A stretch of DNA of 64,000 bases. Origin: an uncultured Chloroflexia bacterium (lineage in GTDB: Bacteria; Chloroflexota; Limnocylindria; Limnocylindrales; CSP1-4). Position numbers and translations under genes: made by a program. Positions 1 to 64,000 of the stretch are shown here, in pieces. The notes beneath the pieces were generated by a model. That model searched no databases and had not been told where the DNA came from. It saw only the letters and a program-made list of their open reading frames with translations. How positions within the stretch are numbered: the first letter of the stretch is position 1; every line of letters begins with the position of its first letter. The DNA is taken from positions 219,692 to 283,691 of the forward strand of contig CAVQRM010000002.1 of NCBI GenBank assembly GCA_963715245.1. Reading direction: 5' to 3'.

Positions 1-1
1 C

Positions 2-613
2 ATCTCCCGCGAGGCGGCGCTCGAGCGTTTCCGCGCCACGCAGGAGGCGCAGGGCCGCCAGGACCTCACGCAGTACCTCGAGTCGAACCCGCTGTACGCG
101 AGCCTCAACGTGAAGCTGACGGACCCGTCGGTGCTCGAGACCGTGTCCGACACGCTGGACGAGGATCCGATCGTCCGCAACGTGCTCAACATCACGGCGC
201 TCGTGAACCGCGTCCTGACGGTCACCGACTTCGTCAGGACGGCCGGCGTGGCGATGGTGGGGATCGTGGGCCTGATCGTGCTGTTCATCATCGTCAACAC
301 GATCCGGCTCGCCGTCGTGGCCCGGGCCGAGGAGATCGAGATCATGCGCCTGGTGGGGGCGTCCGACGCGTTCATCCGCTGGCCCTTCGTGTTCGAGGGA
401 GCGCTCGTCGGGCTGCTGGGCGCGCTCATCACGCTGGGGCTGCTGTACGCGGGCTCGGAGCCGCTGTCGCAGGCGATGGTCGGGTTCTTCAACGTCCTCC
501 CCCTCGAGCTCGGCTCCGTGGCGTCCGACACCGCGCTGCTCGTGTTCGGGACGGGCGTGGGCCTGGGCGTGCTGGGCTCGTGGCTGTCCGTCCGGACGTA
601 CCTCATCAGGTAG
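2..613 (+). CDS. ftsX: Cell-division ABC transporter permease FtsX, C-terminal part (5' end outside window)
   Basis: Frame is open from base 2 (ISREAALERF...NVKLTDPS...). IVNTIRLAVVARAEEIEIMRLVGASDAFIRWPFVFEGALVG plus the following TM helices match the conserved FtsX C-terminal region. The ORF-track start at 110 is an internal GTG. Confidence 0.85.
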   Translation: MSREAALERFRATQEAQGRQDLTQYLESNPLYASLNVKLTDPSVLETVSDTLDEDPIVRNVLNITALVNRVLTVTDFVRTAGVAMVGIVGLIVLFIIVNTIRLAVVARAEEIEIMRLVGASDAFIRWPFVFEGALVGLLGALITLGLLYAGSEPLSQAMVGFFNVLPLELGSVASDTALLVFGTGVGLGVLGSWLSVRTYLIR

Positions 614-658
614 CCGCCGGAGGCCCGAAACCGGCAGCGGCTGTACGCTGGCGAACCC

Positions 659-1975
659 ATGGAACCTGAGCTCGAGGATATTGGCCAACCACAGGCCGAC
701 CCCTCCCCCGTGACGGCACCGGTGAGCACGACGTCCCGGCGGGCGACCGTGCTCGTCATCGCGCTCGCGATCGTCGCCGTCCTCGCGGGGAGTGCGCTGT
801 TCGTCTCCGGCTGGACGCTCGGCCGCCAGTCGGCGCTGACGCCCGGGACGCCCGCCGCCGAGGCCGAGGACTTCCAGCCGTTCTGGGATGCCTACCGTGC
901 CGTCACCGAGCGGTACGCAGGCGGCGAGGTCGATCGGAAGGCCCTCATCGAGGGCGCGATCAAGGGAATGATCGGCGCGCTCGAGGATCCGTACTCGAGC
1001 TACCTGACCTCGGACGAGTTCCGGGACAGCCTTCGCTCGATCTCCGGGGAGTTCGAGGGGATCGGCGCGACGATCGGCACCGTGGACGCCGGCGGCGCCA
1101 CGTCCACGTGCTCCGAGCTGGCAGCCGACTGCCGCCTGGTCATCGTCGCCCCGCTCGCGGGATCGCCGGCGGAGCAGGCGGGGCTGCAGGCCGGTGACGT
1201 CATCGACGCGATCGACGGCGAATCGCTGAACGGACTCACCGTCGAGCAGGCGCGCGACCGCGTCCGCGGGCCGAAGGATACGGCCGTCGTGCTCACGATC
1301 GACCGCGGCGACGAGCCTCCCTTCGACGTCGAGATCGTGCGCGCGGTCATCGTCACGCCCGAGGTCCAGACGGAGAGCCTCGCCGGCGGGGCCGTCGGCT
1401 ACGTGCGGCTGACCGGGTTCTCGGACCATGCGGCGGAGCAGCTCGACGAGGCCGTCCGGGCAGCGGTCGAGGCCGGTCAGACGGCCCTCATCCTCGACCT
1501 GCGGGGCAACCCCGGCGGGTACATCACGGCTGCCCGGGAGATCGTCAGCGAGTTCCTCGGGGAGGGAACGATCTTCTGGCAGGAGGACGCCGATGGGTCG
1601 CTCGTGGAGACCGTCGCCACGCCCGGTGGAGCCGCGACCGACCCATCGATCCGGCTCGCGGTGCTCGTTGACGGCGGCTCGGCGTCGGCCTCCGAGATCG
1701 TCGCCGGAGCGCTGCAGGACAGCGGCCGCGCGACGCTCGTCGGCACGACGACGTTCGGCAAGGGCACCGTCCAGCAGTGGACGCAGCTGGAAGGGGACCA
1801 CGGCGGCTTCCGGCTCACGATCGCCAAGTGGCTCACGCCGGACAGGACGTGGATCCACGGCACGGGGATCAGGCCGGACGTGGAGGTCACCGAGGCGCCG
1901 GAGCAGCCCGGCGACGATCCGGTCCTGGACGCGGCGCTCGAGGTCCTCGGCGTCGCGTCGACGGGCTCCCGGTAG
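659..1975 (+). CDS. S41 family C-terminal processing peptidase with PDZ domain
   Basis: 438-aa ORF with an N-terminal TM anchor and a PDZ-like segment (GSPAEQAGLQAGDVIDAIDGESLNG). S41 signatures are present: LILDLRGNPGGY, GSASASEIVAGALQD, TTFGKGTVQ. Confidence 0.85.
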   Translation: MEPELEDIGQPQADPSPVTAPVSTTSRRATVLVIALAIVAVLAGSALFVSGWTLGRQSALTPGTPAAEAEDFQPFWDAYRAVTERYAGGEVDRKALIEGAIKGMIGALEDPYSSYLTSDEFRDSLRSISGEFEGIGATIGTVDAGGATSTCSELAADCRLVIVAPLAGSPAEQAGLQAGDVIDAIDGESLNGLTVEQARDRVRGPKDTAVVLTIDRGDEPPFDVEIVRAVIVTPEVQTESLAGGAVGYVRLTGFSDHAAEQLDEAVRAAVEAGQTALILDLRGNPGGYITAAREIVSEFLGEGTIFWQEDADGSLVETVATPGGAATDPSIRLAVLVDGGSASASEIVAGALQDSGRATLVGTTTFGKGTVQQWTQLEGDHGGFRLTIAKWLTPDRTWIHGTGIRPDVEVTEAPEQPGDDPVLDAALEVLGVASTGSR

Positions 1976-2057
1976 TCGACCTCCCGAGCCGTTCAGCCCT
2001 CGCCCGGCGCGCCCCCGCCACGCATCCTGACGTGGACACACGGCAGGGAGAACGACC

Positions 2058-2606
2058 ATGCATGTCCTCGTCGGATACGCGACGCGTCACGGCGCGACGC
2101 ACGGAATCGCGGAGCGGATCGGCACCCGGTTGCGCGAGGCCGGGATCGAGGCGGACGTGCGGCCGATCGAGGCGGTCCGCGACCCGACTCAATACGACGC
2201 GTTCGTGATCGGCGGCGCCGCGTACATGTTCCACTGGCTGCGGGACGCGACGGCGTTCGTCAAGCGCCACCGCGCGATCCTCGCCGGGCGTCCCGTCTGG
2301 CTGTTCAGCAGCGGGCCACTCGGGACCGAACCGGTGGACGAGAAGGGCCAGGACGTCCTCGTCACGACGATCCCGAAGGAGTTCCCGGAGCTGCGGGCCC
2401 TCGTCAAGCCGCGGGCCGAGCAGGTCTTCTTCGGGGCGTGGGATCCGGCCTATCCCGCCGTCGGCCTGACGGAGCAGCTCGTCCGCCGGATGCCGGCGAT
2501 GAATGACGCGCTGCCCGCCGGCGACTTCCGGGACTGGCCCGCGATCGATGCCTGGGCCGACACGATCGCCGCCGACCTCCGTCCGGTGGCTGCATTGCCC
2601 TCGTGA
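2058..2606 (+). CDS. Flavodoxin-like protein (HemG/flavodoxin_5-like fold)
   Basis: 182-aa ORF MHVLVGYATRHGATHGIAERI...YDAFVIGGAAYMFHW resembles flavodoxin-domain proteins. Specific function cannot be assigned. Confidence 0.65.
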   Translation: MHVLVGYATRHGATHGIAERIGTRLREAGIEADVRPIEAVRDPTQYDAFVIGGAAYMFHWLRDATAFVKRHRAILAGRPVWLFSSGPLGTEPVDEKGQDVLVTTIPKEFPELRALVKPRAEQVFFGAWDPAYPAVGLTEQLVRRMPAMNDALPAGDFRDWPAIDAWADTIAADLRPVAALPS

Positions 2607-2625
2607 ACGTTGCGAAAACGAACGC

Positions 2626-2798
2626 TTGACCGCGGCAGCAGCCATCGGGTACGGTCGGTTGCGAACGAAAGGAGGTGATGTGCAGTGATCGACAGTAGTA
2701 GTTACTGCACCACCTCGGCGGAGACCGGCCTCTAGAGTCGGTCCCGGCCGGGTGGTCGGTAGCATTCGAACGCCGGTCCGGAAACGGACCGGCGTTCG
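2626..2798 (+). other. Candidate small transcription unit (sRNA or 16-codon mini-ORF) upstream of smpB
   Basis: TTGACC (2626-2631), 18-nt spacer, TACGGT (2650-2655). AAAGGAGG at 2668-2675. GTG 2685 to TAG 2735 encodes MIDSSSYCTTSAETGL. An imperfect 13-bp hairpin (2672-2717) pairs the SD/start with CACCTC. The unit ends in a strong hairpin. Confidence 0.3.
2767..2798 (+). terminator. Terminator-like hairpin (14-bp perfect stem, GAAA loop)
   Basis: CGAACGCCGGTCCG-GAAA-CGGACCGGCGTTCG. There is no U-tract, which is common in high-GC genomes. Confidence 0.5.
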
Positions 2799-2910
2799 TG
2801 CGTCCGGGGCAGGTCGCCCCGCGCAATCCCGCCCGTGCCGCCGACCCGTGGCACACTTCGGGCCCGCACGGCACCACCCGCCGGGCCGGCCCGCGAGAGG
2901 AGCACCAGCC

Positions 2911-3372
2911 ATGGGCGAGACGATCGCCCAGAACCGACGAGCCCGCCACGAGTACAGCATCGAGGACACCTTCGAGGCTGGCATCGTCCTGCGCGGGACC
3001 GAGATCAAGAGCGTCCGGGCCCACAAGGTGAGCCTGGCAGACGCCTACGCGCGCATCGAGCGGGACGAGGCGTGGATCGTCGGGCTGCACATCGCGCCGT
3101 GGGAGTCCGCCGACGTCCGGTTCAACCACGAGCCAAAGCGCGCCCGCAAGCTGCTCCTCCACCGCCACGAGATCGACGAGCTGCTGGGCAAGACGAAGGC
3201 GAAGGGCCTCACGCTGGTGCCGCTGGCGATCTACATCAACGACGCCGGCAAGGCCAAGCTGAGCCTCGGCCTCGCCCGCGGCAAGCAGACCTGGGACCGC
3301 CGCCGCGAGATCCAGGAGCGGGACGCGAAGCGCGACACGGAGCGCCAGCTCGCGGACGCCCGCCGGCGGTAG
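2911..3372 (+). CDS. smpB: SsrA-binding protein SmpB
   Basis: ATG 2911 follows GAGAGGAG. MGETIAQNRRARHEYSIEDTFEAGIVLRGTEIKS... is the canonical SmpB N-terminus. The longer ORF-track start (2752) only adds R/P-rich sequence. Confidence 0.9.
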   Translation: MGETIAQNRRARHEYSIEDTFEAGIVLRGTEIKSVRAHKVSLADAYARIERDEAWIVGLHIAPWESADVRFNHEPKRARKLLLHRHEIDELLGKTKAKGLTLVPLAIYINDAGKAKLSLGLARGKQTWDRRREIQERDAKRDTERQLADARRR

Positions 3373-3426
3373 GCGGGCGGTAGGCTTCGGGCGACGGCCG
3401 ATCGTGCCGTCGGCAGGAGGACGACG

Positions 3427-4479
3427 ATGCGGCTCGCGCGGATGCTCCAGGCGGTGGACGCGCACGCGGCGGGCGAGCCCGGGCGCGTGATCGTGGGCGG
3501 CGTGCTCGACGTCCCGGGCGCGACGATGTTCGAGAAGATGCGCCACCTCGCCGAGCACGGCGACGAGCTCCGGAAGGTGATGCTCCGCGAGCCGCGCGGG
3601 TACCCGGCCCTGTGCGCGAACGTGATCCTCCCGCCGACGCACCCCGATGCCGACGCGGGATACGTGATCATGGAGCAGGTCGAGTACCCGGGCATGTCCG
3701 GCACGAACACCATCTGCGTCGCAACGACGCTGCTCGAGACCGGCATGCTGCCGATGCACGAGCCGGTGACCGAGATCACGCTCGAGGCGCCCGCCGGCCT
3801 GATCCGCATCCGCGCAACGTGCGCCGGCGGCAAGGTCACGGGCGTGACGTTCCGCAACGTGCCCGCCTTCGCGACCCACCTCGACACGCCGATCGAGGTC
3901 CCGCAGCTGGGCACCGTCGTCGTGGACGTGGCATACGGCGGCATGTTCTACGTCATCGCGGACGCGGAGGCGCTCGGGTTCCGCCTCGTCCCGGACGAGG
4001 GCCGGGACATCACCCGGGTCACCGAGATGATCAAGGCGGCGGCTGCGGAGCAGCTGCCGGTGGTCCACCCGGAGCAGCCCGGGTTTGCCGGGATCACGAT
4101 CGGGCAGCTCTCGGGACCGGCGCACGACCCGCGCAACTCGTGGCGGAACGTGGTGACGGTCTCGACCGGCGAGCTGGACTGGACGCGTCCGTCGACGTGG
4201 ACCGGGGTGATCGACCGGTCGCCGTGCGGCACCGGCACCTGCGCCAAGATGGCGACGCTGCACGCGAAGGGCACGCTGCGCCTCGATGAGGACTTCCGCC
4301 ACGAAGGGATCCTCGGGACGGTCTTCACCGGGCGGCTGCTCGAGGAGACGCGGGTCGGGGGTCGCACGGCCGTCGTCCCGACGATCACGGGCACGGCCTG
4401 GATCACGGGCTTCGCCTCGTACGTGGTCGACCCCACCGATCCGTTCCCGGAGGGCTACACGGTCGGCGACCTCTGGTAG
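3427..4479 (+). CDS. Proline racemase / hydroxyproline epimerase-dehydratase family protein (Ser/Cys catalytic pair)
   Basis: 350-aa ORF with family hallmarks AVDAHAAGEP, YPGMSGTNTICV and IDRSPCGTGTCA. The first catalytic position is Ser (TCC, 3697-3699) and the second is Cys (TGC, 4225-4227). Confidence 0.8.
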   Translation: MRLARMLQAVDAHAAGEPGRVIVGGVLDVPGATMFEKMRHLAEHGDELRKVMLREPRGYPALCANVILPPTHPDADAGYVIMEQVEYPGMSGTNTICVATTLLETGMLPMHEPVTEITLEAPAGLIRIRATCAGGKVTGVTFRNVPAFATHLDTPIEVPQLGTVVVDVAYGGMFYVIADAEALGFRLVPDEGRDITRVTEMIKAAAAEQLPVVHPEQPGFAGITIGQLSGPAHDPRNSWRNVVTVSTGELDWTRPSTWTGVIDRSPCGTGTCAKMATLHAKGTLRLDEDFRHEGILGTVFTGRLLEETRVGGRTAVVPTITGTAWITGFASYVVDPTDPFPEGYTVGDLW

Positions 4480-4499
4480 TGGCGAGGGCGCCGGGCGGG

Positions 4500-6227
4500 C
4501 TACCGCAGGAGGTAGCGGCGGCTGAGCGGAACCTCGGTCACGGGCTTCACGGCGAGCTGCACGCCGTCGATTGACACCGCACCCGTCTGGAGATCGATGT
4601 CGACCGGTGCCGTCGCCCGGTTCGCCACCAGCGAGGAGCGGGTGATCCCGCGCATACCGTCTACCGGGACAAGCGTCCGGCGGGTGCCGAGACGCCGCGC
4701 GAGATCCGTCTGCGCTCGCGGCCCGATCGAGGAGGACACGAACGTCACGGCCACCTTCGCCGCCGCGGTGGAGACGCCCGCCCAGTCCGGCCGGTAGCGG
4801 GTGGGCTCAGCACGCTCCACCGATGCATTGCCTTCGCCCAGGGGTCCCCAGGCCGGGAAGCCGCCCTTGAATACCCACTCGGGCTTGACGCCGAAGAACG
4901 CTGGCTTCCAGAGGACGATGTCCGCGAGGCGTCCGACCTGCAGCGATCCCACGTGGTTCGCGATTCCGTGGGTGATCGCGGGCTCGATCGTCGCCTTCGC
5001 GAGGTAGCGCAGCACGCGCGCCGTGTCGTCGCGATCGTCGGGGTCGGCCAGGCCCGGATCGTCGGGGAGGCCAGGCACGCCGGCCGCTGCGGCCGACCGC
5101 CGCCAGGCCTTCATCACGTGCGCCAGCTGGACCGTCCGCCGCAGCGTCTCGCCGATCCGCCCCATCCCTTGCGAGTCGGAGTTGATGATCGAGATCGCGC
5201 CGAGCTCGTGGAGCGGCCCCTCCGCCGCCATCCGGGCTTCGAGCACGCGCTCGAGGACGAGCGCCACGTCGTCGGGGACGGACCACGAGAGGCCGTGGTT
5301 GAGCACGGTCATCGGCACGTGCTCGGCGGCGGTGTTGATGCCGAACGGGAGCGTGGGCGTCGTGGACGAGCACAGGATCGACGGCTCGCGGACGAGCCCA
5401 AGGAGGTCCGGCACGTGGCCGCCCCCCGTGCCTTCGACGTGGTACGCGTGGACGGTCCGCCCCGCGATCGCCGCGACCGTGTCCTCGAGCTCGGCCGACT
5501 CGTGGAGGCCGTCGGTGTGCAGGCTCACGGATAGGTCGCGCTCGTCGGCGTAGCGCAGGACCCAGTCGATGAGGTCGGGGTACGCGCCGTTGTCCTCGTG
5601 AATCTTGAAGCCAATCGACCCCGCTTCGACCAGCGCGTCGAGGTGACCGGCCTCCATCGCCCGTGCGCCGGCCTGCATCCCGATGTTGACCGGCCACGCC
5701 TCCATCCCCGCGAGCACACGCTCCATCGCGAACGGCGGCTCCTCGAAGCCCGCCGTCACGAACGTCGTCACGCCGCCGGCGAGCGCCGGGGCAAGGAGCT
5801 CGGGGCTGATCGTGTGGACGTGGGTGTCGACGCCGCCGGGCGTCGCGATCAGGCCGTACGCCATGTACGGCTTCGTGTGCGGGCCGATGACGAGGTCGAT
5901 GCCGTCGCTGATCGCCGGGCTCCCGCTCCGCCCGATCCCCGCGATCCGACCGTCCTTGATCCCGATGTCCGCCTTCACGACGCCGATGACCGGGTCGACG
6001 ACGAGCGCGCCGGTGAGCACGACATCGAGCTCCGTCGGTCCGGCGGCCTCGTCCCACTGCGCCATTCGCGAGCGGAGGTTCTTCGCGTAGCCCCAGACCG
6101 GCTCGTCGCCGCGCGCGGTGCGGTCCTCCGCGACCCTGACCCACAGGTCCGTGTCGCCAAGCCGGACCCGGTCGCCGGTGGTCGCGCCGTATCGGATGCG
6201 GTACTCCTCGGCCGAGAGGCGGGTCAT
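4500..6227 (-). CDS. ureC: Urease alpha subunit
   Basis: 575-aa ORF. Active-site contexts are present: GGVDTHVHTI, GFKIHEDNG (carbamylated Lys), LHTDGLHE, YHVEGTGGGHVPD, INSDSQGMGRIGE. Confidence 0.95.
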   Translation of the reverse strand: MTRLSAEEYRIRYGATTGDRVRLGDTDLWVRVAEDRTARGDEPVWGYAKNLRSRMAQWDEAAGPTELDVVLTGALVVDPVIGVVKADIGIKDGRIAGIGRSGSPAISDGIDLVIGPHTKPYMAYGLIATPGGVDTHVHTISPELLAPALAGGVTTFVTAGFEEPPFAMERVLAGMEAWPVNIGMQAGARAMEAGHLDALVEAGSIGFKIHEDNGAYPDLIDWVLRYADERDLSVSLHTDGLHESAELEDTVAAIAGRTVHAYHVEGTGGGHVPDLLGLVREPSILCSSTTPTLPFGINTAAEHVPMTVLNHGLSWSVPDDVALVLERVLEARMAAEGPLHELGAISIINSDSQGMGRIGETLRRTVQLAHVMKAWRRSAAAAGVPGLPDDPGLADPDDRDDTARVLRYLAKATIEPAITHGIANHVGSLQVGRLADIVLWKPAFFGVKPEWVFKGGFPAWGPLGEGNASVERAEPTRYRPDWAGVSTAAAKVAVTFVSSSIGPRAQTDLARRLGTRRTLVPVDGMRGITRSSLVANRATAPVDIDLQTGAVSIDGVQLAVKPVTEVPLSRRYLLR

Positions 6228-6829
6228 CGGCCGGCGGCCTCGCCGCTGCCGGCGCTGCGCACGAGCGTGACGGTCTTCGTCTCGCCGGGCTCCCAGCCGA
6301 CGTAGCCACCGGCCGGGAGGTCCAGCCGGAAGCCCAGCGCGGCCTCGCGATCGAACTCCAGGCGTGGATTGACCCGTTCGAACGGGTAGTGCGACGAGAC
6401 CCGGACCCGCCGCCGGGACCGGCTTGTCACGACCAGCTCACGGGTCTCTCGCCCCTCGTTCACGATGATGTCCGCCGGATCGCCGATCACGAGCGCGCCT
6501 GGTCCGAGCGGGTCCCGCGGCTCGCCGCGGGAGAGTGGATCCGACAGGGCGATCAGCCGCGACCCGTCGCCCAGCAGCACCTCGAGGCGGACCTCGTCGA
6601 GCAGCTCGCGGACGCCGTCCATGACGTCCCGGGGATCGACGGCCAGTCGGCCGGCCGCCTCCACGTCCGCGTAGGCGCCGCCGGCTCGCGCAGCTTCGAG
6701 CATCGCGTCGCAGATGATCGCCACCGCCTCGGGATGGTTGAGCCCGAGGCCGGCGGCGCGGCGGCGGCGCGCGAGCTCGGCCGCGGCGAAGACCTGGAGC
6801 CGCTCTTCTTCCCAGGGGATCAGGCGCAT
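6224..6829 (-). CDS. ureAB: Fused urease gamma-beta subunit
   Basis: 201-aa ORF. The N-terminal half MRLIPWEEERLQVFAAAELARRRRAAGLGLNHPEAVAII is UreA-like. The C-terminal half IVNEGRETRELVVTSRSRRRVRVSSHYPFERVNPRLEFDR is UreB-like. There is a 4-nt overlap with ureC. Confidence 0.9.
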   Translation of the reverse strand: MRLIPWEEERLQVFAAAELARRRRAAGLGLNHPEAVAIICDAMLEAARAGGAYADVEAAGRLAVDPRDVMDGVRELLDEVRLEVLLGDGSRLIALSDPLSRGEPRDPLGPGALVIGDPADIIVNEGRETRELVVTSRSRRRVRVSSHYPFERVNPRLEFDREAALGFRLDLPAGGYVGWEPGETKTVTLVRSAGSGEAAGR

Positions 6830-6917
6830 GGCCGCGATGGTACCGGTCGGCAGCGGTCCGATTCAGCCGTCCGGATGCTCCTCCGCCGGCGGCCAGGGCA
6901 CGCCCATCGTCGCCGCC

Positions 6918-7260
6918 ATGTCCGCCTCCCAGCTCTCGGACAACCCGACCGACCTGCGCTGGTCGGGGGTCATCGCCTGGAGCGTCCGGATGTGCGTGTA
7001 CGCCGCCTGCTCGCGGCCGACGCCCCCGCCGTCTGCTCCTGGAGCGGCGCCGGGGCGGCGACGGCCTGTCCATCGGTGACCTCGCACGCGGGCAGCCGAT
7101 GTCGCGGCAGGCCGTGACGAAGCACCTCGACATCCTTCGGGCCGCCGGCCTCGTGCACGTCCGGCGCGCCGGACGCGAGCGGCTCCACGAGCTGGACCCG
7201 GAGCCGCTCCGCGCGGTCGAAGACTGGCTCGAACCCTACGCCGCGGCGATCGCGGACTAG
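6918..7260 (+). pseudogene. ArsR/SmtB-family wHTH regulator, reading frame broken by 1 nt at a C5 run (as assembled)
   Basis: Frame 1 (7021-7260) reads RRLLLERRRGGDGLSIGDLARGQPMSRQAVTKHLDILRAAGLVHVRRAGRERLHEL..., a clear ArsR wHTH, but has no ATG/GTG/TTG upstream of 7099. Frame 3 upstream reads ...VYAACSRPT, equivalent to the ALADPT motif. Removing one C from CCCCC (7023-7027) joins them as SRPTPRRLLLE. The start is uncertain (6918, 6990 or 6828/6837). Confidence 0.5.
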
Positions 7261-7679
7261 CCGTCCGAGGGATCGAGCCAGCGGCCGAGGACGTGGACCG
7301 GCGTCCGCTCGTAGCCGAGCGCCTCGTAGAAGCCGATCACGGCCTCGTTCGACTCGCGCACCATGAGCTGCACCTTCGGGATGCCACGCTCGAGCAGCCA
7401 CGCCTCCGCGGCTCGCATCATCGCGACGCCCTGCCCCCGGCCGCGCGCACGTGGGTCGACGGCGACGTAGTAGACCCAGCCGCGGTGACCGTCGTGCCCG
7501 ACCATCGCGCTCGCGACGAGCCCGTCGGCGGCGACGCCGACGAGGACGGTCGACGCGGGGCCCGCGCAGGCGCGGTCGAAGTCCGCCACAGGATCGTTCC
7601 ACGGACGGGTCAGGTCGCACGCCGCCCAGAGGGCGACGACGGCGTCGCGATCGGCGGGGCCGGCTGGGCGGATGTCCAC
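7257..7679 (-). CDS. GNAT family N-acetyltransferase (YpeA-like)
   Basis: From GTG 7679: VDIRPAGPADRDAVVALWAACDLTRPWNDP...HRGWVYYVAVDPRARGRGQG... aligns along its whole length with small YpeA-type GNATs. The ORF-track start at 7793 would run into the tetR promoter. Confidence 0.8.
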   Translation of the reverse strand: MDIRPAGPADRDAVVALWAACDLTRPWNDPVADFDRACAGPASTVLVGVAADGLVASAMVGHDGHRGWVYYVAVDPRARGRGQGVAMMRAAEAWLLERGIPKVQLMVRESNEAVIGFYEALGYERTPVHVLGRWLDPSDG

Positions 7680-7707
7680 GGCCCGATTCTCGCGCGAAAC
7701 TCGGGGG

Positions 7708-7736
7708 TTGACACGGTAGTTAGTAGTCACTAACAT
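7708..7736 (+). promoter_or_regulatory. Putative tetR promoter (TTGACA, 17-nt spacer, TAACAT), leaderless configuration
   Basis: TTGACA at 7708-7713 and TAACAT at 7731-7736. The ATG at 7744 lies about 7 nt after the -10 element. The operator 17-mer fills the spacer. Confidence 0.45.
7717..7733. promoter_or_regulatory. TetR operator candidate, copy 1 (TAGTTAGTAGTCACTAA)
   Basis: Contains the inverted repeat TTAGT-N4-ACTAA. An identical 17-mer in reverse orientation lies at 8390-8406. Confidence 0.6.
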
Positions 7737-7743
7737 ACGGCCC

Positions 7744-8359
7744 ATGCCTCGCACGACCATCGCCGCAACGAGCTCGACCGCCGCTTCGAACACCGGCGCC
7801 GGTCACCGGCTGACCGCCGACGAGCGCCGGGTGGAGATCGTCGAGGCCGCGGTCACGGTGTTCGCCTCCGGCGGGCTCCACGGAACCTCGACCGAGGACA
7901 TCGCGCGGCTCGCCGGCGTCAGCCAGCCCTACCTGTTCCGGCTGTTCGGGACGAAGCGGGAGCTGTTCCTCGCCGGCGGCGGACCGCTCGACCGCGCGGA
8001 TCGAGGAGATGTTCCGGGAGGCCGCGCGCCACCCGGCGCCGGACCCGCCCCCGGGCGTCAACCCGGTCCTGATGGCCATGGGACACGGCTACCAGGCGCT
8101 CCTCGCGGACCAGTCCCTGCTGCGGATGCAGCTCCATGCCTTCGCCGCAAGCGACGACCCGGAGATCCGGGCGTTCGTGCGGACCCGGTTCTCGGGGCTC
8201 GTCGCGACCGTCTCCGAGCTCGCGGACGTCCCGGCCGATGCCCTTCGGACGTTCTTCGCCGAGGGCATGCTCCTCAACATCGCCGCGGCGCTCGACCTGA
8301 CCGAGGCCGACGTCGCCTGGCAGCGCATGTGCGAGGGGGTGGCGGCATCGACGACGTAG
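7744..8359 (+). pseudogene. TetR/AcrR-family regulator, frameshifted near 7968-7985 (as assembled)
   Basis: Frame 1 gives the HTH domain (RRVEIVEAAVTVFASGGLHGTSTEDIARLAGVSQPYLFRLFGTKRELFLA) and then R/P/G-rich junk. Frame 2 from about 7970 gives AADRSTARIEEMFREAA...LLRMQLHAFAASDDPEIRAFVRTRF..., a TetR C-terminal domain ending at TAG 8357-8359. The junction is the run CGCCGGCGGCGG. Confidence 0.8.
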
Positions 8360-8389
8360 CGGCCAGCGCCCCCTTTTTGCCCACTGAAC

Positions 8390-8406
8390 TTAGTGACTAC
8401 TAACTA
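8390..8406. promoter_or_regulatory. TetR operator candidate, copy 2 (reverse complement of copy 1), upstream of the MFS gene
   Basis: TTAGTGACTACTAACTA is the exact reverse complement of 7717-7733. It lies 50 nt upstream of the MFS ATG. Confidence 0.6.
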
Positions 8407-8455
8407 GCAATCGCACCGGCGGCCGAGTGGCCGCCCCTTGGGAAGGAGACAACCG

Positions 8456-9913
8456 ATGCCCGCACCCGAGTCCGGCCGCAGGCTGGCGCTCACCACGTTC
8501 GCGATCACCTCGATCGCCCTGTTCATGGTCTCGCTCGACAACCTCGTCGTGACCACGGCGCTCCCGGTCATCAAGGAGAGCCTCAACGCGTCCCTGTCCC
8601 AGCTCGAGTGGACGGTCAACGCGTACACGCTCACCTTCGCCGTCCTGCTGCTCACCGGCGCCGCGCTTGGCGATCGGTTCGGCCGCCGGCGCATGTTCAC
8701 GATCGGCGTCGCCATCTTCACCGCCGCCTCGGTGGCCGCGGCCCTTGCCCCGACCGGCGACCTGCTCGTCCTCGCCCGGGCCCTCCAGGGGATCGGCGCG
8801 GCGATCGTCACCCCGCTCAGCCTCACGATCCTCTCCGACGCGGTGCCCGCCGAGCGGCGTGGGGTCGCGCTCGGCGCCTGGGGCGCCATCGCCGGTCTCG
8901 CGATCGCGCTCGGGCCGCTCGTCGGCGGGGCGATCGTCGAGGGCCTCAACTGGCAGTCGATCTTCTGGGTGAACGTCCCGATCGGCATCGTGCTGGTGCC
9001 GCTGGCCGCGATCCTCCTCCGCGAGTCGCATGGACCTGACGCGGCCCTCGACCTGCCGGGCCTGGGCTTCGCCTCCACCGGCCTGTTCGCCCTCGTCTGG
9101 GCGCTCATCCACGGCAACGAGGAGGGCTGGACGAGCGTCGGCATCCTCGTCGCATTCGCGGCCGCGGCCGCCCTGCTCGTGGCCTTCGTCGTGTGGGAGG
9201 CGCGTACCGCCAACCCGATGCTCCCGCTCCGCTTCTTCCGCAACCGGTCGTTCTCGGCGGCCAACGGCGTCAGCCTGCTGATGTCGTTCGGGCTGTTCGG
9301 CTCGATCTTCCTCCTCGCCCAGTTCTTCCAGGTCGCCCAGGGCTACTCGCCGCTCGAGGCGGGGCTGCGGACGCTCCCCTGGACGATGATGCCGATCATC
9401 GTCGCCCCGATCGCCGGCGTCCTGTCCGATCGCATCGGCGGCCGGCCGCTGCTGTTCACCGGCATGGTGCTGATGTCGGTGGGGCTGACCTGGATCGCGA
9501 CGATCGCGACCCCGACGGTCGAGTACCTCGCGCTGGTCCCGGCGTTCGTGCTCGCCGGCATCGGGATGTCGCTGTTCTTCGCGCCCACGGCCAACCTCGT
9601 GCTGTCGGCCGTGCGGCCGGATGAGGAAGGCCGCGCGTCGGGTGCAAACAACACGATCCGCGAGATCGGCGGCGTGTTCGGCGTCGCGGTCCTCGCCTCG
9701 GTGTTCTCGGCCAACGGCGGGTACACCAGCCCCCAGGCGTTCGTGGACGGCATGGTCCCGGCCCTCTGGGTCGGAGCGGCGGTCCTCGCGGTGGCCGCGG
9801 TCGTCGCCGTCGCGATCCCCGGCAAGCGCCGGCTCGTCCCGGAGCTCCACCTGTCCGAGCTGAGCGGGGGCCGACTGGCACCCGCCCAGGTCGCCGTCCG
9901 CGCGGACGACTGA
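8456..9913 (+). CDS. MFS transporter, DHA2 (EmrB/QacA-like, 14-TMS) drug:H+ antiporter family
   Basis: ATG 8456 follows GGAAGGAGA. LDNLVVTTALPVIKESLNAS...WTVNAYTLTFAVLLLTGAALGDRFGRRRMF is the typical DHA2 N-terminus. The protein has many hydrophobic helices. Confidence 0.85.
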   Translation: MPAPESGRRLALTTFAITSIALFMVSLDNLVVTTALPVIKESLNASLSQLEWTVNAYTLTFAVLLLTGAALGDRFGRRRMFTIGVAIFTAASVAAALAPTGDLLVLARALQGIGAAIVTPLSLTILSDAVPAERRGVALGAWGAIAGLAIALGPLVGGAIVEGLNWQSIFWVNVPIGIVLVPLAAILLRESHGPDAALDLPGLGFASTGLFALVWALIHGNEEGWTSVGILVAFAAAAALLVAFVVWEARTANPMLPLRFFRNRSFSAANGVSLLMSFGLFGSIFLLAQFFQVAQGYSPLEAGLRTLPWTMMPIIVAPIAGVLSDRIGGRPLLFTGMVLMSVGLTWIATIATPTVEYLALVPAFVLAGIGMSLFFAPTANLVLSAVRPDEEGRASGANNTIREIGGVFGVAVLASVFSANGGYTSPQAFVDGMVPALWVGAAVLAVAAVVAVAIPGKRRLVPELHLSELSGGRLAPAQVAVRADD

Positions 9914-9948
9914 CCCACGCGCCTCACGGGGCGCACACCACGTGAGCC

Positions 9949-9999
9949 AGCACCGGCGGCGGCCGGCCCGAGCGATTGGCCGGATTCGCCGCCGGTGCT
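9949..9999 (+). terminator. Long GC-rich hairpin downstream of the MFS gene
   Basis: AGCACCGGCGGC (9949-9960) pairs with GCCGCCGGTGCT (9988-9999), with an inner CCGGCC/GGCCGG helix. Confidence 0.4.
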
Positions 10000-10033
10000 A
10001 GGATTCCGCTCCCGAACGGTGGTTCGGTCCTGT

Positions 10034-10405
10034 GGGGATGCGTGGTTTCGACAGGGCTTGGCTGCCTGGGAGCGCGAGCCGAGGTGCCGTCAGGCCTCGT
10101 AAAACAGGCGGCAAAACGAAGTAACTGCCAACAAGCAGCCTGCTCTCGCCCTCGCCGCTTAGGCGGTAAGGTGAGCATGGAAGCGGCCTCCCCGTCGCGG
10201 GCCGTGGAAGTGTCACTCAGCGACGGTGCAACCCGGCAGAGGTCACGTACGCCGGAGCCAAGCCCGATCTAGGGACACGTGAATGGGCCGGACGGAAGCC
10301 TGCCGATGGGCGGCCGACCGGCTGACGAAAACCATCGGACACGCTCGTAGTGGTTCCAGGCGAAGGGTTCTGGACGGGGAGTTCGACCCTCCCCCATCTC
10401 CACCA
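10034..10405 (+). ncRNA. ssrA: tmRNA (SsrA)
   Basis: 5' end GGGGATGCGTGGTTTCGACAGGG; 3' end GGACGGGGAGTTCGACCCTCCCCCATCTCCACCA. The acceptor stem has a G3:U pair. The internal tag frame GCC AAC AAG CAG CCT GCT CTC GCC CTC GCC GCT TAG (10127-10162) encodes ANKQPALALAA*; the resume codon is inferred. Confidence 0.95.
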
Positions 10406-10420
10406 ACACGCGAACGAAGC

Positions 10421-10446
10421 AAGGCCCGCCGATCCCGGCGGGCCTT
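10421..10446 (+). terminator. tmRNA terminator hairpin
   Basis: AAGGCCCGCCG-ATCC-CGGCGGGCCTT, an 11-bp perfect stem 16 nt after the CCA end. Confidence 0.55.
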
Positions 10447-10521
10447 CGTGCGCTCCAGGCGCCGCTGACGCGGCTCGTCGTCGCCTTGCGGTTCGACCGC
10501 TGACCCTCGCCCGGTCGGATA

Positions 10522-10812
10522 TCAGTCGAGGCCGATGAACAGCGCCAGGATCAGCAGGAGCGCCGCTCCGACCGTCGCCCACCCGCGGATGAGCGTCGAC
10601 CGTGCATGCATCTCTCGAAGCGCGGCGAACCCCGTGACCACGATCGCCGCGCCCAGCAGGACAAGCCCGACGTCCAGCACGAGCCACAGCATCCCCGCGT
10701 CCCGGGCCGCGACGGTCCCTGCGAACAGGCCCACTCCCGCCAGGCCGAACAGGACGCCCGAGGCGATCCGCGCAAGCGGCTGGAGCATCGACGCGTGCTT
10801 CATGCCGGCCAT
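10522..10812 (-). CDS. Small hypothetical membrane protein (about 96 aa, 3 predicted TM helices)
   Basis: ATG 10812 follows GGAGG. MAGMKHASMLQPLARIASGVLFGLAGVGLFAG... is hydrophobic throughout. I recognise no family. Confidence 0.5.
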   Translation of the reverse strand: MAGMKHASMLQPLARIASGVLFGLAGVGLFAGTVAARDAGMLWLVLDVGLVLLGAAIVVTGFAALREMHARSTLIRGWATVGAALLLILALFIGLD

Positions 10813-10920
10813 CCGACGACCTCCGACCTCATCGGCGCCGGGGCGGATGGGACGTGGGCCCCGGGGCCAGGTGCACAGGGTCGTCCCGCGCGGCGGAACC
10901 GTCAAGGGGTCCCGCCCGCG

Positions 10921-11514
10921 CTACCGGCCCGCGTCGAGGGGCTCGGTGTCGTCGGGGCCCATCGCGACGGCGGTGCGCTGCCACACGGCGTGCTGGGCGA
11001 CGACACCCTCCTCGTCGACGATCAGCTCGCCCTCGTATGTCCCGCTCGCATAGCGGTACGTGAACTCGTCCACGCGGGTGTAGGTCTGGGGCGTCTTCGC
11101 CACGGCGAGCGAGGGGAACTGCACCCAGGCGGCCTGGATCGTCTTCGACGCACCGACGCCGAGCCGCAGCCGGCGGACCGGCAGCGAGTTCGTCGAGGGA
11201 CTGCAGCCGAGGTCGACGTCGGCGCAGCCCTTGAGCGCCTTCTGGGGGACCCCGTCGACGGTCCAGCTGCCTTTCGAATCACGGGCGAGGGTCAGGGTGC
11301 GCTGCCCGAAGCCCCGGAGATCCCGCACGTGGACCGCGGTTGTGTTCCCGGCGCCGTCCGCCAGCACACGGTACTCGACCCGGACGGGGATGCCCTCCTC
11401 CGCCCCGAGCACCGTCCCCACGAGCGAGATCCCGCTGTCGCGGACGGTGATCGTGCAGTGCTCGTCCGCCTGGACCTCGTCGCTGCGTCGCCAGGCGACG
11501 CGTCGGGTTGTCAC
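10921..11514 (-). CDS. Putative glycolipid-binding domain protein (PF06475-like)
   Basis: GTG 11514 follows GGAGGAG. CADVDLGCSPSTNSLPVRRLRLGVGAS and the flanking beta-rich sequence match my recollection of that family's DvDl..sP.TNtLPirRL motif. The ORF-track upstream extension is R-rich junk. Confidence 0.6.
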   Translation of the reverse strand: MTTRRVAWRRSDEVQADEHCTITVRDSGISLVGTVLGAEEGIPVRVEYRVLADGAGNTTAVHVRDLRGFGQRTLTLARDSKGSWTVDGVPQKALKGCADVDLGCSPSTNSLPVRRLRLGVGASKTIQAAWVQFPSLAVAKTPQTYTRVDEFTYRYASGTYEGELIVDEEGVVAQHAVWQRTAVAMGPDDTEPLDAGR

Positions 11515-11554
11515 GGGCTCCTCCTGTGCAGGCCGTTCGCGGCGTGGCCGGCGA

Positions 11555-12139
11555 TCATCCGACCCCGACCGGGTCGCCACGGCGTCCGTGCCAGTCTGCC
11601 GCAAGCAGCCCGTAGAGGTGCTCGTCGGCCCACGTGTCGCCGTCGCGATAGCTCGCGCGCAGCGTGCCCTCGCGCCGGAGGCCAAGCCGTTCCAGCAGCC
11701 GCCATGACGCCTCGTTTCGGGCGTCGCAGTCCGCGCACACCTTGTGCTTGCGTCGATCCTCGAACAGGTATCGGACCACCTCGCCGACCGCCTCGGTCGC
11801 ATACCCGCGGCCGCGCACCGTCGGATCGAGCGTGAAGCCGATGTCCACGATCGACGGCTCGTCGGCACGCGGCCGGATGCCGCAGTCGCCGATCAGCCGG
11901 CCCGGGTCCTCGCGTTCCGCGATCGCGACCTGGTACCACTCGCCGGGCTCGTCGGGATGGTGCTCCGAGAGCCAGGCGACGAACGCCTCCGCGCGCTCGA
12001 CGGGGTATGGCGCATCCCAGCCCTGGAAGCGGGCGACCTCGGGCATCGACCGGTAGGCGGCGAGCGTCGACGCATCGGTGGACGTGAACCGGCGGAGGAC
12101 GAGACGCGGTGTCAGCAGGCGGTCGAAGGCGAGGTCCAC
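11555..12139 (-). CDS. GNAT N-acetyltransferase (RimJ/RimL-like)
   Basis: 194-aa ORF: TPRLVLRRFTSTDASTLAAYRSMPEVARF...IGFTLDPTVRGRGYATEAV... Confidence 0.8.
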   Translation of the reverse strand: MDLAFDRLLTPRLVLRRFTSTDASTLAAYRSMPEVARFQGWDAPYPVERAEAFVAWLSEHHPDEPGEWYQVAIAEREDPGRLIGDCGIRPRADEPSIVDIGFTLDPTVRGRGYATEAVGEVVRYLFEDRRKHKVCADCDARNEASWRLLERLGLRREGTLRASYRDGDTWADEHLYGLLAADWHGRRGDPVGVG

Positions 12140-12204
12140 GCTGGCGATGGTATGCCGCCGGCGCCAACCCCCGATAATCGGCTGACCACCAACGAGGAGA
12201 TCAC

Positions 12205-13212
12205 GTGGATCGTCTGCGCGTCGCGCTCATCGGGCCCGGGTTCATCGCCCAGCGCCATCTCGAGGTGCTGGGCTCGGAGCCGGGCGCGGAGCTGGTCGGC
12301 ATCTCGTCGCGCAGCCTCACCAGGGCCGAGACCGCCGCCCGTCGTTTCGGTGGTCGCCCGTATGACGACATCGAGCGCATGCTCGACACCGAGCGCCCGG
12401 ACGCCGTCTGGGTGTGCGTGACGCCCGATGCGCACGGCGCGCTGGAGCTCGGGCTGATCGAGCGCGGGATCCACATGCTCGTCGAGAAGCCGCTCGCGGC
12501 CGACCCGGAGACGCCGGAGCGGATCAGCGCCGCGATCGATTCGGCTGGCCTGATCGTGGGCGTCGCCTACCACTGGCGGGCGATGGACACGATCACCGAG
12601 CTCGCGGACGTCATCGCCGCGCGTCCCGTGAAGCTGCTCAACGGTCACTGGCACGACGAGCTCCCGGGCGTCGCCTGGTGGCGCGACCTCGCGACGAGCG
12701 GCGGCCAGATGGTGGAGCAGGCCACGCATCTCGTGGATCTCAGCCGCCGGCTGTTGGGGGAGGCGACGGTTGTCGCCGCGACCGCGGACCGCCACCCCCA
12801 CCCCGATCACCCGGAGATGGACGTCCCGGACGTGTCCACGGCGATCGTCCGCTACGACGCCGGGCAGGTCGGGACGTTCACCGCGACGTGCATCCTGGGC
12901 GGGACGAGCGCCCAGGAGATCCGCCTGTTCGCGGATGAGCTCGCGATCACGGTCCGGCAGCAGGGAATCCTGTACGAGGACGCCCGCACGAAGGCCGTAA
13001 CCGCGACGGACGGCTTCACCGGCAGTCGCCTGTGGGGCGTGACCGCGTCGCGCTACGTCCCCACCGGCAACGATCCCTTCCGGGACGAGGATCGTGCGTT
13101 CCTCGACGCGATCCGGCACAACGACCGGTCACGCCTCTTCTCCAGCTACGACGATGCCCTGCGCACGCACCGCTTGACGACCTCGATCCGCGCGATGGCC
13201 GAGGGCGCCTGA
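12205..13212 (+). CDS. Gfo/Idh/MocA family NAD(P)-dependent oxidoreductase
   Basis: LRVALIGPGFIAQRHLEVL (Rossmann GxGxxA) and HMLVEKPLA (EKP motif). Confidence 0.85.
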   Translation: MDRLRVALIGPGFIAQRHLEVLGSEPGAELVGISSRSLTRAETAARRFGGRPYDDIERMLDTERPDAVWVCVTPDAHGALELGLIERGIHMLVEKPLAADPETPERISAAIDSAGLIVGVAYHWRAMDTITELADVIAARPVKLLNGHWHDELPGVAWWRDLATSGGQMVEQATHLVDLSRRLLGEATVVAATADRHPHPDHPEMDVPDVSTAIVRYDAGQVGTFTATCILGGTSAQEIRLFADELAITVRQQGILYEDARTKAVTATDGFTGSRLWGVTASRYVPTGNDPFRDEDRAFLDAIRHNDRSRLFSSYDDALRTHRLTTSIRAMAEGA

Positions 13213-13289
13213 CGCATCGGGCCGGACGGGGCCGGACGGGTCCGGCCGGCCCTCGACGCCCGGCTCCGCCAGACCTGCCGCGGCGAGCG

Positions 13290-15638
13290 TCAGGCCGCCT
13301 GCGCGGCGGGTGCCGCCGCGCCGACCCGGTCGTCGCCGAGCGCGAGGTACAGCTCCTCCTCCTGCGCCATGTGCAGCCGCAGGATCGCGTCCAGCCCGTA
13401 GAGCACGCGCCGGAGGTCGGTGAGGTCCTCGGGTCCCGGGCCCTCGTCGGGGACCTCGCCCACGAGGCGGTCCACGAACCGGATGAGGTGGAAGATCTCG
13501 GTGTGCGTGCGGTGGAGGGCCGCGGTCGCGTCGTCGTTGCCCACCGCGCTGGCAAGGAGCGGGAAGACGTCCCGGTCCTCGCGCTCCTCGTGCGGGACGA
13601 GCGTCTCGACGAGGAAGGTGCGCAACTCGACGAGCCCGGCTCTTGCCTCGGGCCCCGGCATGGTGCCGAGGCCGTCCGCGAGCGAGCGGATCCGGGCGAG
13701 CGACGGCGCCAGCGCACGGTGCTCCTCGTGGAGACGTGCGCCGAGCTCGGCCCAGCCAGGGACGACGGGGACCTTCTCCAGGCCGCCGCCGAGCGCACGC
13801 AGGGCGTTGAGGATGACGATGACGTCGATTGCCTCCTGGATCAGCGCGCCCGCGACAGGCGGCAGGACGCCGGTCGTCGCCACGAGCATCGCGACGATCG
13901 ACATCGCCATCCCGGCGACGACGCTCTGCACGGCGATCGAGCGGGACCGTCCGGCGATCCGGATCGCCTCGGGCAGGCGGTCGAGGCGGTCCACGGCGAT
14001 GACGAGGTCCGCAGCCTCGGAGCTTGCCGTCGCGCCACGGGCGCCCATCGCCACACCCACGTCCGCCGTGGCCAGGGCGGGGGCGTCGTTGAGCCCGTCG
14101 CCCACCATGACGAGGATCCCGTGCGCGTCGGCCTTCTCCTCGGCCACGGCATCGACCTTGTCCGCGGGCGTCCGCTCGGCGAGCACGGCGTCGACGCCGA
14201 TCGCCGCGCCGACCATGTCGGCGACCCCGTAGTGGTCGCCGGTGACCATGACGATGCGCCGGACGCCGGCCCGACGGAGCGAGCGGATCACCCGTGGCGT
14301 CTCGGGGCGGATCGGGTCGTCGAGCACCAGCGCCCCCACCAGCTCGCCGTCCGCCGCGACGTAGACGCCCGTCGCCCCCTCGATGTTCACGCGCCGGCGC
14401 ACGTCGCGCACCCAGGCCGGCAGCCCGGCCCCGCCCGTGGCGAAGTCGATCGTTCCCACCTGCACGGCGATGCCGTCCACCGTGCCCGAGATGCCGGCCC
14501 CGGGGACTTCCGCCACATCCACCGGCATCGCCGGCGCGACGTCGCGCTCGCGGGCACCCGCGACGATCGACGCCGCGAGCACATGCGGCGAGAGCTGCTC
14601 CACGGACGCGGCGAGTCGGAGGACCTCCTCGGGCGTCCGCCCCGGGGCCGCCGTGACGTCCGCGAGGTGCGGTCTCCCGGCGGTGAGCGTGCCGGTCTTG
14701 TCGAACAGGAGCACCCGGGCGCGTGCGATCGCCTCGAGCGCCCCTCCGCCCTTGACGATGATCCCGCGCTTCGCCGAGCGGCTGATCCCGGCGACGATCG
14801 CGATCGGGGCCGCGAGGAGCAGGGGACAGGGCGTCGCGACCACGAGCACCGACAGCGCCCGCACCGGGTCACCCGAGACCACCCACGCAGCACCGGCGAT
14901 CCCCAGCGTCAGCGGGACGAACAGCAGCGCGTACCGGTCCGCGAGGCGCACGAACGGCGCCTTGGACCCCTGGGCCTCCTTGACCAGCCTGACGATCCCG
15001 GCGTACGTGCTGTGCTCGGCGGTCGCCGTCGCGAGGAGGTCGAACGGGGCGCCGGCGTTGACGGTGCCGGAGCTCACGGGCTCGCCGGCGGCCTTCGCCG
15101 CGAGGCGCGATTCGCCGGTCAACGCGGATTCGTCGAGCACGGCGGCGACCCCGGACACGGTGCCGTCCACCGGCACGACCTCGCCGGGCTTCACCACGAG
15201 CCGGTCGCCGACGACCACGTCCTCGATCGGGCGGTCCACGATCGTGCCGTCCTCGTGGCGGTGGACGACCCGCGGCGCGCGCGCGATGAGCGCGGAGAGC
15301 TCGCGGTGCGCGCGGCCCTCGGCGTACCGCTCGAGCCAGGCGCCCGTCGCGAGCATCACCGCGATGACAGACGCCGCCAGCGACTCGCCGAGGAGCAGCG
15401 CGCCGCCGATCGCGAGCACCGCGATCACGTCCACGCCCGCCTCGTGACGGAGCAGGTCCCTGACGATCGACGCGGCGAGCCAGAGTCCCACCACCAGGGA
15501 CGGGACCGTCCAGGCCCACCACGCGACCTCGTCCTGACCGGCCCACGCGGCACCGAGGCCGACGACGAGGCCAGTGAGTGTCAGCGGCAGCAACAGCCGT
15601 TCGACGAGCGCGTCGAGGCGCCCGAGCAGTCGGGTCAT
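13290..15638 (-). CDS. P1B-5-type heavy-metal P-type ATPase with C-terminal hemerythrin-like domain
   Basis: ATG 15638 (MTRLLGRLDAL). Contains DKTGTLT, GDGLNDAPAL and the TM motif VVATPCPLL (TPCP, 14823-14834) in place of CPC. There is no N-terminal metal-binding domain. The C-terminal ~140 aa (HEEHRAL...HEEREDRDVFP...HTEIFHL...HMAQEEELY) is hemerythrin-like. Confidence 0.9.
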   Translation of the reverse strand: MTRLLGRLDALVERLLLPLTLTGLVVGLGAAWAGQDEVAWWAWTVPSLVVGLWLAASIVRDLLRHEAGVDVIAVLAIGGALLLGESLAASVIAVMLATGAWLERYAEGRAHRELSALIARAPRVVHRHEDGTIVDRPIEDVVVGDRLVVKPGEVVPVDGTVSGVAAVLDESALTGESRLAAKAAGEPVSSGTVNAGAPFDLLATATAEHSTYAGIVRLVKEAQGSKAPFVRLADRYALLFVPLTLGIAGAAWVVSGDPVRALSVLVVATPCPLLLAAPIAIVAGISRSAKRGIIVKGGGALEAIARARVLLFDKTGTLTAGRPHLADVTAAPGRTPEEVLRLAASVEQLSPHVLAASIVAGARERDVAPAMPVDVAEVPGAGISGTVDGIAVQVGTIDFATGGAGLPAWVRDVRRRVNIEGATGVYVAADGELVGALVLDDPIRPETPRVIRSLRRAGVRRIVMVTGDHYGVADMVGAAIGVDAVLAERTPADKVDAVAEEKADAHGILVMVGDGLNDAPALATADVGVAMGARGATASSEAADLVIAVDRLDRLPEAIRIAGRSRSIAVQSVVAGMAMSIVAMLVATTGVLPPVAGALIQEAIDVIVILNALRALGGGLEKVPVVPGWAELGARLHEEHRALAPSLARIRSLADGLGTMPGPEARAGLVELRTFLVETLVPHEEREDRDVFPLLASAVGNDDATAALHRTHTEIFHLIRFVDRLVGEVPDEGPGPEDLTDLRRVLYGLDAILRLHMAQEEELYLALGDDRVGAAAPAAQAA

Positions 15639-15690
15639 GGCTCGATCGTAGGGCCCTCGCCGCGATCGGCCCCCTGCCGCACGGACCGGT

Positions 15691-16395
15691 TCACGGGTCG
15701 GCAGGGCCTGCCCCGACGGGCCGTCGCTGCGCAGGCCGCGGTGCCAGATCCCGCCCCAGCAGGGCGTCCGCCCACTCGCCGACGCCACGCCAGACGTGCC
15801 GGACCCCGGCCTCCTGGAACCGCGGCAGCGGCGTCGTCCGGCCCACCGCGACGAACGGCGCCCCGGCGGCGCTCGCCATCGCAAGGTCCACGGTCGTGTC
15901 CCCGACATACACCGTCTCGGCCGGGCGCACCCCGAGCTCGTCCAGGGCCTCGAGCAGCGCGTCGGGGTGCGGCTTCGACCGCTCGACGTCGTCCGAATAC
16001 CGGATCACCTCGAACGCGTCCTCGAGATTGAGCCGCGCGAGGTTGGGCTCCACGACGCGGCGCGTCGACGCCGTCACGAGGCCCAGCCGAACCCCGCGGG
16101 CCCGCAACCGCCTGAGCGCCGGTCGAGCCCAGGGGAGCGCACGCGGGCGGGCCGCGGCCATCTCGTCGGCCCACCGTTCGCCGACGGCCTCCCACAGGTG
16201 CTCCGGGATCCCGAGGTCCCGGTAGGACCTCCGCCAGTCCGGCGAGTAGTGCTCGCGGTACCACGCGCGGCTCATCTCGATCCCGATCTCGCGCAGGACG
16301 ACCACGTTCGCCCGGTAGATGAGCGGGATCGTGTCGACGAGCGTGCCGTCCCAGTCGAACAAGGCTGCGGCGGGGAGGGCGCGGCGTTGCGGCAT
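15691..16395 (-). CDS. HAD-superfamily hydrolase (phosphoglycolate phosphatase-like)
   Basis: From ATG 16395: AALFDWDGTLVDT (DxDxT), LGLVTAS, YVGDTTVDLAMA. Confidence 0.8.
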   Translation of the reverse strand: MPQRRALPAAALFDWDGTLVDTIPLIYRANVVVLREIGIEMSRAWYREHYSPDWRRSYRDLGIPEHLWEAVGERWADEMAAARPRALPWARPALRRLRARGVRLGLVTASTRRVVEPNLARLNLEDAFEVIRYSDDVERSKPHPDALLEALDELGVRPAETVYVGDTTVDLAMASAAGAPFVAVGRTTPLPRFQEAGVRHVWRGVGEWADALLGRDLAPRPAQRRPVGAGPADP

Positions 16396-16447
16396 GCGCG
16401 TGATCGTACCCACGGCAGGCGTGGGTCGCGTCCCGCCTCCCGGCACC

Positions 16448-17089
16448 CTACCCGCGGACCCCGAGCGCGATCGCGATCATCCCGAACGCCCCAATGAGCA
16501 CGGCGGATCCGATGTTCAGCCAGCGGACGACCCGAGGGGTGATCCGCGCCCGGAGCCCGGCGATGAGTCCGGTCAGGAGTGCCCACCACGCCAGGGAGCC
16601 GAGGAACACCCCGGCCACGACGGAGACCGCGCCGGACGGACCGCCGGTCCCCGCGCCGATGCTCGCGAACAGCGCCGCGAACGAGAGGATCGTGGCCGGG
16701 TTCGTGAGGGTCAGGGCAACCATCGACACCCATGCGCCGATCGGGCCGTCCAGTCGCCCGCGACCGGCGTCTGCCTCCACGACGCCGCCGGGGCCGGTCG
16801 CGAGCGTGCCGTGCAGGGAGCGGGCGGCGAGGACGAGGAGCACCGCTCCACCGACGACCCCCAGCAGCCGGTCGAACCCGACGAGGAGCTCGGTGACCGC
16901 CGTCAGGCCGAATGCGGCGACCGCGCCGTACAACGCGTCCGCGCTCGCCACCCCCGCACCCGACGCGAAGCCGTATCCCCAGCCGCGATCGATGGTCCGG
17001 CGGATCACGAGCAGCCCGATCGGGCCGAGTGCGACGGCGACCGCAAACCCGATCGCGAGGCCGCGAAGGAACAGATCGGTGGACATCAC
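16448..17089 (-). CDS. LysE/ArgO family amino-acid exporter
   Basis: 213-aa ORF: FLRGLAIGFAVAVALGPIGLLVIRRT... with six hydrophobic helices. Confidence 0.85.
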   Translation of the reverse strand: MMSTDLFLRGLAIGFAVAVALGPIGLLVIRRTIDRGWGYGFASGAGVASADALYGAVAAFGLTAVTELLVGFDRLLGVVGGAVLLVLAARSLHGTLATGPGGVVEADAGRGRLDGPIGAWVSMVALTLTNPATILSFAALFASIGAGTGGPSGAVSVVAGVFLGSLAWWALLTGLIAGLRARITPRVVRWLNIGSAVLIGAFGMIAIALGVRG

Positions 17090-17129
17090 GGAGACGCCGC
17101 GCGGCGCGTGGTGGCGCGGAGGGCCGTGC

Positions 17130-18965
17130 CTAGCTGCCGGTGCCGACGATCGTCACGCCCGTGACGACGCCGTAGTGGGAGTAGAAGGTCTTCTTGCGCA
17201 GGACCTTGCCGCCCTCGTACACGGTCACGGTGCGCCACACGTCCATGCCGTCGTGCGGGGTCTCGACCCGCTCCGAGTAGCCCTTCGGCTTCGACTTCGT
17301 GTACTGCACCGTGTCGGTGGCCTGGCGCACGTTCTTGATCAGCGGCTTGCTGATCACGACCTTGCGCTTGTTCGGGACGCTGTACAGGACGAACGTCGTG
17401 TAGCCGGTGCCGCCGCTGCGGGAGTTGATGCCGCGGATCAGGACCGGATACTTCGTGTCGTTGGTCCAGATCATCGACTGCTTCGAGCCCCCGGCCGAGA
17501 TGAACACCGTCGCGTCGAGGCCCATCGGGTAGCGGTCGATGTAGTAGTAGTGGTTCCGTCGGGAGCCCATCTTGTAGCCGGCCCGGAGCGCGGCGTTGAA
17601 CAGCGTCGTCGAGCACGAGCAGATCCCGCCCGCGAGCGCCCCGAACGGCTCCGTCTTGCCGTTGATGATCGCGCCGCCGTCCGTGTAGCCCTTCTCCCGG
17701 GTGACCGGGCCAACGACGTCCCAGAAGTCGAATGTCTCGCCCGGCCCGACGACGTGCCCGCTGATGATGCTGGTCGGGATCCAGATGTTGGCCCCGTATC
17801 CGTTGCGATCCCAGACCGGGAACTGGGTCGTCCAGCGCGAGATCTCGCGCATCTTGGGGGCGATCGCCTTGGCCTCGGCCGTGGTCACCGTCGGCTCCTT
17901 GGCGACGACGACCGGCGCCAGCACGGCGTCCGCCTGGCCTGACTGGCGTGCCATCAGCGTGTCCAGGATCGCCTGCGACGTCGCCTTGCGGTCGAGCCGC
18001 TTGCCGTCCTTGCTGCCCTTGCTGACAACGATCCGACCGCTCTTGAGCTTGAACTTCGCGTTGGTTGCGGCACGGTCCACGTCGCGCGCAACCGCCTTGA
18101 GCAGCGGCGTGATGCCGTCCTGGTCGACGATCACGGTGATCGAGCCGTCGGCGGTGGGAGCGAAGGAGAGCAGCTGGCGGAGCTTCGTGCCCTTGATCGT
18201 CCAGCTCGCGTCTCCGCGCGTCAGGACGAGATCCGCCGCCATGCGCTCGGCGGAAGCCCGTGTCGTGAGAGCGTCCACCGTATCGATCGCGGGAGCCTGC
18301 GTGGAGTACGGGATCTCGATCTCGATCTCGGCGGGAGCATCCAGGCTCGAGAGCTGCTCGTCGACCATCCTGACGAGCGCGTCCTGGTCGACCGTCCGGC
18401 CGTCCACGGACGAGGTCATGCGGAATTCGCCCTCGTCGGCAACGAGCGTCGCGTCCACCGGGTCGCGGTCGATCGTGCGGGCGGCGGCGGCGACCGCCTC
18501 GACGAGCTTCGCCTGGTCGTAGGTCACGGCCGGCGCCACCGTCACACCCCGAAGCGCCGTCTGCGGCGCGGCGAGAAGCTCCGCAGCAGGCTGGCCGGTC
18601 CGCCCAGCGGTCATGGCCGCCCCGACGATCGCATCCACGTCCGGCTGGCGGCCGAGCTCGCCATACCCGATGGTGAGCTCGCCGGCGGGCCCCGTGAGGG
18701 TGATCAGCCCTGCACCCAGCGGCGCGTACGCCTCGGCCAACGCGGCTCGGGCCTGACCCGGGGTGAGTCCCGACAGATCCGTGTCGCCGACGCTGACGCC
18801 GGGGAGGATCTTGCCCGTGTACTGCTGTCCGTAGGCATACAGCGCGCCGCCGCCCACGCCGACGACGAGCACGGCGCCGAGGAGGAACGCGACCGCGAAC
18901 TTGAGGGCAAGCGATGCGCCCCTGGACGGCTGGGACGCGGGTTCGGGGAGCTGGGCAGTGGTCAT
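17130..18965 (-). CDS. VanW/YoaR-like membrane-anchored protein
   Basis: 611-aa ORF with an N-terminal TM helix. The C-terminal VanW signature is GGICSCSTTLFNAALRAGYKMGSRRNHYYYIDRYPMGLDATV. Confidence 0.8.
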   Translation of the reverse strand: MTTAQLPEPASQPSRGASLALKFAVAFLLGAVLVVGVGGGALYAYGQQYTGKILPGVSVGDTDLSGLTPGQARAALAEAYAPLGAGLITLTGPAGELTIGYGELGRQPDVDAIVGAAMTAGRTGQPAAELLAAPQTALRGVTVAPAVTYDQAKLVEAVAAAARTIDRDPVDATLVADEGEFRMTSSVDGRTVDQDALVRMVDEQLSSLDAPAEIEIEIPYSTQAPAIDTVDALTTRASAERMAADLVLTRGDASWTIKGTKLRQLLSFAPTADGSITVIVDQDGITPLLKAVARDVDRAATNAKFKLKSGRIVVSKGSKDGKRLDRKATSQAILDTLMARQSGQADAVLAPVVVAKEPTVTTAEAKAIAPKMREISRWTTQFPVWDRNGYGANIWIPTSIISGHVVGPGETFDFWDVVGPVTREKGYTDGGAIINGKTEPFGALAGGICSCSTTLFNAALRAGYKMGSRRNHYYYIDRYPMGLDATVFISAGGSKQSMIWTNDTKYPVLIRGINSRSGGTGYTTFVLYSVPNKRKVVISKPLIKNVRQATDTVQYTKSKPKGYSERVETPHDGMDVWRTVTVYEGGKVLRKKTFYSHYGVVTGVTIVGTGS

Positions 18966-19093
18966 CGATGCTCTCGTGATGGGCGTTGGCGGATCGTAGC
19001 AGGGCCCGGGCGGAGGCGCCGTGAATGGAGCCTCACCCGCGGGCGCCCGCCCGCGCCAGGGACGGCCGGCGCACGCCCGATGCGACGGCCGGG

Positions 19094-20104
19094 TCAGGGA
19101 TTCCGGGGCAGGACCACGACTCGGCGGTTCGGCTCCTCGCCGATCGACTGCGTCGCCACGCCCGCGTTGTCGCGCAGCGCCAGGTGGATCCAGCGGCGCT
19201 CGAGTGCCGGCATCGGCTCCAGCTGGAGCATCTTGCCGGTATCGACGACGCGCTCTGCCGCCCGCGCCGCGAGCTCTACGAGCTGGCGCTCGCGTCGGCC
19301 GCGGTAGTCCTCGACGTCAACCAGCACCCGCGTCCACTGCCCGGTGCGGCGCGACAGCATGAGGTTGACGAGGTGCTGCAGCGCCGAGAGGCGCTCGCCC
19401 TTGCGGCCGATCAGAGACCCGAGGGCTTCACGATCGGCGCCTTCCCCGACAACGTTGAGGCGGCTCGTCTCTCCCTCGCGGATCTCAACCGTCACGCCCT
19501 CGAAGCCGAGATGGGCCATGAGCGTCTCGAGGATCTCGCGGCCGGCGGCGAGCGCCTCGGGTGTGGCCTCGGCAGCCTCGAGCTCCGCCCGCTCCATCGC
19601 GAGCGAGCCACGCGCCGTGGTCACGGCCGCGACCTCGGCAGCCGACAGCTCGGAGCTGCCTCGGGCGCCGGACGGGCGCGGAGCGCGGTCGTCGCGGCGC
19701 GGGCCCCGGTCGTCGCGACGGGGAGCGCGGTCGTCGCGGCGCGGGCCCCGGTCGTCGCGACGGGGAGCGCGGTCGTCGCGGCGGGGACCGGAGGCCGGGC
19801 GGTCGCCCGAGGGCCTGTCATCGCGGCGGGGCGGCCGATCGCCGGAGGGGCGGTCGTCGCGCGGCGGGCGCGCGGCGGGCAGCGGAGCGGACTCGGCGGC
19901 CTCACGCTTCGGGGCGGAGCCGCCCAGGGCGCTCCGCGGCGCCGCGACGATCCGGGCGGGCTCGGCGCCCATGCCGAGGACGCCGCGGCTGCCGGGCGTG
20001 AGGATCTCGAAATCCAGGTCGCCGAGGCCGACGCCGAACGCGTCGCAGGCGCTCTTGATCGCCTCCTCGACCGACTTGCCGGTGAATTCCCTGTACTCGC
20101 TCAT
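19094..20104 (-). CDS. jag: Jag/KhpB RNA-binding protein (Jag_N, KH, R3H) with an R/D/P-rich repeat linker
   Basis: From ATG 20104: MSEYREFTGKSVEEAIKSACDAFG. The C-terminal R3H context is LEPMPALERRWIHLAL. The gene sits in the conserved position after yidC. Confidence 0.85.
   Translation of the reverse strand: MSEYREFTGKSVEEAIKSACDAFGVGLGDLDFEILTPGSRGVLGMGAEPARIVAAPRSALGGSAPKREAAESAPLPAARPPRDDRPSGDRPPRRDDRPSGDRPASGPRRDDRAPRRDDRGPRRDDRAPRRDDRGPRRDDRAPRPSGARGSSELSAAEVAAVTTARGSLAMERAELEAAEATPEALAAGREILETLMAHLGFEGVTVEIREGETSRLNVVGEGADREALGSLIGRKGERLSALQHLVNLMLSRRTGQWTRVLVDVEDYRGRRERQLVELAARAAERVVDTGKMLQLEPMPALERRWIHLALRDNAGVATQSIGEEPNRRVVVLPRNP
19681..19786. repeat. 42-nt tandem repeat (2.5 copies) inside jag
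   Basis: GAGCGCGGTCGTCGCGGCGCGGGCCCCGGTCGTCGCGACGGG occurs at 19681-19722 and again exactly at 19723-19764, with a partial third copy. It encodes the (PRRDDRA/G)n linker. Confidence 0.85.
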
Positions 20105-20105
20105 G

Positions 20106-21299
20106 TCAGCGTCGTCTCCCTCGTCGGCCGCTCCGTGTTCGGCTGGGCCGGATCGTCGACTGGGCCGAAATGTCTCGGTCGACGGTTTTCGCGCGCTCCG
20201 CCGCGCTGTTGGGTGAACCTGGGGCAACCGGCTTGGGCTCGGGAAGCTTGACCGGGAAGCGCGGCGAGTGATCGCGCGCGAACGCCGGGAACCAGCCGAA
20301 CAGCGGGAACATCCCGCCCCAGCCGAGGATGAAGTACTGCTGGATGACCTGGATGATCGTGGCCGCGATCCAGTAGATGAACAGGCCGGCCGGCAGGATG
20401 CCGCCGTACACGATCGAGATGAGCGGCAGGAAGTACGCCATCTGCCGCTGGATGCGCATGTTCGGGTCGTCGTTCTTCGGGTCGGCGGCCGGGAGGGTCA
20501 TCCGCGATGCGACCAGCTGGACGAGCGACGAGACGATCGCGAGGACGCTGATCCCGAAGCCGGCGATGTACAGGCCCGTGGTGACGGGTTCCGGGTAGCT
20601 CCAGTTGATGCCGAACGCGACCGGGTTGAGGCACGGGTTGGTGACCAGCCCGCTCACGGAATCGAACTCCGGGGCAGTGGGGCACGTGATCCCGGGGAAC
20701 AGGTTCACCCCGAACACGGTCCACATCGCACTGGGGTCGAAGTTGGTGAGCCCCTGGCTGATGACCGAGTACATCGGGATCAGGAGGCCGAACTGGAGGA
20801 GGATCGGCAGGCAGCCGCCTGCGGGATTGATCCCTCGCTGCCGGTAGAACTCCTGGACGGCGGCGTTCTGCTTGACCCGGTCGCCCTTGTACTTGCGCTG
20901 GAGCTCCTTGACCTCGGGCTGGAGGAGCTGCATCTGGCGGGTGGAGGTCAGCTGGCGGCGGTAGAGCGGGATCACGAGGACCCGCATCACGATCGTCAAC
21001 GCGATGATCGCGATCACGATGTTGCCGGCATCGGGCTGGAGGATGTAGGTCAGCTGGTCGAAGAAGACCAGCACGATGAACAGCGCCTGGAAGATCGGGG
21101 TGAACAGCCAGGCCAGCAGGTCGATCGGATTCGCGCCGGGTGACGCCGGCGTCAACGGGGCCTGGGACGGCGTCGGCGTCGGACCGCCCGACCCGCCCAC
21201 GTCGCCGCTGCCCGGCACGCAGGCCATGACGACCAGCGCGATACCGACGAAGAACAGGTACGGCGCCAGCCGCTTGAGCGGTTGCCTGAAGCGGGTCAC
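20106..21299 (-). CDS. yidC: Membrane protein insertase YidC/Oxa1 family (lipobox-containing N-terminus)
   Basis: 397-aa ORF: VIPLYRRQLTSTRQMQLLQPEVKELQRKYKGD...GCLPILLQFGLLIPMY. The N-terminus ends in ...ALVVMAC. Confidence 0.9.
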   Translation of the reverse strand: MTRFRQPLKRLAPYLFFVGIALVVMACVPGSGDVGGSGGPTPTPSQAPLTPASPGANPIDLLAWLFTPIFQALFIVLVFFDQLTYILQPDAGNIVIAIIALTIVMRVLVIPLYRRQLTSTRQMQLLQPEVKELQRKYKGDRVKQNAAVQEFYRQRGINPAGGCLPILLQFGLLIPMYSVISQGLTNFDPSAMWTVFGVNLFPGITCPTAPEFDSVSGLVTNPCLNPVAFGINWSYPEPVTTGLYIAGFGISVLAIVSSLVQLVASRMTLPAADPKNDDPNMRIQRQMAYFLPLISIVYGGILPAGLFIYWIAATIIQVIQQYFILGWGGMFPLFGWFPAFARDHSPRFPVKLPEPKPVAPGSPNSAAERAKTVDRDISAQSTIRPSRTRSGRRGRRR

Positions 21300-21317
21300 G
21301 CGGTCGTTCTCAATCCG

Positions 21318-21536
21318 TTAGGGAACCGGGTCATAGCCGCCCGGGTTCCAGGGGTGACAGCGGCCGATGCGCTTGGCGCCCATCCAGCTGCCGCGAAAGA
21401 GTCCGTACTTCTGGACCGCCTGCTCCGTGTAGCGCGAGCAGGTGGGCTCGAACCGGCAGCTCGACGGGAGCCATGCGAACACGATGCGGTAGGCGCGAAT
21501 GAGCGCCACTCCGATCGCGATCCCGACCCGTCTCAC
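21318..21536 (-). CDS. yidD: Membrane protein insertion efficiency factor YidD
   Basis: 72-aa ORF: CRFEPTCSRYTEQAVQKYGLFRGSWMGAKRIGRCHPWNPGGYDPVP. GTGA overlap with the rnpA stop. Confidence 0.9.
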   Translation of the reverse strand: MRRVGIAIGVALIRAYRIVFAWLPSSCRFEPTCSRYTEQAVQKYGLFRGSWMGAKRIGRCHPWNPGGYDPVP

Positions 21537-21868
21537 GTGTCCGTCCGTCCTCCGAGCACGCCCCCCGAACGGAGGACCCGCTGCAATGCTCCGACCAGGG
21601 CCTGCTGGTCGGCCTCGACGATCGCAGGCCGGGCGATGATGAGGACGTCCCAGCCGGGCTGGAACGAGGGCGCCATCACCCTGAGACCCTCCCGGATCCG
21701 GCGCCGGACTCGGTTCCGGATCACGGCTCCTCCGAGCCGCTTTCCGGTGGCGAATCCAAACCGGGTCTGGTCAAGGTCGTTCCGGACGAACCGTCCGACC
21801 AGCAGGGGGTGGCTTCTCGCGACGCCGCCCTCCGCCAGCCTGGCGAAGTCGCCCGGGCGGGAGAGCAT
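21533..21868 (-). CDS. rnpA: Ribonuclease P protein component
   Basis: From ATG 21868: MLSRPGDFARL...RFGFATGKRLGGAVIRNRVRRRIREGLR. The start choice is tentative. Confidence 0.8.
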   Translation of the reverse strand: MLSRPGDFARLAEGGVARSHPLLVGRFVRNDLDQTRFGFATGKRLGGAVIRNRVRRRIREGLRVMAPSFQPGWDVLIIARPAIVEADQQALVGALQRVLRSGGVLGGRTDT

Positions 21869-21903
21869 GACGAGCCGCAGCGGGTTGTGACCGCGCTCGC
21901 CGG

Positions 21904-22041
21904 TCAGGCCGAGAGCTTCTGCCGGCCCCTGGCGCGTCGCGTTGCGAGCACGCGCCGGCCACCCGGGGTCTTCATCCGGGCGCGGAAGCCGTGCTCCTTG
22001 GCGCGATGTCGCTTCTTGGGCTGAAATGTCGGCTTGCCCAT
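21904..22041 (-). CDS. rpmH: 50S ribosomal protein L34
   Basis: Read manually (too short for the ORF track): [45 protein letters not shown]. Confidence 0.9.
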
Positions 22042-22582
22042 CGGGACTGTCCGTGATCCTCTCCGTCCGGCCCTGGGACCCGGAAGCTCCGACCCCTAGA
22101 GGCACGCAAACGCGCCGAGCGCTTGAGAGCGCGGCGGCGCGTGTTCGTCCGGGGGATGATATGGCCCGTTTCGAAGGGGTGTCAAACGCGCGTACGTGCG
22201 GGAGGTGGGCGGTGCGGCGCGCTGCCCGGTGCGTCCTGGCACCATCTCCGATCAGATCGCAGGGCGGGCCGCCAGGCGTCGCGTCGCGCCGGCCGGGACG
22301 CGGCCCGACGACGGCCGTGGTCCGCCCCCCGACAGCGAGCGTGATACTCCCTGGGGGTATGCGCGAATCGCCTTGCGACGGCCCCGAAACCCGGTGTATT
22401 GTTCCCGAGCCTCGGGCGCTCGGACGAGGCGGGAATCCCTTCCGAGGGGACGGCCCGCCGGTCGAACTCGAGCTCCGGCAGGCGCACCGTCGCGGGGTCG
22501 CGACGACGCTCCCTGGTTGCGGCCGCCCTGGTTGGCGTTACCCATCGCAAGTCTTGTTAGCCCAGGAAACACGATCGCACGT

Positions 22583-23947
22583 ATGGACGCGAAGCAGGTT
22601 TGGCGCGCGGCGCTCGGGGAGTTGCAGGTATCGCTTTCGCCTGCGAACTTCGAGACGTGGCTGCGTGACACCCATCTCGTGGACGTGGACGATCAGCGGT
22701 TCCGGATCGCCGTGCCGAACGGGTTCGCGAAGGACTGGCTCGAGACCCGGTACCGCTCCCTGATCTCCCAGACGCTCGCCCGTGTCGTCGGATACAGCGT
22801 CCAGGTCGAGTTCGTCGTCGCGGGTGCATCCGACGTCCAGGTCCAGGCCGCAGCCGTCGCGCAGCAGCCCGTCCGCGTCGAGCCGACCCGCGTGGGCGCC
22901 CCCGAAGGCGCGGCCGGCGGTGTCACGAACCTCAACCCGCGCTACCACTTCTCAAACTTCATCGTGGGGTCCGCCAACCGGCTGGCCCACGCCGCGTCGC
23001 TGTCGGTCGCGGAGCGTCCGGGGCACGCGTACAACCCGTTGTTCCTGTACGGCGGGGTCGGGCTTGGCAAGACCCACCTGATGCACGCGATCGGGAATGC
23101 CGTCGCCACGAAGTTCCCGCGCAAGCGCGTGGTCTACGCGACGTCCGAGAAGTTCACCAACGAGTTCATCACCTCGATCCAGCAGGGCAAGATCGACGAG
23201 TTCCGGGCCCGCTACCGCCGGATCGACCTGCTCCTTATCGATGACATCCAGTTCATCGCGGACAAGGAGCGCACGCAGGAAGAGTTCTTCCACACGTTCA
23301 ACGCCATCCACGAGGACGGCAAGCAGATCGTCCTGTCCAGCGACCGCCCGCCCAAGGCGATCCTCACCCTGGAGGAGCGGCTCCGCTCGCGCTTCGAGTG
23401 GGGCCTGATCGCGGATCTGACCGCGCCCGACCTGGAGACGCGGATCGCGATCCTCCGCGCCAAGGCCGAGGAGCAGGGAACGCCGATCACATCCGATGTG
23501 ATCGAGTTCATCGCCCGCAAGGTCGTGTCCAACATCCGCGAGCTGGAGGGCGCGCTCAACCGGATCGTTGCCTACGCCTCCATGGGGGCGATGCCGATCT
23601 CGATCGAGCTTGCGCAGGCAGTGCTCTCGAACGTGCTCTACAACCCCAAGAAGCGCCAGGTGACGCCCGAGCGCATCGCCCAGGCGGTGTCGAACTACTA
23701 CGGCGTGGGTATGGACGCGCTGCAGGGCCAGAAGCGCGAGAAGAGCATCGTCGTGCCCCGCCAGATCGCGATGTACCTGATGCGCGAGGAGACCGACGTC
23801 TCGTTGATGCGCATCGGCGCGGAGCTGGGCGGCCGGGACCACTCCACGGTCCTCCACGCCTGCGACAAGATCAACCGCGAGATGCAGGTCAACGACGAGA
23901 TGCGTCGCGAGGTCGCGGCCGTCCGGGAGCTCATCTACTCGGACTAG
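22583..23947 (+). CDS. dnaA: Chromosomal replication initiator DnaA
   Basis: From ATG 22583: MDAKQVWRAALGELQVSLSPANFETWL. Contains Walker A GGVGLGKTHL, LLIDDIQF, and the C-terminal DNA-binding domain GGRDHSTVLHA. The ORF-track upstream extension is non-homologous. Confidence 0.95.
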   Translation: MDAKQVWRAALGELQVSLSPANFETWLRDTHLVDVDDQRFRIAVPNGFAKDWLETRYRSLISQTLARVVGYSVQVEFVVAGASDVQVQAAAVAQQPVRVEPTRVGAPEGAAGGVTNLNPRYHFSNFIVGSANRLAHAASLSVAERPGHAYNPLFLYGGVGLGKTHLMHAIGNAVATKFPRKRVVYATSEKFTNEFITSIQQGKIDEFRARYRRIDLLLIDDIQFIADKERTQEEFFHTFNAIHEDGKQIVLSSDRPPKAILTLEERLRSRFEWGLIADLTAPDLETRIAILRAKAEEQGTPITSDVIEFIARKVVSNIRELEGALNRIVAYASMGAMPISIELAQAVLSNVLYNPKKRQVTPERIAQAVSNYYGVGMDALQGQKREKSIVVPRQIAMYLMREETDVSLMRIGAELGGRDHSTVLHACDKINREMQVNDEMRREVAAVRELIYSD

Positions 23948-24493
23948 CCGTCGCAGCCGCATCTGGGTCGGACGGATGGTGAGCGGCGGCGCCCCCACTC
24001 AGCGTGCCCTGGGCACCGCTGTTCCCGGCCGCCGGCACCGTGTGCCTGGCGTTCGGTCTCGCGCACCCGGCGGTCGCAACCTGGCGTGGACGATCGGGTT
24101 CAAACCGGTGGACAACCTGCGCCGGGCGTGGATGGGGGCGCGCGTTCCGGTGGGCCGGATCGTGGGCGATTCCCCTGCTCTGACCGCCCCTGTGGACGAA
24201 GTCGAGCGGCAGCCCGATTCATCCACGATCTGATCCCCGCGCCATCCCCGGGATCCGGGGGTGGGCTCCACAGCCGTGATCCACCGGCCCACAGCCTCGC
24301 CCCGCACGACAGAGCACGCCCGTCCACGCAATCCACGGCAATATGACTGTGATGACGGAGTGAGAAGATAGAGACCAACCAGTCCACCCACTGACGTGGA
24401 TGCGGGGCATCGCCAGCCCACCGATCGCCGGGGTCCCGACGGGGGACTGCCTGACCGCCAATCCGCCTGACAGCTTGCTGGAGACAGACCAAC
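23948..24493. other. Probable oriC (dnaA-dnaN intergenic region with DnaA-box cluster and AT-rich patch)
   Basis: At least 10 TCCAC-core boxes on both strands. Examples: TTGTCCACC (rc of 24107-24115), TCGTCCACA (rc of 24191-24199), TTCATCCAC (24218-24226), TGATCCACC (24277-24285), CAATCCACG (24329-24337), GCATCCACG (rc of 24395-24403). A relatively AT-rich stretch lies at 24339-24375. Confidence 0.75.
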
Positions 24494-25606
24494 GTGAAAC
24501 TCTCGGTCATGCAGGAGAACCTGGCGCGCGGCCTGTCCGTCGTGTCACGGGCGGTGTCCAGCCGCAGCACCCTGCCGGTGCTCGCGAACGTCCTCCTCCG
24601 GACCGAGGATGCCGGCCTCAAGCTGACCGCGACGAACCTTGAGATCGGCATCACCTACTGGGTGCCCGGCAAGATCGAGACCGACGGCGCCATCACGGTC
24701 CCTGCCCGCCTGCTCACGGATCTCGTCGGGAGCCTGCCGGCCTCGGAGAAGGTGGACCTCGAGCTCCAGGGGGCCGACACGCTCCATGTCCGTGCCGGCC
24801 GCTTCGCGACGCATGTCAAGGGCATCGACGCGGACGAGTTCCCGACCATCCAGACGGCGGGCGAGCGCCCCACCACCAGGGTCAGCCAGAAGGTGCTCAA
24901 GCGGGCGCTGGACGAGACCGCATTCGCCGCCGCCAGCGACGAGGCCCGCCCGATCCTCACCGGCGTCCTCGCGCGCTTCGAAGGCTCGAAGCTGACGCTC
25001 GCCGCCGCCGACAACTACCGGATCGCGGTCCGGACGATCGACATCCTCGACCCCGTCGAGGCGGCGTCGGTGGTGATCCCGGCTCGCGCGCTCAACGAGC
25101 TCGGCCGGATCCTCGCCGACACGGACGACCCGGTCGAGCTGGTGCTCGCCCAGGCGAAGAACCAGGTCCTGTTCCACCTCGAGGGTGTCGACATCGTGTC
25201 GCGCCTCATCGACGGGCAGTTCCCGAACTACCAGCAGGTGCTGCCCGCGGCCCACACCACCCGCGCCGAGATCGACCGCGAGGAGCTGCTGCGCGCCGTC
25301 CGCCCCGCGGCGCTCATCGCGAGCTCGTCCGCGAACATCGTCAAGCTCCAGGTGGGCGGGGATGCCGGCGTCGTCGTCACGGCGACGGCGGAGGTCGGTG
25401 ACTACACGGGCGACGTGGAGGCGACGGTCGAGGGCGATGCCACGACCATCGCGTTCAACGCCCGCTACCTCAACGATGTCCTCAGCAACGTCCAGGCGGA
25501 GCGGTTCGCGCTCGAGCTCAACGGCCCGCTGTCCCCGGGCGTCTTCCGGCCGGTGGGCGACGACGCGTACGTGCATGTCGTGATGCCCGTCCGCACGACC
25601 TCCTGA
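24494..25606 (+). CDS. dnaN: DNA polymerase III beta sliding clamp
   Basis: 370-aa ORF: MKLSVMQENLARGLSVVSRAVSSRSTLPVLANVLL... Confidence 0.95.
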   Translation: MKLSVMQENLARGLSVVSRAVSSRSTLPVLANVLLRTEDAGLKLTATNLEIGITYWVPGKIETDGAITVPARLLTDLVGSLPASEKVDLELQGADTLHVRAGRFATHVKGIDADEFPTIQTAGERPTTRVSQKVLKRALDETAFAAASDEARPILTGVLARFEGSKLTLAAADNYRIAVRTIDILDPVEAASVVIPARALNELGRILADTDDPVELVLAQAKNQVLFHLEGVDIVSRLIDGQFPNYQQVLPAAHTTRAEIDREELLRAVRPAALIASSSANIVKLQVGGDAGVVVTATAEVGDYTGDVEATVEGDATTIAFNARYLNDVLSNVQAERFALELNGPLSPGVFRPVGDDAYVHVVMPVRTTS

Positions 25607-25713
25607 CGGAGGGACCCACGGACCCGCTGCCGGACGCGCCCGCCGGATCCGCGGACACCCCGATCCTCCGGGGTCTCGCCGTACGGGATCTGCGTGGCTA
25701 CGCGGCGCTCGAC

Positions 25714-26814
25714 GTGGTCTTTGAAGCAGGCCCGCAGCTGGTCTGGGGGCCGAATGCGGCCGGCAAGACGAGCCTGCTGGAGGCGATCGTGCTGCTCGCG
25801 TGGGGCCGCTCGCACCGCACGACCACCGAGGGCGAGCTCGTCCGCTGGGGCTCGGAGCTCGCCCGCGTCGAGGCCCGGGTCGGCCGTGAGGCCACCCTCC
25901 CCGACAGCAGGGACACGATCGAGGTGGCGCTCGTCAGGACAGCGAGCGGCGGGGCGCGCAAGCGGATCCGCGTCAACGGCGTGGCCCGGCGACCGGCCGG
26001 CCTGGGGGGAGCCCTCCGGACGGTCGTGTTCGCGCCCGAGGAGATGCTCCTCGTCGCGGGCTCGCCGTCCCTCCGCCGCGAGGCGCTCGACACGCTCGCC
26101 GGACAGCGGTCCCCCGCCTACGCACGGGACCTGTCGACGTATGGCCGGGCGCTCCAGCAGCGGAACGGGCTGCTGCGGGCGATCCGCGAGGAGCAGGCGA
26201 CACGAGCCGAGCTCCGATTCTGGGACCAGGCCCTGCTCGAGGCGGGGACCGCGGTGCGCGAGGAGCGCCAGCGGCTGCTCGCAGCCCTCGCGGAGCCGCT
26301 CGCGGCCGCCCACGCGGAGATCGCACCCGACGAGGCCGCCGCCGAGCGGCTCGTGCTCGACTATGCGACGAACGCGCCGCAGCACGAGGGGGAGTCCGTG
26401 CGCGACGCGCTCGCCCGCAGGCTGGCGGAGACGGCCGACAAGGAGGTCTGGAACGGGTCGACGCTCGTTGGCCCGCACCGGGACGACCTCGTGTTCCAGA
26501 TGGGCGGGCGGCCGCTGGCGTCGTTCGCCTCGCGAGGCCAGCAGCGGACGGCGATCCTCGCGTTCAAGCTTGCGGAGCTCGACCTGCTCACCGCGCTGGA
26601 CGAGCGCCCGCCGCTCCTGCTGCTCGACGACGTGTTCTCGGAGCTCGACCCCGAGCGGAGGGCACACCTCGTCCGACGGATCGCCGCGCTGCCCCAGGCG
26701 TTCGTCACCACGACCACCCTCGACGACCTCGATCCCGCCCTCCGGTCGGTCGGGACGACGTGGGCGGTGACCGTGAACGCCGACGGCACGTCAAGCCTCG
26801 AGCGTGGGCCGTGA
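25714..26814 (+). CDS. recF: DNA replication/repair protein RecF (minimal ORF; conserved N-terminus continues upstream without a canonical start)
   Basis: Contains GPNAAGKTSLLEAI (Walker A) and LLLLDDVFSELD (Walker B). Upstream and in frame, PILRGLAVRDLRGYAALDV aligns with the RecF N-terminal strand, but there is no ATG/GTG/TTG between the dnaN stop and 25714. Confidence 0.85.
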   Translation: MVFEAGPQLVWGPNAAGKTSLLEAIVLLAWGRSHRTTTEGELVRWGSELARVEARVGREATLPDSRDTIEVALVRTASGGARKRIRVNGVARRPAGLGGALRTVVFAPEEMLLVAGSPSLRREALDTLAGQRSPAYARDLSTYGRALQQRNGLLRAIREEQATRAELRFWDQALLEAGTAVREERQRLLAALAEPLAAAHAEIAPDEAAAERLVLDYATNAPQHEGESVRDALARRLAETADKEVWNGSTLVGPHRDDLVFQMGGRPLASFASRGQQRTAILAFKLAELDLLTALDERPPLLLLDDVFSELDPERRAHLVRRIAALPQAFVTTTTLDDLDPALRSVGTTWAVTVNADGTSSLERGP

Positions 26815-27173
26815 GCGACGCGTCCGACCCGGAATCCCCGACCCGGCGGCGGCGGCCTTCGCGTGTCGGCGACCTGCTGCCAGAGGCGGCCCGCGCGCTC
26901 GGGCTGGAGCACGAGCTCCGGCTGGCGCGAGCGATCGCAACCTGGGACGCGATCGTCGCCGAGCGCGTGGCGCCCGCGGCCGGGTCGTGCCGCCTTGTCG
27001 GGCTGGAGCCGGACGCGATCGTGGTGGCGGTCGACGAACCGATCGTCGCGGCCGAGCTTCGGATGCGCGCGATCGAGCTGCTGGCGGCGTTCGCCGTCGC
27101 GCCGGGTGGTGCACGGGTCCGGCACCTCAAGCTCCGCGGCGATCCCACGGGCTCGAGAGGGCGGACGCCCTGA
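26811..27173 (+). CDS. dciA: DUF721/DciA-family protein
   Basis: GTGA overlap with the recF stop. VGDLLPEAARALGLEHELRLARAIATWDAIVAERVA...VVAVDEPIVAAELR is the typical DUF721 pattern, in the conserved post-recF position. Confidence 0.75.
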   Translation: MSDASDPESPTRRRRPSRVGDLLPEAARALGLEHELRLARAIATWDAIVAERVAPAAGSCRLVGLEPDAIVVAVDEPIVAAELRMRAIELLAAFAVAPGGARVRHLKLRGDPTGSRGRTP

Positions 27174-27311
27174 GCGAGGGGGCCGAGCCTGACGGACCGC
27201 CCGACCGGGGGATCGGCGGCACCCGCGTATAATCCCTCTCCCGCCGCCAAGCGGGAATCCGCGTCACGTCAGCGCGCCCGTGCGCGTCGCAGACCCAATG
27301 AGGCTCTCTCC

Positions 27312-29591
27312 TTGGCCGTCCGTCTCCAGCTGAAGCTCGGCGCCGTCACGGATCAGGATCGACTGCCGGACTCCCCCGACACCGTCGTTGTCGTGGAGCC
27401 GGCAGTCGGGTCCGTGGGACGCACGAAGGGCAACCTGTACCTGCTGGTCACCTCCAGGGTGTCCGGGCCTCGCGCGCGCGAGGCGACCAGGGTCGTCGCG
27501 GACACGATCAGGAACGAGTACTACTACGACGAGTCGGCCGGGATCCGACAATGCCTGATCAAGGTCATGGGCGTAGCCAACAAGCGGCTCGCCCACCAGC
27601 GGGACCGGTACGGTCTCGGGCACGCGGCGGACGGGGCGGGCCCGATCGGCGTCGCGGTGGCGGTGGTCCGTGGTCGCGAGATGTACGTTGCGACGGTCGG
27701 ACCCGCCGAGGCCTACCTCATCCGCCAGGCGCGCCTCTCGACGCTGCCGGACCCGAACCGGGAGCGAGGCCTCCCGGCCGAGGAGCTCGAGCCGGAGGTC
27801 TGGCGGGGCGAGCTGTCGGTCGGCGACTCCCTGTGCCTGGTCTCGGCGAACGTCGTGGCCCGCATCGGGACGGACGCCCTCAAGGACGCGCTCGTCACGC
27901 TCCATCCGCAGTCCGCGATCGAGCACCTCCACGCGCGGTTCGTCGCCGCGGATGGCAAGGGCAGCGACGGCGCGGTCGCGTTCGAGGCAAGCGAGGTCGG
28001 CGCGACCCACAAGTCCCGGACCCTCGTCCCCGTCCGGCCCGACGAGCCCCTGGCCGGCGCACCCGACCGCTCACCGATCCCGCTCGCGGACTCGGTGACG
28101 GCCGGGGCGGCCGCGATGACCGCCGGGGCGACCCGGGCCCGCAGCGCCGCGGGCAACGGCTTCCAGCGGGCCGTGTGGAGCGTCCAGGACATGCTGCCGC
28201 GCCGGACCCCGCCCACGCGCAAGGTCACTGCCGCGACATCGCGCATGGAGATGCAGCGGCGGGCTGCGGTCGCGCTCCTCGCGTTCATTGCCGTCGGCGG
28301 CGCCCTCGTGATGGGGGTGTATGCGATCGGCGACCGGACGGGCCCGGGCCTCGCTGCAATCCCATCGCTCACGGCCGCCGAGCGGGCCTTCGAGGAGGCC
28401 GAGGCCGCCCTTTCCGAGGTGACCGGCCCGGGCGTGGACCTCATTGCCGACGATCCGCGACGGGCCCTGGAGCTGCTGAACGCCGCGTACGCCAAGCTCG
28501 ACGAGGCGGCCGACCTCAACTACCCGGCTGGCCAGATCGCGCCACTCCGGAAGGAGGCACTCTCCGGCCTCGACAAGCTGTACGGCGTCGAGCCCGTTCA
28601 CAGCACGACGTTGTTCACCTTCCCGGCGGACGAGGCGCCGCAGCTGGACGCCGTCGTTCGCGGCTCGGACGGGGCCCCGTACGTGCTCGACAGCGCGAAC
28701 AAGACGGTGTGGCGGATCGATCTCAAGAAGCAGAAGGCCACCGCGGTCATGAAGACGAACCAGCGTGCTTCGGGAACGCGGACGGCCGACCCCAAGCTCC
28801 TGACGACCGGCGCCCTCGACGTCCTGATCCTCGATGCCAAGAACAACCTCTGGCGCTGGCGGCCGTCGAACAGCTCAGGCAAGGGCACCCTGGTCCGGAT
28901 CAAGGTCAAGGACTCGGCGTCCTGGGGCGACGACGTCAAGGACATCGCGACGTTCGTGGCCAACTTCGACGCGTCGTTCTACAAGCTGTACGTGGTAGAC
29001 CCGTCCGAGCAGAACATCATGGTCCTCTCGCCAGCCAACGACGGCTCGGGCTATCCGGTCAAGCCGAACCCGCGCCTGCCGACCGAACGCTCCGTTGACG
29101 GCATGACGGACCTGCTCATCGACGGCGACATCTTCGTGGCCGAGAACGGCGCAGTGGCGCGCGTCATCCCGGCCGCGGGCTGGGATACGGATGGGCCCGG
29201 CGACACGGCGGTGCGGCCCGACCCTTCGTACACCATGATCTCGTCACCCGACCGGCCTGACGGCTCGTCCAGCCGCCGAAACGGGATCATCTACGCGTTC
29301 GACGCGGCGCACGATCGCGTCGTCGCCTTCAACAAGTCGGACGGGGAGTACATCGCGCAGTACCGGCTCGCCGCGGGGGACGATGCGTGGGCCGGCTTGC
29401 GCGGGATGGTCGTCCTGCCGGCCGCCGACGCCGAGGCACCGTCGACCATGTGGTGGATCTCCGACACCGGCCTGCACAGCGCGGTCCTGGAGGCCGTCCC
29501 CGACGCGCCGCCGCCGACTCCATCGCCCGACGCGTCGCCCAGCGCCGACCCCGAGGCGACCAAGAAGCCGGCGAAGACGCCGAAGCCCTGA
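27312..29591 (+). CDS. Membrane protein with N-terminal PP2C-like fold, one TM helix and a large extracytoplasmic beta-rich domain
   Basis: 759-aa ORF with a TTG start. The N-terminal GNLYLLVTSRVSG...AREATRVVADTIRNEYYY...GVAVAVVRGREMYVATVGPAEAYLI resembles PPM/SpoIIE-type folds. The TM helix is AAVALLAFIAVGGALVMGVYAI. The tail is P/S/T-rich. Confidence 0.55.
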   Translation: MAVRLQLKLGAVTDQDRLPDSPDTVVVVEPAVGSVGRTKGNLYLLVTSRVSGPRAREATRVVADTIRNEYYYDESAGIRQCLIKVMGVANKRLAHQRDRYGLGHAADGAGPIGVAVAVVRGREMYVATVGPAEAYLIRQARLSTLPDPNRERGLPAEELEPEVWRGELSVGDSLCLVSANVVARIGTDALKDALVTLHPQSAIEHLHARFVAADGKGSDGAVAFEASEVGATHKSRTLVPVRPDEPLAGAPDRSPIPLADSVTAGAAAMTAGATRARSAAGNGFQRAVWSVQDMLPRRTPPTRKVTAATSRMEMQRRAAVALLAFIAVGGALVMGVYAIGDRTGPGLAAIPSLTAAERAFEEAEAALSEVTGPGVDLIADDPRRALELLNAAYAKLDEAADLNYPAGQIAPLRKEALSGLDKLYGVEPVHSTTLFTFPADEAPQLDAVVRGSDGAPYVLDSANKTVWRIDLKKQKATAVMKTNQRASGTRTADPKLLTTGALDVLILDAKNNLWRWRPSNSSGKGTLVRIKVKDSASWGDDVKDIATFVANFDASFYKLYVVDPSEQNIMVLSPANDGSGYPVKPNPRLPTERSVDGMTDLLIDGDIFVAENGAVARVIPAAGWDTDGPGDTAVRPDPSYTMISSPDRPDGSSSRRNGIIYAFDAAHDRVVAFNKSDGEYIAQYRLAAGDDAWAGLRGMVVLPAADAEAPSTMWWISDTGLHSAVLEAVPDAPPPTPSPDASPSADPEATKKPAKTPKP

Positions 29592-29619
29592 TCCCCGCGG
29601 CGCATGGGATAATCGGCCC

Positions 29620-30216
29620 ATGGCCGACGAGGGCGTCACCGAGATCGAGATGATCGTCGACAGCGTGCGCGTCCACATGCGCACCGGTCGGCACGTCCTC
29701 GTCCTGCGCGAGGCGGGCCGCGGGCGTCTGCTGATGATCTGGGTCGGCGTGAACGAGGCGAACGCCATCGCGATGAAGCTCCAGGGCGTCACGCCGGAGC
29801 GCCCGCTCACGCACGACCTCATCGTCAACATGCTCGATGCGCTCAACGTCCGCATTGAGCGGATCGTCATCTCGGACCTTGCCGACGAGACGTTCCACGC
29901 ACGGCTGCGCCTCGTGGGCGCCGACGCGACCAGCGACATCGATGCGCGCCCCTCCGACTCGATCGCCCTCGCCGTGCGACTGTCGGCGCCGATCTACGCC
30001 ACCTCGGACGTGCTGGACCGCGCGGCGACGTCCCCGGACGCCGACGTCGCCGACGACGAGGGGGACGAGGGCGGCGAGGGCTCACGGCGCCTGTCCGCAG
30101 CCGCTCTCGAAGCGACCGGCGAGCCGATCGATCAGGCGCGCCTGGACATCTTCCGGGAGTTCGTGAACTCGCTCGACATCGACCAGGATCCGCGCGGCGG
30201 CGGGTCCTCCAGCTAG
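29620..30216 (+). CDS. Bifunctional nuclease (DUF151/BFN) family protein
   Basis: From ATG 29620: MADEGVTEIEMIVDSVRVHMRTGRHVLVLRE...IWVGVNEANAIAMKLQGVTPERPLTHDL...FHARL. Confidence 0.8.
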   Translation: MADEGVTEIEMIVDSVRVHMRTGRHVLVLREAGRGRLLMIWVGVNEANAIAMKLQGVTPERPLTHDLIVNMLDALNVRIERIVISDLADETFHARLRLVGADATSDIDARPSDSIALAVRLSAPIYATSDVLDRAATSPDADVADDEGDEGGEGSRRLSAAALEATGEPIDQARLDIFREFVNSLDIDQDPRGGGSSS

Positions 30217-31022
30217 GGCTGGCCGGGCTCCTCGCCCAGGATCGGACTGCCCCGGCGGAGCGCCCGCTCGCGGTTCGCCCACAGCCGCAGGCGGAGCATC
30301 CAGAAGTCCTTGACCGCGCGCCAGATCACCGCGGGCTTGGCGCCGGTCGGCGAGCCCGCCGTACGCGCATAGTGTGGGACCCCGACCTCGACGATCGAGC
30401 GACCCTCGTTCAGGGTCCGGATGAGCAGCTCCGCGGAGAAGAACGCGCCGCCCGACTCCACCCGTACCCCGTCCAGCGACGCCCGCCGGAACAGCTTGCA
30501 GGCGCAGTCCACGTCCTTGACCCGGAGCCCGAAGAAGATCCGGTTGGCGAGCTTGTACGTTCGCGCGTACAGGATCCGGATGAAGGGGTCGGCGCGCTTG
30601 ATCCGGTACCCGACGACCACGTCCGGATGGTCTGCTTCGGCCATCCGCGCTGTCAGCCGTGCGACATCCGCGATCCTGAACTGGCGGTCGCCGTCGGTGA
30701 AGCACAGCAGCTCGTACCGCGAGGCCTCGAACCCGGAGCGCAGCGCCCCACCGTACCCGCGGTTCACCTCGTGGTGGACGGCACGCACGATCCCCGGATG
30801 CGCCGCCGCAAGGCGGTCCGCGATCTCCGCGGTGCGGTCCTTCGACCCGTCGTCGACGGCGATGATCTCGAACTCGTCCGCGATCAGCGGGAGCGTCGCC
30901 AGCGCCTCGTCGATCAGCCCCTCCAGGTTGGCCTCCTCGTTGTGCGCGGGAAAGAAGTACGAGAGGCGCGGCACCCGCGCAGCGGCAGGGATGGCCGCGC
31001 CGGGCGACGTGGCATCGGTCAT
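30213..31022 (-). CDS. GT2 polyprenol-phosphate glycosyltransferase (Ppm1/Dpm1-like synthase)
   Basis: From ATG 31022 (ATGA overlap with the upstream stop): PRLSYFFPAHNEEANLEGLI...EIIAVDDGSKDRT...LCFTDGDRQF. Confidence 0.8.
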   Translation of the reverse strand: MTDATSPGAAIPAAARVPRLSYFFPAHNEEANLEGLIDEALATLPLIADEFEIIAVDDGSKDRTAEIADRLAAAHPGIVRAVHHEVNRGYGGALRSGFEASRYELLCFTDGDRQFRIADVARLTARMAEADHPDVVVGYRIKRADPFIRILYARTYKLANRIFFGLRVKDVDCACKLFRRASLDGVRVESGGAFFSAELLIRTLNEGRSIVEVGVPHYARTAGSPTGAKPAVIWRAVKDFWMLRLRLWANRERALRRGSPILGEEPGQP

Positions 31023-32668
31023 GGGATGGACTCCTGGCGGCCCGTGACCCGGAAGAGGTTTCCCGGACGGCCGGCCTTCTCGATCGTATAGCGGTCGGCG
31101 AGCTCCTGCACCTGGGACTCGTTGACGCGCATCAGGTAGACGGGCCGTGTGTCGATGTTGGCCTCGATCACGTCGGCGACCTCGCCCAGGTCCTCGTCCA
31201 GGCGCGTCCGGTCGTCCACGATCCAGATGTCCGGTCGCCTGCCCTCCACGTGCTGGCCGTACCACATCGGCGTCGAGTACGACCACCAGGACACGACGAC
31301 GGCATCCGGTTCCATGGTCTCGAACGCCTGGTCGAGCCAGCCGGCGACCCAGGTCGATCGCGAGAGGTCCACGGCTACCCAACGCTCGCGGAACGCCGTC
31401 GCCGTGGGGACGAGGAGCGCGACGCCGACGATGGCCGGGACGAGGATCTGCAGGGGCAGTGACCGGCCGGTGGCCCTCGCGAGATCCGTCGGCGGCGCTT
31501 CGCCGGCTGCGTCCTCCTCGTCCGTGCCAAGGACGCGAGCCACGACTGCTCCGCCGAACGCCGCGATCCAGGTCCAGGCGAAGAACGCGGGCCCGATGTA
31601 GTAGCGGTCGATCGCCGCGTTCGCATAGGACGCCGCGAAGAAGGAGGTCAGGAGGACCGCGGCGCCCGAGAACAGCGCGTAGCGGGGGAACCTGACGGCC
31701 GTGACGAGGAAGCCCGCCGGGATGAACACGATCAGCGGCCCGAACTGGGCGGCCGTGAGATCGACAAGCCGGGCAACCTTGCCCGGCAGATCCGTGAGCG
31801 GGCTTCCGACGTCGTTCTGGAACTGGTCCGCGAGGACGATCTCCCAGAACCCCTCCCAGGTGTCCGGCGAGCCGTAGACGAGCGGCGCCCGGAACGGTCC
31901 GGCGCGCAGCGGCAGCTGCAGGTAGAGCAACGCGGCCACGCCGAGGCTTGCCCCGAGAGCCGCGAGGATGAGCTTCGGCCGGCGGAGGACGCCGGGCTCG
32001 ACGGCGAGGACGAACAGCCCGATCGCCGGGACCAGCAGCAGCGAGAGGGCATGGTTCGCCACCGCGACCCCGAACAGGGCGGCCGTGCCGACGATCGCCC
32101 GGTCCGCGCTGCGACGGAGGCCGAGGTCGTCGGGGGCGTCGCGCCAGGCCCGGACCCGCGCCTCCCAGCGCAGCAGCCCGAGCGTCACGAGCGCGACGAG
32201 CGCGAGGTGGAGCGCGTGCGCGTCGGCGGCGACGGCGATCGCCCACACGATCGGCGTGAACGCGAAGGCAACCGCGACGGCGCCGGCGACAAGTGGCGGG
32301 GCCCCGAGGCGCCGGCTGACGAAGACGCTGGTGCCCACCGCCAGCGCGACGAGCATCGCGGACAGGAAGTTCATGCTCGTGGAGGCTGCCGCGACCGGCG
32401 CGAGCACCTTCGTCACGAGGAACCCGAGGACGACGTAGGCCGGGAAGCCCGTCGGGTGCATCGTGCCGAGGATCGTGGGGACCGTCTGCGCCTCGGCCGT
32501 GTCCCACGCGCCGAGCCCGGGGAGCATCGTCGCCCGGTAGACGACCAGGGCAAAGACGCTCACCGCGATCGCGACGAGCCAGGTCGCGCCGATCCGGAGT
32601 CGCCCGGTGCTCACGTCCGCCCGGTCCGGCGCCTGGGCGCCGGCGTCGAGCGCGGCCTCACCAGCCAA
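31019..32668 (-). CDS. DUF2723 (TMEM260-like) GT-C membrane glycosyltransferase
   Basis: WDTAEAQTVPTILGTMHPTGFPAYVVLG matches the DUF2723 signature (D/E...HPPGYP). The N-terminal half is polytopic and the C-terminal domain is soluble. The start may instead be 32614. Confidence 0.75.
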   Translation of the reverse strand: MAGEAALDAGAQAPDRADVSTGRLRIGATWLVAIAVSVFALVVYRATMLPGLGAWDTAEAQTVPTILGTMHPTGFPAYVVLGFLVTKVLAPVAAASTSMNFLSAMLVALAVGTSVFVSRRLGAPPLVAGAVAVAFAFTPIVWAIAVAADAHALHLALVALVTLGLLRWEARVRAWRDAPDDLGLRRSADRAIVGTAALFGVAVANHALSLLLVPAIGLFVLAVEPGVLRRPKLILAALGASLGVAALLYLQLPLRAGPFRAPLVYGSPDTWEGFWEIVLADQFQNDVGSPLTDLPGKVARLVDLTAAQFGPLIVFIPAGFLVTAVRFPRYALFSGAAVLLTSFFAASYANAAIDRYYIGPAFFAWTWIAAFGGAVVARVLGTDEEDAAGEAPPTDLARATGRSLPLQILVPAIVGVALLVPTATAFRERWVAVDLSRSTWVAGWLDQAFETMEPDAVVVSWWSYSTPMWYGQHVEGRRPDIWIVDDRTRLDEDLGEVADVIEANIDTRPVYLMRVNESQVQELADRYTIEKAGRPGNLFRVTGRQESIP

Positions 32669-34181
32669 GGATCTGTCCCCACGCGACGCCCCAGAAGTTG
32701 ACGGCCGCGCCCGCGGCGAGCAGCACGAGCGCCGTCAGGCGCGGACGCCCGTCCCCGGCGCGACCCGCCCCGAGGGCCACGAGCGGCAGCAGGAACGGGA
32801 TGAAGTCGAGCGAGAACCGGTACCCCCACTGGACCCAGCCCTGGCTGAAGTGGGCGAGGTTGAACAGCGCCACGACGAGGACGGTGGCGCCCGCACCGAG
32901 GGTGAGGCGGGCGATCGGCCGGCGCCGGATGGCGAACAGGGCCAGCAGCAGCCCGGGGGCGCTCAGGAGGATGCTCGTCCCGGTGTCGACGGGCAGGACG
33001 AGCGGGCACTCGGCGTCGAACAGGCCGCGCGCCGCCGCGGGGTCCTCGCACAGGGTGACGACCGGACCGAGCCCGAGGGTGTCGGGCTTGACCGCGGGCG
33101 CGACCAGCGGCAGCGAGCCGAACATGATCCCGATGTTCTGCGGGATGTACCGGATGTCCTCCACTGACCAGTCGGGGTTGTAGTCGAGCGTGGGGTAGCC
33201 GTTCGCCTCGAGCTGGTACTGGTAGTCGTAGCCGGGATGGATGAAGGACCCGCTCGTGAGGTACGTGTAGGCAAGCAGCGCGGCGACCGGGACCACCCCG
33301 CCGACCGCCGCCGACGCCGTGCGTCGCCCGAGCGACCCGCCACCGCCCACGAGCATGAGCATGGGCGCCGCGAACACGAGCGGCAGGCGGGCGGTCGCCG
33401 CGATGCCGAGGAGCAGGCCCGCCAGGACGTGGGAGCGGTCCAGGGGCCACACGAGACCCACGAGGCGCCGCGCAAGACCAGATGGTGGCACCGGGGGCCC
33501 CGCTGCCGTCGCGCGGCCTGCTGCCGCCTTCCTGACCCGGTCGGCCTCGTCCCATGGATCCTCGTCGGGCGCCAGCGGATCGGCCCGCAGGGCAACGCCG
33601 ACGGCCAGCAGCGCGAAGATCACCGCGACCACGTGGGCGAGATACCAGGTCGTACCCACGGCGGCGGCCCACCACCAGGCAGTGCCGGTTGCGAACACGA
33701 GCGTCGTGAGCGCCCGCACCCCGATCGTGATCCGGAGCCCGCCGAGCATCCACCACGCGACCAGCACGCCGACGGCCGCGAGCGCGATCGTGATCCCCTC
33801 CTGGTCGGTGGCCAGCCCGAAGACGGCGACGAACGGGAGCAGGACGAGCGCGGGCAGCGGCGGGAACGGGAGCAGCACCCGACCCGTGAACTGGCCCGCC
33901 TCGTCGTAGAGCGGATACAGGTCCTGGAGGTACTCGTTGCCGGGCGTCATCGCGGTCCCGGTCACCGGGTACGGGATCCAGACACGCCCGTCGAGGAACG
34001 CGTCGGCCTGCCACACGAAGTGGTTGTACTGGTTGAAATGGGCCGGGTTCGAGACCGTGTACACGAGCAGTGCGCCGAGCGCGATGAGGAGCCCCACGAC
34101 GATGGTCGTGGAGCCGCGGGCGGACGGATGGGGGGTAGGGGGCCACGAGGGACCCTCGGCTATACTCCGCTGCACCTTCAA
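32658..34181 (-). CDS. Polytopic membrane protein, probable GT-C (PMT_2/ArnT-like) glycosyltransferase
   Basis: 507-aa ORF with about 12 hydrophobic helices and an early extracytoplasmic loop (NHFVWQADAFLDGRVWIPYP). It is operonic with DUF2723 and the GT2 synthase. Start uncertain. Confidence 0.5.
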   Translation of the reverse strand: MKVQRSIAEGPSWPPTPHPSARGSTTIVVGLLIALGALLVYTVSNPAHFNQYNHFVWQADAFLDGRVWIPYPVTGTAMTPGNEYLQDLYPLYDEAGQFTGRVLLPFPPLPALVLLPFVAVFGLATDQEGITIALAAVGVLVAWWMLGGLRITIGVRALTTLVFATGTAWWWAAAVGTTWYLAHVVAVIFALLAVGVALRADPLAPDEDPWDEADRVRKAAAGRATAAGPPVPPSGLARRLVGLVWPLDRSHVLAGLLLGIAATARLPLVFAAPMLMLVGGGGSLGRRTASAAVGGVVPVAALLAYTYLTSGSFIHPGYDYQYQLEANGYPTLDYNPDWSVEDIRYIPQNIGIMFGSLPLVAPAVKPDTLGLGPVVTLCEDPAAARGLFDAECPLVLPVDTGTSILLSAPGLLLALFAIRRRPIARLTLGAGATVLVVALFNLAHFSQGWVQWGYRFSLDFIPFLLPLVALGAGRAGDGRPRLTALVLLAAGAAVNFWGVAWGQILGW

Positions 34182-34202
34182 CGCTGCGTTAGGAGGCTCC
34201 CC

Positions 34203-37200
34203 GTGACCGCTCTGGGTTCGGGTGCGCCCGGCCGGGAGACGATGACGGACGATACCTCCCGGCGAGGCCTCGGCTGGCAGATCCTGGCCCTACTGGTCAT
34301 CGGCCTGATCTTCCGGCTGATGATGGCATATGGCCTCGAAGCCCTCCGGGGCTCGGGGTTCGAGACGGATCTCCGCCTCTTCGCCTTCTGGGCGGAGAAC
34401 CTCGCCGATCAGGGGCCGTTCGGGTTCTACGAGCGCGGGTTCTTCGCCGACTACACGCCCGGCTACCTGTACGCCCTGTGGGCCGTCGGCGTCGTCGGCA
34501 ACTGGGTCGGCGGCGTGGGCGACCTGATCAAGCTGCCCGCGATCCTCACCGACGCCGTCCTCGCGTACGTCGTCTACCGGATGGTGCGCGACCTCGGCGT
34601 CACCGAGCGCCGCGCGCTGCTCGCCGCGGCGGTGGTCCTGATCAACCCGGTCACCTGGTTCGACTCGGTGATCTGGGGCCAGGTCGACAGCTTCGGGACG
34701 GTGTTCCTGCTGCTCTCCGTGCGCGAGCTGTGGAAGGGCCGCCACGAGCGAGCCGCGATCCTGGCGGTGGTCGCCGCGCTGATCAAGCCCCAGCTCGCGA
34801 TCCTCGTGCCGATCGTGGCGTTCGTCACGATCCGTCGGGTCCTGTGGCCGAAGGGTGCCTGGGGCGATGAGCCGGCCCCCGAGCCGTCGGGCTTCGGGTG
34901 GGAGCGCCGGACGACGGGGCTGCTGCGTATCTTCAGCACCGGCGTCGCGGGGTTCGTGACCGCGGTGGTCCTGGCCGCGCCGTTCGGGCTGTCGGTCGTC
35001 ACGATCTCGACGACCGCGCCGTACCTCGACTCCTCGCTGCTGCGGCTCGTGTTCAGCACCGCCGCGACGTACTCCTACGTCACCGTCAATGCCTACAACC
35101 TGTGGGCGCTGTTCCCGCTCGACGGCGCCAGCCTGGCCTCCAACGGGGGGTGGATCTACGACGCACCGGTGCCCGACGCGACCGCGTGGGCGCAGATCGG
35201 TCCGTTCCCGGCGGCGCTCGTCGGGGGCGTCCTCCTCGGCGCGCTGCTGTTCGTGATCGTCCCGGCGATCGTGGCCCGGCGCCCCGACCGGCTGACGATC
35301 CTCGTCGGGGTCGCGGTCCTCGCCCTCGCGTTCTTCGCGGTCCCGACGCGCGTCCACGAGCGGTACCTGTTCCCGCTGTTCGGGATCGCGGCGATCCTGT
35401 TCGCGTTCTCATGGCGCTGGCGGATCGCGTACGTCGTCGCGTCGATCGCGACGTTCCTCAACATGTACGTGGTCCTCACGACGCTGTACGGGAACAACCC
35501 GCAGGTGGAGGACTGGCTCGGGATCGGGCCGGCGATCCGCTCCTACGGGGGCGTGGCGCTCGTCGCCGTGCTCCACACCGCCGCGCTCGTGTTCGGCCTG
35601 TGGCAGCTGCGTGACGGGTCGCGCCGCAGGCTGGCAACGGAGCTCGAGGGCGGGCGCCTGCCGGACTGGGAGGCAGCCACCGGGGACGTCCCGGCGCTCG
35701 TCGGTGGGACGACCGTGCGCAACGAAGGGGCCGAGGGCAGGGGCCCGGCAGTGGCCGTGGCGTCGTCGGCGCCCACGGTGCCCCCTGCCGCACTCCTGCC
35801 CACCCAGGCGGTCTCGTCGCCCGCCCGGCGCTCGCCGGCGTGGTTCGAGCGCCGCAGCTGGGGCGACGTCGGGCCCGTCTCGTGGCTCCGTGCACGGATC
35901 GGCGAAACGCCGATCCGCCCGGACAGATCGCGTCTGCTGATCGGCGAGAAGGGCGGGCGCCTCGACCGCCTCGACATCTGGATCCTGATCGTCCTCGTCG
36001 TGGCAGGGATGGGCCTCCGGACCTTCCGCCTCGCGGAACCGGCGCGGATGCACTTCGACGAGGTCTACCACGCCCGGACGGCGACCGAGTTCCTCCAGTC
36101 CTGGCGCTATGGGATCGACGACACGATCTACGAGTGGACCCATCCCCACCTCGCCAAGTACGCCATGGCCGGGGGGATCGCCCTGTTCGCGGGCCAGGAC
36201 GTGGCCGCGAGCAGCGAGCTCGGCGTCGCGGTCCGCGACGCCGTCATCGAGCCCCGGCGGCCGGACCCGACCTCCATGGACCGCGCCGGGGACCGCGTGT
36301 GGATCGCGACGGGCGATGCGCTCGTCGCGTACGACCTCGCGACCCGCGAGCTCGTCGCCGAGCTGCCGCTGCCCGGGGCCGCGGCGGTCGCCTTCGACCC
36401 GGAGAGCACCCAGGTGTACGTCGGCACGGACGCCGGAGCAGTGCTCGCGCTCGACGCGACCGTGCTCGACGCCGTGCGCAACGACGGGTCGTCGGTGGAG
36501 GCAGACCAGGTGCCCGTGGACCTCTCGCCCGTCGCGAGCCTGGACTCGCCGATCGCGCGGCTCGCGGTGTTTGCCGACGGCGATGCCGTCGCGGCGCGGC
36601 TCGCGGGCGACGCCGTGGCCATCCTGGACGCGGCGACCGGCGAGGAACGTGGCCGGGCCACGATCGCGGGCCCGGGCGATCTGGCGGCCGCGGGGCGCAT
36701 CGACGCGATCGTGGCGAAGCCGGCGGAGATCCCCGACCTGCAGGCCGCCGCCGACGAGCTGGCGGCCGTCCTCGGCGGTGACCCGGCGGCGTACCTCGCG
36801 TACCTCGCCGCGGACCCGGACGCCGAGGCGGTCGTCATCGATGCCGTGCTCGACGCGGACGCACGCACGAACCTCGACGACGCCATCGCCGCCGAACGCC
36901 TGCCGGGGATCGTCATCGAGGCCGCCCCGCTGCTCGCCGTGGCGGGCGACGCCGGCGTCTCGCTCGTGTCGACCCGCGGCACGGTGGTGCACGAGGTGGC
37001 GCTCGACGGCGGCTCGACCGGCGTCGTCCTCGTGAGCGGGGTCGACGACGGGACGCAGCTGTACGCGACGACCACCGATGGCGAGACCGGCACCCCGGAG
37101 GTTGCCGTGATCGCCGTGACGGGCGACGACGCCGACGACGGCCCGAAGGTCACGACGACATTCGACCTGCCGGGCGCCGGCTCGCGGATCACGTACGACC

Positions 37201-39584
37201 TCGCGGCCGAGCTCGTCGAGGTCCTGGGCACCACGCCCGACGGCTCGGCATCGACGGTGTACGTCGTCGAGCCGCACGGGAAGTCCGTGTTCGCGGACCA
37301 CGAGCTGTCGTTCACGCCGAGCGCGTGGGTGCTCGACCACAACGAGGACTACCCGGCGGACGCGCGCGGCGCCATCCTCGCCTTCGGGGAGGGCGGCGAG
37401 ACCGCGTCGCTCGACGTCGGGTCCTACCACTTCGCGTGGCGCCTCCCGGGCGTCATGCTCGGGGCGCTGACGATCGCGCTCCTGTACCTGCTGGCGCGGG
37501 TGCTGTTCGCGCGGCGCGCGGTCGCGGTGCTCGTCGGGCTGTTCGTCCTGCTCGACGGGATGATGTTCGTCCAGAGCCGGATCGCGATGAACGACGTCTA
37601 CACCGGGGCGTTCATCCTCGCGGCGTACCTGCTGTTCGCGTGGCTGTGGATCGAACGTCGTCGCACACGGACGTTCTGGCTGATCATGCCCGCGATCGGC
37701 GTGCTGCTGGGCCTGGCACTGGCGTCGAAGTGGGTCGCGGCGTACGCGATCGGGGCGCTCGGGATCCTCATTCTCATCCGGTCTGCGCTGGGCAGGATCA
37801 TCCTCATCGCCGGCATGATCGGTGTGACCGGGATCCTCGGATGGATGGCGATGGCCGTGCCCGAGGGCAGCGACGCGTCGGGGAACCTGCTGTTCACCCT
37901 GATCATGGTCGCCCTCACGCTGGCGACGGTGGTGGTCACGGTCTACCACCCCATCCGCTGGTCGGACGACGAGGTCCGCCTTGCCGTCGCCGGTCCGGCA
38001 GCGCTCGGCATCGTCGTCGCACTGGGTGCGATCGCGCTGGGCGAGGCTTCGACGGAGATCGCGGTCGGACCGATCCTGCTCAACCCGCTGACGGTCGCGT
38101 TCGCCCTCGTCGTCACCGGCGGCCTCGCGTACCTCGCGTTCCAGGTCGGCGCCCGATACGGGATGGGGCCGATGGCACCGGATCCGCTGCCCGGCGAGCC
38201 GCGGGCGCTCGTCCCGCCGCCCTCCCCCCCGGCCGACGGCTGGCTCCGGCTGGGCTCCGGCTTCGGCCTGCCGATCGTGTGGATGGTCGTCTCGCTCGTC
38301 GCCATCCCGGTCGCCGTCTACGTGGCCCTCTATCTCCCCTGGGCGTTCATCGACAACCACCAGCTGGTGGCCGGCTGGCCGATCGGTCACACGGGCCAGA
38401 CGCTCGTCGAGCTCACCGAGGCGATGTACCGCTACCACAACAACCTGACCGCGGCCCATGCGGCAAGCTCGCCGTGGTGGGCCTGGCCACTCAACCTCAA
38501 GCCCGTCTGGTTCTACCAGGGCTCGTTCGCCAATGCGACGGCCGGCTCGATCTACGACGCGGGCAACATGGTCGTCTGGTGGATGGGGATCCCGGCGATG
38601 GGGTTCGTCGCGTACCAGGCGTTCAAGCGCCGCAGCCTCGCGCTCGCCCTGATCCTCATCGCCTTCCTGTGCCAGTGGGTCTCCTGGGGCCGCATCGACC
38701 GGGCGGCCTTCCAGTACCACTACTACACCAGCCTGCCGTTCGTGATCCTCGCCCTCGGCTACTTCGTGGCTGAGCTATGGCACGGTGCCTCGCGCCGGAC
38801 GTGGCTGTTCGCACGCGTGGCTGCGGCCATCGCGCTGATGGGCCCCGTGATCCTGTGGCTCATGCGCATCCCGCTGTGCTCGATCGCCGGCGTCGAGTCG
38901 GTCAACGCGGGGTCGCAGGCGTGCAACGGGAACCCGGGCAACCTCGTCGTGACCCCCGCGGCGTTCGCGATGGTCGTCGTGGGGCTCGTCACGCTCATCG
39001 TGCTCGTGCGCCAGCTCGTCCGGCTGTCGAGACCACGGGAGGATGGGCGACCACTCGGCTTCGGGGATCTCTCGCCGCTCGTGATCACGGCGATCGCCGG
39101 GGGATCGCTCCTCGCGCTCACGCGCCTCCTCCCGTCGACCGATCCCCTGTTCTCGTTCGCCGGCATCGTGCCGGAGCTCATCGCCCTGGTGATCGGGGTG
39201 CCGCTCCTGTTCGTCGCCCTGCAGGTGGTCACGGCGCGTGATGCCCGCCGGTTCGTGCTCGGTCTCGTCGGGGTGGCGGGCTTCTGGTTCGTGTTCCTGT
39301 ATCCGAACATCTCGGCGCTGCCACTGCCGTCCACCATCGTCAACGCCTACCAGGGCCTGCTGCCCACCTACATCTACGCGTTCCAGTTCGGCGTCAACAC
39401 CGTGGAGCGGGGTGGGTCGATCTCGTTCGCCGATCCGCGGTTCGCGGTCCTGATGGTGTTCCTCGCGGCCGCCTGCGGGGTCGTGGCCTACTCGGCGCGG
39501 GTGTGGCGGATGACGCTCGAGGACGATGAACGATCGGTGAGCGGGTCCGCCGGTGGGCCCGCGGGCGAGGCCGGCCCGGCCTAG
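34203..39584 (+). CDS. Giant (~1790 aa) fusion of two GT-C glycosyltransferase domains: an N-terminal ALG6/8-like domain and a C-terminal PMT (GT39-like) domain with an inserted beta-propeller-like region
   Basis: GTG 34203 lies 6 nt after AGGAGG (alternative start ATG 34242). N-terminal domain: FADYTPGYLYALW, VHERYLFPLF. PMT domain: RMHFDEVYHARTA (DE motif at 36057-36062), WTHPHLAKYAMAGGIALFAG, then FAWRLPGVMLGALTIALLYLLARVLF, and the C-terminal SSPWWAWPLNLKPVWFYQ. The ORF-track start at 33237 is antisense junk. Confidence 0.8.
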   Translation: MTALGSGAPGRETMTDDTSRRGLGWQILALLVIGLIFRLMMAYGLEALRGSGFETDLRLFAFWAENLADQGPFGFYERGFFADYTPGYLYALWAVGVVGNWVGGVGDLIKLPAILTDAVLAYVVYRMVRDLGVTERRALLAAAVVLINPVTWFDSVIWGQVDSFGTVFLLLSVRELWKGRHERAAILAVVAALIKPQLAILVPIVAFVTIRRVLWPKGAWGDEPAPEPSGFGWERRTTGLLRIFSTGVAGFVTAVVLAAPFGLSVVTISTTAPYLDSSLLRLVFSTAATYSYVTVNAYNLWALFPLDGASLASNGGWIYDAPVPDATAWAQIGPFPAALVGGVLLGALLFVIVPAIVARRPDRLTILVGVAVLALAFFAVPTRVHERYLFPLFGIAAILFAFSWRWRIAYVVASIATFLNMYVVLTTLYGNNPQVEDWLGIGPAIRSYGGVALVAVLHTAALVFGLWQLRDGSRRRLATELEGGRLPDWEAATGDVPALVGGTTVRNEGAEGRGPAVAVASSAPTVPPAALLPTQAVSSPARRSPAWFERRSWGDVGPVSWLRARIGETPIRPDRSRLLIGEKGGRLDRLDIWILIVLVVAGMGLRTFRLAEPARMHFDEVYHARTATEFLQSWRYGIDDTIYEWTHPHLAKYAMAGGIALFAGQDVAASSELGVAVRDAVIEPRRPDPTSMDRAGDRVWIATGDALVAYDLATRELVAELPLPGAAAVAFDPESTQVYVGTDAGAVLALDATVLDAVRNDGSSVEADQVPVDLSPVASLDSPIARLAVFADGDAVAARLAGDAVAILDAATGEERGRATIAGPGDLAAAGRIDAIVAKPAEIPDLQAAADELAAVLGGDPAAYLAYLAADPDAEAVVIDAVLDADARTNLDDAIAAERLPGIVIEAAPLLAVAGDAGVSLVSTRGTVVHEVALDGGSTGVVLVSGVDDGTQLYATTTDGETGTPEVAVIAVTGDDADDGPKVTTTFDLPGAGSRITYDLAAELVEVLGTTPDGSASTVYVVEPHGKSVFADHELSFTPSAWVLDHNEDYPADARGAILAFGEGGETASLDVGSYHFAWRLPGVMLGALTIALLYLLARVLFARRAVAVLVGLFVLLDGMMFVQSRIAMNDVYTGAFILAAYLLFAWLWIERRRTRTFWLIMPAIGVLLGLALASKWVAAYAIGALGILILIRSALGRIILIAGMIGVTGILGWMAMAVPEGSDASGNLLFTLIMVALTLATVVVTVYHPIRWSDDEVRLAVAGPAALGIVVALGAIALGEASTEIAVGPILLNPLTVAFALVVTGGLAYLAFQVGARYGMGPMAPDPLPGEPRALVPPPSPPADGWLRLGSGFGLPIVWMVVSLVAIPVAVYVALYLPWAFIDNHQLVAGWPIGHTGQTLVELTEAMYRYHNNLTAAHAASSPWWAWPLNLKPVWFYQGSFANATAGSIYDAGNMVVWWMGIPAMGFVAYQAFKRRSLALALILIAFLCQWVSWGRIDRAAFQYHYYTSLPFVILALGYFVAELWHGASRRTWLFARVAAAIALMGPVILWLMRIPLCSIAGVESVNAGSQACNGNPGNLVVTPAAFAMVVVGLVTLIVLVRQLVRLSRPREDGRPLGFGDLSPLVITAIAGGSLLALTRLLPSTDPLFSFAGIVPELIALVIGVPLLFVALQVVTARDARRFVLGLVGVAGFWFVFLYPNISALPLPSTIVNAYQGLLPTYIYAFQFGVNTVERGGSISFADPRFAVLMVFLAAACGVVAYSARVWRMTLEDDERSVSGSAGGPAGEAGPA

Positions 39585-39594
39585 CGACGGTGAG

Positions 39595-40845
39595 CTAGCT
39601 GCCGTCTGTTGCGACGGGCGCAGCCGCGGGCACCTGCTGCGGGTTACCTGACTCCGGCCCGGTGGCCGTTGCCGAGTGCACGCGCGGTGACGGCGGGATC
39701 TCCGCGTTGAAGTGCGGCGGCAGGGTCCCGGCGGCCGCCAGCCGGCGGATGACGAACCCGTAGTAGTCGTCCACCTTCGCGGTCACGCGCGGCCAGCTGA
39801 ACTCCTCGGCACGCCTGCTGCCGTTCTCCGACATCGTGCCCGCCAGCTCCGGGTCGCTCAGGACGCGGCCGACCGCCAGGGCAATCTCCTTGGGCTCCTG
39901 CGGCGGGACAAGGAGCGCCTCCCGGCCGCGCCGGACGACGCCCTTGTAGCCGTGGATGTCGGAGGCGACGATCGGCGCGCCGGCCGCCATCGCCTCGAGC
40001 AGCACGATCCCGAACGACTCACGCCCCGTCGCCGGCGAGACGAACACGTCCGCGGTCCGGAACAGCTGGGCCTTCTCGTCGTCGGAGACTCGCCCCAGGA
40101 AGTGAACCCCCCGCAGCCTGCGTGTCGCGACGTAGCGGCGCGCCTCGCGCTCCTGCGGGCCGCCGCCCACGAGCAGCAGGCGGCAGTCGCACCCGGTCTT
40201 GCGCAGGATGCGGTACCCCTTGAGCATGTCGAGCACGCCCTTGCGTGGCTCGAACCGGCCCACGAACAGGATGTTCTGCGTGCCGTCCTGCCAGCGCGAG
40301 AGCGGGACCGCCCGGCGGTAGCGGTCGACATCGACGCCATTCGGGATGACCTTGTAGTCGCCCGGGAAGTAGCGGTCGATGAAGTGTCGAGCAGCGGCGG
40401 ACACCGCGATCCGCCCGTGCAGGCGTCCCGCGTAGCGCTTCATCGCCCGGGACCCGAACTCGTAGGCCGGTGACCAGCCGCCGTACGCGTGGAAGGTCCC
40501 GATGTTGACGCTCTTCGACTCGCGCAGGATCACCAGCGACAGGAAGGGCACGAACGGCTCGTGGAAGTGGAGGACGTCGAACTGCTCGCGCTCAAGGAGC
40601 TCCCGCACCTGCGACACGTACCGGGGCGAGACGGTGATCGTCCCCACCGATCCGTTCGCCGGCATCGAGAAGCCCTTGCCGAGGCGGATGACATCGCCCT
40701 CCGACGTCCGCTGGAGGCCGTGGGAGGACGTCAGGATCCGGACGTCGTGTCCGCGCTGGCGAAGATTCTCGTACAGGAAGCGGACGTGCTGCGTGACGCC
40801 GCCGGGCAGCGGATAGACATAGGGCGAGACGAGCCCGATCTTCAT
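39595..40845 (-). CDS. pimA: GT4 glycosyltransferase, PimA-like (phosphatidylinositol alpha-mannosyltransferase candidate)
   Basis: MKIGLVSPYVYPLPGGVTQHVRFLYENLRQRGHDV and ESFGIVLLEAMAAGAPIVASD (EX7E), in an operon with pgsA and ino1. Confidence 0.75.
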   Translation of the reverse strand: MKIGLVSPYVYPLPGGVTQHVRFLYENLRQRGHDVRILTSSHGLQRTSEGDVIRLGKGFSMPANGSVGTITVSPRYVSQVRELLEREQFDVLHFHEPFVPFLSLVILRESKSVNIGTFHAYGGWSPAYEFGSRAMKRYAGRLHGRIAVSAAARHFIDRYFPGDYKVIPNGVDVDRYRRAVPLSRWQDGTQNILFVGRFEPRKGVLDMLKGYRILRKTGCDCRLLLVGGGPQEREARRYVATRRLRGVHFLGRVSDDEKAQLFRTADVFVSPATGRESFGIVLLEAMAAGAPIVASDIHGYKGVVRRGREALLVPPQEPKEIALAVGRVLSDPELAGTMSENGSRRAEEFSWPRVTAKVDDYYGFVIRRLAAAGTLPPHFNAEIPPSPRVHSATATGPESGNPQQVPAAAPVATDGS

Positions 40846-41678
40846 CGCGGCGCCCCCTTGCGGGTCACGTCGGCCGAGGCATCGAACTCGGGCGGTCGAC
40901 GCGTGCTCCCGGGATAGCCGTGGTCACGGCCCGACCCGTCACGGCGCACGCGGCCTGCAACCTCCGCCCGAGCGTCGCGGCCACGCTTGCGGAGCTGCTG
41001 GCCGAAGGTCCCGAGCTGGCCAACCGACCCATGGAAGCGGCCGTGATGCCTGGTCTCACCGGCGTGGATCGCGGCGACGAGGTCCTGGGCGCTGCGGCCC
41101 GGGTACGTCGTCCAGGCGGTGCCGATGGCGGCCAGGGCGTGGGCGTCGCTGCTGCCGATCTGCGGCAGACCGTGGCGCCTGGCGAAGTCGACCGACCGCC
41201 GGTGGCCGTACTTCCCCAGCGCGGTGGGATTGAACGTCTCGATGGCATCGGGGTGCACGGCCCCATTGTCGTCTGCCAGGAGCCGCCGCAGGACCCAGGC
41301 CTGCGCGCACAGGTGGACGGGGACGAGCGGGTGCGCCACGATCGCGAGGCCACCTTGATCGTGGATTGCCTCGATCGACCAGCGGAGGCTCTTGAGCGGC
41401 GGGACGCGGGTCTCGAGGAAGAGGCCGACCAGGTGCCCGCCGAGCGTGGTGATCTCCTCGCCCACGACGACCTCGACTGCGAGCCCACGGTCGACGGCCA
41501 TGGCGCGGGCGGCGAGCGCGGCGTCGATCCGCTCGTGGTCCGCGATCGCGATGACGTCGAGGAGCCCGGCCTCCTCCACCTCGTCGAGGATCTCGGCGAC
41601 CGATGCGGTGCCGTCCGATGCCAGGGTGTGGATGTGGAGATCCGCTCGACCGCGACGGTCGATGCGCTCGGATGTCAT
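40842..41678 (-). CDS. PHP-domain metal-dependent phosphoesterase
   Basis: From ATG 41678 (ATGA overlap): RADLHIHTLASDGTASVAEIL...IAIADHE...AHP...SSDAH are PHP motifs. Confidence 0.8.
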   Translation of the reverse strand: MTSERIDRRGRADLHIHTLASDGTASVAEILDEVEEAGLLDVIAIADHERIDAALAARAMAVDRGLAVEVVVGEEITTLGGHLVGLFLETRVPPLKSLRWSIEAIHDQGGLAIVAHPLVPVHLCAQAWVLRRLLADDNGAVHPDAIETFNPTALGKYGHRRSVDFARRHGLPQIGSSDAHALAAIGTAWTTYPGRSAQDLVAAIHAGETRHHGRFHGSVGQLGTFGQQLRKRGRDARAEVAGRVRRDGSGRDHGYPGSTRRPPEFDASADVTRKGAPR

Positions 41679-42670
41679 TCGGGCTGCCCGTCGCTCGTGC
41701 CGGACACGGCCAGATCCGGCCAGATCGGATGGAACGCGCCCCACCACTGCTCGGGAGCGTCGCCGATGAGCGTCTCGAAGGCCAGGACCATCGCCGCCGT
41801 CATCCCGGTGATGCGCTCGCGACGGGATCCGGTCTCCGGGGTCGGGACGTGGACCAGGCGGCCCCGGCAGCGGCCGTCCTTCGTCCGTCGGGCGGCCGCC
41901 ACGTACATCGGGGCACCGGTCTCGATGGCAAGGACCGCGGGCCCGACCGGGATGGGCGCGGGGTACCCGAAGAACGGGGTCGGGATGCCGGTGCCCGCAA
42001 TGTCACGGTCCGCGACCAGGCCGACCGACTCGCCCCGCCTGATCGCTGCGAGGAGCGCCCGCCGGGCGTTGCGGAGCGGGATGATGTTCACCCCCACCCG
42101 ACTGCGCGACGTGACGAACCAGTGCTGCAGCCCGGGGTCGGAGACGGTCTCCATCGGTGCCGTGAACGAGTGCCCGACGAGGTTCGAGACGTAGACGACC
42201 GGCAGCTCGATGACGCCGTAGTGCAGGCCCACGAGGATCATCGGACGCCCGGTCGTGAACGCGTCACGCACTGCATCGGGCGTCTCGACGTCGAGGGTTG
42301 CCAGCACCGTCTCAAGGTCATAGCCGCCCGTCCGGGCGACCTCGACGTAGTACCGGGCGGCGTGGCGGAAGCAGGCGCGGACGAGGCGCTCCATCGCATC
42401 TGGGTCGGTCGCCGCGCGCCGCGCCATCGTGGACCCGCGGCCGCTCGCGGCGAGGCCGTCGCACGCGCGCTGGAGGTTGGCGCGGGCTCGCGCCCGCTTC
42501 GCTGGCGACACCCGGTACCAGAGCTCACCGCTCGCATCCGCCGCGGCGTAGAGCGGGGCGGCGGGGAGCCTGCCTGCGAGCGTCGCCACCGCGACCAGCA
42601 CCATGCCCAGCAGCCCAGGGCGCGACGCGTCCGAGCCGTCGACGTCTCGCGGCGTGCGCTCGGCGCTCAC
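41675..42670 (-). CDS. LpxL/HtrB-family lipid acyltransferase (PatA-like), paralog 2
   Basis: From GTG 42670 (GTGA overlap): PMILVGLHYGVIELP (HX4E), VGLVADRDIAGTGIPTPFFG, APEQWWGAFHPIW. Confidence 0.75.
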   Translation of the reverse strand: MSAERTPRDVDGSDASRPGLLGMVLVAVATLAGRLPAAPLYAAADASGELWYRVSPAKRARARANLQRACDGLAASGRGSTMARRAATDPDAMERLVRACFRHAARYYVEVARTGGYDLETVLATLDVETPDAVRDAFTTGRPMILVGLHYGVIELPVVYVSNLVGHSFTAPMETVSDPGLQHWFVTSRSRVGVNIIPLRNARRALLAAIRRGESVGLVADRDIAGTGIPTPFFGYPAPIPVGPAVLAIETGAPMYVAAARRTKDGRCRGRLVHVPTPETGSRRERITGMTAAMVLAFETLIGDAPEQWWGAFHPIWPDLAVSGTSDGQPE

Positions 42671-43701
42671 GATGCGGCTGCCTGCGCCTCGGGAACCGGC
42701 TCCTTCCCGGCCCCCGCAGCGCGCTGGCCGCCGAGCATCGCGGCGGCGCGCGCCTCGAGCTCGAGCGCCTCGTCTCCGGTCTCGGGCCACAGGGCCTTGA
42801 AGCTGTACCACTGGTCGGGGGCGGCGCCCACGGCTTCCTCCAGAAAGTCCGCGATCCGCTGGGTCGCGCGCTGGATGTCCGCCGGGTCGGACGATGGGAC
42901 TGTGAAGGTCTCGTAGCCCTCGACGCGGAAGGTCCCAGCCGGCGTGCGCCGGATCGCGAGTGGCGCGATGATGGCGCCCGTCTTGGCGGCCAGCGTGGCC
43001 GGGCCGGCGGGAAGCGTCGTCCACGCGCCGAACAGCCGCACGGGAACCCCGTCCGAGCGATAGCCCCAGTCCACAAGCAGGGCGACGATCTCCTTCGCGC
43101 GCAGGACCCGGAACAGGTCGCGCATGTTGCGCCACGGGATGATCCGGACACCCCATGCCTCGCGCTGGCGGCGGAGCAGCTCGAACAGCTCGGGAAAGGA
43201 CGAGTCGTCCGCGATCCCGTTCGCCGGGTATCCCGCCCCAGCGAGTGCTGCGGCCACGGCCTCGTTGTTGCCCACGTGCCCGGCGACCACGATCATCGCC
43301 TGGCCGGAGTCGCGCCACGCGCTGGCGATCCGTTCGATGCCGTCGCCCTCGACCGCCGTTCGGAGCTCCTCGGGCGGCCGGGACGGCAGCCGCATGAGCT
43401 CCACGATGTAGCGGGCGTACTCCCTGTAGGCACGCAACGCGAGGCGGCGGACACGCGGATGCTCGGGCGGAAGCCCGAGCACATGGCCGAAATTGCTGTT
43501 GGAGAACCGGCGCTTCGACGGCCACAGCAGGTAGCTGCCCTGAACCGCGGTGCCGATCACGGCTCGCGAAAGGGCAGGCGGGACGTGCGCGAGCACTGCC
43601 GCCGCAGTGCGGTAGCCGACGACCGCCATCCGCTCGACGATGCGCGGTGCAGAGGATTCGAGGCGCCTGTGCGGCGCCTCGAACTGTCGCCCCCGGGTCA
43701 C
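42667..43701 (-). CDS. LpxL/HtrB-family lipid acyltransferase (PatA-like), paralog 1
   Basis: [15 protein letters not shown] (HX4E), [36 protein letters not shown] overlap with the ino1 stop. Confidence 0.8.
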
Positions 43702-44916
43702 TTGGCGGCGGCGGCCTTGGCCTTCGCCTGGTTCGCGAGCGCCTTGGAGTCCTTCTTCGACTCCTCGTTGCCCACGAGCGTCTCGTTGTCCTCGCCCCGG
43801 ATGAACGCCTCGACGCGCTGGTGCGCGACGTCGTCGTGGATCTGGAGCGGCGGGGACTTCATGAAGTAGCTGGACGGCGCCACGAGCGTGCCCTTGAGGC
43901 CGCGGTCGAGGCCGATCCGCAGGCAGCGGATCGCGTCGATGATGACGCCGGCGCTGTTGGGGCTGTCCCAGACCTCGAGCTTGAGCTCGGCGTTGAGCGG
44001 GACGTCACCGAAGGTCGTGCCCTCGATGCGGATGTGGCACCACTTGCGGTCCTTGAGCCACGGCACGTAGTCGGACGGGCCGACGTGGATGTCGCCCTCG
44101 GCGAGGTCGTAGTCCATCATCGACGTGACGGCGTTGGTCTTGGAGATCTTCTTCGACTCGAGGCGCTCACGCTCGAGCATGTTGAGGAAGTCCGTGTTGC
44201 CGCCGAAGTTCAGCTGGTACGTGCGGTCGATGCGGACGCCGCGGTCCATGAACAGGCGGGTGAGCACGCGGTGCGTGATCGTGGCGCCGACCTGGGACTT
44301 GATGTCGTCGCCGATGATCGGCAGCCCCTCCTCGGCGAACCGGCGCTGCCAATAGGGCTCGCGGCCGATGAACACCGGGATGGCGTTGATGAACCCGACG
44401 CCTGCCTTGAGGGCCTGCTCGACGTACCACTTGGTCGCCTCCTCGCTGCCCACGGGCAGGTAGGAGACCATCACGTCGACCTCGCGGTCCTTGAGGATGC
44501 CGACGACGTCGGCCGTGGGTCCCGGAGCCTTCTTGATGACCTGGCTCAGGTACTTGCCGATCCCGTCATGGGTCATGCCGCGCTCGACCTTGACGCCCAT
44601 GTGCGGGACGTCCGTGGAACTTGTAGGTGTTGTTCTGGCCCGAGAAGATCGCCTCGGACAGGTCCTTGCCGACCTTCTCCCGGTCGACGTCGAACGCGGC
44701 CACGAACTCCACGTCGCTGATGTGGTAGTCGCCGAGCTGGACGTGCATCAGGCCGGGGACGAAGTCGCCGGGCTTCGCGTTCTCGTAGTAGTAGCGGCCC
44801 TGGACGAGGCTGCTCGCGCAGTTGCCCACGCCGACGATCGCGACCCGGATCTTCTTGCCGCGGACCTTGGGCTCCGCCCCGTTCTTGCCGTTCTTGCTCA
44901 CGTGCTCCTGCTCCAT
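43698..44916 (-). pseudogene. ino1: myo-Inositol-1-phosphate synthase, frameshifted near 44613-44616 (as assembled)
   Basis: The N-terminal segment (ATG 44916: MEQEHVS...[19 protein letters not shown]...[30 protein letters not shown]) is in one frame. The rest ([22 protein letters not shown]...[17 protein letters not shown]...[14 protein letters not shown]) is in another. The junction aag ttc CACG gac gtc has one extra nucleotide. Confidence 0.85.
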
Positions 44917-44924
44917 TGCTGCTG

Positions 44925-45560
44925 CTACCCCTGCTCCGAAGTTCGTGCCTGGTTGATGGTGACGACGATTCGCTGGATGGTGGTGATGGTCGCGAGGACC
45001 GCGATGAGGCCGAGGGCGATGCCCAGGGCCGTGATGGACGACAGACCGGCCAGGACGAGCCCGACCGTGAGGATGATGATCCGGATCTCGCGCGGCGCGA
45101 GGCCGATGTTGGCCATGCCGGTCCCGGACGTGAAGCCGAGGCTCTCGGCCTTGGCGCGCGTGTAGCTGACCATGAACGCGCTCGTCATGGCTGCCGCTGC
45201 GAGGATCGCGCCATCCGTCCAATCGGCCGCGACGGCGCCCCACACGATGCCCACGTAGACGACGCCTTCGCCCCAGCGGTCGAAGACGGAGTCCATGAAC
45301 GCTCCGAGCTTGCTGACCTTGTTGGTTGCACGGGCGAGGGCTCCGTCGAACAGGTCGAAGACGCCGCCGAACACGACGAGCAGCCCGGCCGGGAGCCACA
45401 GCCCCGTCGCCGCCAGGATCGCGGCGACGCAGGCGATGCCGAAGCCGATGAGCGTCAGCCCGTTCGGCGTCAGGCCGATCTTTCCGAGCCCGACGGCGAT
45501 CGGCGTCATGAGCCCTCGGACCTTCGTCCTGGTCTCGGGCGAGACGAACGAGCCGCTCAC
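44925..45560 (-). CDS. pgsA: CDP-alcohol phosphatidyltransferase, probable phosphatidylinositol-phosphate synthase
   Basis: The motif [26 protein letters not shown] fits D(x)2DG(x)2AR(x)8G(x)3D(x)3D. It lies immediately upstream of ino1. Confidence 0.8.
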
Positions 45561-45961
45561 GAGGCGGCCCTGGTTGGAGCGGGCGTCGAGCCGCGCGCCG
45601 GGGCTGCGGCTGCGCCGGTGCCGCCCACCTCGGCGAGGTTGAGGGCCCGGGCCTGGCGGTCGGCGAAGCTCGCAAACGTCTCGGGGACGATCGTATGGAC
45701 GGTCTCACGGCCGTGGCGACGGGCCGAGACGAGGCCGACCTCGCGCAGCTTGCCCAGGTGCCACGAGACAAGCGGCTGGGACAGGCCCACGGATTCGATG
45801 AGCTCGGTGACGGTGGCAGGCCCCTGCGCGAGGACGCGGCAGATCCGCAGACGGTTCACGTCCGCGAGGGTCTTGTGGAAGCGGCGGAGCTCGCGCAGGT
45901 CGTCGGGCTGGTCGACGACGTTCGCGATGGTGCTCCGGATGCGCGCGGGAGAGGGTGACAC
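45557..45961 (-). CDS. ArsR/SmtB-family transcriptional regulator (first gene of the inositol-lipid operon)
   Basis: [54 protein letters not shown] overlap with the pgsA start. The start is uncertain (GTG 45961 or TTG 46006). Confidence 0.75.
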
Positions 45962-46017
45962 GGGTGGGCAGGGGTCCTGGCGTGCTGACAACCGTCGTCG
46001 GATCAACGGCGGTTTAT

Positions 46018-46033
46018 ATCAACGGGCGTTGAT
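46018..46033. promoter_or_regulatory. Perfect palindrome ATCAACG-GG-CGTTGAT, operator candidate
   Basis: It overlaps the -10 of the candidate promoter below. A further ATCAACGG half-site lies at 46002-46009. Confidence 0.4.
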
Positions 46034-46060
46034 GCTATTCACCGGCTCCGGACGTGTCAA
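46032..46060 (-). promoter_or_regulatory. Candidate promoter of the arsR-pgsA-ino1 operon (TTGACA, 17-nt spacer, TAGCAT on the minus strand)
   Basis: The reverse complement of 46055-46060 is TTGACA. The reverse complement of 46032-46037 is TAGCAT. Confidence 0.4.
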
Positions 46061-46074
46061 GCCCGGCAACGAGA

Positions 46075-46105
46075 AACGCCCCCGGCCGCACGGACCGGGG
46101 GCGTT
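46075..46105 (-). terminator. Terminator hairpin after the small secreted-peptide gene
   Basis: AACGCCCCCGG, 9-nt loop, CCGGGGGCGTT (11-bp perfect stem). It is followed on the minus strand by TTCTCGTT. Confidence 0.55.
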
Positions 46106-46126
46106 GAGAGTGGTCGCGGGTGGGCG

Positions 46127-46318
46127 TCAGTTGCCGATGCCGCCGTCGGGCTCGACCGGGAGGACGACCTCGCCGCCGATGCCGCCGTCGGGCTCGACCG
46201 GGAGGACCGTGGGGCCGCCGGCGTTCGCCAGGGCAGCTGACGCGACGAGGACGAGGGCGGCGACCGAGAGGACGATCGCTGCGCGGACGGAACGTCCGCT
46301 GGAACGGAGGAGGTGCAT
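46127..46318 (-). CDS. Small secreted peptide (63 aa) with signal peptide and duplicated VLPVEPDGGIG motif
   Basis: MHLLRSSGRSVRAAIVLSVAALVLVASAALA|NAGGPTVLPVEPDGGIGGEVVLPVEPDGGIGN. AAGGA lies 9 nt upstream of the ATG. The gene has its own terminator. A 33-nt exact DNA duplication occurs at 46133-46165 and 46175-46207. Confidence 0.5.
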   Translation of the reverse strand: MHLLRSSGRSVRAAIVLSVAALVLVASAALANAGGPTVLPVEPDGGIGGEVVLPVEPDGGIGN

Positions 46319-46427
46319 GGTTGCGGTTCCTTGTGCGCTTGGTTGACGAACAGGCCGTGTGCCCGTTCGCCCACATGACGACCTCGACCGTCCTGCAGTT
46401 CCACCCCGTCGACCTATCGGCCGTGGG

Positions 46428-46925
46428 TCAGTCGATCACGAAGCCGTCGTAGGTGTTGATGTTGCCGGTCTGCGGGTTGGAGCCGTCGCCCACGGTGGAG
46501 CCGCTGCCGCTGCCGCGCAGGCGGGCATAGTCGTCGGTGCCGCCCAGGACGACCCAGGAGAACGCCTCGGTCGAGGTCTCGAACTCCAGGTGGACCTGGA
46601 TCTTGACGTAGAAGGTGCCGCTGCCGTCGTCGCATGTGAACGCCTTGCGTACGGGGATCTGGAGCTTGCGGTTGCTCTGGCCGCCCGCCAACAGGATGTG
46701 GTAGTCCTCCACCACGCCGGACGCGCACACCGTGCCGTCATCGACAGCCGACCCGCTGGCCGTGAACGTCCCGGTGTTGAACGCATCCTGGTTGAAGTGC
46801 ATGGGCGACACGATGTGCACCGATTCTGGGGCCGCCGCCGCGGCAGGGGCGATGCTCGCGAGGGCGACGAGCGCGGCAGCGACGATGGCGACGGGCACGC
46901 GAGCCGGCCGATGTGATGTACGCAC
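46428..46925 (-). CDS. Secreted hypothetical protein (~165 aa, beta-rich)
   Basis: GTG 46925 lies 7 nt after GGAGG. The signal peptide is RVPVAIVAAALVALASIAPAAAAAPES. No family recognised. Confidence 0.55.
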   Translation of the reverse strand: MRTSHRPARVPVAIVAAALVALASIAPAAAAAPESVHIVSPMHFNQDAFNTGTFTASGSAVDDGTVCASGVVEDYHILLAGGQSNRKLQIPVRKAFTCDDGSGTFYVKIQVHLEFETSTEAFSWVVLGGTDDYARLRGSGSGSTVGDGSNPQTGNINTYDGFVID

Positions 46926-47080
46926 GCCAGGACCTCCATGAGGGCGCGACGACCTGTGTGGTCGCCCTTGTGCTCTCGTAGGGCGTCGGGACGGGATCAA
47001 TCGTTCAGTCTTGGGACGCGGGCACCGCGCGATCGTGCCGCGCGACGGCGCATCGCTCGTTCCCGCCTACACTCGCGGGC

Positions 47081-48757
47081 ATGGAGTCCCTCCCGCGCCG
47101 CGACGCGTACGTGCTGCTCGCCGTCCTGGGCACCGGCGTGTTCCTCGCCGGCCTCGAGCTGATGATCACCGCGGTCGCGCTGCCCGCGATCGTCATCGAC
47201 CTCGCGGACTGGACCCGCCTCCGCGAGGCGTCGTGGATCATCAACGGCTATCTGCTCGTGTACGTCGTGACGATGCCGCTCGCCGGTCGCCTGGCGGACC
47301 TGTGGGGCAATCGCCGGATGTTCCTCGGCGCGCTGGTGCTGTTCACGGTCGGCAGCCTGCTCGCGGGCATGGCCCCGACGCTCGAGCTGCTCATCGTCGC
47401 GCGCCTCGTCCAGGCCGCGGGCGGCGGAATCCTGGTTCCTGTCGCGACCTCGGCGGTCTCGCACCTCTTCGGTGGGGCGGCGCGACCACGAGCGCTGGGC
47501 GTCATCGGCGCGCTGACGTTCCTCGGCATGGCCGCGGGGCCGGTGCTCGGCGCCGCCATTCTCGGGGCGTTTCATCCCGAGGCCGCCCTCTCGCGCATGG
47601 GAATCGGCGCGAGCTCGACACTCGCGGATGTGCTCGCGCCCGCCTGGCGATGGGTGTTCTACGTCAACGTCCCGGTCGGCATCATCGCGTTTGTCATCGC
47701 CTGGGCGGCGAGCGCCGACTGGGAGACCCCCCGGCGACCGGGCCGCGTCGACCTGGTCGGGGCGGTGCTGTTCTCGGCGTTCCTCGTCGGCACGCTCGGC
47801 GCGCTGACGCTGCTCGGATCGCGTCCCGACGCCGAGGGATCGGGTCTCGATCCCGCAACCGTGTCGATCATCCTCGCGACGGTGGCTGTCGTCTCGATCT
47901 TCGTGACGGTCGTGCGCGGCTTCCGTGTGCACGACCCGTTCATCGACCCGCGGCTGTTCCGCAGCGCCGCCTTCTCCTCCGCGACCCTCGTCTCGGCGCT
48001 GACCGGCTACGGCTTCGCGACGGCGATCGTCGGTGGGGCGGTGTTCGTCGACCGGGTCCTCTACGGTGGGCCCGACGAGCAGCGGCTCGCCCTCGGCGCG
48101 CTGGCGGGGGCAACCGCGGTCGGCGCCCTCGTCTCGGGCCTGCTCGTCCGCCACCTCGGGCTCCGCCTCGTGACGCTCGTGGGCCTCGGGGCGTCCATCG
48201 CGGCCCTGGTGGCGATGAGCGGCTGGACGCCGTCCACGACGATCGAGGACGCTGCACTCGCGCTCGCGGCATTCGGTGCCGGGTTCGGCCTCACCGTGAC
48301 GCCCCGCTCCACGGCGGCCGTGGAGGCGGTCGCACGAGAGGCATACGGCATCGCCTCGTCCACGGTCACGGTCGGGCGCATGGTGGGCATGGCCGTCGGG
48401 CTCGCGATCCTGACCGCCTACGGCTCCACGACGATCGACACGCTCTACGATCGGGTCTACGCGACGCCCGACGCATACCTCGAGTTCATCCCGCCGGAGC
48501 TGCAGGACCGGCCGCTCCAGGACGGGCTCGTCGTGGAGGCGCTCGAGGCGTGGGCGGCGGGCGAGGCCGCGCGGATCATGGTCGGCGTGTTCCTCGTCGC
48601 GGCCGTGGTGACGGCCGCGGCGATCCCGCCGTCGCTGCTGCTCGATCGGCGTCGGCGTATGCTCGGCGCGGCGGGCGCGGCGCCGAGCCCCGGCGCACCC
48701 GGATCAAGTGGAGCAGGCGACCCGGATGGAGGCAGCGATCACGCTCTCGCGGGCTGA
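47081..48757 (+). CDS. MFS transporter, DHA2 (14-TMS) family
   Basis: 558-aa ORF: GLELMITAVALPAIVIDL...WIINGYLLVYVVTMPLAGRLADLWGNRRMF. TACACT lies 7 nt upstream of the ATG, suggesting a leaderless transcript. Confidence 0.85.
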   Translation: MESLPRRDAYVLLAVLGTGVFLAGLELMITAVALPAIVIDLADWTRLREASWIINGYLLVYVVTMPLAGRLADLWGNRRMFLGALVLFTVGSLLAGMAPTLELLIVARLVQAAGGGILVPVATSAVSHLFGGAARPRALGVIGALTFLGMAAGPVLGAAILGAFHPEAALSRMGIGASSTLADVLAPAWRWVFYVNVPVGIIAFVIAWAASADWETPRRPGRVDLVGAVLFSAFLVGTLGALTLLGSRPDAEGSGLDPATVSIILATVAVVSIFVTVVRGFRVHDPFIDPRLFRSAAFSSATLVSALTGYGFATAIVGGAVFVDRVLYGGPDEQRLALGALAGATAVGALVSGLLVRHLGLRLVTLVGLGASIAALVAMSGWTPSTTIEDAALALAAFGAGFGLTVTPRSTAAVEAVAREAYGIASSTVTVGRMVGMAVGLAILTAYGSTTIDTLYDRVYATPDAYLEFIPPELQDRPLQDGLVVEALEAWAAGEAARIMVGVFLVAAVVTAAAIPPSLLLDRRRRMLGAAGAAPSPGAPGSSGAGDPDGGSDHALAG

Positions 48758-49730
48758 CGACGAGACCGGGCCGCTCGTCCGGATCGTCGCCTGCATCGAC
48801 GGCGAGACGCACCGCCTCGAGGGGCCGGATGCGCTGCCGCCCCTGCTCGCCAACCCGGAGGCGCGCGTCTGGGTGGACGTCACCGCGGCGGCGCATCACG
48901 AGGTCGCGGACGTCGCTGGCCACCTCGAGCTGCATCCACTGATCGCGGAGGACATCGCCGAGCGCAACCAGCGCGCCAAGGTGGAGGAGATCGAGGGATC
49001 GCTCCACATCGTGATGTTCTGGCTCGCGTACGCGGGCGGCGTGACCGAGCTCGAGGTGGATCTCGTGCTCAACCACCGGTCGCTGCTCACGGTCCACGAA
49101 CCGGGCTGGGACCCGTACACCCTGCCCCAGCTGCGCGGCGATCCGGGGAGCGTGCTGCGGCGCGGACCGGACTTCCTGCTCTACGCGATCACAGACGGGA
49201 TCGTGGATGCGTACTTCCCCGTGCTCGATGCGATCGAGGACGAGATCGACGCCCTCCAGGACGACGTGATCGAGAAGCCGACCTCGTGGACGCTGGAGCG
49301 GCTGTTCGTGCTCAAGCGCGAGCTGATCGGCCTGCGCCGCGCGATGTCGCCCGCCCGGGAGGTGTTCAACCAGCTGACGAACCGGGACCTCGGGCTGGTG
49401 GCGCAGGAGCACCTCGTGTACTTCCGCGACGTCTACGACCACCTGATCCGGGTCACCGACGAGCTCGACAACGATCGCGAGATGGTGTCGGGAACGCTCG
49501 ACGTCTACCTCTCGACCGTCAACAACAACCTGACCGTGATCATGAAACGCCTCACCGGCGTCACCGTGATCCTCGCCGGGATCGCGGCCGTGGCAGGCGT
49601 GTTCGGCATGAGCGAGGCCGGGCTGGCGGTCGGCGGCGGCGAGGCGGGGGGCTTCTGGATCGTTGCAGGGTCGATCGCAGTCGCCGCGGCGCTGACAGCC
49701 CTCGTGCTCCGGCGGATCGACTGGATCTAG
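48726..49730 (+). CDS. corA: CorA-family divalent cation transporter with GMS in place of GMN
   Basis: CorA cytoplasmic domain plus two C-terminal TM helices. The signature reads VAGVFGMSEAG (ggc atg agc gag). The start could also be GTG 48708. Confidence 0.8.
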   Translation: MEAAITLSRADDETGPLVRIVACIDGETHRLEGPDALPPLLANPEARVWVDVTAAAHHEVADVAGHLELHPLIAEDIAERNQRAKVEEIEGSLHIVMFWLAYAGGVTELEVDLVLNHRSLLTVHEPGWDPYTLPQLRGDPGSVLRRGPDFLLYAITDGIVDAYFPVLDAIEDEIDALQDDVIEKPTSWTLERLFVLKRELIGLRRAMSPAREVFNQLTNRDLGLVAQEHLVYFRDVYDHLIRVTDELDNDREMVSGTLDVYLSTVNNNLTVIMKRLTGVTVILAGIAAVAGVFGMSEAGLAVGGGEAGGFWIVAGSIAVAAALTALVLRRIDWI

Positions 49731-49761
49731 GAGCCGGCGGGCACGGCAGCCGAGTTGCTGC

Positions 49762-50520
49762 CTATCCGCAGCGGACGGGTTTCGCCTTCGGCTGCGATTC
49801 CTTCTTCGTCGAGTCCTCGACCGACAGGAACTTCGTGAGCACCTGCGTCTTGCCCACGGTGCCCTTGGGCCCCTCCGAGGTCTGGAGCCAGACCTCTTCC
49901 TTGTTGCGCGCGATGGCGGAATCGAGGCTCGTGATATGGAGCCGCACCTGCCGGATCTCGTACAGGTACATGCGGTTGTGGTTCGTGTACACCTGGACGA
50001 GCATCCCGATCATCTTCTTGGGCGTCTTCTTCTGGATCGCCAGGTTGTAGATCGGCCCGAACATCCCGTCGCGAGCGTGCGCATAGATGTACGTGACGCG
50101 GCCCTCACCCGGCTGGCCGAACACGTCCGCGCTGGCCTTCTTGCTGGAGGACAGGTACATCGCGACGTTGCAGTAGGGGTACGCGTCCGTGCCCCGGATG
50201 ATCGGCAGGTCGATGTTCAGGGCGGGGACCACGACGCGCGTGGCGATCTCGCGGCCGGTCGGCTTCTTCGTGGGCTCGGGCGTCGGCGATGGCTCCGAAG
50301 ACGGTGAGGCGCTCGCGGCGACCGACGGCGACGGCGACGGCGTGGGCGACGGCGTGGGCTCCTCCGACGCCTCGATGATCTCGGGTGTCTCGATGACCGC
50401 GGTGCCCGCAGTGGTCGGATCCACGTACGTCAGAAGGCCCGCGGTTACGAGCACGACGCCGAAGGCGGTGAGCAGCGCGGGGAGCACGCGGGATCTGAGC
50501 AGGGCGAAGACGCTGGCCAT
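49762..50520 (-). CDS. Membrane-anchored secreted protein with a sortase-like sequence pattern (Ser where the catalytic Cys is expected)
   Basis: TM anchor, then a P/S/T linker, then VVVPALNIDLPIIRG...YIYAHARDGMFGPI...VWLQTSEGP. This parallels the sortase IPxL..d.PV, GH.. and L.TC.P elements, but the assignment is tentative. Confidence 0.4.
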   Translation of the reverse strand: MASVFALLRSRVLPALLTAFGVVLVTAGLLTYVDPTTAGTAVIETPEIIEASEEPTPSPTPSPSPSVAASASPSSEPSPTPEPTKKPTGREIATRVVVPALNIDLPIIRGTDAYPYCNVAMYLSSSKKASADVFGQPGEGRVTYIYAHARDGMFGPIYNLAIQKKTPKKMIGMLVQVYTNHNRMYLYEIRQVRLHITSLDSAIARNKEEVWLQTSEGPKGTVGKTQVLTKFLSVEDSTKKESQPKAKPVRCG

Positions 50521-50588
50521 GGCCCGCGAATCGTAGTCGAGGCCCGGAAATCCTGCCGTTGGCCAGTCGTACTGGTACGCTCAAGGCC

Positions 50589-51242
50589 ATGGGTGGGAAG
50601 GCGGTGATCGCGGCGGGCCTCGTGACTGGGGCGCTGGCCGGGGGGATCCTCGTTGGTGCGGTCGTGCTGCTCGCCCCGGGGCCCGCGGTCCCCGTCCCGT
50701 CGCCTGTCGCCGCGGCGACCGAACCGCCTGCCGCGACCCCGTCGCCGTCCGCCACGGCGTCGCCCTCGGCGGTCCCCTCGGGGGTGTCATCGCCCGGTGC
50801 GGCCTTCGGCGTCGGCGAGCCTGCACCGGCGCTCGCGGTTCCAGCCCTCGGCGGTGGGGACATCACGCTCGCCGCGCTCGCCGGCAAGCCGGTCTGGGTG
50901 AACTTCATGGCGACGTGGTGCGAGCCCTGTCGGGACGAGATCCCCCGCATGAACGCCTTCGCGGCACGCTATGCGGATCAGGGCCTCGTCGTGGTTGCCG
51001 TGGACGTGCGCGAGGACGAGGCGGCGATCGACGCCTTCGCGCGCGAGCTCTCGATCGCCTTCCCGATCGGGCTGGACTCCGACGGGTCGGCCCAGGCGGC
51101 GTGGGGAGCGTTCGCGCTGCCCGTGCACTTCTGGATCGACGCCGAGGGCATCGTCCGGTACGGCGCGCTTGGCGGGATCGGCCCCGACATCATGGCCGAG
51201 GGCCTGCAGACGATCCTCCCCGGGGTGACCGTCACGCCGTAG
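50589..51242 (+). CDS. TlpA/ResA-like thiol-disulfide oxidoreductase (thioredoxin fold, WCEPC)
   Basis: VWVNFMATWCEPCRDEIP, preceded by a TM anchor and a P/S/A-rich linker. The start may instead be TTG 50559. Confidence 0.8.
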   Translation: MGGKAVIAAGLVTGALAGGILVGAVVLLAPGPAVPVPSPVAAATEPPAATPSPSATASPSAVPSGVSSPGAAFGVGEPAPALAVPALGGGDITLAALAGKPVWVNFMATWCEPCRDEIPRMNAFAARYADQGLVVVAVDVREDEAAIDAFARELSIAFPIGLDSDGSAQAAWGAFALPVHFWIDAEGIVRYGALGGIGPDIMAEGLQTILPGVTVTP

Positions 51243-51262
51243 CGACCGCGGCGGGGCTTGGC

Positions 51263-52738
51263 CTACCCGGCGATCTGCGTGACGGCCTCGGCCGCGGTCC
51301 CGACGATGTCGAGCAGGAGGTTCGGGAACAGCCCGAGGGTGATCGTCAGCACGGTCGCGACCGCGAGCCCGCCCCACACGAGGCGGCCGTGCTCCAGCTT
51401 CGGGATCTCGGTCTGCGGCTCGCGCATGAACATGTAGACCACCACCCGCAGGTAGTAGAAGGCTGCGACGGCCGCGTTGAGCACGGCGAGCACCGCGAGG
51501 ACGGTGAGCCAGCCGCCGGCCTGGACCGCGGCGAGGATCACGTAGAACTTGCCGAAGAATCCGGCCGTCGGCGGGATCCCCGTGAGGCTCAGCAGGAACA
51601 GGGTCATGAGCAGCGCAAGCGCGGGCTCGCGGCGGATGAGGCCGGCGAACGTGGACAGGTTCGAGGTCACGCCGAGGCGCTTCTGGAGGGCCGCGATCAC
51701 GGCGAATGCACCGAGGTTCATGAACGCGTACGCGGCGCTGTAGTAGAGCAGCCCCTCGAGGCCCTGGATCTGCCCGGCGGCGTAGGCCGCGAACCCGACC
51801 AGCATGTAGCCGGTGTGGGCGATCGAGGAGTACGCGAGCATCCGCTTCACGTTGTCCTGGGTCAGGGCAACGAGGTTGCCGAGGGTCATGGTGAGCGCGG
51901 CCAGGACCATGATCACCGCGATCCACTGGTCGGACAGCGGCCCGAGGGCCTCGCCGAACAGCCGGATGATCAGGGCGAAGGCACCGACCTTCGGGCCGAC
52001 CGAGAGGTAGCCCGTGACGGGCGTCGGCGAGCCCTGGTACGCGTCGGGTGTCCAGTAGTGGAACGGCACGGCGGCGATCTTGAACGCGACGCCGGTCATC
52101 AGCAGCGCGAGCCCCATGCCGAGACCCGGCGACAGCGCCACGACGCCGCTCACGACCTGCCCCAGGAAGCCCGAGACCTCGCCGATGTTCGTGGTGCCGG
52201 TGATGCCCCACACGAACGCGAGGCCGAACAGGAAGATCGCGCTCGAGAAGGAGCCGAGCAGGAAGTACTTGATCGCACCCTCGGTGCTGTAGCCGTCGGT
52301 CTTGTGATACCCGGCGAGCATGTAGCCCGGCAGGACCATGAGCTCCAGGCCGAGGAACAGCACCAGCAGATCCGCGGAACCTGCGATGAGCATCGCGCCC
52401 GACATCGCGAACACGAGGACCGAGGCGAACTCCGCGACCGGGAGCCCCCGCTCCTCGAGGTAGTCCGGCGCAAACGCGACGGTCAGCCCGACGATCGAGA
52501 TGAACAACAGGTCGAGGAACGTCGTCAGGGGATCGACGACGTACCCGCCGCCGAATGCCTCACCCGGTTCCTGGCCCACGATGCCCGTCAGCAGCGCGAC
52601 GAGCCCCAGCCCCACGAACGTCGTGAGCAGCGCCGGGAGGGACTTGCCCGGCCAGATGAAGTCGACGACGAGGATCGCGACGGCGACGAGGACCGCGGCG
52701 ATGAACGGTGCGAGGAGGACGGCGTCGGAAGCGGTCAC
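51263..52738 (-). CDS. nuoN: NADH-quinone oxidoreductase subunit N
   Basis: 491-aa polytopic ORF: LLVLFLGLELMVLPGYMLAGY...AIKYFLLGSFSSAIFLFG. Confidence 0.95.
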   Translation of the reverse strand: MTASDAVLLAPFIAAVLVAVAILVVDFIWPGKSLPALLTTFVGLGLVALLTGIVGQEPGEAFGGGYVVDPLTTFLDLLFISIVGLTVAFAPDYLEERGLPVAEFASVLVFAMSGAMLIAGSADLLVLFLGLELMVLPGYMLAGYHKTDGYSTEGAIKYFLLGSFSSAIFLFGLAFVWGITGTTNIGEVSGFLGQVVSGVVALSPGLGMGLALLMTGVAFKIAAVPFHYWTPDAYQGSPTPVTGYLSVGPKVGAFALIIRLFGEALGPLSDQWIAVIMVLAALTMTLGNLVALTQDNVKRMLAYSSIAHTGYMLVGFAAYAAGQIQGLEGLLYYSAAYAFMNLGAFAVIAALQKRLGVTSNLSTFAGLIRREPALALLMTLFLLSLTGIPPTAGFFGKFYVILAAVQAGGWLTVLAVLAVLNAAVAAFYYLRVVVYMFMREPQTEIPKLEHGRLVWGGLAVATVLTITLGLFPNLLLDIVGTAAEAVTQIAG

Positions 52739-52749
52739 CGGTTCTCCTC

Positions 52750-54300
52750 CTACCGCCCGAGCCCGAGGGCGGTCGGGGCGACGTCACGCACGGCGCTCAG
52801 CGCGGCATCGACGGAGCCGGCGACCAGATCGAGGATCAGGCCCGGATAGAGGCCGAAGATGACGACCAGCGCCCCCAGCGGGACGAGCGTCATCGCCTCG
52901 ATCGGCCGCATGTCCGTCAGATGGCTGCCGAGCCCCTTGAGGAACTCGGACGGCTCGCCGAACGCGACTCGCTGGAACATCCACAGCAGGTACCCGGCGG
53001 CGAGGATCATGACGAAGGTGGCGATGGCCGCCGCGACCGGGTTGACGACGAACGTGCCCACGAGCGTCAGGAACTCGCCGACGAAGCCGGACAGGCCGGG
53101 CAGCCCGACGGAGGCGAACACGAAGAACCCGAAGGCCGCCGCGTAGACCGGGGTCTTCGATCCCAGGCCGCCCATCTTCGCGATCGTGCGGTCGTGGGTC
53201 CGCTCGTAGATCACGCCCACGAGGAGGAACAGGGCACCCGTGATCAGGCCGTGGTTGATCATCTGCAGGATCGCGCCCTGCATCCCCTGCTCCTGGAACA
53301 CGAAGATGCCCAGGGTCACGAAGCCCATGTGGCTGACCGAGGAGTAGGCGACGAGCTTCTTGAGGTCCGGCTGGACGAGCGCGACGATCGCGCCGTAGAT
53401 GATGCCGATCAGGCTGAGCACGATGATCGCCGGGGCCCACGTCTGCGCCGCCTCGGGGAACAGGGGGATGCCGAACCGGATGAACCCGTACCCGCCCAGC
53501 TTGAGCAGGACGCCGGCGAGGATCACCGAGCCCGCGGTGGGCGCCTCGACATGCGCGTCGGGGAGCCACGTGTGGAACGGGAACATCGGGACCTTGATCG
53601 CGAACGCGAGGAAGAAGGCGCCGAAGGCGAGGAACCCGAACGTCCCGCCGAACGCGCCGGTCTGCGCGAACGCCGACAGCGTCGCGACGTCGAAGGCCCC
53701 GGTCCACGTGCCCTGCGCCGCCTGGTACGTGTAGGCCGTCGCGAGGATCGCGACGAGCATCAGCAGCGACCCGACGAGCGTGTACAGGACGAACTTGATC
53801 GTCGCGTAGATCCGGTTCTTGCCGCCCCAGATCCCGATGATCAGGTACATCGGGACGAGGACCAGCTCCCAGAAGATGTAGAACAGGAACAGGTCCATGG
53901 CGACGAACACGCCGATCATCCCGACTTCCAGGATGAGGAAGGAGATCATGTACTCCTTCACCCGCGTCTGGATCGGGCCGAACGACGCGAGGATGCTGAT
54001 CCACGTCAGCGTCGTGGTCAGCACGACGAGCGCGAGCGACAGCCCGTCGACGCCCACGGCGTACTGGATGCCGAACATCGGGATCCAGTCGTAGCGCTCC
54101 GTGAACTGGAAGGCCGGGTCACCGGACACGAAGCCGACGAGCAGGACGAGCGACACGACCCACGCCGCGAGCGCGACGCCGAGGGCCGCGTAGCGGACCA
54201 GGTTCGGGCGACCCGACGGCAGGAACGCGATCACGATCGCGCCGATAAGCGGCAGGAAGGTGACGAGGGACACGAGCGGGATCCCGTCGAGGCCGGTCAC
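52750..54300 (-). CDS. nuoM: NADH-quinone oxidoreductase subunit M
   Basis: 516-aa ORF: FPFHTWLPDAHVEAPTAGSVILAGVLLKLGGYG. Confidence 0.95.
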   Translation of the reverse strand: MTGLDGIPLVSLVTFLPLIGAIVIAFLPSGRPNLVRYAALGVALAAWVVSLVLLVGFVSGDPAFQFTERYDWIPMFGIQYAVGVDGLSLALVVLTTTLTWISILASFGPIQTRVKEYMISFLILEVGMIGVFVAMDLFLFYIFWELVLVPMYLIIGIWGGKNRIYATIKFVLYTLVGSLLMLVAILATAYTYQAAQGTWTGAFDVATLSAFAQTGAFGGTFGFLAFGAFFLAFAIKVPMFPFHTWLPDAHVEAPTAGSVILAGVLLKLGGYGFIRFGIPLFPEAAQTWAPAIIVLSLIGIIYGAIVALVQPDLKKLVAYSSVSHMGFVTLGIFVFQEQGMQGAILQMINHGLITGALFLLVGVIYERTHDRTIAKMGGLGSKTPVYAAAFGFFVFASVGLPGLSGFVGEFLTLVGTFVVNPVAAAIATFVMILAAGYLLWMFQRVAFGEPSEFLKGLGSHLTDMRPIEAMTLVPLGALVVIFGLYPGLILDLVAGSVDAALSAVRDVAPTALGLGR

Positions 54301-56342
54301 TGCGCCTGCCCCACGATCAGGAGGAACGAGCCGGCCATGACGATCAGCCCGATCGCGATGCCCAGCGCGTAGTTCTGGACGCGCCCCGTCTGGATCCTGC
54401 GCAGACCGCCACCGGCGTCACGGGTCAGCAGGCCGATGCCGTTGACCGCGCCGTCGACGATCACCCGGTCGAACCACCACATGGCCGCCGCGACGCGTCC
54501 GCCGATCCGGATGAACAGGAGGTCGTTGAGCTCGTCGAACCACCACTTGTTGAGCGAGGCGCGGTAGAGGAAGCGGGTCGCGCCGTTCGCGTTCGTCAGG
54601 CGCTCCACCGTCGCGGGCCGTCCGCGCCGCCGGAAGATGCCGAACAGCCAGATGCCGACGACCAGGCCGAGGGTCGCCACGAACACGCTGGCAAGGATCA
54701 GGAAGCCGTCGATGCCAAACAGCTGGTAGGCCTTTGGCTCTCCGTGCAGGAGCTCCTCGGACTCCTTGAACACCGGCTCCAGCCAGTGCTTGATCGTGGA
54801 GTCGCCCAGCGGGAGGCCGATCGCGAGGCCAAGCAGGGTGGACGGGATCGCGAGCAGGATCAGGGGCAGGGTCATCGACGGCGGCGACTCGTGGATCTTC
54901 GGCTCAACCTCCGGATCGACGCGCGACTCGCCGTAGAACGTCTTGCCCATGAGGCGCCACATGTAGAACGCGGTCATCATCGCGACGACGATGCCGATCG
55001 CCCACACCCAGTAGTACTCGAACTTGAAGGCCTCGCCCAGGATCTCGTCCTTCGAGAAGAAGCCGGCGAACACCGGGATGCCGGCGATCGCCAGGGTGCC
55101 GATGAGCATCGTGGCGTGGGTGATCGGGATCCTCCGCCACAGGCCGCCCATGCGGTTCATGTCCTGCTCCTCGTGGACCGCGTGGATCACGGAGCCCGAG
55201 CCCAGGAACAGCAGGCCCTTGAAGAAGCCGTGGGTCATGAGGTGGAAGATGGCCGCGACGAACGCGCCGATGCCCAGCGCCGCGAACATGTAGCCCAGCT
55301 GGCTCAGCGTCGAGTACGCGAGCACCCGTTTGATGTCCGTCTGGGTCATCGCGATCGACGCCGCGAGGATGGCGGTGAAGATGCCGATCGCCGCGACGAC
55401 GACCATCGTCTCCTGCGCGTGGGCGAACAGCGGGTTGGCGCGCGCGACGAGATAGACGCCGGCGTTGACCATCGTGGCCGCGTGGATGAGCGCGGACACC
55501 GGCGTCGGGCCCTCCATCGCGTCCGGCAGCCAGACGTGGAGCGGGAACTGGGCGCTCTTGCCCATCGCGCCCGCGAACACGAGCAGCGCCACGATGGCCA
55601 GCGGGATCGTGTTCGTCGCGTCCGGGGCGATCAGCAGCTCCAGCGACTCCTGGATGTTCATGGTCCCGGTGTTCACGAAGATCGCCATGATCCCGAGCGC
55701 GAACCCGACGTCGCCCACCCGGTTGACGATGAACGCCTTCTTCGCCGCGAGCGCCGCCGAGCGCTTGTGGTACCAGAACCCGATCAGCGAGTAGCTCGAC
55801 AGGCCGACCAGCTCCCAGCCCGCGAACACGAGCAGCCAGCTCGACGCGAGCACGAGCACGAGCATCGAGAACATGAACAGGTTGAGGTAGGCGAAGAACC
55901 GCCAGGTTCCAGCGTCGTGCGCCATGTACCCGATCGAGTAGATGTGCACGAGCATGCCGATCGTGGTGACGACGAACAGCAGGACGGCGGTCAGCGCGTC
56001 CACGTGGAAGCCGATGTCCACCGTGAAGTCGCCCGCGGGGATCCACGTCCAGAGCTTGACCTCCAGGCCGTGCTCCCCGAACGGCTCCACGTGGTTGAGG
56101 GCCGGCCAGATGACCATCAGCGCGATGATCCAGACGACGACGACGATGCCGACCGGGACCAGCTCCGCGGCCCCACGCCCGAACCTCGCCTGCAGCCGGC
56201 GCCCGAACAGGGCCGTGAACGCGAACCCGAGGATCGGGAGCAGCGCGATCAGCGAGATGAGCAGCGGGTAGCTGCCCGGATCGGCGCTCGCCACCGGCTC
56301 GGCCTCGGTGGCCGCGAAGAGCAGGCTCGGGAGGAGGTGCAT
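54297..56342 (-). CDS. nuoL: NADH-quinone oxidoreductase subunit L
   Basis: 681-aa ORF: GKSAQFPLHVWLPDAMEGPTPVSALIHAATMV, with a long C-terminal amphipathic extension. Confidence 0.95.
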   Translation of the reverse strand: MHLLPSLLFAATEAEPVASADPGSYPLLISLIALLPILGFAFTALFGRRLQARFGRGAAELVPVGIVVVVWIIALMVIWPALNHVEPFGEHGLEVKLWTWIPAGDFTVDIGFHVDALTAVLLFVVTTIGMLVHIYSIGYMAHDAGTWRFFAYLNLFMFSMLVLVLASSWLLVFAGWELVGLSSYSLIGFWYHKRSAALAAKKAFIVNRVGDVGFALGIMAIFVNTGTMNIQESLELLIAPDATNTIPLAIVALLVFAGAMGKSAQFPLHVWLPDAMEGPTPVSALIHAATMVNAGVYLVARANPLFAHAQETMVVVAAIGIFTAILAASIAMTQTDIKRVLAYSTLSQLGYMFAALGIGAFVAAIFHLMTHGFFKGLLFLGSGSVIHAVHEEQDMNRMGGLWRRIPITHATMLIGTLAIAGIPVFAGFFSKDEILGEAFKFEYYWVWAIGIVVAMMTAFYMWRLMGKTFYGESRVDPEVEPKIHESPPSMTLPLILLAIPSTLLGLAIGLPLGDSTIKHWLEPVFKESEELLHGEPKAYQLFGIDGFLILASVFVATLGLVVGIWLFGIFRRRGRPATVERLTNANGATRFLYRASLNKWWFDELNDLLFIRIGGRVAAAMWWFDRVIVDGAVNGIGLLTRDAGGGLRRIQTGRVQNYALGIAIGLIVMAGSFLLIVGQAQ

Positions 56343-56354
56343 CTCGATCGCCGC

Positions 56355-56687
56355 CTACTGCCGCATCGCGTCGTACTCGTCGACGAGCGGCGTCTTGCGG
56401 TTGCGGAAGATCGCGATCACGATCGCGAGGCCGACCGTCGCCTCTGCGGCGGCGGCCGCCATCACGATCAGCGCGATGACCGACGCGTCCACGTTGAGCG
56501 ACGTGGAGAAGGCACCGAAGGCGATGATCGAGAGGTTGACGGCGTTGAGCATCAGCTCCACCGACATGAGCATCGAGATCGCGTTGCGGCGGGCGAGGAA
56601 GCCGAAGCTGCCGATGCAGAACAGGACGGCGGCGAGGATCAGGTAGGCGTCCAGCGACTGGGAGAGGCCGTCGAGCGCGCTCAGCAT
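56355..56687 (-). CDS. nuoK: NADH-quinone oxidoreductase subunit K
   Basis: 110-aa ORF: [18 protein letters not shown]...[13 protein letters not shown]. Confidence 0.95.
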
Positions 56688-57223
56688 CAGTCGTTCCCCC
56701 CGCGCTCACGCTTGGCGAGGAACACGCCGCCGATGACCGCGGCCAGGAGCAGGACGCTGACCACCTCGAAGGCAAGGACGTAGTCGGTGAACAGCGTGAC
56801 CGCCAGCTCGCGGGCGGGCGTCACGACGCGGGCAGCCGCCTCGGACCAGTCGGTCGCCGCGATGGTGATCGCGAACAGCACCGCGAGCACCGCGGACGCG
56901 ATGGCCGCCGGGAACGCCTGCGTCTGGAACACGAGCGAGCTGGGGCCCGCCTTCGTCTGCGTGAGCATGATCGCGAACAGGATGAGGACGCTGATCGCCC
57001 CGATGTAGACGAGCACCTGCGCCGCCGCGACGACCGTGGCGCCGGCGAGGACGTAGAGCCCGGCGAGGGCGCCGAAGCAGACGATCATCGCGAGGCCGCA
57101 GCGGATGATGTCGCGCATCGTCACGACCAGCAGGGCGGACCCGAGCATCACGGCCGCGAAGCCCATGAACAGCAGGTCATCCCATCCGAACCCGAGCAAC
57201 GGGATCGTCTCCGGCAGCGTCAC
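56687..57223 (-). CDS. nuoJ: NADH-quinone oxidoreductase subunit J
   Basis: 178-aa ORF: [24 protein letters not shown]. Confidence 0.9.
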
Positions 57224-57232
57224 GCGTCCCTC

Positions 57233-59886
57233 TCAGCGATCGTGGGCGTGGGTCGACCCGTTCCCGGACCCGTGCTGGTGTCCGTTCCCGTTGCCGTTCC
57301 CGTTGCCGCCGACGAGCGAGGGAGGCAGGACGGGCAGCATGCGGCTCGAGTCGAGGAGACGTCCCTCGGCCCGCGCCCGCTCTGCCCAGTCGCGCTCGCG
57401 GCGGATGTAGCTCATCTCGGTCTCGCGCTCCACCGAGGCCAGCGCGAGGAGGTCGATCATCGGCTCCTCGCGGGACGTGTGGCTGAGCTCGAACTGGTCG
57501 CTGTCGCGGACCGCGTCGTACGGGCACGCGTCCACGCAGATGCCGCACAGGATGCAGCGGCTCTCGTCGACCTCGTACTTCTGGAGGACGCGGGGCTTGG
57601 GCATGAGCGCGCCGGTGGGGCACGTCTCCGCGCAGCGGCCGCAGGAAACGCACGGCGTGTCGTTGAGGCTCATGTCGAGCGGCGTCGTCACCAGGGTGTC
57701 GAAGCCGATCCGCATGAAGTCGTAGCAGGCGGCGCCGACGACCTCGGCGCACACGTTGGCGCACCGGCCGCAGTCGATGCAGCGTGACGGCTCCCTGAGG
57801 ATGAACGCGTGGGAGTCGTCGCGGACGTAGTCGTGGTTGTAGCCCGTGAACCGGTTCTCGGTCACGGACCGGTAGCCCGCCCCCTGGTGGAACTGCGGCT
57901 CGAGCGTCTTGAGCGTCGTCCCGTACTCGATCCCCAGGCGGCGGAGATCGCAGAACCCGATCGCCTCGCAGGTGCACTGGAGGCAGCGGGTGGACTCGGC
58001 GACGGCCTCGTCGCGGTGTACGGGATCTCGTACTCGATGTAGTTGCTGTTGCGGGCCTCGGGCTCGAGGGCCTTGAGCCGGTAGCGCGGCTCCTTGATCT
58101 CGCCCGTGAACGGGACGATCGAGAGGAACTCCGGCTGCGGCTCGGCGAGCGTCTGGCGGGTGCGGATGGCCGACAGGTCGTTGCCCTTGAGGTACGCGTC
58201 CACCGCGTAGGCGGCGCGGCGGCCCTCGGCGATCGCCTGGACGACCGTCGCGGCGCCGATCCGGACGTCGCCGGTGCCGAACACGCCGGGCCGGGAGGTC
58301 TCGAAGGTCACCGCGTCGGCCTTGAGCCTGCGGTTCTTCGTCTGCTCGACGTTGTCCGAGCCCGGGCCGATCCAGGTGAGGTCGGGGCCCTGCCCGATGG
58401 CGAGGAGCACCCGGTCGCAGGGGATGACGAACTCGGTTCCCGGCGCGGGCTCGGGGCGGCGCCGGCCCGACGCGTCGGGCTCGCCCAGCGCCATCCGGAT
58501 GAACTCGATCCCGGTGACCTTGCCCGTCTTCGCGTCCGTGACGACCCGCGTGGGCCCGGCCTGGAAGATGGCAGTCACGCCTTCTTCGATCGCCTCGTGG
58601 ACCTCGGATGCCGCGGGCATGTCCTTCATGTCGCGCCGGTAGACCAGGGTCACCTCGCCGGCGCCCTGGCGGACCGACGTGCGGCTGCAGTCCATCGCGG
58701 TGAAGCCGCCGCCCACGACGACGACACGCGTCCCGGCATGCCCCGGGTACGGCAGGCCCAGCGTGGCCGTGCGCAGGTACTCGAGGCCGTCGATCACGCC
58801 GTCGGCGTCCTCGTTGGGAATGCCCAGCTTGTTCGTGTCGTAGCAGCCGATGGCCACGAGGACGCTGTCGAAGCCGCGGTTCTGGAGGTCGTCGAGCGTG
58901 AAGTCCTTGCCGAGCTCCTGGTTGCACACCAGCTTGCCGCCGAGGCGGGTCACGGACTCGTACTCGGCTTCGAGGACCTCCACCTTGGGCAGGCGGTACT
59001 GCGGGATGCCGTAGCGGAGCATGCCGCCGGGGGCGGGGTCGCGCTCGAAGACCGTCACCTCGTGCCCGGCGAGGAGCAGGTAGTACGCCGCGCTCATGCC
59101 CGCGGGCCCGGAGCCGATCACCGCCGCGCGGCGGCCGGACGGGGCCTGCTTCTCGAACGGGACCGGCGGGTCCATGTTCTCGTCCAGCATCGCCTTCAGG
59201 ACCTGGTCGCCGGCGTAGCGGTGGCTGTCGCGGATGGCGATCGCCTCGTCAACCTCGTCGCGCCGGCAGTGCTCCTCGCATGGGGCGGGGCACACGCGGC
59301 CGAGGATGCTGGGGAACGGGATCGTGCGCTTGAAGATCCGCGCGCTCTCGACCCAGTTCGCCTCGGCGTTGGCCTTGAGGAAGCCCGGGATGTCGATATG
59401 GCTCGGGCACTTGTTCTGGCAGGGCGGGAGGCAGTAGGCGTTGTGGTCGCTGAAGATGAGCTCGAGGTTCGTCTTCCGGATCCGGCGCAGCTCGTCCGTC
59501 TGGGTGCGGACCACCATGTCCGCCTCCGCCTCGCGGGAGCAGGAGATTGGCGGCTGGTCCTCGCCCTCGACCTCGCACACGCACATCCGGCACGCGCCGA
59601 AGCCCGGCAGCTTGGGCTCGTAGCACAGGGTCGGGATCTCGATGCCGTTGTCCCGGCAGATCTCGAGGATCGTCTGGCCCTCGAAGCCCTCGACGACGCG
59701 ACCGTCCACCTCGATCCGGATCCGCGGCGTGCTCTGCGGCCGCTGCGGGGACTGCGTCGTGATCAGCCGCTCGGCGAGGCTGTCCTCGCGGGGCGTGACC
59801 GTGTCGTAGACGGCAGGCTGGTCCGGACGCGCGTCACGCCGCTCGAGCGGCGCGTCGGTGTCGGGGCGAACGATGAGGTCGGCCAT
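57233..59886 (-). pseudogene. Composite Fe-S flavoprotein (2Fe-2S NuoG-like N-terminus, GltD-like FAD/NAD(P)H domain, NuoG-like 4Fe-4S region, NuoI C-terminal half), with a 1-nt frameshift near 58012-58020 (as assembled)
   Basis: Frame A (from ATG 59886): IEVDGRVVEGFEGQTILEICRDNGIEIPTLCYEPKLPGFGACRMCVCEV, then CLPPCQNKCP...GRVCPAPCEEHC, AAVIGSGPAGMSAAYYL...GGMLRYGIPQYRLPK, ending ...NYIEYEIPYT. Frame B continues RDEAVAESTRCLQCTCEAIGFCDL...RCIDCGRCANVC...CVSCGRCAETCPTGAL...KYEVDESRCILCGICVDACPYDAV...FELSH...MIDLLAL. The junction tac acc|gcg ac would be repaired by one extra C. Confidence 0.8.
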
Positions 59887-61220
59887 CAGCGGGATCCCGG
59901 TGTCGACGCACCCACCGCGATGGGGTGACAGACCCCGGCGGGACAGGTGCTGCGGAGGAGGTGGTCGTCGAGCTCGGATCGGAAGTATCGCATCCCGCTG
60001 GTGAACGGAAGGGTCGCCAGGCGCTCGTGGTCACACAGCCCGGAGGCGACGACGTCGTGCGCGAGGTCCTCCATCAGCGCGAGGTCGGTCGGCTTCGGAC
60101 GCCCGCTCGCGACACGGTCGCCGATCTCGTACAGCCGCCGCAGGCCGATCCGGCACGGGATCGTCTTGCCGCACGCCTCGTCCGCGGAGAACTTCGTGAG
60201 CAGCCGGGCCAGGTCGACGATGCACGCCCGGTCGTCCGCGATGACGACGGAACCCGAGCCGATGTGGGCCCCGACCGCGCGCAGCGCGTCGAACTCGTAC
60301 GGGGTGTCCAGGAGATCGGCGGGGAGCAGGCCGCCGGTCGGCCCGCCGACGAGCAGTGCCTTGAGGCTGCGCTTGCCGATGCCGCCCGCCAGGCGCACGA
60401 GCTCGGTGAGCGGGGTGCCGAGCGGGACCTCGGCGATGCCCCCGCCCGCAGGCCCGCGGAGCTGGACGAGGATCGTGCCGGGGCTTGCCGTCGACCCGAT
60501 CGCCGCATACGCTGCGCCGCCCTCGCGCACGATCCACGGGACGGATGCCAGGGTCTGGACGTTGTTGACGACGGTGGGCTTGTCGAACAGGCCCTTCTCG
60601 GTGGGGTACGGCGGGCGCTGCTCTGGCTGGCCGCGCTTGCCCTCGAGGGCCCTGAGCAGCACCGTCTCCTCGCCCAGCATGTAGGCGCCCTGGACGGGCC
60701 TGACCGTGACCGTGACCCGGTGGCCGGAGCCCATGACGTCGTCGCCGAGGAAGCCCGCCTCCTCCGCCGCGAGGAGCGCGCCCTCGAGCAGCGTGATGAG
60801 GCTTGTGTCCTCCGCCCGGACGGCGATGATCGCCTCGGTCGCCCCGATCGCGAATGCCGCGATCGCGAGGCCCTCGATGACGACCCAGGGGTCGCTCGCC
60901 ATGAGCGTCGCGTCGGTCCGGACGGCCGGGTCGGCCCCGTAGCCGTTGGCGACCACGTACCGCTGCGTCGCCGGCTGGTTCGCAGCTGCCCGCCACTTCT
61001 CGCCGGTCGGGAAGCCGGCGCCGCCGCGGCCCCGCAGGCCCGAGCTCGCAACGGTCGCGATCGTGCCCGTCGCGCCCAGGTCCCGGACCGACCGCCGGAG
61101 CGCCTCGAAGGCACCCGCGCGCGTCGCCGCGTCGAGGTCGCCCGGGTCCTCGGCAAGCGCCGCGACGCGCCCGGTGACGACGGCCGGCCACTCCTTCGGC
61201 GTCTTGAGGAACGCGCCCAT
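59886..61220 (-). CDS. nuoF: NuoF-like FMN/NADH-binding subunit (variant N3 cluster motif)
   Basis: 444 aa from ATG 61220: SGLRGRGGAGFPTGEKW, GAYMLGEETVLLRALEGKRGQPEQRPPYP, NNVQTLASVP. The cluster motif reads EACGKTIPCR (Thr where the second Cys is expected), then GLCDHE. TGATG overlaps at both ends. Confidence 0.85.
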   Translation of the reverse strand: MGAFLKTPKEWPAVVTGRVAALAEDPGDLDAATRAGAFEALRRSVRDLGATGTIATVASSGLRGRGGAGFPTGEKWRAAANQPATQRYVVANGYGADPAVRTDATLMASDPWVVIEGLAIAAFAIGATEAIIAVRAEDTSLITLLEGALLAAEEAGFLGDDVMGSGHRVTVTVRPVQGAYMLGEETVLLRALEGKRGQPEQRPPYPTEKGLFDKPTVVNNVQTLASVPWIVREGGAAYAAIGSTASPGTILVQLRGPAGGGIAEVPLGTPLTELVRLAGGIGKRSLKALLVGGPTGGLLPADLLDTPYEFDALRAVGAHIGSGSVVIADDRACIVDLARLLTKFSADEACGKTIPCRIGLRRLYEIGDRVASGRPKPTDLALMEDLAHDVVASGLCDHERLATLPFTSGMRYFRSELDDHLLRSTCPAGVCHPIAVGASTPGSR

Positions 61221-61882
61221 CAGCTCGCACGCCCCTTGTAGCCGAGCGACGCATCGAGCGCCGAGCGGTAGGCGTTCTCGATGGCGACATGCGCCACGCC
61301 GGCGGCGGGGACGGTCTCGACCGGCGGCGGCTCGAAGCGCAGGTGCCGGTAGTAGCTCGCGGTGCCGTAGATCAGCGCGTAGCCGGCACCGGTGATCCGG
61401 CTGATGTGCTTGAGCGCCCCGACCGGGAGGTGGCCGTACTCCGCCTGTGTCTCCTCGAGGATCGCGAGCATGGCCTTCGGGTCGTAGTCGTGACGCTCGA
61501 GGATCTCGTCGAGGGCCGCCGTGTCGACCGGGTCGAAGCGGTTGAAGGCGGCATCCGGCACCGGGCGGCCGGAGCGCCGGATCGCGGACTCCTCGCGGCG
61601 CTCGCCGTACGTCTCGGGCGGCCCCCAGTGGACGTGGAAGCGGCCCTTGGTATCGATGCCGCCCATGTCGATGCACTCGATCGGGCACGCCTGCGCGCAC
61701 TGGAAGCACGTCTCGCACTTGAGCGTGCCGTACTCGTCGTACAGGAGCTGCAGGCGGCCGCGGAACTTCGGCGCGACGTCGGCCTTCTCCTCGGGCCAGC
61801 GGATGGTCGCCTTGGGCTGGAAGAACCGGCGCAGGGTGAGGCCCATGCCGCGGACGATGCCCATGCCGGGAACGAGGCTCAT
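61220..61882 (-). CDS. Fusion of the NuoI N-terminal half (one 4Fe-4S motif) to a NuoE-like helical domain lacking the 2Fe-2S domain
   Basis: Residues 1 to about 85 (GMGLTLRRFFQPKATIRWPEEKADVAPKFRGRLQLLYDEYGTLKCETCFQCAQACPIECIDMGGIDTKGRF) align with NuoI through its first CxxCxxCxxxCP motif. Residues from about 115 (LDEILERHDYDPKAMLAILEETQAEYGHLPVGALKHISRITGAGYALIYGTASYYRHLRFEP) align with the NuoE N-terminal bundle. There are no further Cys residues. Confidence 0.7.
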   Translation of the reverse strand: MSLVPGMGIVRGMGLTLRRFFQPKATIRWPEEKADVAPKFRGRLQLLYDEYGTLKCETCFQCAQACPIECIDMGGIDTKGRFHVHWGPPETYGERREESAIRRSGRPVPDAAFNRFDPVDTAALDEILERHDYDPKAMLAILEETQAEYGHLPVGALKHISRITGAGYALIYGTASYYRHLRFEPPPVETVPAAGVAHVAIENAYRSALDASLGYKGRAS

Positions 61883-61886
61883 CGGG

Positions 61887-63236
61887 TCATCCGTTCAGCT
61901 CGGTGACGACGAGGATCGCCGCCGCGGTGATGAACAGGTTCAGGAGCGACGCGGGCAGCAGCCACTTCCAGGCAAACCCCATCAGCTGGTCGATGCGCAC
62001 GCGGGGAAGGGTCCCGCGCATCCACACGAAGATGTACACGAACAGGAACGACTTGAGCATGAACCAGACCAGGCCCGCGACCCAGTCCCACTCCACGTAG
62101 GCGATCCCGAACACGAACCCGATCGCCACGACGTTGAACACGAGGAAGCCGAGGATGAGCGCCTGCCACCCCGGCCGGTTGCCGTTCGCGAGCCAGAACG
62201 GCAGGGCGAACAGGATCGTCAGCAGGGGCGGCACGACCGCGATGAGGAACAGCAGGCCGATGCCCAGCGACCCCGGGTCCAGGTTCAGGTTCACGTCGGG
62301 GAACGGGACCGGCGCGTTCCAGGCCCCGAAGTAGAGCGTGACCATCAGCGCCGAGATGATGAACACGTTCACGTACTCGGCGAAGAACAGGAAGCCGAAG
62401 CGCATGCCCGAGTACTCGGTCGCGAACCCCGCGACGATCTCGGAGTCGGCCTCGGTCAGGTCGAACGGGGTGCGGTTCGCCTCCGCGGTGGCGGCGATGA
62501 AGAAGATCAGCGCGCCGAGCGGCTGGCGGAACACGAACCAGTCCCAGAACCCGCCACCCTGCTCCTCGGCGATCTGGTACACGCTCATCGTCCCGGCGAG
62601 CAGGATCAGGCCGACGACCGAGAGCGTGAGCGGGATCTCGTACGAGACCGCCTGGGCCGCCGAGCGGAGGCCGCCCAGCAGGGAGTACTTGTTGAAGCTG
62701 GACCAGCCGGCCATGAGCAGGCCGACCACCGTCATCCCGCCGACGGCGAACAGGTACAGCAGGCCGATGTTGAGGTCCTGGCCGACGAGCCCCGGGCCGA
62801 ACGGGATGACCATGAACGTCATCACCGCGGTCAGGAACACGACGACGGGCGCCCAGGTGAACACGATCCGGTCTGCGCCCGTGGGGGTGAAGTCCTCCTT
62901 CATGAGGACCTTGAGCCCGTGCACTACCGACAGGAGAGAGCCGAAGGGGCCGACGCGGTCCGGACCCACGCGAAGGTTCATCTGGGCGATGACCTTCATC
63001 TCCATGTAGATGATGATGAACGCGGCCGGGATGCTGAACAGCAGGACGCCCGTCACCGCGACCACGAACCGGACGATCTCGATGTTCGCCGTGAGCAGGT
63101 CCGCGAGCCACGGTGCGACGTAGACGACGAACAGGATCGTGAGGATCGGGCCGACGATCAGGACGAGGGCCAGCAGCGGCAGCATGACCTTGCCCAGCGG
63201 GGTCATGTTGCCCCAGGCGCGGTTCAGGGTGGTCAC
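61887..63236 (-). CDS. nuoH: NADH-quinone oxidoreductase subunit H
   Basis: EMKVIAQMNLRVGPDRVGPFGSLLSVVHGLKVLMKEDF, FNKYSLLGGLRSAAQAVSYEIP, TPFDLTEADSEIVAGFATEYSGMRF. The start is either GTG 63236 (GTGA overlap with nuoD) or ATG 63206. Confidence 0.9.
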   Translation of the reverse strand: MTTLNRAWGNMTPLGKVMLPLLALVLIVGPILTILFVVYVAPWLADLLTANIEIVRFVVAVTGVLLFSIPAAFIIIYMEMKVIAQMNLRVGPDRVGPFGSLLSVVHGLKVLMKEDFTPTGADRIVFTWAPVVVFLTAVMTFMVIPFGPGLVGQDLNIGLLYLFAVGGMTVVGLLMAGWSSFNKYSLLGGLRSAAQAVSYEIPLTLSVVGLILLAGTMSVYQIAEEQGGGFWDWFVFRQPLGALIFFIAATAEANRTPFDLTEADSEIVAGFATEYSGMRFGFLFFAEYVNVFIISALMVTLYFGAWNAPVPFPDVNLNLDPGSLGIGLLFLIAVVPPLLTILFALPFWLANGNRPGWQALILGFLVFNVVAIGFVFGIAYVEWDWVAGLVWFMLKSFLFVYIFVWMRGTLPRVRIDQLMGFAWKWLLPASLLNLFITAAAILVVTELNG

Positions 63237-64000
63237 TTGTCGATCCCGCCCATGACCGGGTCGAGGCTGGCCATGACGGCCATCGTGTCCGCGATCAGGT
63301 TGTTCCGCATCAGCAGCCCGACCAGCTGCAGATTCACGAACGACGGGTCGTGGATCTTCATTCGGAACGGCTGGTCCGTCCCATCCGAGATCGCATAGGT
63401 GCCGTACAGGCCGCGCGGCGCCTCGACCGCGGCCCACGCACGTCCCGGGCGCGGGCGCAGGAGTCGCGGGAGCTTCGCCATGACGGGGCCGTCGGGCATG
63501 TTGTGGAGGCACTGGTCGATGATCCGGAGGCTCTCGCGGACCTCGTCGATCCGGAGCAGGTAGCGGTCCAGCGAGTCTCCGCCACGGTCGTTGCCGCGCG
63601 TCGGGACGTTGAACTCGAGCTCCGGGTAGACCGAGTAGGGGTGCGCGCGGCGGATGTCGTACGGCACGCCCGAGGCCCGGAGGTTGGGACCGGTGACGGC
63701 CATGCGCATCGCGGTCTCGCGGTCGAGGACGCCCATCCCGCGCATCCGCCGGACGAAGATCTCGTTCTCGTTGAGGAGCGCGGTGTTCGCCTCGTGCTGC
63801 GCCGCTGCGCGGCTCATCCAGTCGCCCAGGCGGGACATGAACTCGTGATTGAGGTCGCCGTTGACCCCGCCGATCCGGAAGTAGTTGAACAGCATCCGCT
63901 GCCCGGTGATCGCGGCGAGCATCTCGACGATCTCGTCGCGCTCGATGAACGACCACAGGATCGGCGTCAGGCCACCGAGGTCCAGCGCCATCCAGCCCTG
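63233..64000 (-). CDS. nuoD: NADH-quinone oxidoreductase subunit D, C-terminal part (5' end outside window)
   Basis: Frame is open to the window edge: RIGGVNGDL...VEAPRGLYGTYAISDGTDQPFRMKIHDPSFVNLQ...ASLDPVMGGIDK. Confidence 0.9.
   Translation of the reverse strand, partial: QGWMALDLGGLTPILWSFIERDEIVEMLAAITGQRMLFNYFRIGGVNGDLNHEFMSRLGDWMSRAAAQHEANTALLNENEIFVRRMRGMGVLDRETAMRMAVTGPNLRASGVPYDIRRAHPYSVYPELEFNVPTRGNDRGGDSLDRYLLRIDEVRESLRIIDQCLHNMPDGPVMAKLPRLLRPRPGRAWAAVEAPRGLYGTYAISDGTDQPFRMKIHDPSFVNLQLVGLLMRNNLIADTMAVMASLDPVMGGIDK

Follow-up and report, generated by a model that had tools for sequence, protein, structure and literature searches.

A 1793-residue protein of Limnocylindria (Chloroflexota) that carries GT87/ALG6-like and PMT-like GT-C modules and a beta-propeller on one chain

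In the analysed window, a stretch of 64,000 nucleotides from an uncultured member of the Limnocylindria, one gene encodes three kinds of part that are already known from separate mycobacterial subunits (a glycosyltransferase of family GT39, a GT87-like membrane protein and a beta-propeller) and that are here joined in a single conserved protein of soil Chloroflexota (Table 1). According to a preprint dated July 2026, the protein O-mannosyltransferase Pmt (GT39, Rv1002c), the GT87-like Rv0051/ML2687c, the beta-propeller protein Rv3212/ML0810c and Rv1209 co-purify in M. smegmatis as individual polypeptides (bioRxiv 10.64898/2026.07.15.738315). Building on the observed fold and family of each part, the conservation of the fusion and of its candidate residues, and the gene context, we give roughly even odds (a probability of about 0.5) to the reading that the protein acts as a single-chain O-mannosylation holoenzyme of the cytoplasmic membrane, as suggested by sequence, structure models and analogy with the mycobacterial complex.

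The gene agrees with the preliminary description of a single polypeptide of about 1790 residues: it is uninterrupted and lies within an open plus-strand frame that extends from 33237 to the end of the stop codon at 39584. It starts with a GTG codon at 34203, and the N-terminus of the window copy, VTALGSGAPGR, fits the orthologue consensus MTAxGSGxPxR. Its GC content by codon position (0.73/0.50/0.91) is typical for genuine genes of the window. All of the motifs quoted in that description, FADYTPGYLYALW, VHERYLFPLF, FDEVYHARTA, HPHLAKY and WWAWPLNLKPVWFYQ, were found in the protein.

Table 1. Features of the fusion gene and of its neighbourhood (nucleotide positions in the window; aa, residues of the fusion protein)
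Feature	Position	Strand	Remarks or basis
Shine-Dalgarno AGGAGG	34192..34197	+	5 nt upstream of the GTG start
Whole gene: GT87/ALG6-like module, linker, PMT (GT39)-like module with inserted beta-propeller	34203..39584	+	1793 aa plus stop
N-terminal GT-C module, aa 20-469, 12 inferred TM helices	34260..35609	+	Profile, AF2 model, conservation
Motif FADYTPGYLYALW, aa 81-93, external loop 1, contains D83	34443..34481	+	Sequence, conservation
Motif VHERYLFPLF, aa 384-393, outward-facing loop after TM9	35352..35381	+	Sequence, model, conservation
Linker, Arg-rich, weakly conserved, aa 470-586 (117 aa)	35610..35960	+	36% identity, 20% gaps
PMT TM1 and first part of external loop 1, aa 587-666	35961..36200	+	Invariant D619-E620, FDEVYHARTA, HPHLAKY
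Acidic beta-propeller, seven (possibly eight) blades, aa 667-1071 (405 aa)	36201..37415	+	Strands, Foldseek, charge
Helical sub-insert in propeller, aa 846-896	36738..36890	+	Model; weak match to PDB 4ovd
PMT core TM2-TM7, aa 1072-1220	37416..37862	+	Pfam PMT aa 1077-1193, PMT_2
Four extra TM helices, aa 1221-1377	37863..38333	+	Where eukaryotic PMTs have the MIR domain
PMT_4TMC region, aa 1378-1560	38334..38882	+	Includes WWAWPLNLKPVWFYQ; Pfam, alignment, model
C-terminal extension, five TM helices, aa 1561-1770	38883..39512	+	Conserved external loop YPNISALPLP...YAFQF
GT2, 269 aa, polyprenyl-phosphate-sugar synthase type (ArnC/DPMS/PpgS-like)	30213..31022	-	Probably makes the donor
TMEM260-like (DUF2723) GT-C	31019..32668	-	Same operon direction as 507-aa gene
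507-aa polytopic membrane protein, divergent neighbour	32658..34181	-	Syntenic in 73/80 loci
GT4 orthologous to PimA (phosphatidylinositol mannosyltransferase), convergent neighbour	39595..40845	-	PDB 2gej/4n9w, E 2e-58, full length
PatA-like acyltransferase	42667-43698	-	
myo-Inositol-1-phosphate synthase (Ino1)	43698-44747	-	
CDP-alcohol phosphatidyltransferase	44925-45704	-	

The fusion is real, that is, one polypeptide and not an artefact of assembly. Two observations could suggest that the long reading frame arose from two or three neighbouring genes merged by long-read indel errors: (i) the fusion gene is frameshifted in related long-read MAGs, 12 of the 68 assessable loci being "split", all of them in MFD assemblies; and (ii) the protein databases contain many fragments of 300–870 aa. 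However, in 56 of the 68 assessable species-level genomes (Limnocylindria, Chloroflexota), short-read assemblies among them, the gene reads through for at least 1600 aa (median 1796), and the pieces of the 12 broken genes run on colinearly in other frames from breaks at irregular positions. Furthermore, more than 114 full-length orthologues (database proteins of 1700–1900 aa, 51–74% identity) carry the fusion, which is also present in more distant proteins of 1394–2390 aa. When the window copy was compared with 114 orthologues, identity dropped below 20% solely in the linker, in one loop of the propeller and in the C-terminal tail, so that nothing points to a compensated frameshift, and the conserved modules have no internal stretch of low identity. 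For practical purposes, the cross-genome comparison rejects the artefact, to which we assign a negligible probability.

The two GT-C modules are different, as had been proposed from the sequence, and they are non-homologous. An internal duplication was rejected as the origin of the fusion, since an hhalign comparison of the N-module profile with the C-terminal half returned a probability of 15%. One standalone relative of the N-module, P0306, was considered as a split-gene ancestor and proved to be a tandem paralogue that immediately precedes a genuine orthologue of the fusion; another, P0297, is standalone with no PMT gene nearby.

The N-terminal module is nearest to family GT87 by sequence profile, marginally, and nearest to PimE by modelled topology. 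Scanned in isolation, it matched Pfam GT87 (PF09594) with 26.2 bits (cut-off 25) over profile positions 26–122 of 237 alone, a match that is absent when the whole protein is scanned, while Alg6_Alg8 (PF03155) scored 18.7 bits, below the cut-off of 25. Among 38 orthologues, 22 have a GT87 match (E<0.01) and nine a weak Alg6_Alg8 match. A search of PDB chains with the sequence profile of the module gave nothing at E<=10, and NCBIfam gave no match for this module, the propeller or the C-terminal extension; matches of the N-module to PDB chains came from the fold search alone. Its AF2 model (pLDDT 85, pTM 0.88) has yeast ALG6 (GT57; 6snh) as best Foldseek match in the PDB (E 3.5e-5, TM 0.60/0.63, 12% identity). 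The likeness to ALG6/ALG8 that had been noticed from the motifs therefore stands at the level of the fold, with a shared GT-C(A) core and weak Alg6_Alg8 matches over TM3–7 and, in relatives, over the HER-motif region, whereas the Pfam score falls short of family membership. ALG6 itself has more transmembrane helices than the N-module, uses Dol-P-glucose as donor and acts on the N-glycan. PIG-U, a non-catalytic protein with a GT-C fold, was also among the best Foldseek matches, and some relatives match its Pfam family; PimE was not among the 50 best.

From the AF2 helices and the loop charges, set against the published description of PimE, we infer that both termini of the N-module are cytoplasmic and that two juxtamembrane helices (JM1/JM2) lie in external loop 1; the TM7-8 and TM11-12 loops are long. 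PimE, the polyprenyl-phosphate-mannose-dependent alpha-1,2-mannosyltransferase of Mycobacterium and a member of GT87 (PMC12041525), likewise has 12 transmembrane helices with its termini in the cytoplasm, a pair of juxtamembrane helices in loop 1 and long TM7-8 and TM11-12 loops; it also matches Pfam GT87 and has ALG6 and PIG-U as structural neighbours. Going by the descriptions, the two may further correspond in their candidate catalytic and donor-binding residues: D56 or D83 would answer to D58 of PimE, an Asp at or close to JM1, K195 to the outer-face Lys that has the same number in PimE, and H385 of the HER motif to the phosphate-binding His pair H321/H322 in a late outer loop of PimE, where VHERYLFPLF appears to be placed similarly. 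Unlike the N-module, whose GT87 score is marginal and covers part of the profile, PimE is a standalone enzyme that acts on Ac1PIM4.

Over 115 sequences, the invariant residues of the N-module are D56, D83-Y84, D117, D162, K195-P-Q197 and R383-x-H385-E-R-Y388. Both in fused and in standalone relatives, D56, D117, D162, K195, Q197 and H385-E-R-Y are unchanged down to 34–42% identity, whereas some relatives have N, E, G or a gap in place of D83, which is invariant in the 115 fused orthologues. As the full set of active-site-type residues is kept, we predict that the module would most likely bind polyprenyl-phosphate-mannose and transfer a further mannose, either by PimE-like extension of O-mannose or by transfer to a glycolipid; in M. 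tuberculosis, PimE is able to lengthen O-mannose. Judged by these residues, two consecutive lipid-linked sugar transfers on one chain, as first envisaged, are possible.

For the mycobacterial complex, the preprint describes the GT87-like partner, Rv0051, as devoid of catalytic residues but of importance for Pmt (bioRxiv 10.64898/2026.07.15.738315), which argues for a scaffolding role. The N-module could be non-catalytic within the same holoenzyme architecture, forming a dimer in cis with the PMT module and holding the lipid carrier or the polypeptide that accepts the sugar, like Rv0051 or like yeast Pmt2 in its proposed acceptor-recruiting role in Pmt1-Pmt2; the non-catalytic PIG-U among the top structural matches and in the Pfam matches of some relatives, and the variation at D83, are consistent with this as well. 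We nevertheless consider a non-catalytic N-module rather unlikely, since the other candidate residues are fixed in the N-module even among its distant relatives, and since its constraint is not relaxed (66% mean identity, 58 invariant columns). Standalone relatives moreover keep the same candidate active-site residues beside a GT2 donor synthase (as at locus L082), in the manner of working GT-C enzymes.

The C-terminal half resembles PMT/GT39 and has the DE pair and PMT_4TMC region that had been recognised in the sequence; however, the linker, described as about 100 residues, has 117 and is placed by the models in the cytoplasm, and the PMT region is interrupted by the propeller. The match to Pfam PMT (PF02366; 55.3 bits, gathering threshold 22.7) is confined to profile positions 83–199 of 245 (aa 1077–1193), and that to PMT_4TMC (PF16192; 48.5 bits, gathering threshold 32.4) spans aa 1400–1558, which align with the Pmt4 chains 9i5k and 9e61. 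The DE loop, TM2–6 and the 4TMC region align with yeast and Chaetomium Pmt4/Pmt1 chains. Within FDEVYHARTA (aa 618–627), FDEVYH (aa 618–623) aligns with FDEVHF of Pmt4, the Asp-Glu pair lying in the external loop that follows TM1. All 115 sequences share D619 and E620, as well as H623 and R625 and, in HPHLAKY (aa 647–653), H647, H649 and K652. Further on, WWAWPLNLKPVWFYQ occupies aa 1425–1439, and an external loop at the PMT_4TMC region holds the invariant pair C1559/C1574.

Eukaryotic Pmt1-Pmt2 and Pmt4 and the Pmt of M. tuberculosis share with this half the DE motif after TM1, the HPxLxK helix, the PMT core and PMT_4TMC, and resemble the whole protein in that two GT-C bodies are paired and a soluble domain would cap the active site. 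The differences are that (i) the MIR domain of the eukaryotic enzymes is absent and four transmembrane helices occupy the equivalent position; (ii) loop 1 carries a propeller, and five transmembrane helices are added at the C-terminus; and (iii) the partner is a GT87-type module and not a second GT39. The C-terminal half (model pTM 0.79) has 20 inferred transmembrane helices, compared with a canonical 11, which brings the protein to 32 (12 + 20, counted from the structure models), in line with the more than 25 that had been expected. Because the NCBIfam equivalog for actinobacterial Pmt (NF058602) scored 31.8 bits, far under its cut-off of 800, the protein is not an orthologue of characterised bacterial Pmt. 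The inserted propeller, the nine extra transmembrane helices and the gene context were absent from the preliminary description.

The propeller interrupts external loop 1 between the DE/HPHLAKY segment and TM2. Its model has 28 strands and matches WD40-type propellers in Foldseek (TMt about 0.6–0.67); a Pfam PQQ_2 match reaches 26 bits, and acidic residues greatly outnumber basic ones (71 D/E, 20 K/R). When the propeller by itself was used in a word-based search for standalone relatives, the search retrieved nine fragments of the same fusion protein and nothing else.

Likened by kind of part, from descriptions, the protein and the mycobacterial complex have in common a GT39 enzyme with a DE motif, a GT87-type partner with 12 transmembrane helices, a beta-propeller on the outer face beside the catalytic loop and, probably, a polyprenyl-phosphate-mannose donor pathway. 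In the Limnocylindria, however, all three parts form one polypeptide, in which the propeller, apparently seven-bladed where Rv3212 is eight-bladed, sits within the GT39 module, the GT39 module has 20 transmembrane helices, and a linker connects the modules, no DivIVA-like bridge having been identified. The preliminary statement that GT-C enzymes are normally separate proteins needs qualifying, as GT39::GT87 fusions have been noted in Paenibacillus (UniProt V9WAU2; bioRxiv 10.64898/2026.07.15.738315); these share the covalent union of the two families with the protein from Chloroflexota. A literature search on tandem or dual GT-C proteins, on Limnocylindria glycosyltransferases and on PIM in Chloroflexi found nothing relevant.

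In the holoenzyme reading, the GT39/PMT-like module would transfer mannose from polyprenyl-phosphate-mannose, probably supplied by the neighbouring GT2, to Ser/Thr of exported proteins on the outer side of this membrane. The propeller, beside the DE catalytic loop, would serve as an acceptor-selecting cap, as proposed for Rv3212 and, in eukaryotes, for the MIR domain, and the N-module would be the covalently tethered counterpart of Rv0051. To explain the architecture in this way, we infer that both active sites lie outside, that mannose is the sugar, that proteins are the acceptors and that the N-module is catalytic. We would only tentatively go as far as to propose that both GT-C modules are active, in which case the protein would be a self-contained machine of 32 transmembrane helices that initiates and extends O-mannosylation, and the mycobacterial complex, with its degenerate GT87 subunit, a split and partly decayed counterpart. 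If true, this would, together with the adjacent genes for PimA, the PatA-like enzyme, Ino1 and the CDP-alcohol transferase, place an actinobacterial type of mannose envelope chemistry (O-mannosyl proteins and PIM-like lipids) in Chloroflexota.

The same neighbourhood suggests a different acceptor, as the fusion gene stands tail to tail with the PimA orthologue, beyond which lie the other genes just named, and the order fusion-GT4-PHP-acyltransferase is conserved. One or both modules might therefore add to phosphatidylinositol mannosides, or to a lipomannan-like polymer, synthesised by these enzymes, with the propeller binding the growing glycan; GT87 enzymes such as PimE do act on PIM (PMC12041525). 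Lipoglycan GT-C enzymes often have large periplasmic domains. EmbC and AftD are examples. We judge a glycolipid or polysaccharide acceptor distinctly improbable, however: PMT_4TMC and the DE loop characterise protein O-mannosyltransferases, the three-part composition fits the protein-mannosylation complex (bioRxiv 10.64898/2026.07.15.738315), and the PIM genes are convergent to the fusion gene and thus not co-transcribed with it. The holoenzyme reading has points against it of its own, namely the marginal GT87 membership, the low NF058602 score and a PMT half of 20 transmembrane helices that lacks MIR, and the PIM-type operon next door fits a glycolipid acceptor equally well.

As evidence of the Rosetta-stone type, the fusion suggests that a GT39 mannosyltransferase, a GT87-type GT-C protein and a beta-propeller work as a unit, and it lends independent support to the unit recently proposed in mycobacteria, in which O-mannosylation contributes to virulence. 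A single chain of fixed stoichiometry should also ease structural work on the whole assembly. The retained active-site residues raise the question whether the partner was ancestrally an O-mannose-extending enzyme that later decayed in Actinobacteria. Furthermore, the locus points to PIM-type lipids and protein mannosylation in the Limnocylindria, an abundant uncultured lineage of soil and freshwater.

On the other side of the fusion gene, the GT2, probably the maker of the lipid-linked donor, and the TMEM260-like GT-C are, like the PimA locus, syntenic across genomes. The gene for the 507-aa protein lies between them and the fusion. This protein matched nothing in Pfam, NCBIfam or the PDB, even with a profile of 23 sequences, and a profile comparison (0.7% probability) rejected it as a paralogue of the N-module. 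Its start, at 34181, is 21 bp from the GTG of the fusion gene, and the protein may itself be a GT-C.

In an ORF scan of the window, an open frame on the + strand runs from 33237 to 39584. Within it, the fusion likely starts at GTG 34203, giving a product of 1793 aa; AGGAGG lies at 34192–34197, 5 nt before this codon, the N-terminus VTALGSGAPGR agrees with the orthologue consensus MTAxGSGxPxR, and codon-position GC (0.73/0.50/0.91; overall window GC about 71%) resembles that of the window's other real genes. All five motifs quoted in the preliminary description were found in the product (aa 81–93, 384–393, 618–627, 647–653 and 1425–1439).

A whole-protein query returned more than 120 proteins of 1750–1870 aa with 51–74% identity, from Limnocylindria/Chloroflexota MAGs and bearing generic annotations that include "phospholipid carrier-dependent glycosyltransferase" and "Gpi18-like mannosyltransferase". 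At least 595 stretches from species-representative genomes encode a relative, and the best 80 of these are exclusively from Chloroflexota (80/80). The survey called for in the preliminary description found the fusion kept across its Limnocylindria/Chloroflexota relatives. Read-through was assessed at 68 loci, those where the downstream sequence sufficed, and at least 1600 aa were uninterrupted in 56 of them (median 1796). Each of the 12 broken loci is from a long-read MFD assembly and carries one to five frameshifts; since colinear sequence continues in shifted frames at irregular positions, we attribute these breaks to indel errors, and the proposed single polypeptide stands. When the window copy is compared with 114 orthologues, the only regions under 20% identity are the linker, a single propeller loop and the C-terminal tail; the window copy thus shows no visible compensated frameshift. 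Many database "proteins" of 300–870 aa are frameshift fragments of the fusion, for example P0121 (593 aa, on a 231-kb contig, 94% identity to the window N-module). The same composition recurs in distant proteins of 1394–2390 aa with 34–42% identity in the N-module, and at about 35% identity in L081, a locus from another lineage. In three longer variants, P0313 (2390 aa), P0267 (2092 aa) and P0338 (2012 aa), the segment between N-module and PMT core is longer by 300–700 aa and possibly contains further soluble domains.

Features of the fusion and its surroundings (window positions unless marked aa)
Feature	Position	Strand	Remark
dnaA, dnaN, recF	22160-26814	+	
759-aa protein	27312-29591	+	syntenic in 60/80 loci (best 80 of at least 595)
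Divergent operon	30213-34181	-	507-aa protein, TMEM260-like GT-C, 269-aa GT2
507-aa polytopic membrane protein	32658-34181	-	kept in 73/80 loci (best 80 of at least 595)
N-module	aa 20-469		
Linker	aa 470-586		Arg-rich, poorly conserved (36% identity, 20% gaps)
PIM-type gene set	39595-45704	-	convergent with fusion
GT4, PimA orthologue	39595-40845	-	E 2e-58 over full length
PHP protein	40842-41747	-	
PatA-like acyltransferase	42667-43698	-	best match PIM acyltransferase PatA, 137 bits, below cut-off 209
Ino1	43698-44747	-	
CDP-alcohol phosphatidyltransferase	44925-45704	-	
Frameshifted MFD MAG loci			L004, L010, L013, L015, L017, L028, L041, L050, L052, L061, L069, L073

Although a Pfam scan of the whole protein assigned no family to the N-module region, the module scanned alone just passed the GT87 cut-off (26.2 against 25 bits) and stayed under that of Alg6_Alg8 (18.7 against 25 bits). 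Among 38 orthologues, matches were to GT87 (22/38), Alg6_Alg8 (9/38), Mannosyl_trans4 (3/38) and PIG-U (1/38). A confident AF2 model from 38 input sequences (pLDDT 85, pTM 0.88), taken with loop charges, predicts that the module has 12 TM helices and cytoplasmic termini, that external loop 1 carries a pair of juxtamembrane helices, and that the TM7–8 and TM11–12 loops are long, a topology that agrees with the published description of the mycobacterial mannosyltransferase PimE (PMC12041525). Of the ALG6/ALG8 resemblance originally proposed, the ALG6-like fold remains, while the closest family is GT87/PimE. Residues D56, D83-Y84, D117, D154, D162, K195-P-Q and H385-E-R-Y show no variation among 115 sequences, and most are also invariant at 34–42% identity, standalone paralogues included; in P0338, the residue corresponding to D83 is Gly.

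The C-half (aa 587–1793) matches Pfam PMT (aa 1077–1193), PMT_2 and PMT_4TMC (aa 1400–1558). Residues 589–636, containing FDEVYH, align on the DE loop of Pmt4/Pmt1 chains and residues 1076–1192 on TM2–6; hence, about 440 fusion residues occupy the place of about 42 in yeast Pmt4. These results bear out the suggested PMT/GT39-like domain. Comparing the fusion's two halves led us to reject homology between them, in keeping with two different GT-C domains.

In the AF2 model of aa 580–1779 (pLDDT 81.7, pTM 0.79), TM1 is followed by two loop helices, an all-beta domain and then further TM helices. The beta domain (aa 667–1071; 28 strands plus a helical sub-insert) resembles WD40-type seven-bladed propellers (Foldseek, target TM about 0.6–0.67), with Pfam PQQ_2 slightly below threshold, and its 71 acidic versus 20 basic residues fit a location on the outer face. 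A propeller-only query matched only fragments of the same protein. The helical sub-insert with its flanks (aa 830–922, window 36693–36968) weakly matches residues 73–164 of PDB 4ovd (E 7e-4), a chain named "peptidoglycan glycosyltransferase" (penicillin-binding protein). The PMT half is predicted to have 20 TM helices; four extra ones occupy the MIR position of eukaryotic PMTs, and five more follow PMT_4TMC, in a stretch where an external loop is strongly conserved and a pair of Cys residues is invariant. Neither propeller nor extra helices figured in the preliminary description, whose estimate of more than 25 TM helices agrees with the 12 + 20 derived from AF2 helices and loop charges. Because of these helix numbers and a probably cytoplasmic linker, both active-site loops would face outward.

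In mycobacteria, Pmt (GT39) co-purifies with the GT87-like Rv0051, a small bridging protein, and Rv3212; the last is a periplasmic propeller of eight blades that modelling places over the active site of Pmt, with a suggested role as a MIR-like substrate gate (preprint of 16 July 2026, bioRxiv 10.64898/2026.07.15.738315). By that published description, the fusion unites parts of these three kinds within a single chain, its propeller instead being spliced into the DE-bearing loop, and the most economical reading is thus that it may be a single-chain O-mannosylation holoenzyme. The first mannose can be extended by PimE, according to a paper on M. tuberculosis Pmt. Whereas Rv0051 reportedly lacks catalytic residues (bioRxiv 10.64898/2026.07.15.738315), the N-module retains a full active-site-type set, and its family includes standalone members adjoining a GT2; both observations speak against a pure scaffold, which we consider rather unlikely, and favour the N-module as a putative active second transferase (probability about 0.5). 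Two consecutive transfer steps, as supposed in the preliminary description, are hypothetical. For the fusion principle, the same preprint briefly gives a precedent, namely GT39 enzymes of Paenibacillus that form translational fusions with a GT87-family enzyme; what appears to be new is the triple architecture with propeller-in-loop in Chloroflexota and a seemingly intact GT87-like active site.

The convergent genes suggest that phosphatidylinositol mannosides are made outside Actinobacteria; nothing on PIM in Chloroflexota came up in a literature search. The proximity of these genes also suggests that the fusion itself may act in PIM or lipoglycan synthesis, which we regard as improbable.

On the other side, the divergent start codons (34181 and 34203) are 21 bp apart, with equal spacing in related loci, which also share the gene order recF, unknown, TMEM260-like, 507-aa gene, fusion, GT4, PHP, acyltransferase. 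The 507-aa protein has many invariant residues (YNHFVWQA, PFPPLPA, HFSQGWVQ.GYRFS.D), but searches of Pfam, NCBIfam and PDB, including with a profile query, gave no match; it represents an uncharacterised family encoded within a glycosylation locus. The 269-aa GT2, concealed within a longer spurious ORF (30213–32507), best matches polyprenyl-phosphate-sugar synthases (ArnC, PpgS, archaeal DPMS). With dnaA, dnaN and recF at their position, the replication origin is not far from the locus; dnaA of M. tuberculosis presumably likewise has ino1 (Rv0046c) and Rv0051 in its vicinity. The conserved 759-aa protein gave no family match; its only hydrophobic segment lies at the centre, and its C-terminal tail, rich in Pro, Ser, Thr and Ala (PDAPPPTPSPDASPSADPEATKKP), would be a plausible O-glycosylation target.

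The L081 locus (1–11723) is richer still in GT-C genes: P0306 (497 aa), a paralogue of the N-module that stands alone, has a stop overlapping the start of a true fusion orthologue, and the locus also encodes two members of the 507-aa family, a TMEM260-like protein, a PIG-V-like Mannosyl_trans2 protein and a GT2. Elsewhere in the window, a P-type ATPase carrying a hemerythrin domain at its C-terminus is encoded at 13290–16004 (-), and the remaining genes are ordinary (among them S41 peptidase, proline racemase, urease alpha, VanW-like, complex I or Mrp antiporter subunits, CorA).

Follow-up and report, generated by a model that had tools for sequence, protein, structure and literature searches.

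In canonical complex I, NuoI (Nqo9/TYKY, NDUFS8) carries two CxxCxxCxxxCP motifs in one polypeptide of ~160–180 aa. In the DNA analyzed here one such motif stands in the gene after nuoH and the other at the end of a gene just before nuoJ, with ~4 kb of genes between them. This raises the questions of whether nuoI has been divided in two, what the intervening genes encode, and whether the two parts could still act as one subunit. The window, by which we mean the whole stretch of 64,000 nt, covers positions 219,692–283,691 of the forward strand of contig CAVQRM010000002.1 (assembly GCA_963715245.1; Limnocylindrales CSP1-4). The host genome is described as that of a soil/freshwater Chloroflexota. 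The three genes between nuoH and nuoJ are called P1, P2 and P3 (Table 1).

Table 1. Features of the nuo locus, with positions in the window.
Feature	Position	Strand	Basis
nuoD, 3′ part	63233..64000	(-)	ORF list; gene leaves window end
nuoH, 439 aa	61887..63206	(-)	NF004741, 315.7 bits (cut-off 305)
P1, 220 aa, gene after nuoH	61220–61882	(-)	ORF, profile matches
P1 residues 1–85, NuoI N-half	61628..61882	(-)	TIGR01971, NF004536, TYKY/NuoI PDB chains
P1 residues 86–119, linker past split point (HVHWGPPETYGERREESAIRRSGRPVPD...)	61526..61627	(-)	Conservation
P1 residues 120–190, NuoE/NfnC-type N-terminal helical domain only	61313..61525	(-)	PF01257
P2, 444 aa, NuoF/NfnB-like FMN flavoprotein	59886..61220	(-)	PF01512, PF10589; start overlaps P1 stop (TGATG)
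P3 residues 55–130, NuoG/HydA-type [2Fe-2S] domain	59497..59724	(-)	PF13510, E 1e-18; Cys conserved
P3 residues 152–570, GltD/NfnL-type domain	58177..59433	(-)	PF14691, PF07992, NF009454 (545 bits)
1-nt deletion site splitting P3 into two frames	58013..58015	(-)	DNA comparison with L003, L004, L001
P3 residues 635–646, C-x2-C-x-C-x5-C cluster motif	57950..57985	(-)	Aligned with 9bov_A; Cys 100% conserved
P3 residues 696–760, HydA/HoxU-type 2x[4Fe-4S] domain	57608..57802	(-)	PF22117 Fer4_Nqo3 (696–761), 9bov_A alignment
P3 residues 763–830, NuoI C-half with FELSHTSREEPMIDLLAL segment	57398..57601	(-)	TIGR01971, TYKY/NuoI chains, E ~1e-12
P3 C-terminal tail and stop codon	57233..57397	(-)	Predicted helix, then Gly/Asn/His-rich low-complexity end
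nuoJ	56687..57223	(-)	Best match NF005168, 110.6 bits, below curated cut-off (154)
nuoK	56355..56687	(-)	NF004320, 104.7 bits (cut-off 57)
nuoL	54297..56342	(-)	TIGR01974, 724.9 bits (cut-off 407.5)
nuoM	52750..54300	(-)	TIGR01972, 596.5 bits (cut-off 263.8)
nuoN	51263..52738	(-)	TIGR01770, 424.3 bits (cut-off 332.6)

Organization of the nuo operon

The locus is the nuo operon of a bacterium of the Limnocylindria type (Chloroflexota). Profile scores identified the flanking genes as true nuoD, nuoH, nuoJ, nuoK, nuoL, nuoM and nuoN, as an earlier note made from the sequence had proposed. Curated cut-offs were exceeded by the window's H, K, L, M and N as well as by B and D in the relative L001, whose full-length NuoD homologue scored 405 bits with NF004739 (cut-off 360). 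J in the window and A and C in L001 matched their own Nuo models below the cut-offs. Genes nuoA-B-C lie upstream in relatives, the order in L001 being A-B-C-D-H-P1-P2-P3-J-K-L-M-N; combining the window with L001, the ten other core subunits of the 11-subunit backbone are present in one operon. NuoH has a lineage-specific insertion of ~77 aa near residues 301–377 when compared with NuoH of L085. The starts at P1/P2 and P2/P3 overlap the preceding stops (TGATG), and short spacers are found at nuoH/P1 and P3/nuoJ. The predicted products P1, P2 and P3 are shown to be separate, translationally coupled polypeptides.

The same split was sought in related genomes and found in at least 591 confirmed matching stretches of the GTDB species-genome collection, from which 80 genomes were fetched. 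The order H-P1-P2-P3-J was kept in all 80 (those with enough flank). The earlier note's proposal that electron-input genes lie inside the inter-motif loop of nuoI, fused in frame to both halves, is supported.

The two halves of NuoI

Profile searches placed P1 and P3 on complementary parts of NuoI, and at both halves the junction with the fusion partner is in frame, as had been claimed. On TIGR01971 (121 positions) P1 matched positions 1–63 with 49.6 bits and residues 766–811 of the repaired P3 product matched positions 71–116 with 51.9 bits, the curated cut-off of 113.05 being reached by neither half. P1 residues 8–82 also matched positions 12–87 of the 180 in NF004536, and solved TYKY/NuoI chains matched the halves over complementary residues (e.g., Arabidopsis TYKY 76–140 and 152–200). 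When joined, the halves aligned end to end with canonical NuoI proteins at 31–36% identity, with eight cysteines and two prolines invariant. AlphaFold2 models of the joined halves were of too low confidence to be usable, both from the single sequence (pLDDT 34.6) and from a 10-row alignment (pLDDT 52.8).

The likeness to NuoI includes its N-terminal segment, both motifs, its C-terminal segment and its operon slot. In P1 the NuoI-specific segment T-x2-YP-x-E...RG...L, whose residues T26, P30, R41 and G42 show no variation when aligned to canonical NuoI, precedes the first motif (C56-x2-C59-x2-C62-x3-C66-P). In P3 the second motif, here termed M3 (C778-x2-C781-x2-C784-x3-C788-P), is followed by the NuoI-specific segment FE-x-S ... 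D..L. The eight NuoI cysteines and all cluster cysteines were 100% conserved among relatives (80 sequences). On the evidence of these alignments, the break in nuoI is a natural one and falls in the loop that separates its two 4Fe-4S motifs; in contrast to single-chain NuoI, the subunit is found as two polypeptides, each fused to another redox protein, with an NAD(P)H-input module joined to both.

Could P1-P2-P3 instead be an independent oxidoreductase of the Nfn/Stn kind, either soluble or linked to NuoB, which happens to lie in the nuo operon while complex I uses a normal NuoI encoded elsewhere? The proteins closest to P2 and P3 are those of soluble NfnABC/StnABC, and two loci show the module apart from a full operon: in L088 nuoB-P1-P2-P3 stand alone, no further nuo genes lying close by, and in L085 the genes after P3 are unrelated ones, with no adjacent nuoJ-N. 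We nevertheless regard this reading as unlikely, given that the module fills exactly the place of nuoI, between nuoH and nuoJ, its starts and stops being coupled, and that the N-terminal segment of P1 and the FE(L)S...L segment of P3 are specific to NuoI beyond generic Fe-S motifs. Moreover, an intact nuoI, which was also sought in the same operon, was not found: the 64 kb window contained no second CxxCxxCxxxCP-bearing ORF, and ~16 kb of loci from each of the 80 relatives held no other nuoI candidate.

Fusion partners of the NuoI halves

The best-conserved part of P1 is the first motif with the next 40 residues (0.95–0.98), and residues 81–100 have a mean conservation among relatives of 0.95, above that of the NuoE part. 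The earlier note had described the P1 product as a NuoI N-half running into a NuoE-like domain. This description holds, with the restriction that the NuoE part is the N-terminal anchoring domain only, P1 residues 125–187 matching positions 2–64 of the 145 in PF01257. The thioredoxin-like [2Fe-2S] (N1a) domain of canonical NuoE and its Cys ligands are absent from P1, which has no Cys after C70; the full NuoE domain is retained in other lineages (P0260, P0254).

The same note had taken 57233–59886 to encode one product ending in the NuoI C-half. The C-half is indeed at the C-terminus of P3, but in the window P3 is not one ORF: it spans frame A (57862–59886) and frame B (57233–58927), which a 1-nt repair near 58013–58015 joins. 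The window reads TACACC-GCGAC, with one C missing, where close relatives have TACACCCGGGAC or TACACCCGCGCC. A single full-length P3 ORF was found in 61/73 relatives (884–892 aa when intact), and IPYTRDEA reads across the frameshift site in 24 relatives. If the deletion is real, the window copy of P3 could be inactive. Frameshifted fragments were common among the metagenomic relatives. P3 is 80–95% identical among relatives, and no other protein of the stretch is as well conserved, although conservation drops to 0.47–0.69 in its C-terminal tail.

Pfam and profile matches confirmed that the genes between the halves comprise a NuoF-like gene (P2) and a 2Fe-2S/GltD/Fe-S region. The best PDB matches of P3 were chains of the NfnA/StnC type: its residues 56–789 aligned with 9bov_A residues 4–700 (E 8e-161), and 8oh5_C and 9n5u_A also matched. 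The GltD/NfnL-type domain combines a pair of [4Fe-4S] motifs with folds that bind FAD and NADPH, in which the motifs GSGPAG and VYRRDMKDMPA are conserved. P3 residues 56–715 also matched positions 4–630 of the 657 in NF009454/PRK12814, "putative NADPH-dependent glutamate synthase small subunit" (E 2e-163); in contrast to that family, P3 stays below the curated cut-off of 916 bits and has the additional NuoI C-half. The C-x2-C-x-C-x5-C motif is in an N5-like position and, by our own mapping, would correspond to cluster A3 of NfnA. The HydA/HoxU-type domain contains motifs M1 (C703–C713) and M2 (C746–C756).

In the alignment with the solved NfnA/StnC chains, M1 and M2 fall on the motif pair of those proteins, and M3 would be left unpaired within P3. 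The clusters of a 2x[4Fe-4S] ferredoxin fold share their ligands, in that three Cys of a motif hold one cluster while the final Cys of the motif reaches across to the second. Given this sharing, the orphan motif of P1 and the orphan third motif of P3 would complete each other in trans, and the ferredoxin fold would be reassembled from the two chains. Alternatively, M3 may pair in cis with M2, the half-motif of P1 being vestigial or bound with another partner, and no trans-assembled NuoI fold would form. The M2–M3 spacing of 21 residues is that of a normal ferredoxin, polyferredoxin repeats match this stretch, and Pfam Fer4_7 spans residues 746–792. Cis pairing seems improbable to us all the same. 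M2 already has a partner in M1 by the alignments with NfnA/StnC and Fer4_Nqo3, and with four motifs to be matched to four clusters, the ligand count works out only when the P1 motif is the partner of M3. Furthermore, the match of M3 to NuoI is specific and extends into the flanks, past the Cys motif, and it is the P1 motif region that is best conserved in P1.

Relationship to the Nfn/Stn family

Judged by sequence, the P1-P2-P3 cassette is a trimmed NfnABC/StnABC (Bfu-family) module rather than a generic NuoE/F/GltD set; NfnABC and StnABC (PDB 8oh5, 9bov, 9n5u) are electron-bifurcating transhydrogenases. In Stn of S. ovata, StnA is NuoE-like, StnB NuoF-like and StnC GltD/NuoG-like (PMC10482914), and the genes P1-P2-P3 follow this subunit order. 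About 700 residues of StnC/NfnA align with P3, taking in the 2Fe-2S domain, the GltD/NfnL insert with its FAD and NADPH sites, the N5-like cluster and the HydA-type cluster pair. P3 does not have the Fdh-like C-terminal domain of a Bfu A subunit; the alignment stops at the start of that domain, in whose place P3 has the NuoI C-half. StnB/NfnB aligns with P2, whose best PDB match was NfnB (9n5u_B residues 127–537 of 602, E 7e-103), and the N-terminal domain of StnA/NfnC aligns with the C-terminal part of P1. Compared with StnB/NfnB, P2 is without the N-terminal thioredoxin-like domain and without the C-terminal 2x[4Fe-4S] domain (B3/B4, the ferredoxin route; no Fer4 match), and compared with StnA/NfnC, P1 has lost the 2Fe-2S domain and carries the N-half of NuoI as a fusion. 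Nfn and Stn are soluble tetramers, whereas the P1-P2-P3 module would be membrane-linked through complex I.

P2 and P3 also depart from canonical NuoF and NuoG. The C-x2-C-x2-C...C (N3) motif of NuoF, also C-x2-C-x2-C in StnB/NfnB, is C-x2-[T/S]-x2-C (ACGK[T/S]IPC) in P2 of 70/70 relatives, the middle Cys being missing. The NADE(G/S)EPG pocket motif of NuoF is likewise absent, with NGYGADP (ANGYGADP) in place of NADEGDPG. P2 scored 341.9 bits with TIGR01959 (cut-off 558.65). With these changes to the flavin/NADH pocket and the N3 motif, electron entry at the FMN may be modified or weak. P3 has no C-terminal molybdopterin-oxidoreductase-like domain as in NuoG and scored 83.9 bits with TIGR01973 (cut-off 470).

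Membrane complexes of this family, Nuo-Bfu and Mbh-Bfu, have been predicted (Schut et al., 2022; PMC9304861). Nuo-Bfu is described there as having 14 subunits (A–N); it is without a GltD domain and is found in Deferribacteres, Proteobacteria, Planctomycetes and Nitrospirae. The likeness to our locus is that, in a gene cluster resembling complex I or Mbh, NuoEFG gives way to a module of the Bfu type with its genes mid-cluster; neither the word "split" nor the word "fused" occurs in that paper. Its tree was built from BfuB homologues with a 4Fe-4S ferredoxin-type domain (IPR017896), which is apparently absent from P2, so the P1-P2-P3 family would fall outside it. In Mbx-like operons a GltD-related flavoprotein is said to substitute for the NuoI homologue, the proposed reaction of the enzyme being NAD(P)+ reduction with ferredoxin as the donor (Degli Esposti, 2015; PMC4758237). 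There as in our locus, a flavoprotein of the GltD type that binds NAD(P) is wired straight to the place of NuoI in a relative of complex I; in contrast, our locus keeps NuoI in split form, on the backbone of a true quinone-type Nuo that includes NuoL/M/N. As the earlier note had supposed, we found no prior description of the split-nuoI layout in the literature.

This kinship raises a further alternative, namely that the complex is a bifurcating or confurcating "Nuo-Bfu" enzyme in which NADPH, NADH and quinone (or ferredoxin) are coupled at the NuoF/NuoE-like flavin-cluster site. The minimal bifurcation site has been defined as B1-FMN-C1 (PMC11829005); the cofactor paths of Nfn/Stn and the contact of the NfnC N-terminal domain are from PMC11829005 and PMC10482914. 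P2 and P3 belong to the Bfu lineage by sequence, and membrane-bound members are predicted as above. Moreover, the bifurcating core (FMN, four-Cys B1 [4Fe-4S], C1 [2Fe-2S]) is wholly or partly present in L087 and L083, which retain a full NuoE with 2Fe-2S ligands, L087 having canonical NuoF motifs as well. In the window lineage, however, this core is incomplete: C1 is absent along with the 2Fe-2S domain of NuoE, and the B1/N3 motif is without its middle Cys. The ferredoxin-binding B3/B4 domain of BfuB is missing as well. With these parts of the site lacking, bifurcation in this lineage has a low probability.

Conservation of the split

The split is kept in Chloroflexota lineages whose P1 is only 27–29% identical (L083, L085), and also in L087, a variant with differently fused domains. 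Its presence in 80/80 genomes, together with the 100% conservation of the NuoI cysteines, shows that the layout is not the product of chance or of faulty assembly. That the split arose by sequencing, assembly or pseudogene decay in the window is highly improbable: P3 does have one real frame break and many metagenomic relatives are frameshifted fragments, but the break lies ~140 codons upstream of the NuoI C-half, unrelated to the nuoI split, and the same boundaries recur in all 80 independent genomes and in divergent lineages.

Proposed electron path

The reading that we favor, with a probability of about 0.65, is that nuoI is split in its inter-motif loop around a nested three-gene NAD(P)H module descended from NfnABC/StnABC, and that the halves are reassembled as the electron input of complex I. 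P1 and P3 would together rebuild clusters N6a/N6b on NuoB/NuoD/NuoH, each half tethering part of the input module, so that both tethers converge where NuoI now sits. Electrons from NADPH would enter at the GltD FAD, and probably also those from NADH at the P2 FMN, the two routes joining at the HydA-type cluster pair in P3. The exit would be a side branch that leads nowhere in the soluble Nfn/Stn enzymes; here it would run through N6a/N6b and N2 to menaquinone and drive proton pumping. The layouts of L085 and L088 suggest that the P1-P2-P3 module may also work outside a full complex I.

Organization of the nuo operon

The genes of the locus were found in the order nuoD, nuoH, P1 (the N-terminal half of NuoI joined to a NuoE-type N-terminal domain), P2 (a NuoF/NfnB-like protein) and P3 (a 2Fe-2S/GltD/Fe-S protein ending in the C-terminal half of NuoI), followed downstream by nuoJ, K, L, M and N. 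Spacers of 4 nt and 9 nt separate nuoH from P1 and P3 from nuoJ, respectively, and both the P1 stop/P2 start and the P2 stop/P3 start overlap as TGATG. A single P1-P2-P3 polyprotein was ruled out by the stop codons in these overlaps between the genes; long "fused" database entries, such as the protein entry P0161, were frameshifted reads. We regard the locus as coding for a complex I whose input module is of an alternative type; what sets it apart structurally is that one core ferredoxin subunit is shared out over two fusion proteins.

Positions of the genes, motifs and comparison loci discussed in the text
Feature	Position	Strand	Details
nuoD, 3' part	63233-64000	-
nuoH	61887-63206	-
nuoH insertion	~62076-62306	-	residues ~301-377
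P1	61220-61882	-	220 aa
P1 linker	61526-61627	-	residues 86-119; HVHWGPPETYGERREESAIRRSGRPVPD
P2	59886-61220	-	444 aa
P2 pocket motif	~60909-60947	-	residues 92-104; NGYGADP
P2 N3/B1 motif	60153-60173	-	residues 350-356; C-G-K-T-I-P-C
P3	57233-59886	-	two frames in window
P3 frame A	57862-59886	-
P3 frame B	57233-58927	-
P3 missing C	58013-58015	-	TACACC-GCGAC
P3 C-terminal tail	57236-57310	-	GGNGNGNGNGHQHGSGNGSTHAHDR
P-type ATPase/hemerythrin fusion	13293-16004	-
dnaA	22160-23944	+
PMT gene, TMEM260-like	31022-32734	-
Very large ORF with PMT match	33168-39581	+	2138 aa
L083			metagenome; D-H-P1-P2-P3
L085			Chloroflexi MAG, 54% GC; A-B-C-D-H-P1-P2-P3
L085, nuoA-B-C-D-H-P1-P2-P3 and following genes	L085:6481-14281		JACPPZ010000003.1
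L087	L087:359-11571		metagenome, 49% GC; H-[NuoI-N::full NuoE]-[Trx::NuoF::GltD, 1048 aa]-[HoxU-like::NuoI-C, 265 aa]-J-K-L-M-N
L088	L088:9392-14515		metagenome; nuoB-P1-P2-P3 only

Some features of the flanking subunits were recorded alongside this layout. NuoH carries a hydrophobic insertion of about 77 aa, plausibly two extra membrane helices, and is N-terminally extended relative to the NuoH of the related locus L085 (439 vs 355 aa). NuoB and NuoD of another related locus, L001, are also N-terminally extended, with HMM matches beginning at residues 78 and 49, respectively. Elsewhere in the window, a distance of about 27 kb separates dnaA from the nuo operon, which probably places the window near the chromosomal replication origin. 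The very large ORF matched protein O-mannosyltransferases (PMT, PMT_4TMC) in its C-terminal third only, a second PMT gene lies nearby, and a P-type ATPase showed an unusual fusion to a C-terminal hemerythrin domain.

NuoI is divided between P1 and P3

The earlier note had proposed that nuoI is split between its two cluster motifs, and the profile matches and alignments bear this out. Residues 8-82 of P1 matched the N-terminal half only of the NuoI models (TIGR01971 positions 1-63 of 121; NF004536 positions 12-87 of 180), whilst residues 766-811 of the repaired P3 (see below) matched TIGR01971 positions 71-116. Solved NuoI/TYKY chains covered the two pieces in a complementary manner, for example Arabidopsis TYKY at residues 76-140 and 152-200. 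Once joined, the halves could be aligned over their full length with nine canonical NuoI proteins (31-36% identity), and all eight cysteines, both prolines and the NuoI-specific flanking residues were invariant. The split lies within the loop between the two motifs, the length of which varies among canonical NuoI proteins. No other ORF within the 64 kb window carried a CxxCxxCxxxC[P/A] motif. AlphaFold2 gave only low-confidence models of the joined halves, with a pLDDT of 34.6 for P1 residues 1-112 with P3 residues 757-850 as a single sequence, and of 52.8 when nine canonical NuoI rows were supplied for P1 residues 1-86 with the P3 segment that starts near residue 760 (LMPKPRV...) and ends at the Asp following GRLL.

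Directly after the cut, the P1 linker showed a conservation of 0.95, level with the cluster motif, and no family match was found for it. At its C-terminus, P3 finishes in a low-complexity tail rich in Gly, Asn and His, which may bind metal; the sequence of this tail is variable, that of L001 being similar.

A one-nucleotide frame break in P3

P3 had been described as a single ORF, which does not hold for the window, where it occupies two frames and needs a 1-nt repair to join them near positions 58013-58015. One C is missing at this site: the closest relatives read TACACCCGGGAC or TACACCCGCGCC, giving the codons ACC CGG GAC or ACC CGC GCC. P3 is one full-length ORF in 61 of 73 relatives, and in 24 relatives the sequence across the site, IPYTRDEA, is exactly that of the repaired window. 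The break could be an assembly error, of homopolymer type by its appearance, or a recent real mutation; it is in either case unrelated to the nuoI split. A programmed frameshift was ruled out, as the ORF of the relatives is plainly intact and the window is merely short of one C.

Conservation of the arrangement among relatives

A database look-up found no record of the window's exact P1 sequence. Its database relatives numbered 2911, the best 120 of which were about 220 aa long and 78-91% identical. They are named [quoted passage not shown], "ferredoxin" or "hypothetical protein", so that automated metabolic reconstructions would probably score nuoI as missing. When a single genome for each GTDB species was scanned, at least 591 stretches were confirmed, from which 80 loci with about 8-10 kb of flank each were retained, almost all of them from Limnocylindrales or Chloroflexota MAGs. 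Every retained locus with sufficient flank had the order nuoH-P1-P2-P3-nuoJ, and L001 held a complete operon (A-B-C-D-H-P1-P2-P3-J-K-L-M-N). P3, at 80-95% identity between relatives and window, was the best-conserved protein of the stretch. The Fe-S cysteines of P1 and P3 were 100% conserved (0.98 for C77), and the most conserved part of P1 was residues 41-100, comprising the cluster motif together with the linker that follows the split.

The inserted module resembles electron-bifurcating enzymes

Beyond its NuoI half and linker, P1 matched positions 2-64 of 145 of PF01257, the N-terminal helical domain of NuoE; it has no thioredoxin-like 2Fe-2S domain and no further cysteine after the NuoI half. 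P2 consists of Complex1_51K and NADH_4Fe-4S domains. P3 runs from a 2Fe-2S domain through a complete GltD-type unit (Fer4_20 and Pyr_redox_2), a C-x2-C-x-C-x5-C motif and a Fer4_Nqo3-type pair of 4Fe-4S motifs (M1 and M2) to the NuoI C-terminal half with its motif, M3.

The closest solved relatives of P2 and P3 lie outside complex I. Residues 56-789 of P3 aligned with StnC/NfnA-type chains (9bov_A, E 8e-161; 8oh5_C; 9n5u_A), and P2 matched NfnB, StnB and HydB at E about 1e-103, whereas its matches to bacterial NuoF chains had E values of 1e-79 to 1e-64. Both types belong to the electron-bifurcating Bfu family (PMC9304861, PMC10482914, PMC11829005). In contrast to these relatives, P3 lacks the Fdh-like C-terminal domain of NfnA/StnC, M3 starting approximately where the first cluster motif of that domain starts in the alignment. 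P2 spans only residues 127-537 of the 602 of NfnB, the N-terminal thioredoxin-like and C-terminal 2x[4Fe-4S] domains thus being absent, whilst P1 retains only the N-terminal domain of NfnC.

Two sites in P2 were altered. The motif of its 4Fe-4S cluster (N3 in NuoF, B1 in NfnB) read C-x2-[T/S]-x2-C in 70 of 70 aligned relatives, the middle cysteine being replaced by Thr or Ser; the site could then bind a [3Fe-4S] cluster or one with an O ligand, or its cluster could be lost. In the flavin/NADH pocket, the same 70 relatives had NGYGADP in place of NADEGDPG. Across the layout variants, the NADE(G/S)(D/E)PG of NuoF/NfnB is replaced by N-[G/A]-Y-G-A-D-[P/T] in three of five (the window type, L083 and L085), which suggests a remodelled yet selected site. 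The GltD motifs of P3, GSGPAG for FAD and VYRRDMKDMPA for NADPH, were essentially invariant among relatives.

Divergent and rearranged loci

Four divergent loci were compared. L083 (P1 27% identical) has a full NuoE 2Fe-2S domain, and its N3 motif lacks the third cysteine instead of the second (CGRCIPG). L085 (P1 29% identical; P3 47% identical, the NuoI C-terminal half included) has all three N3 cysteines. No nuoJ-N genes are adjacent to P3, which is followed instead by unrelated genes, for flavin reductase, ferredoxin and 2-oxoacid:ferredoxin oxidoreductase. L087 showed the same NuoI split with GltD fused to NuoF and canonical NuoF motifs, including all three N3 cysteines and a kept pocket (NAEEGEPG). 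A database homologue search with its 265 aa protein returned one close relative only, the other matches being ordinary short NuoG/Fdh-type proteins, so this variant appears rare. In L088, with the pocket motif NAYDADP, no nuo genes besides nuoB were found within 10 kb, and a smaller complex, which may be soluble, could be another setting in which the split-NuoI module functions. What stayed constant across these loci was a split nuoI enclosing E-F-G-type genes, whilst GltD changed place and N1a (the NuoE 2Fe-2S cluster) and N3 differed in state.

Proposed assembly and electron path

In the 2x[4Fe-4S] ferredoxin fold, a CxxCxxCxxxCP motif supplies one of the two clusters with three cysteines and the second cluster with its last. 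M1 and M2 line up with the paired motifs of solved homologues and are, by homology, mutually satisfied. The orphan P1 motif and the orphan M3 would then complete each other, giving four clusters from four motifs, and we infer that P1 and P3 jointly assemble N6a/N6b in trans. The NuoI C-terminal half takes the place of the Fdh-like domain, and the NfnC-type domain is covalently attached to the N-terminal half; both tethers would thereby point to one place, so that the double fusion would make geometric sense.

Published work on Nfn gives the path FAD-A7-A6-A3-A2-A1-B1-FMN, from which A2-A4-A5 branches off to a dead end (PMC11829005). Mapped onto P3 by its motifs, A1 would be the 2Fe-2S cluster, A6 and A7 the GltD clusters, A3 the C-x2-C-x-C-x5-C cluster, and A2 and A4 those of M1/M2, with M3 at the sequence position of A5. 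NADPH electrons would likely pass from FAD through A7, A6 and A3 to A2, and NADH electrons from FMN through B1 and A1 to A2; they would leave A2 through A4 to N6a, N6b and N2, and so to menaquinone. Canonical complex I hands electrons on to NuoI from N5. Here the N5-equivalent cluster would sit beside the GltD clusters, and the geometry of the peripheral arm therefore probably differs. The minimal bifurcation site is B1-FMN-C1 (PMC11829005); as this is incomplete and the B3/B4 domain, the route to ferredoxin, is absent, the window lineage is unlikely to bifurcate electrons.

We put at about 0.45, slightly short of even odds, the full reading that this core complex I subunit is an obligate two-chain 2x[4Fe-4S] domain whose halves dock an Nfn/Stn-derived two-flavin module, taking NADPH and NADH, onto the quinone and proton-pumping machinery, with the dead-end branch of the soluble enzymes as the exit.

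Relation to known systems and significance

All solved complex I structures matched here have NuoI/TYKY as one polypeptide, as do the surveyed 11- to 14-subunit operon types (PMC4758237). Some Mbx-like operons are described as carrying a GltD-like flavoprotein instead of NuoI (PMC4758237). "Nuo-Bfu" forms of complex I, in which NuoEFG gives way to a module of the Bfu type, were predicted earlier (PMC9304861), but they are described as 14-subunit (A-N), come from other phyla and lack GltD, and neither "split" nor "fused" is mentioned in that paper. Our literature search found no split, fused or truncated NuoI and no such architecture in Limnocylindria; it returned general background only (Degli Esposti 2015, Schut 2022 and Stn/Nfn structure papers).

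If the conserved split is true, it would be a natural 2x[4Fe-4S] ferredoxin fold made from two chains, and would bear on the origin of that fold by half-domain duplication. The geometry of the peripheral arm would differ from that in all complex I structures solved so far, and fusion would be the way in which complex I recruited a soluble NAD(P)H module of bifurcating type that has lost its bifurcation parts. Limnocylindria are a widespread class of Chloroflexota. Direct, energy-conserving oxidation of NADPH by complex I would be predicted in them, giving these abundant soil and freshwater bacteria a proton-pumping NADPH:menaquinone oxidoreductase.
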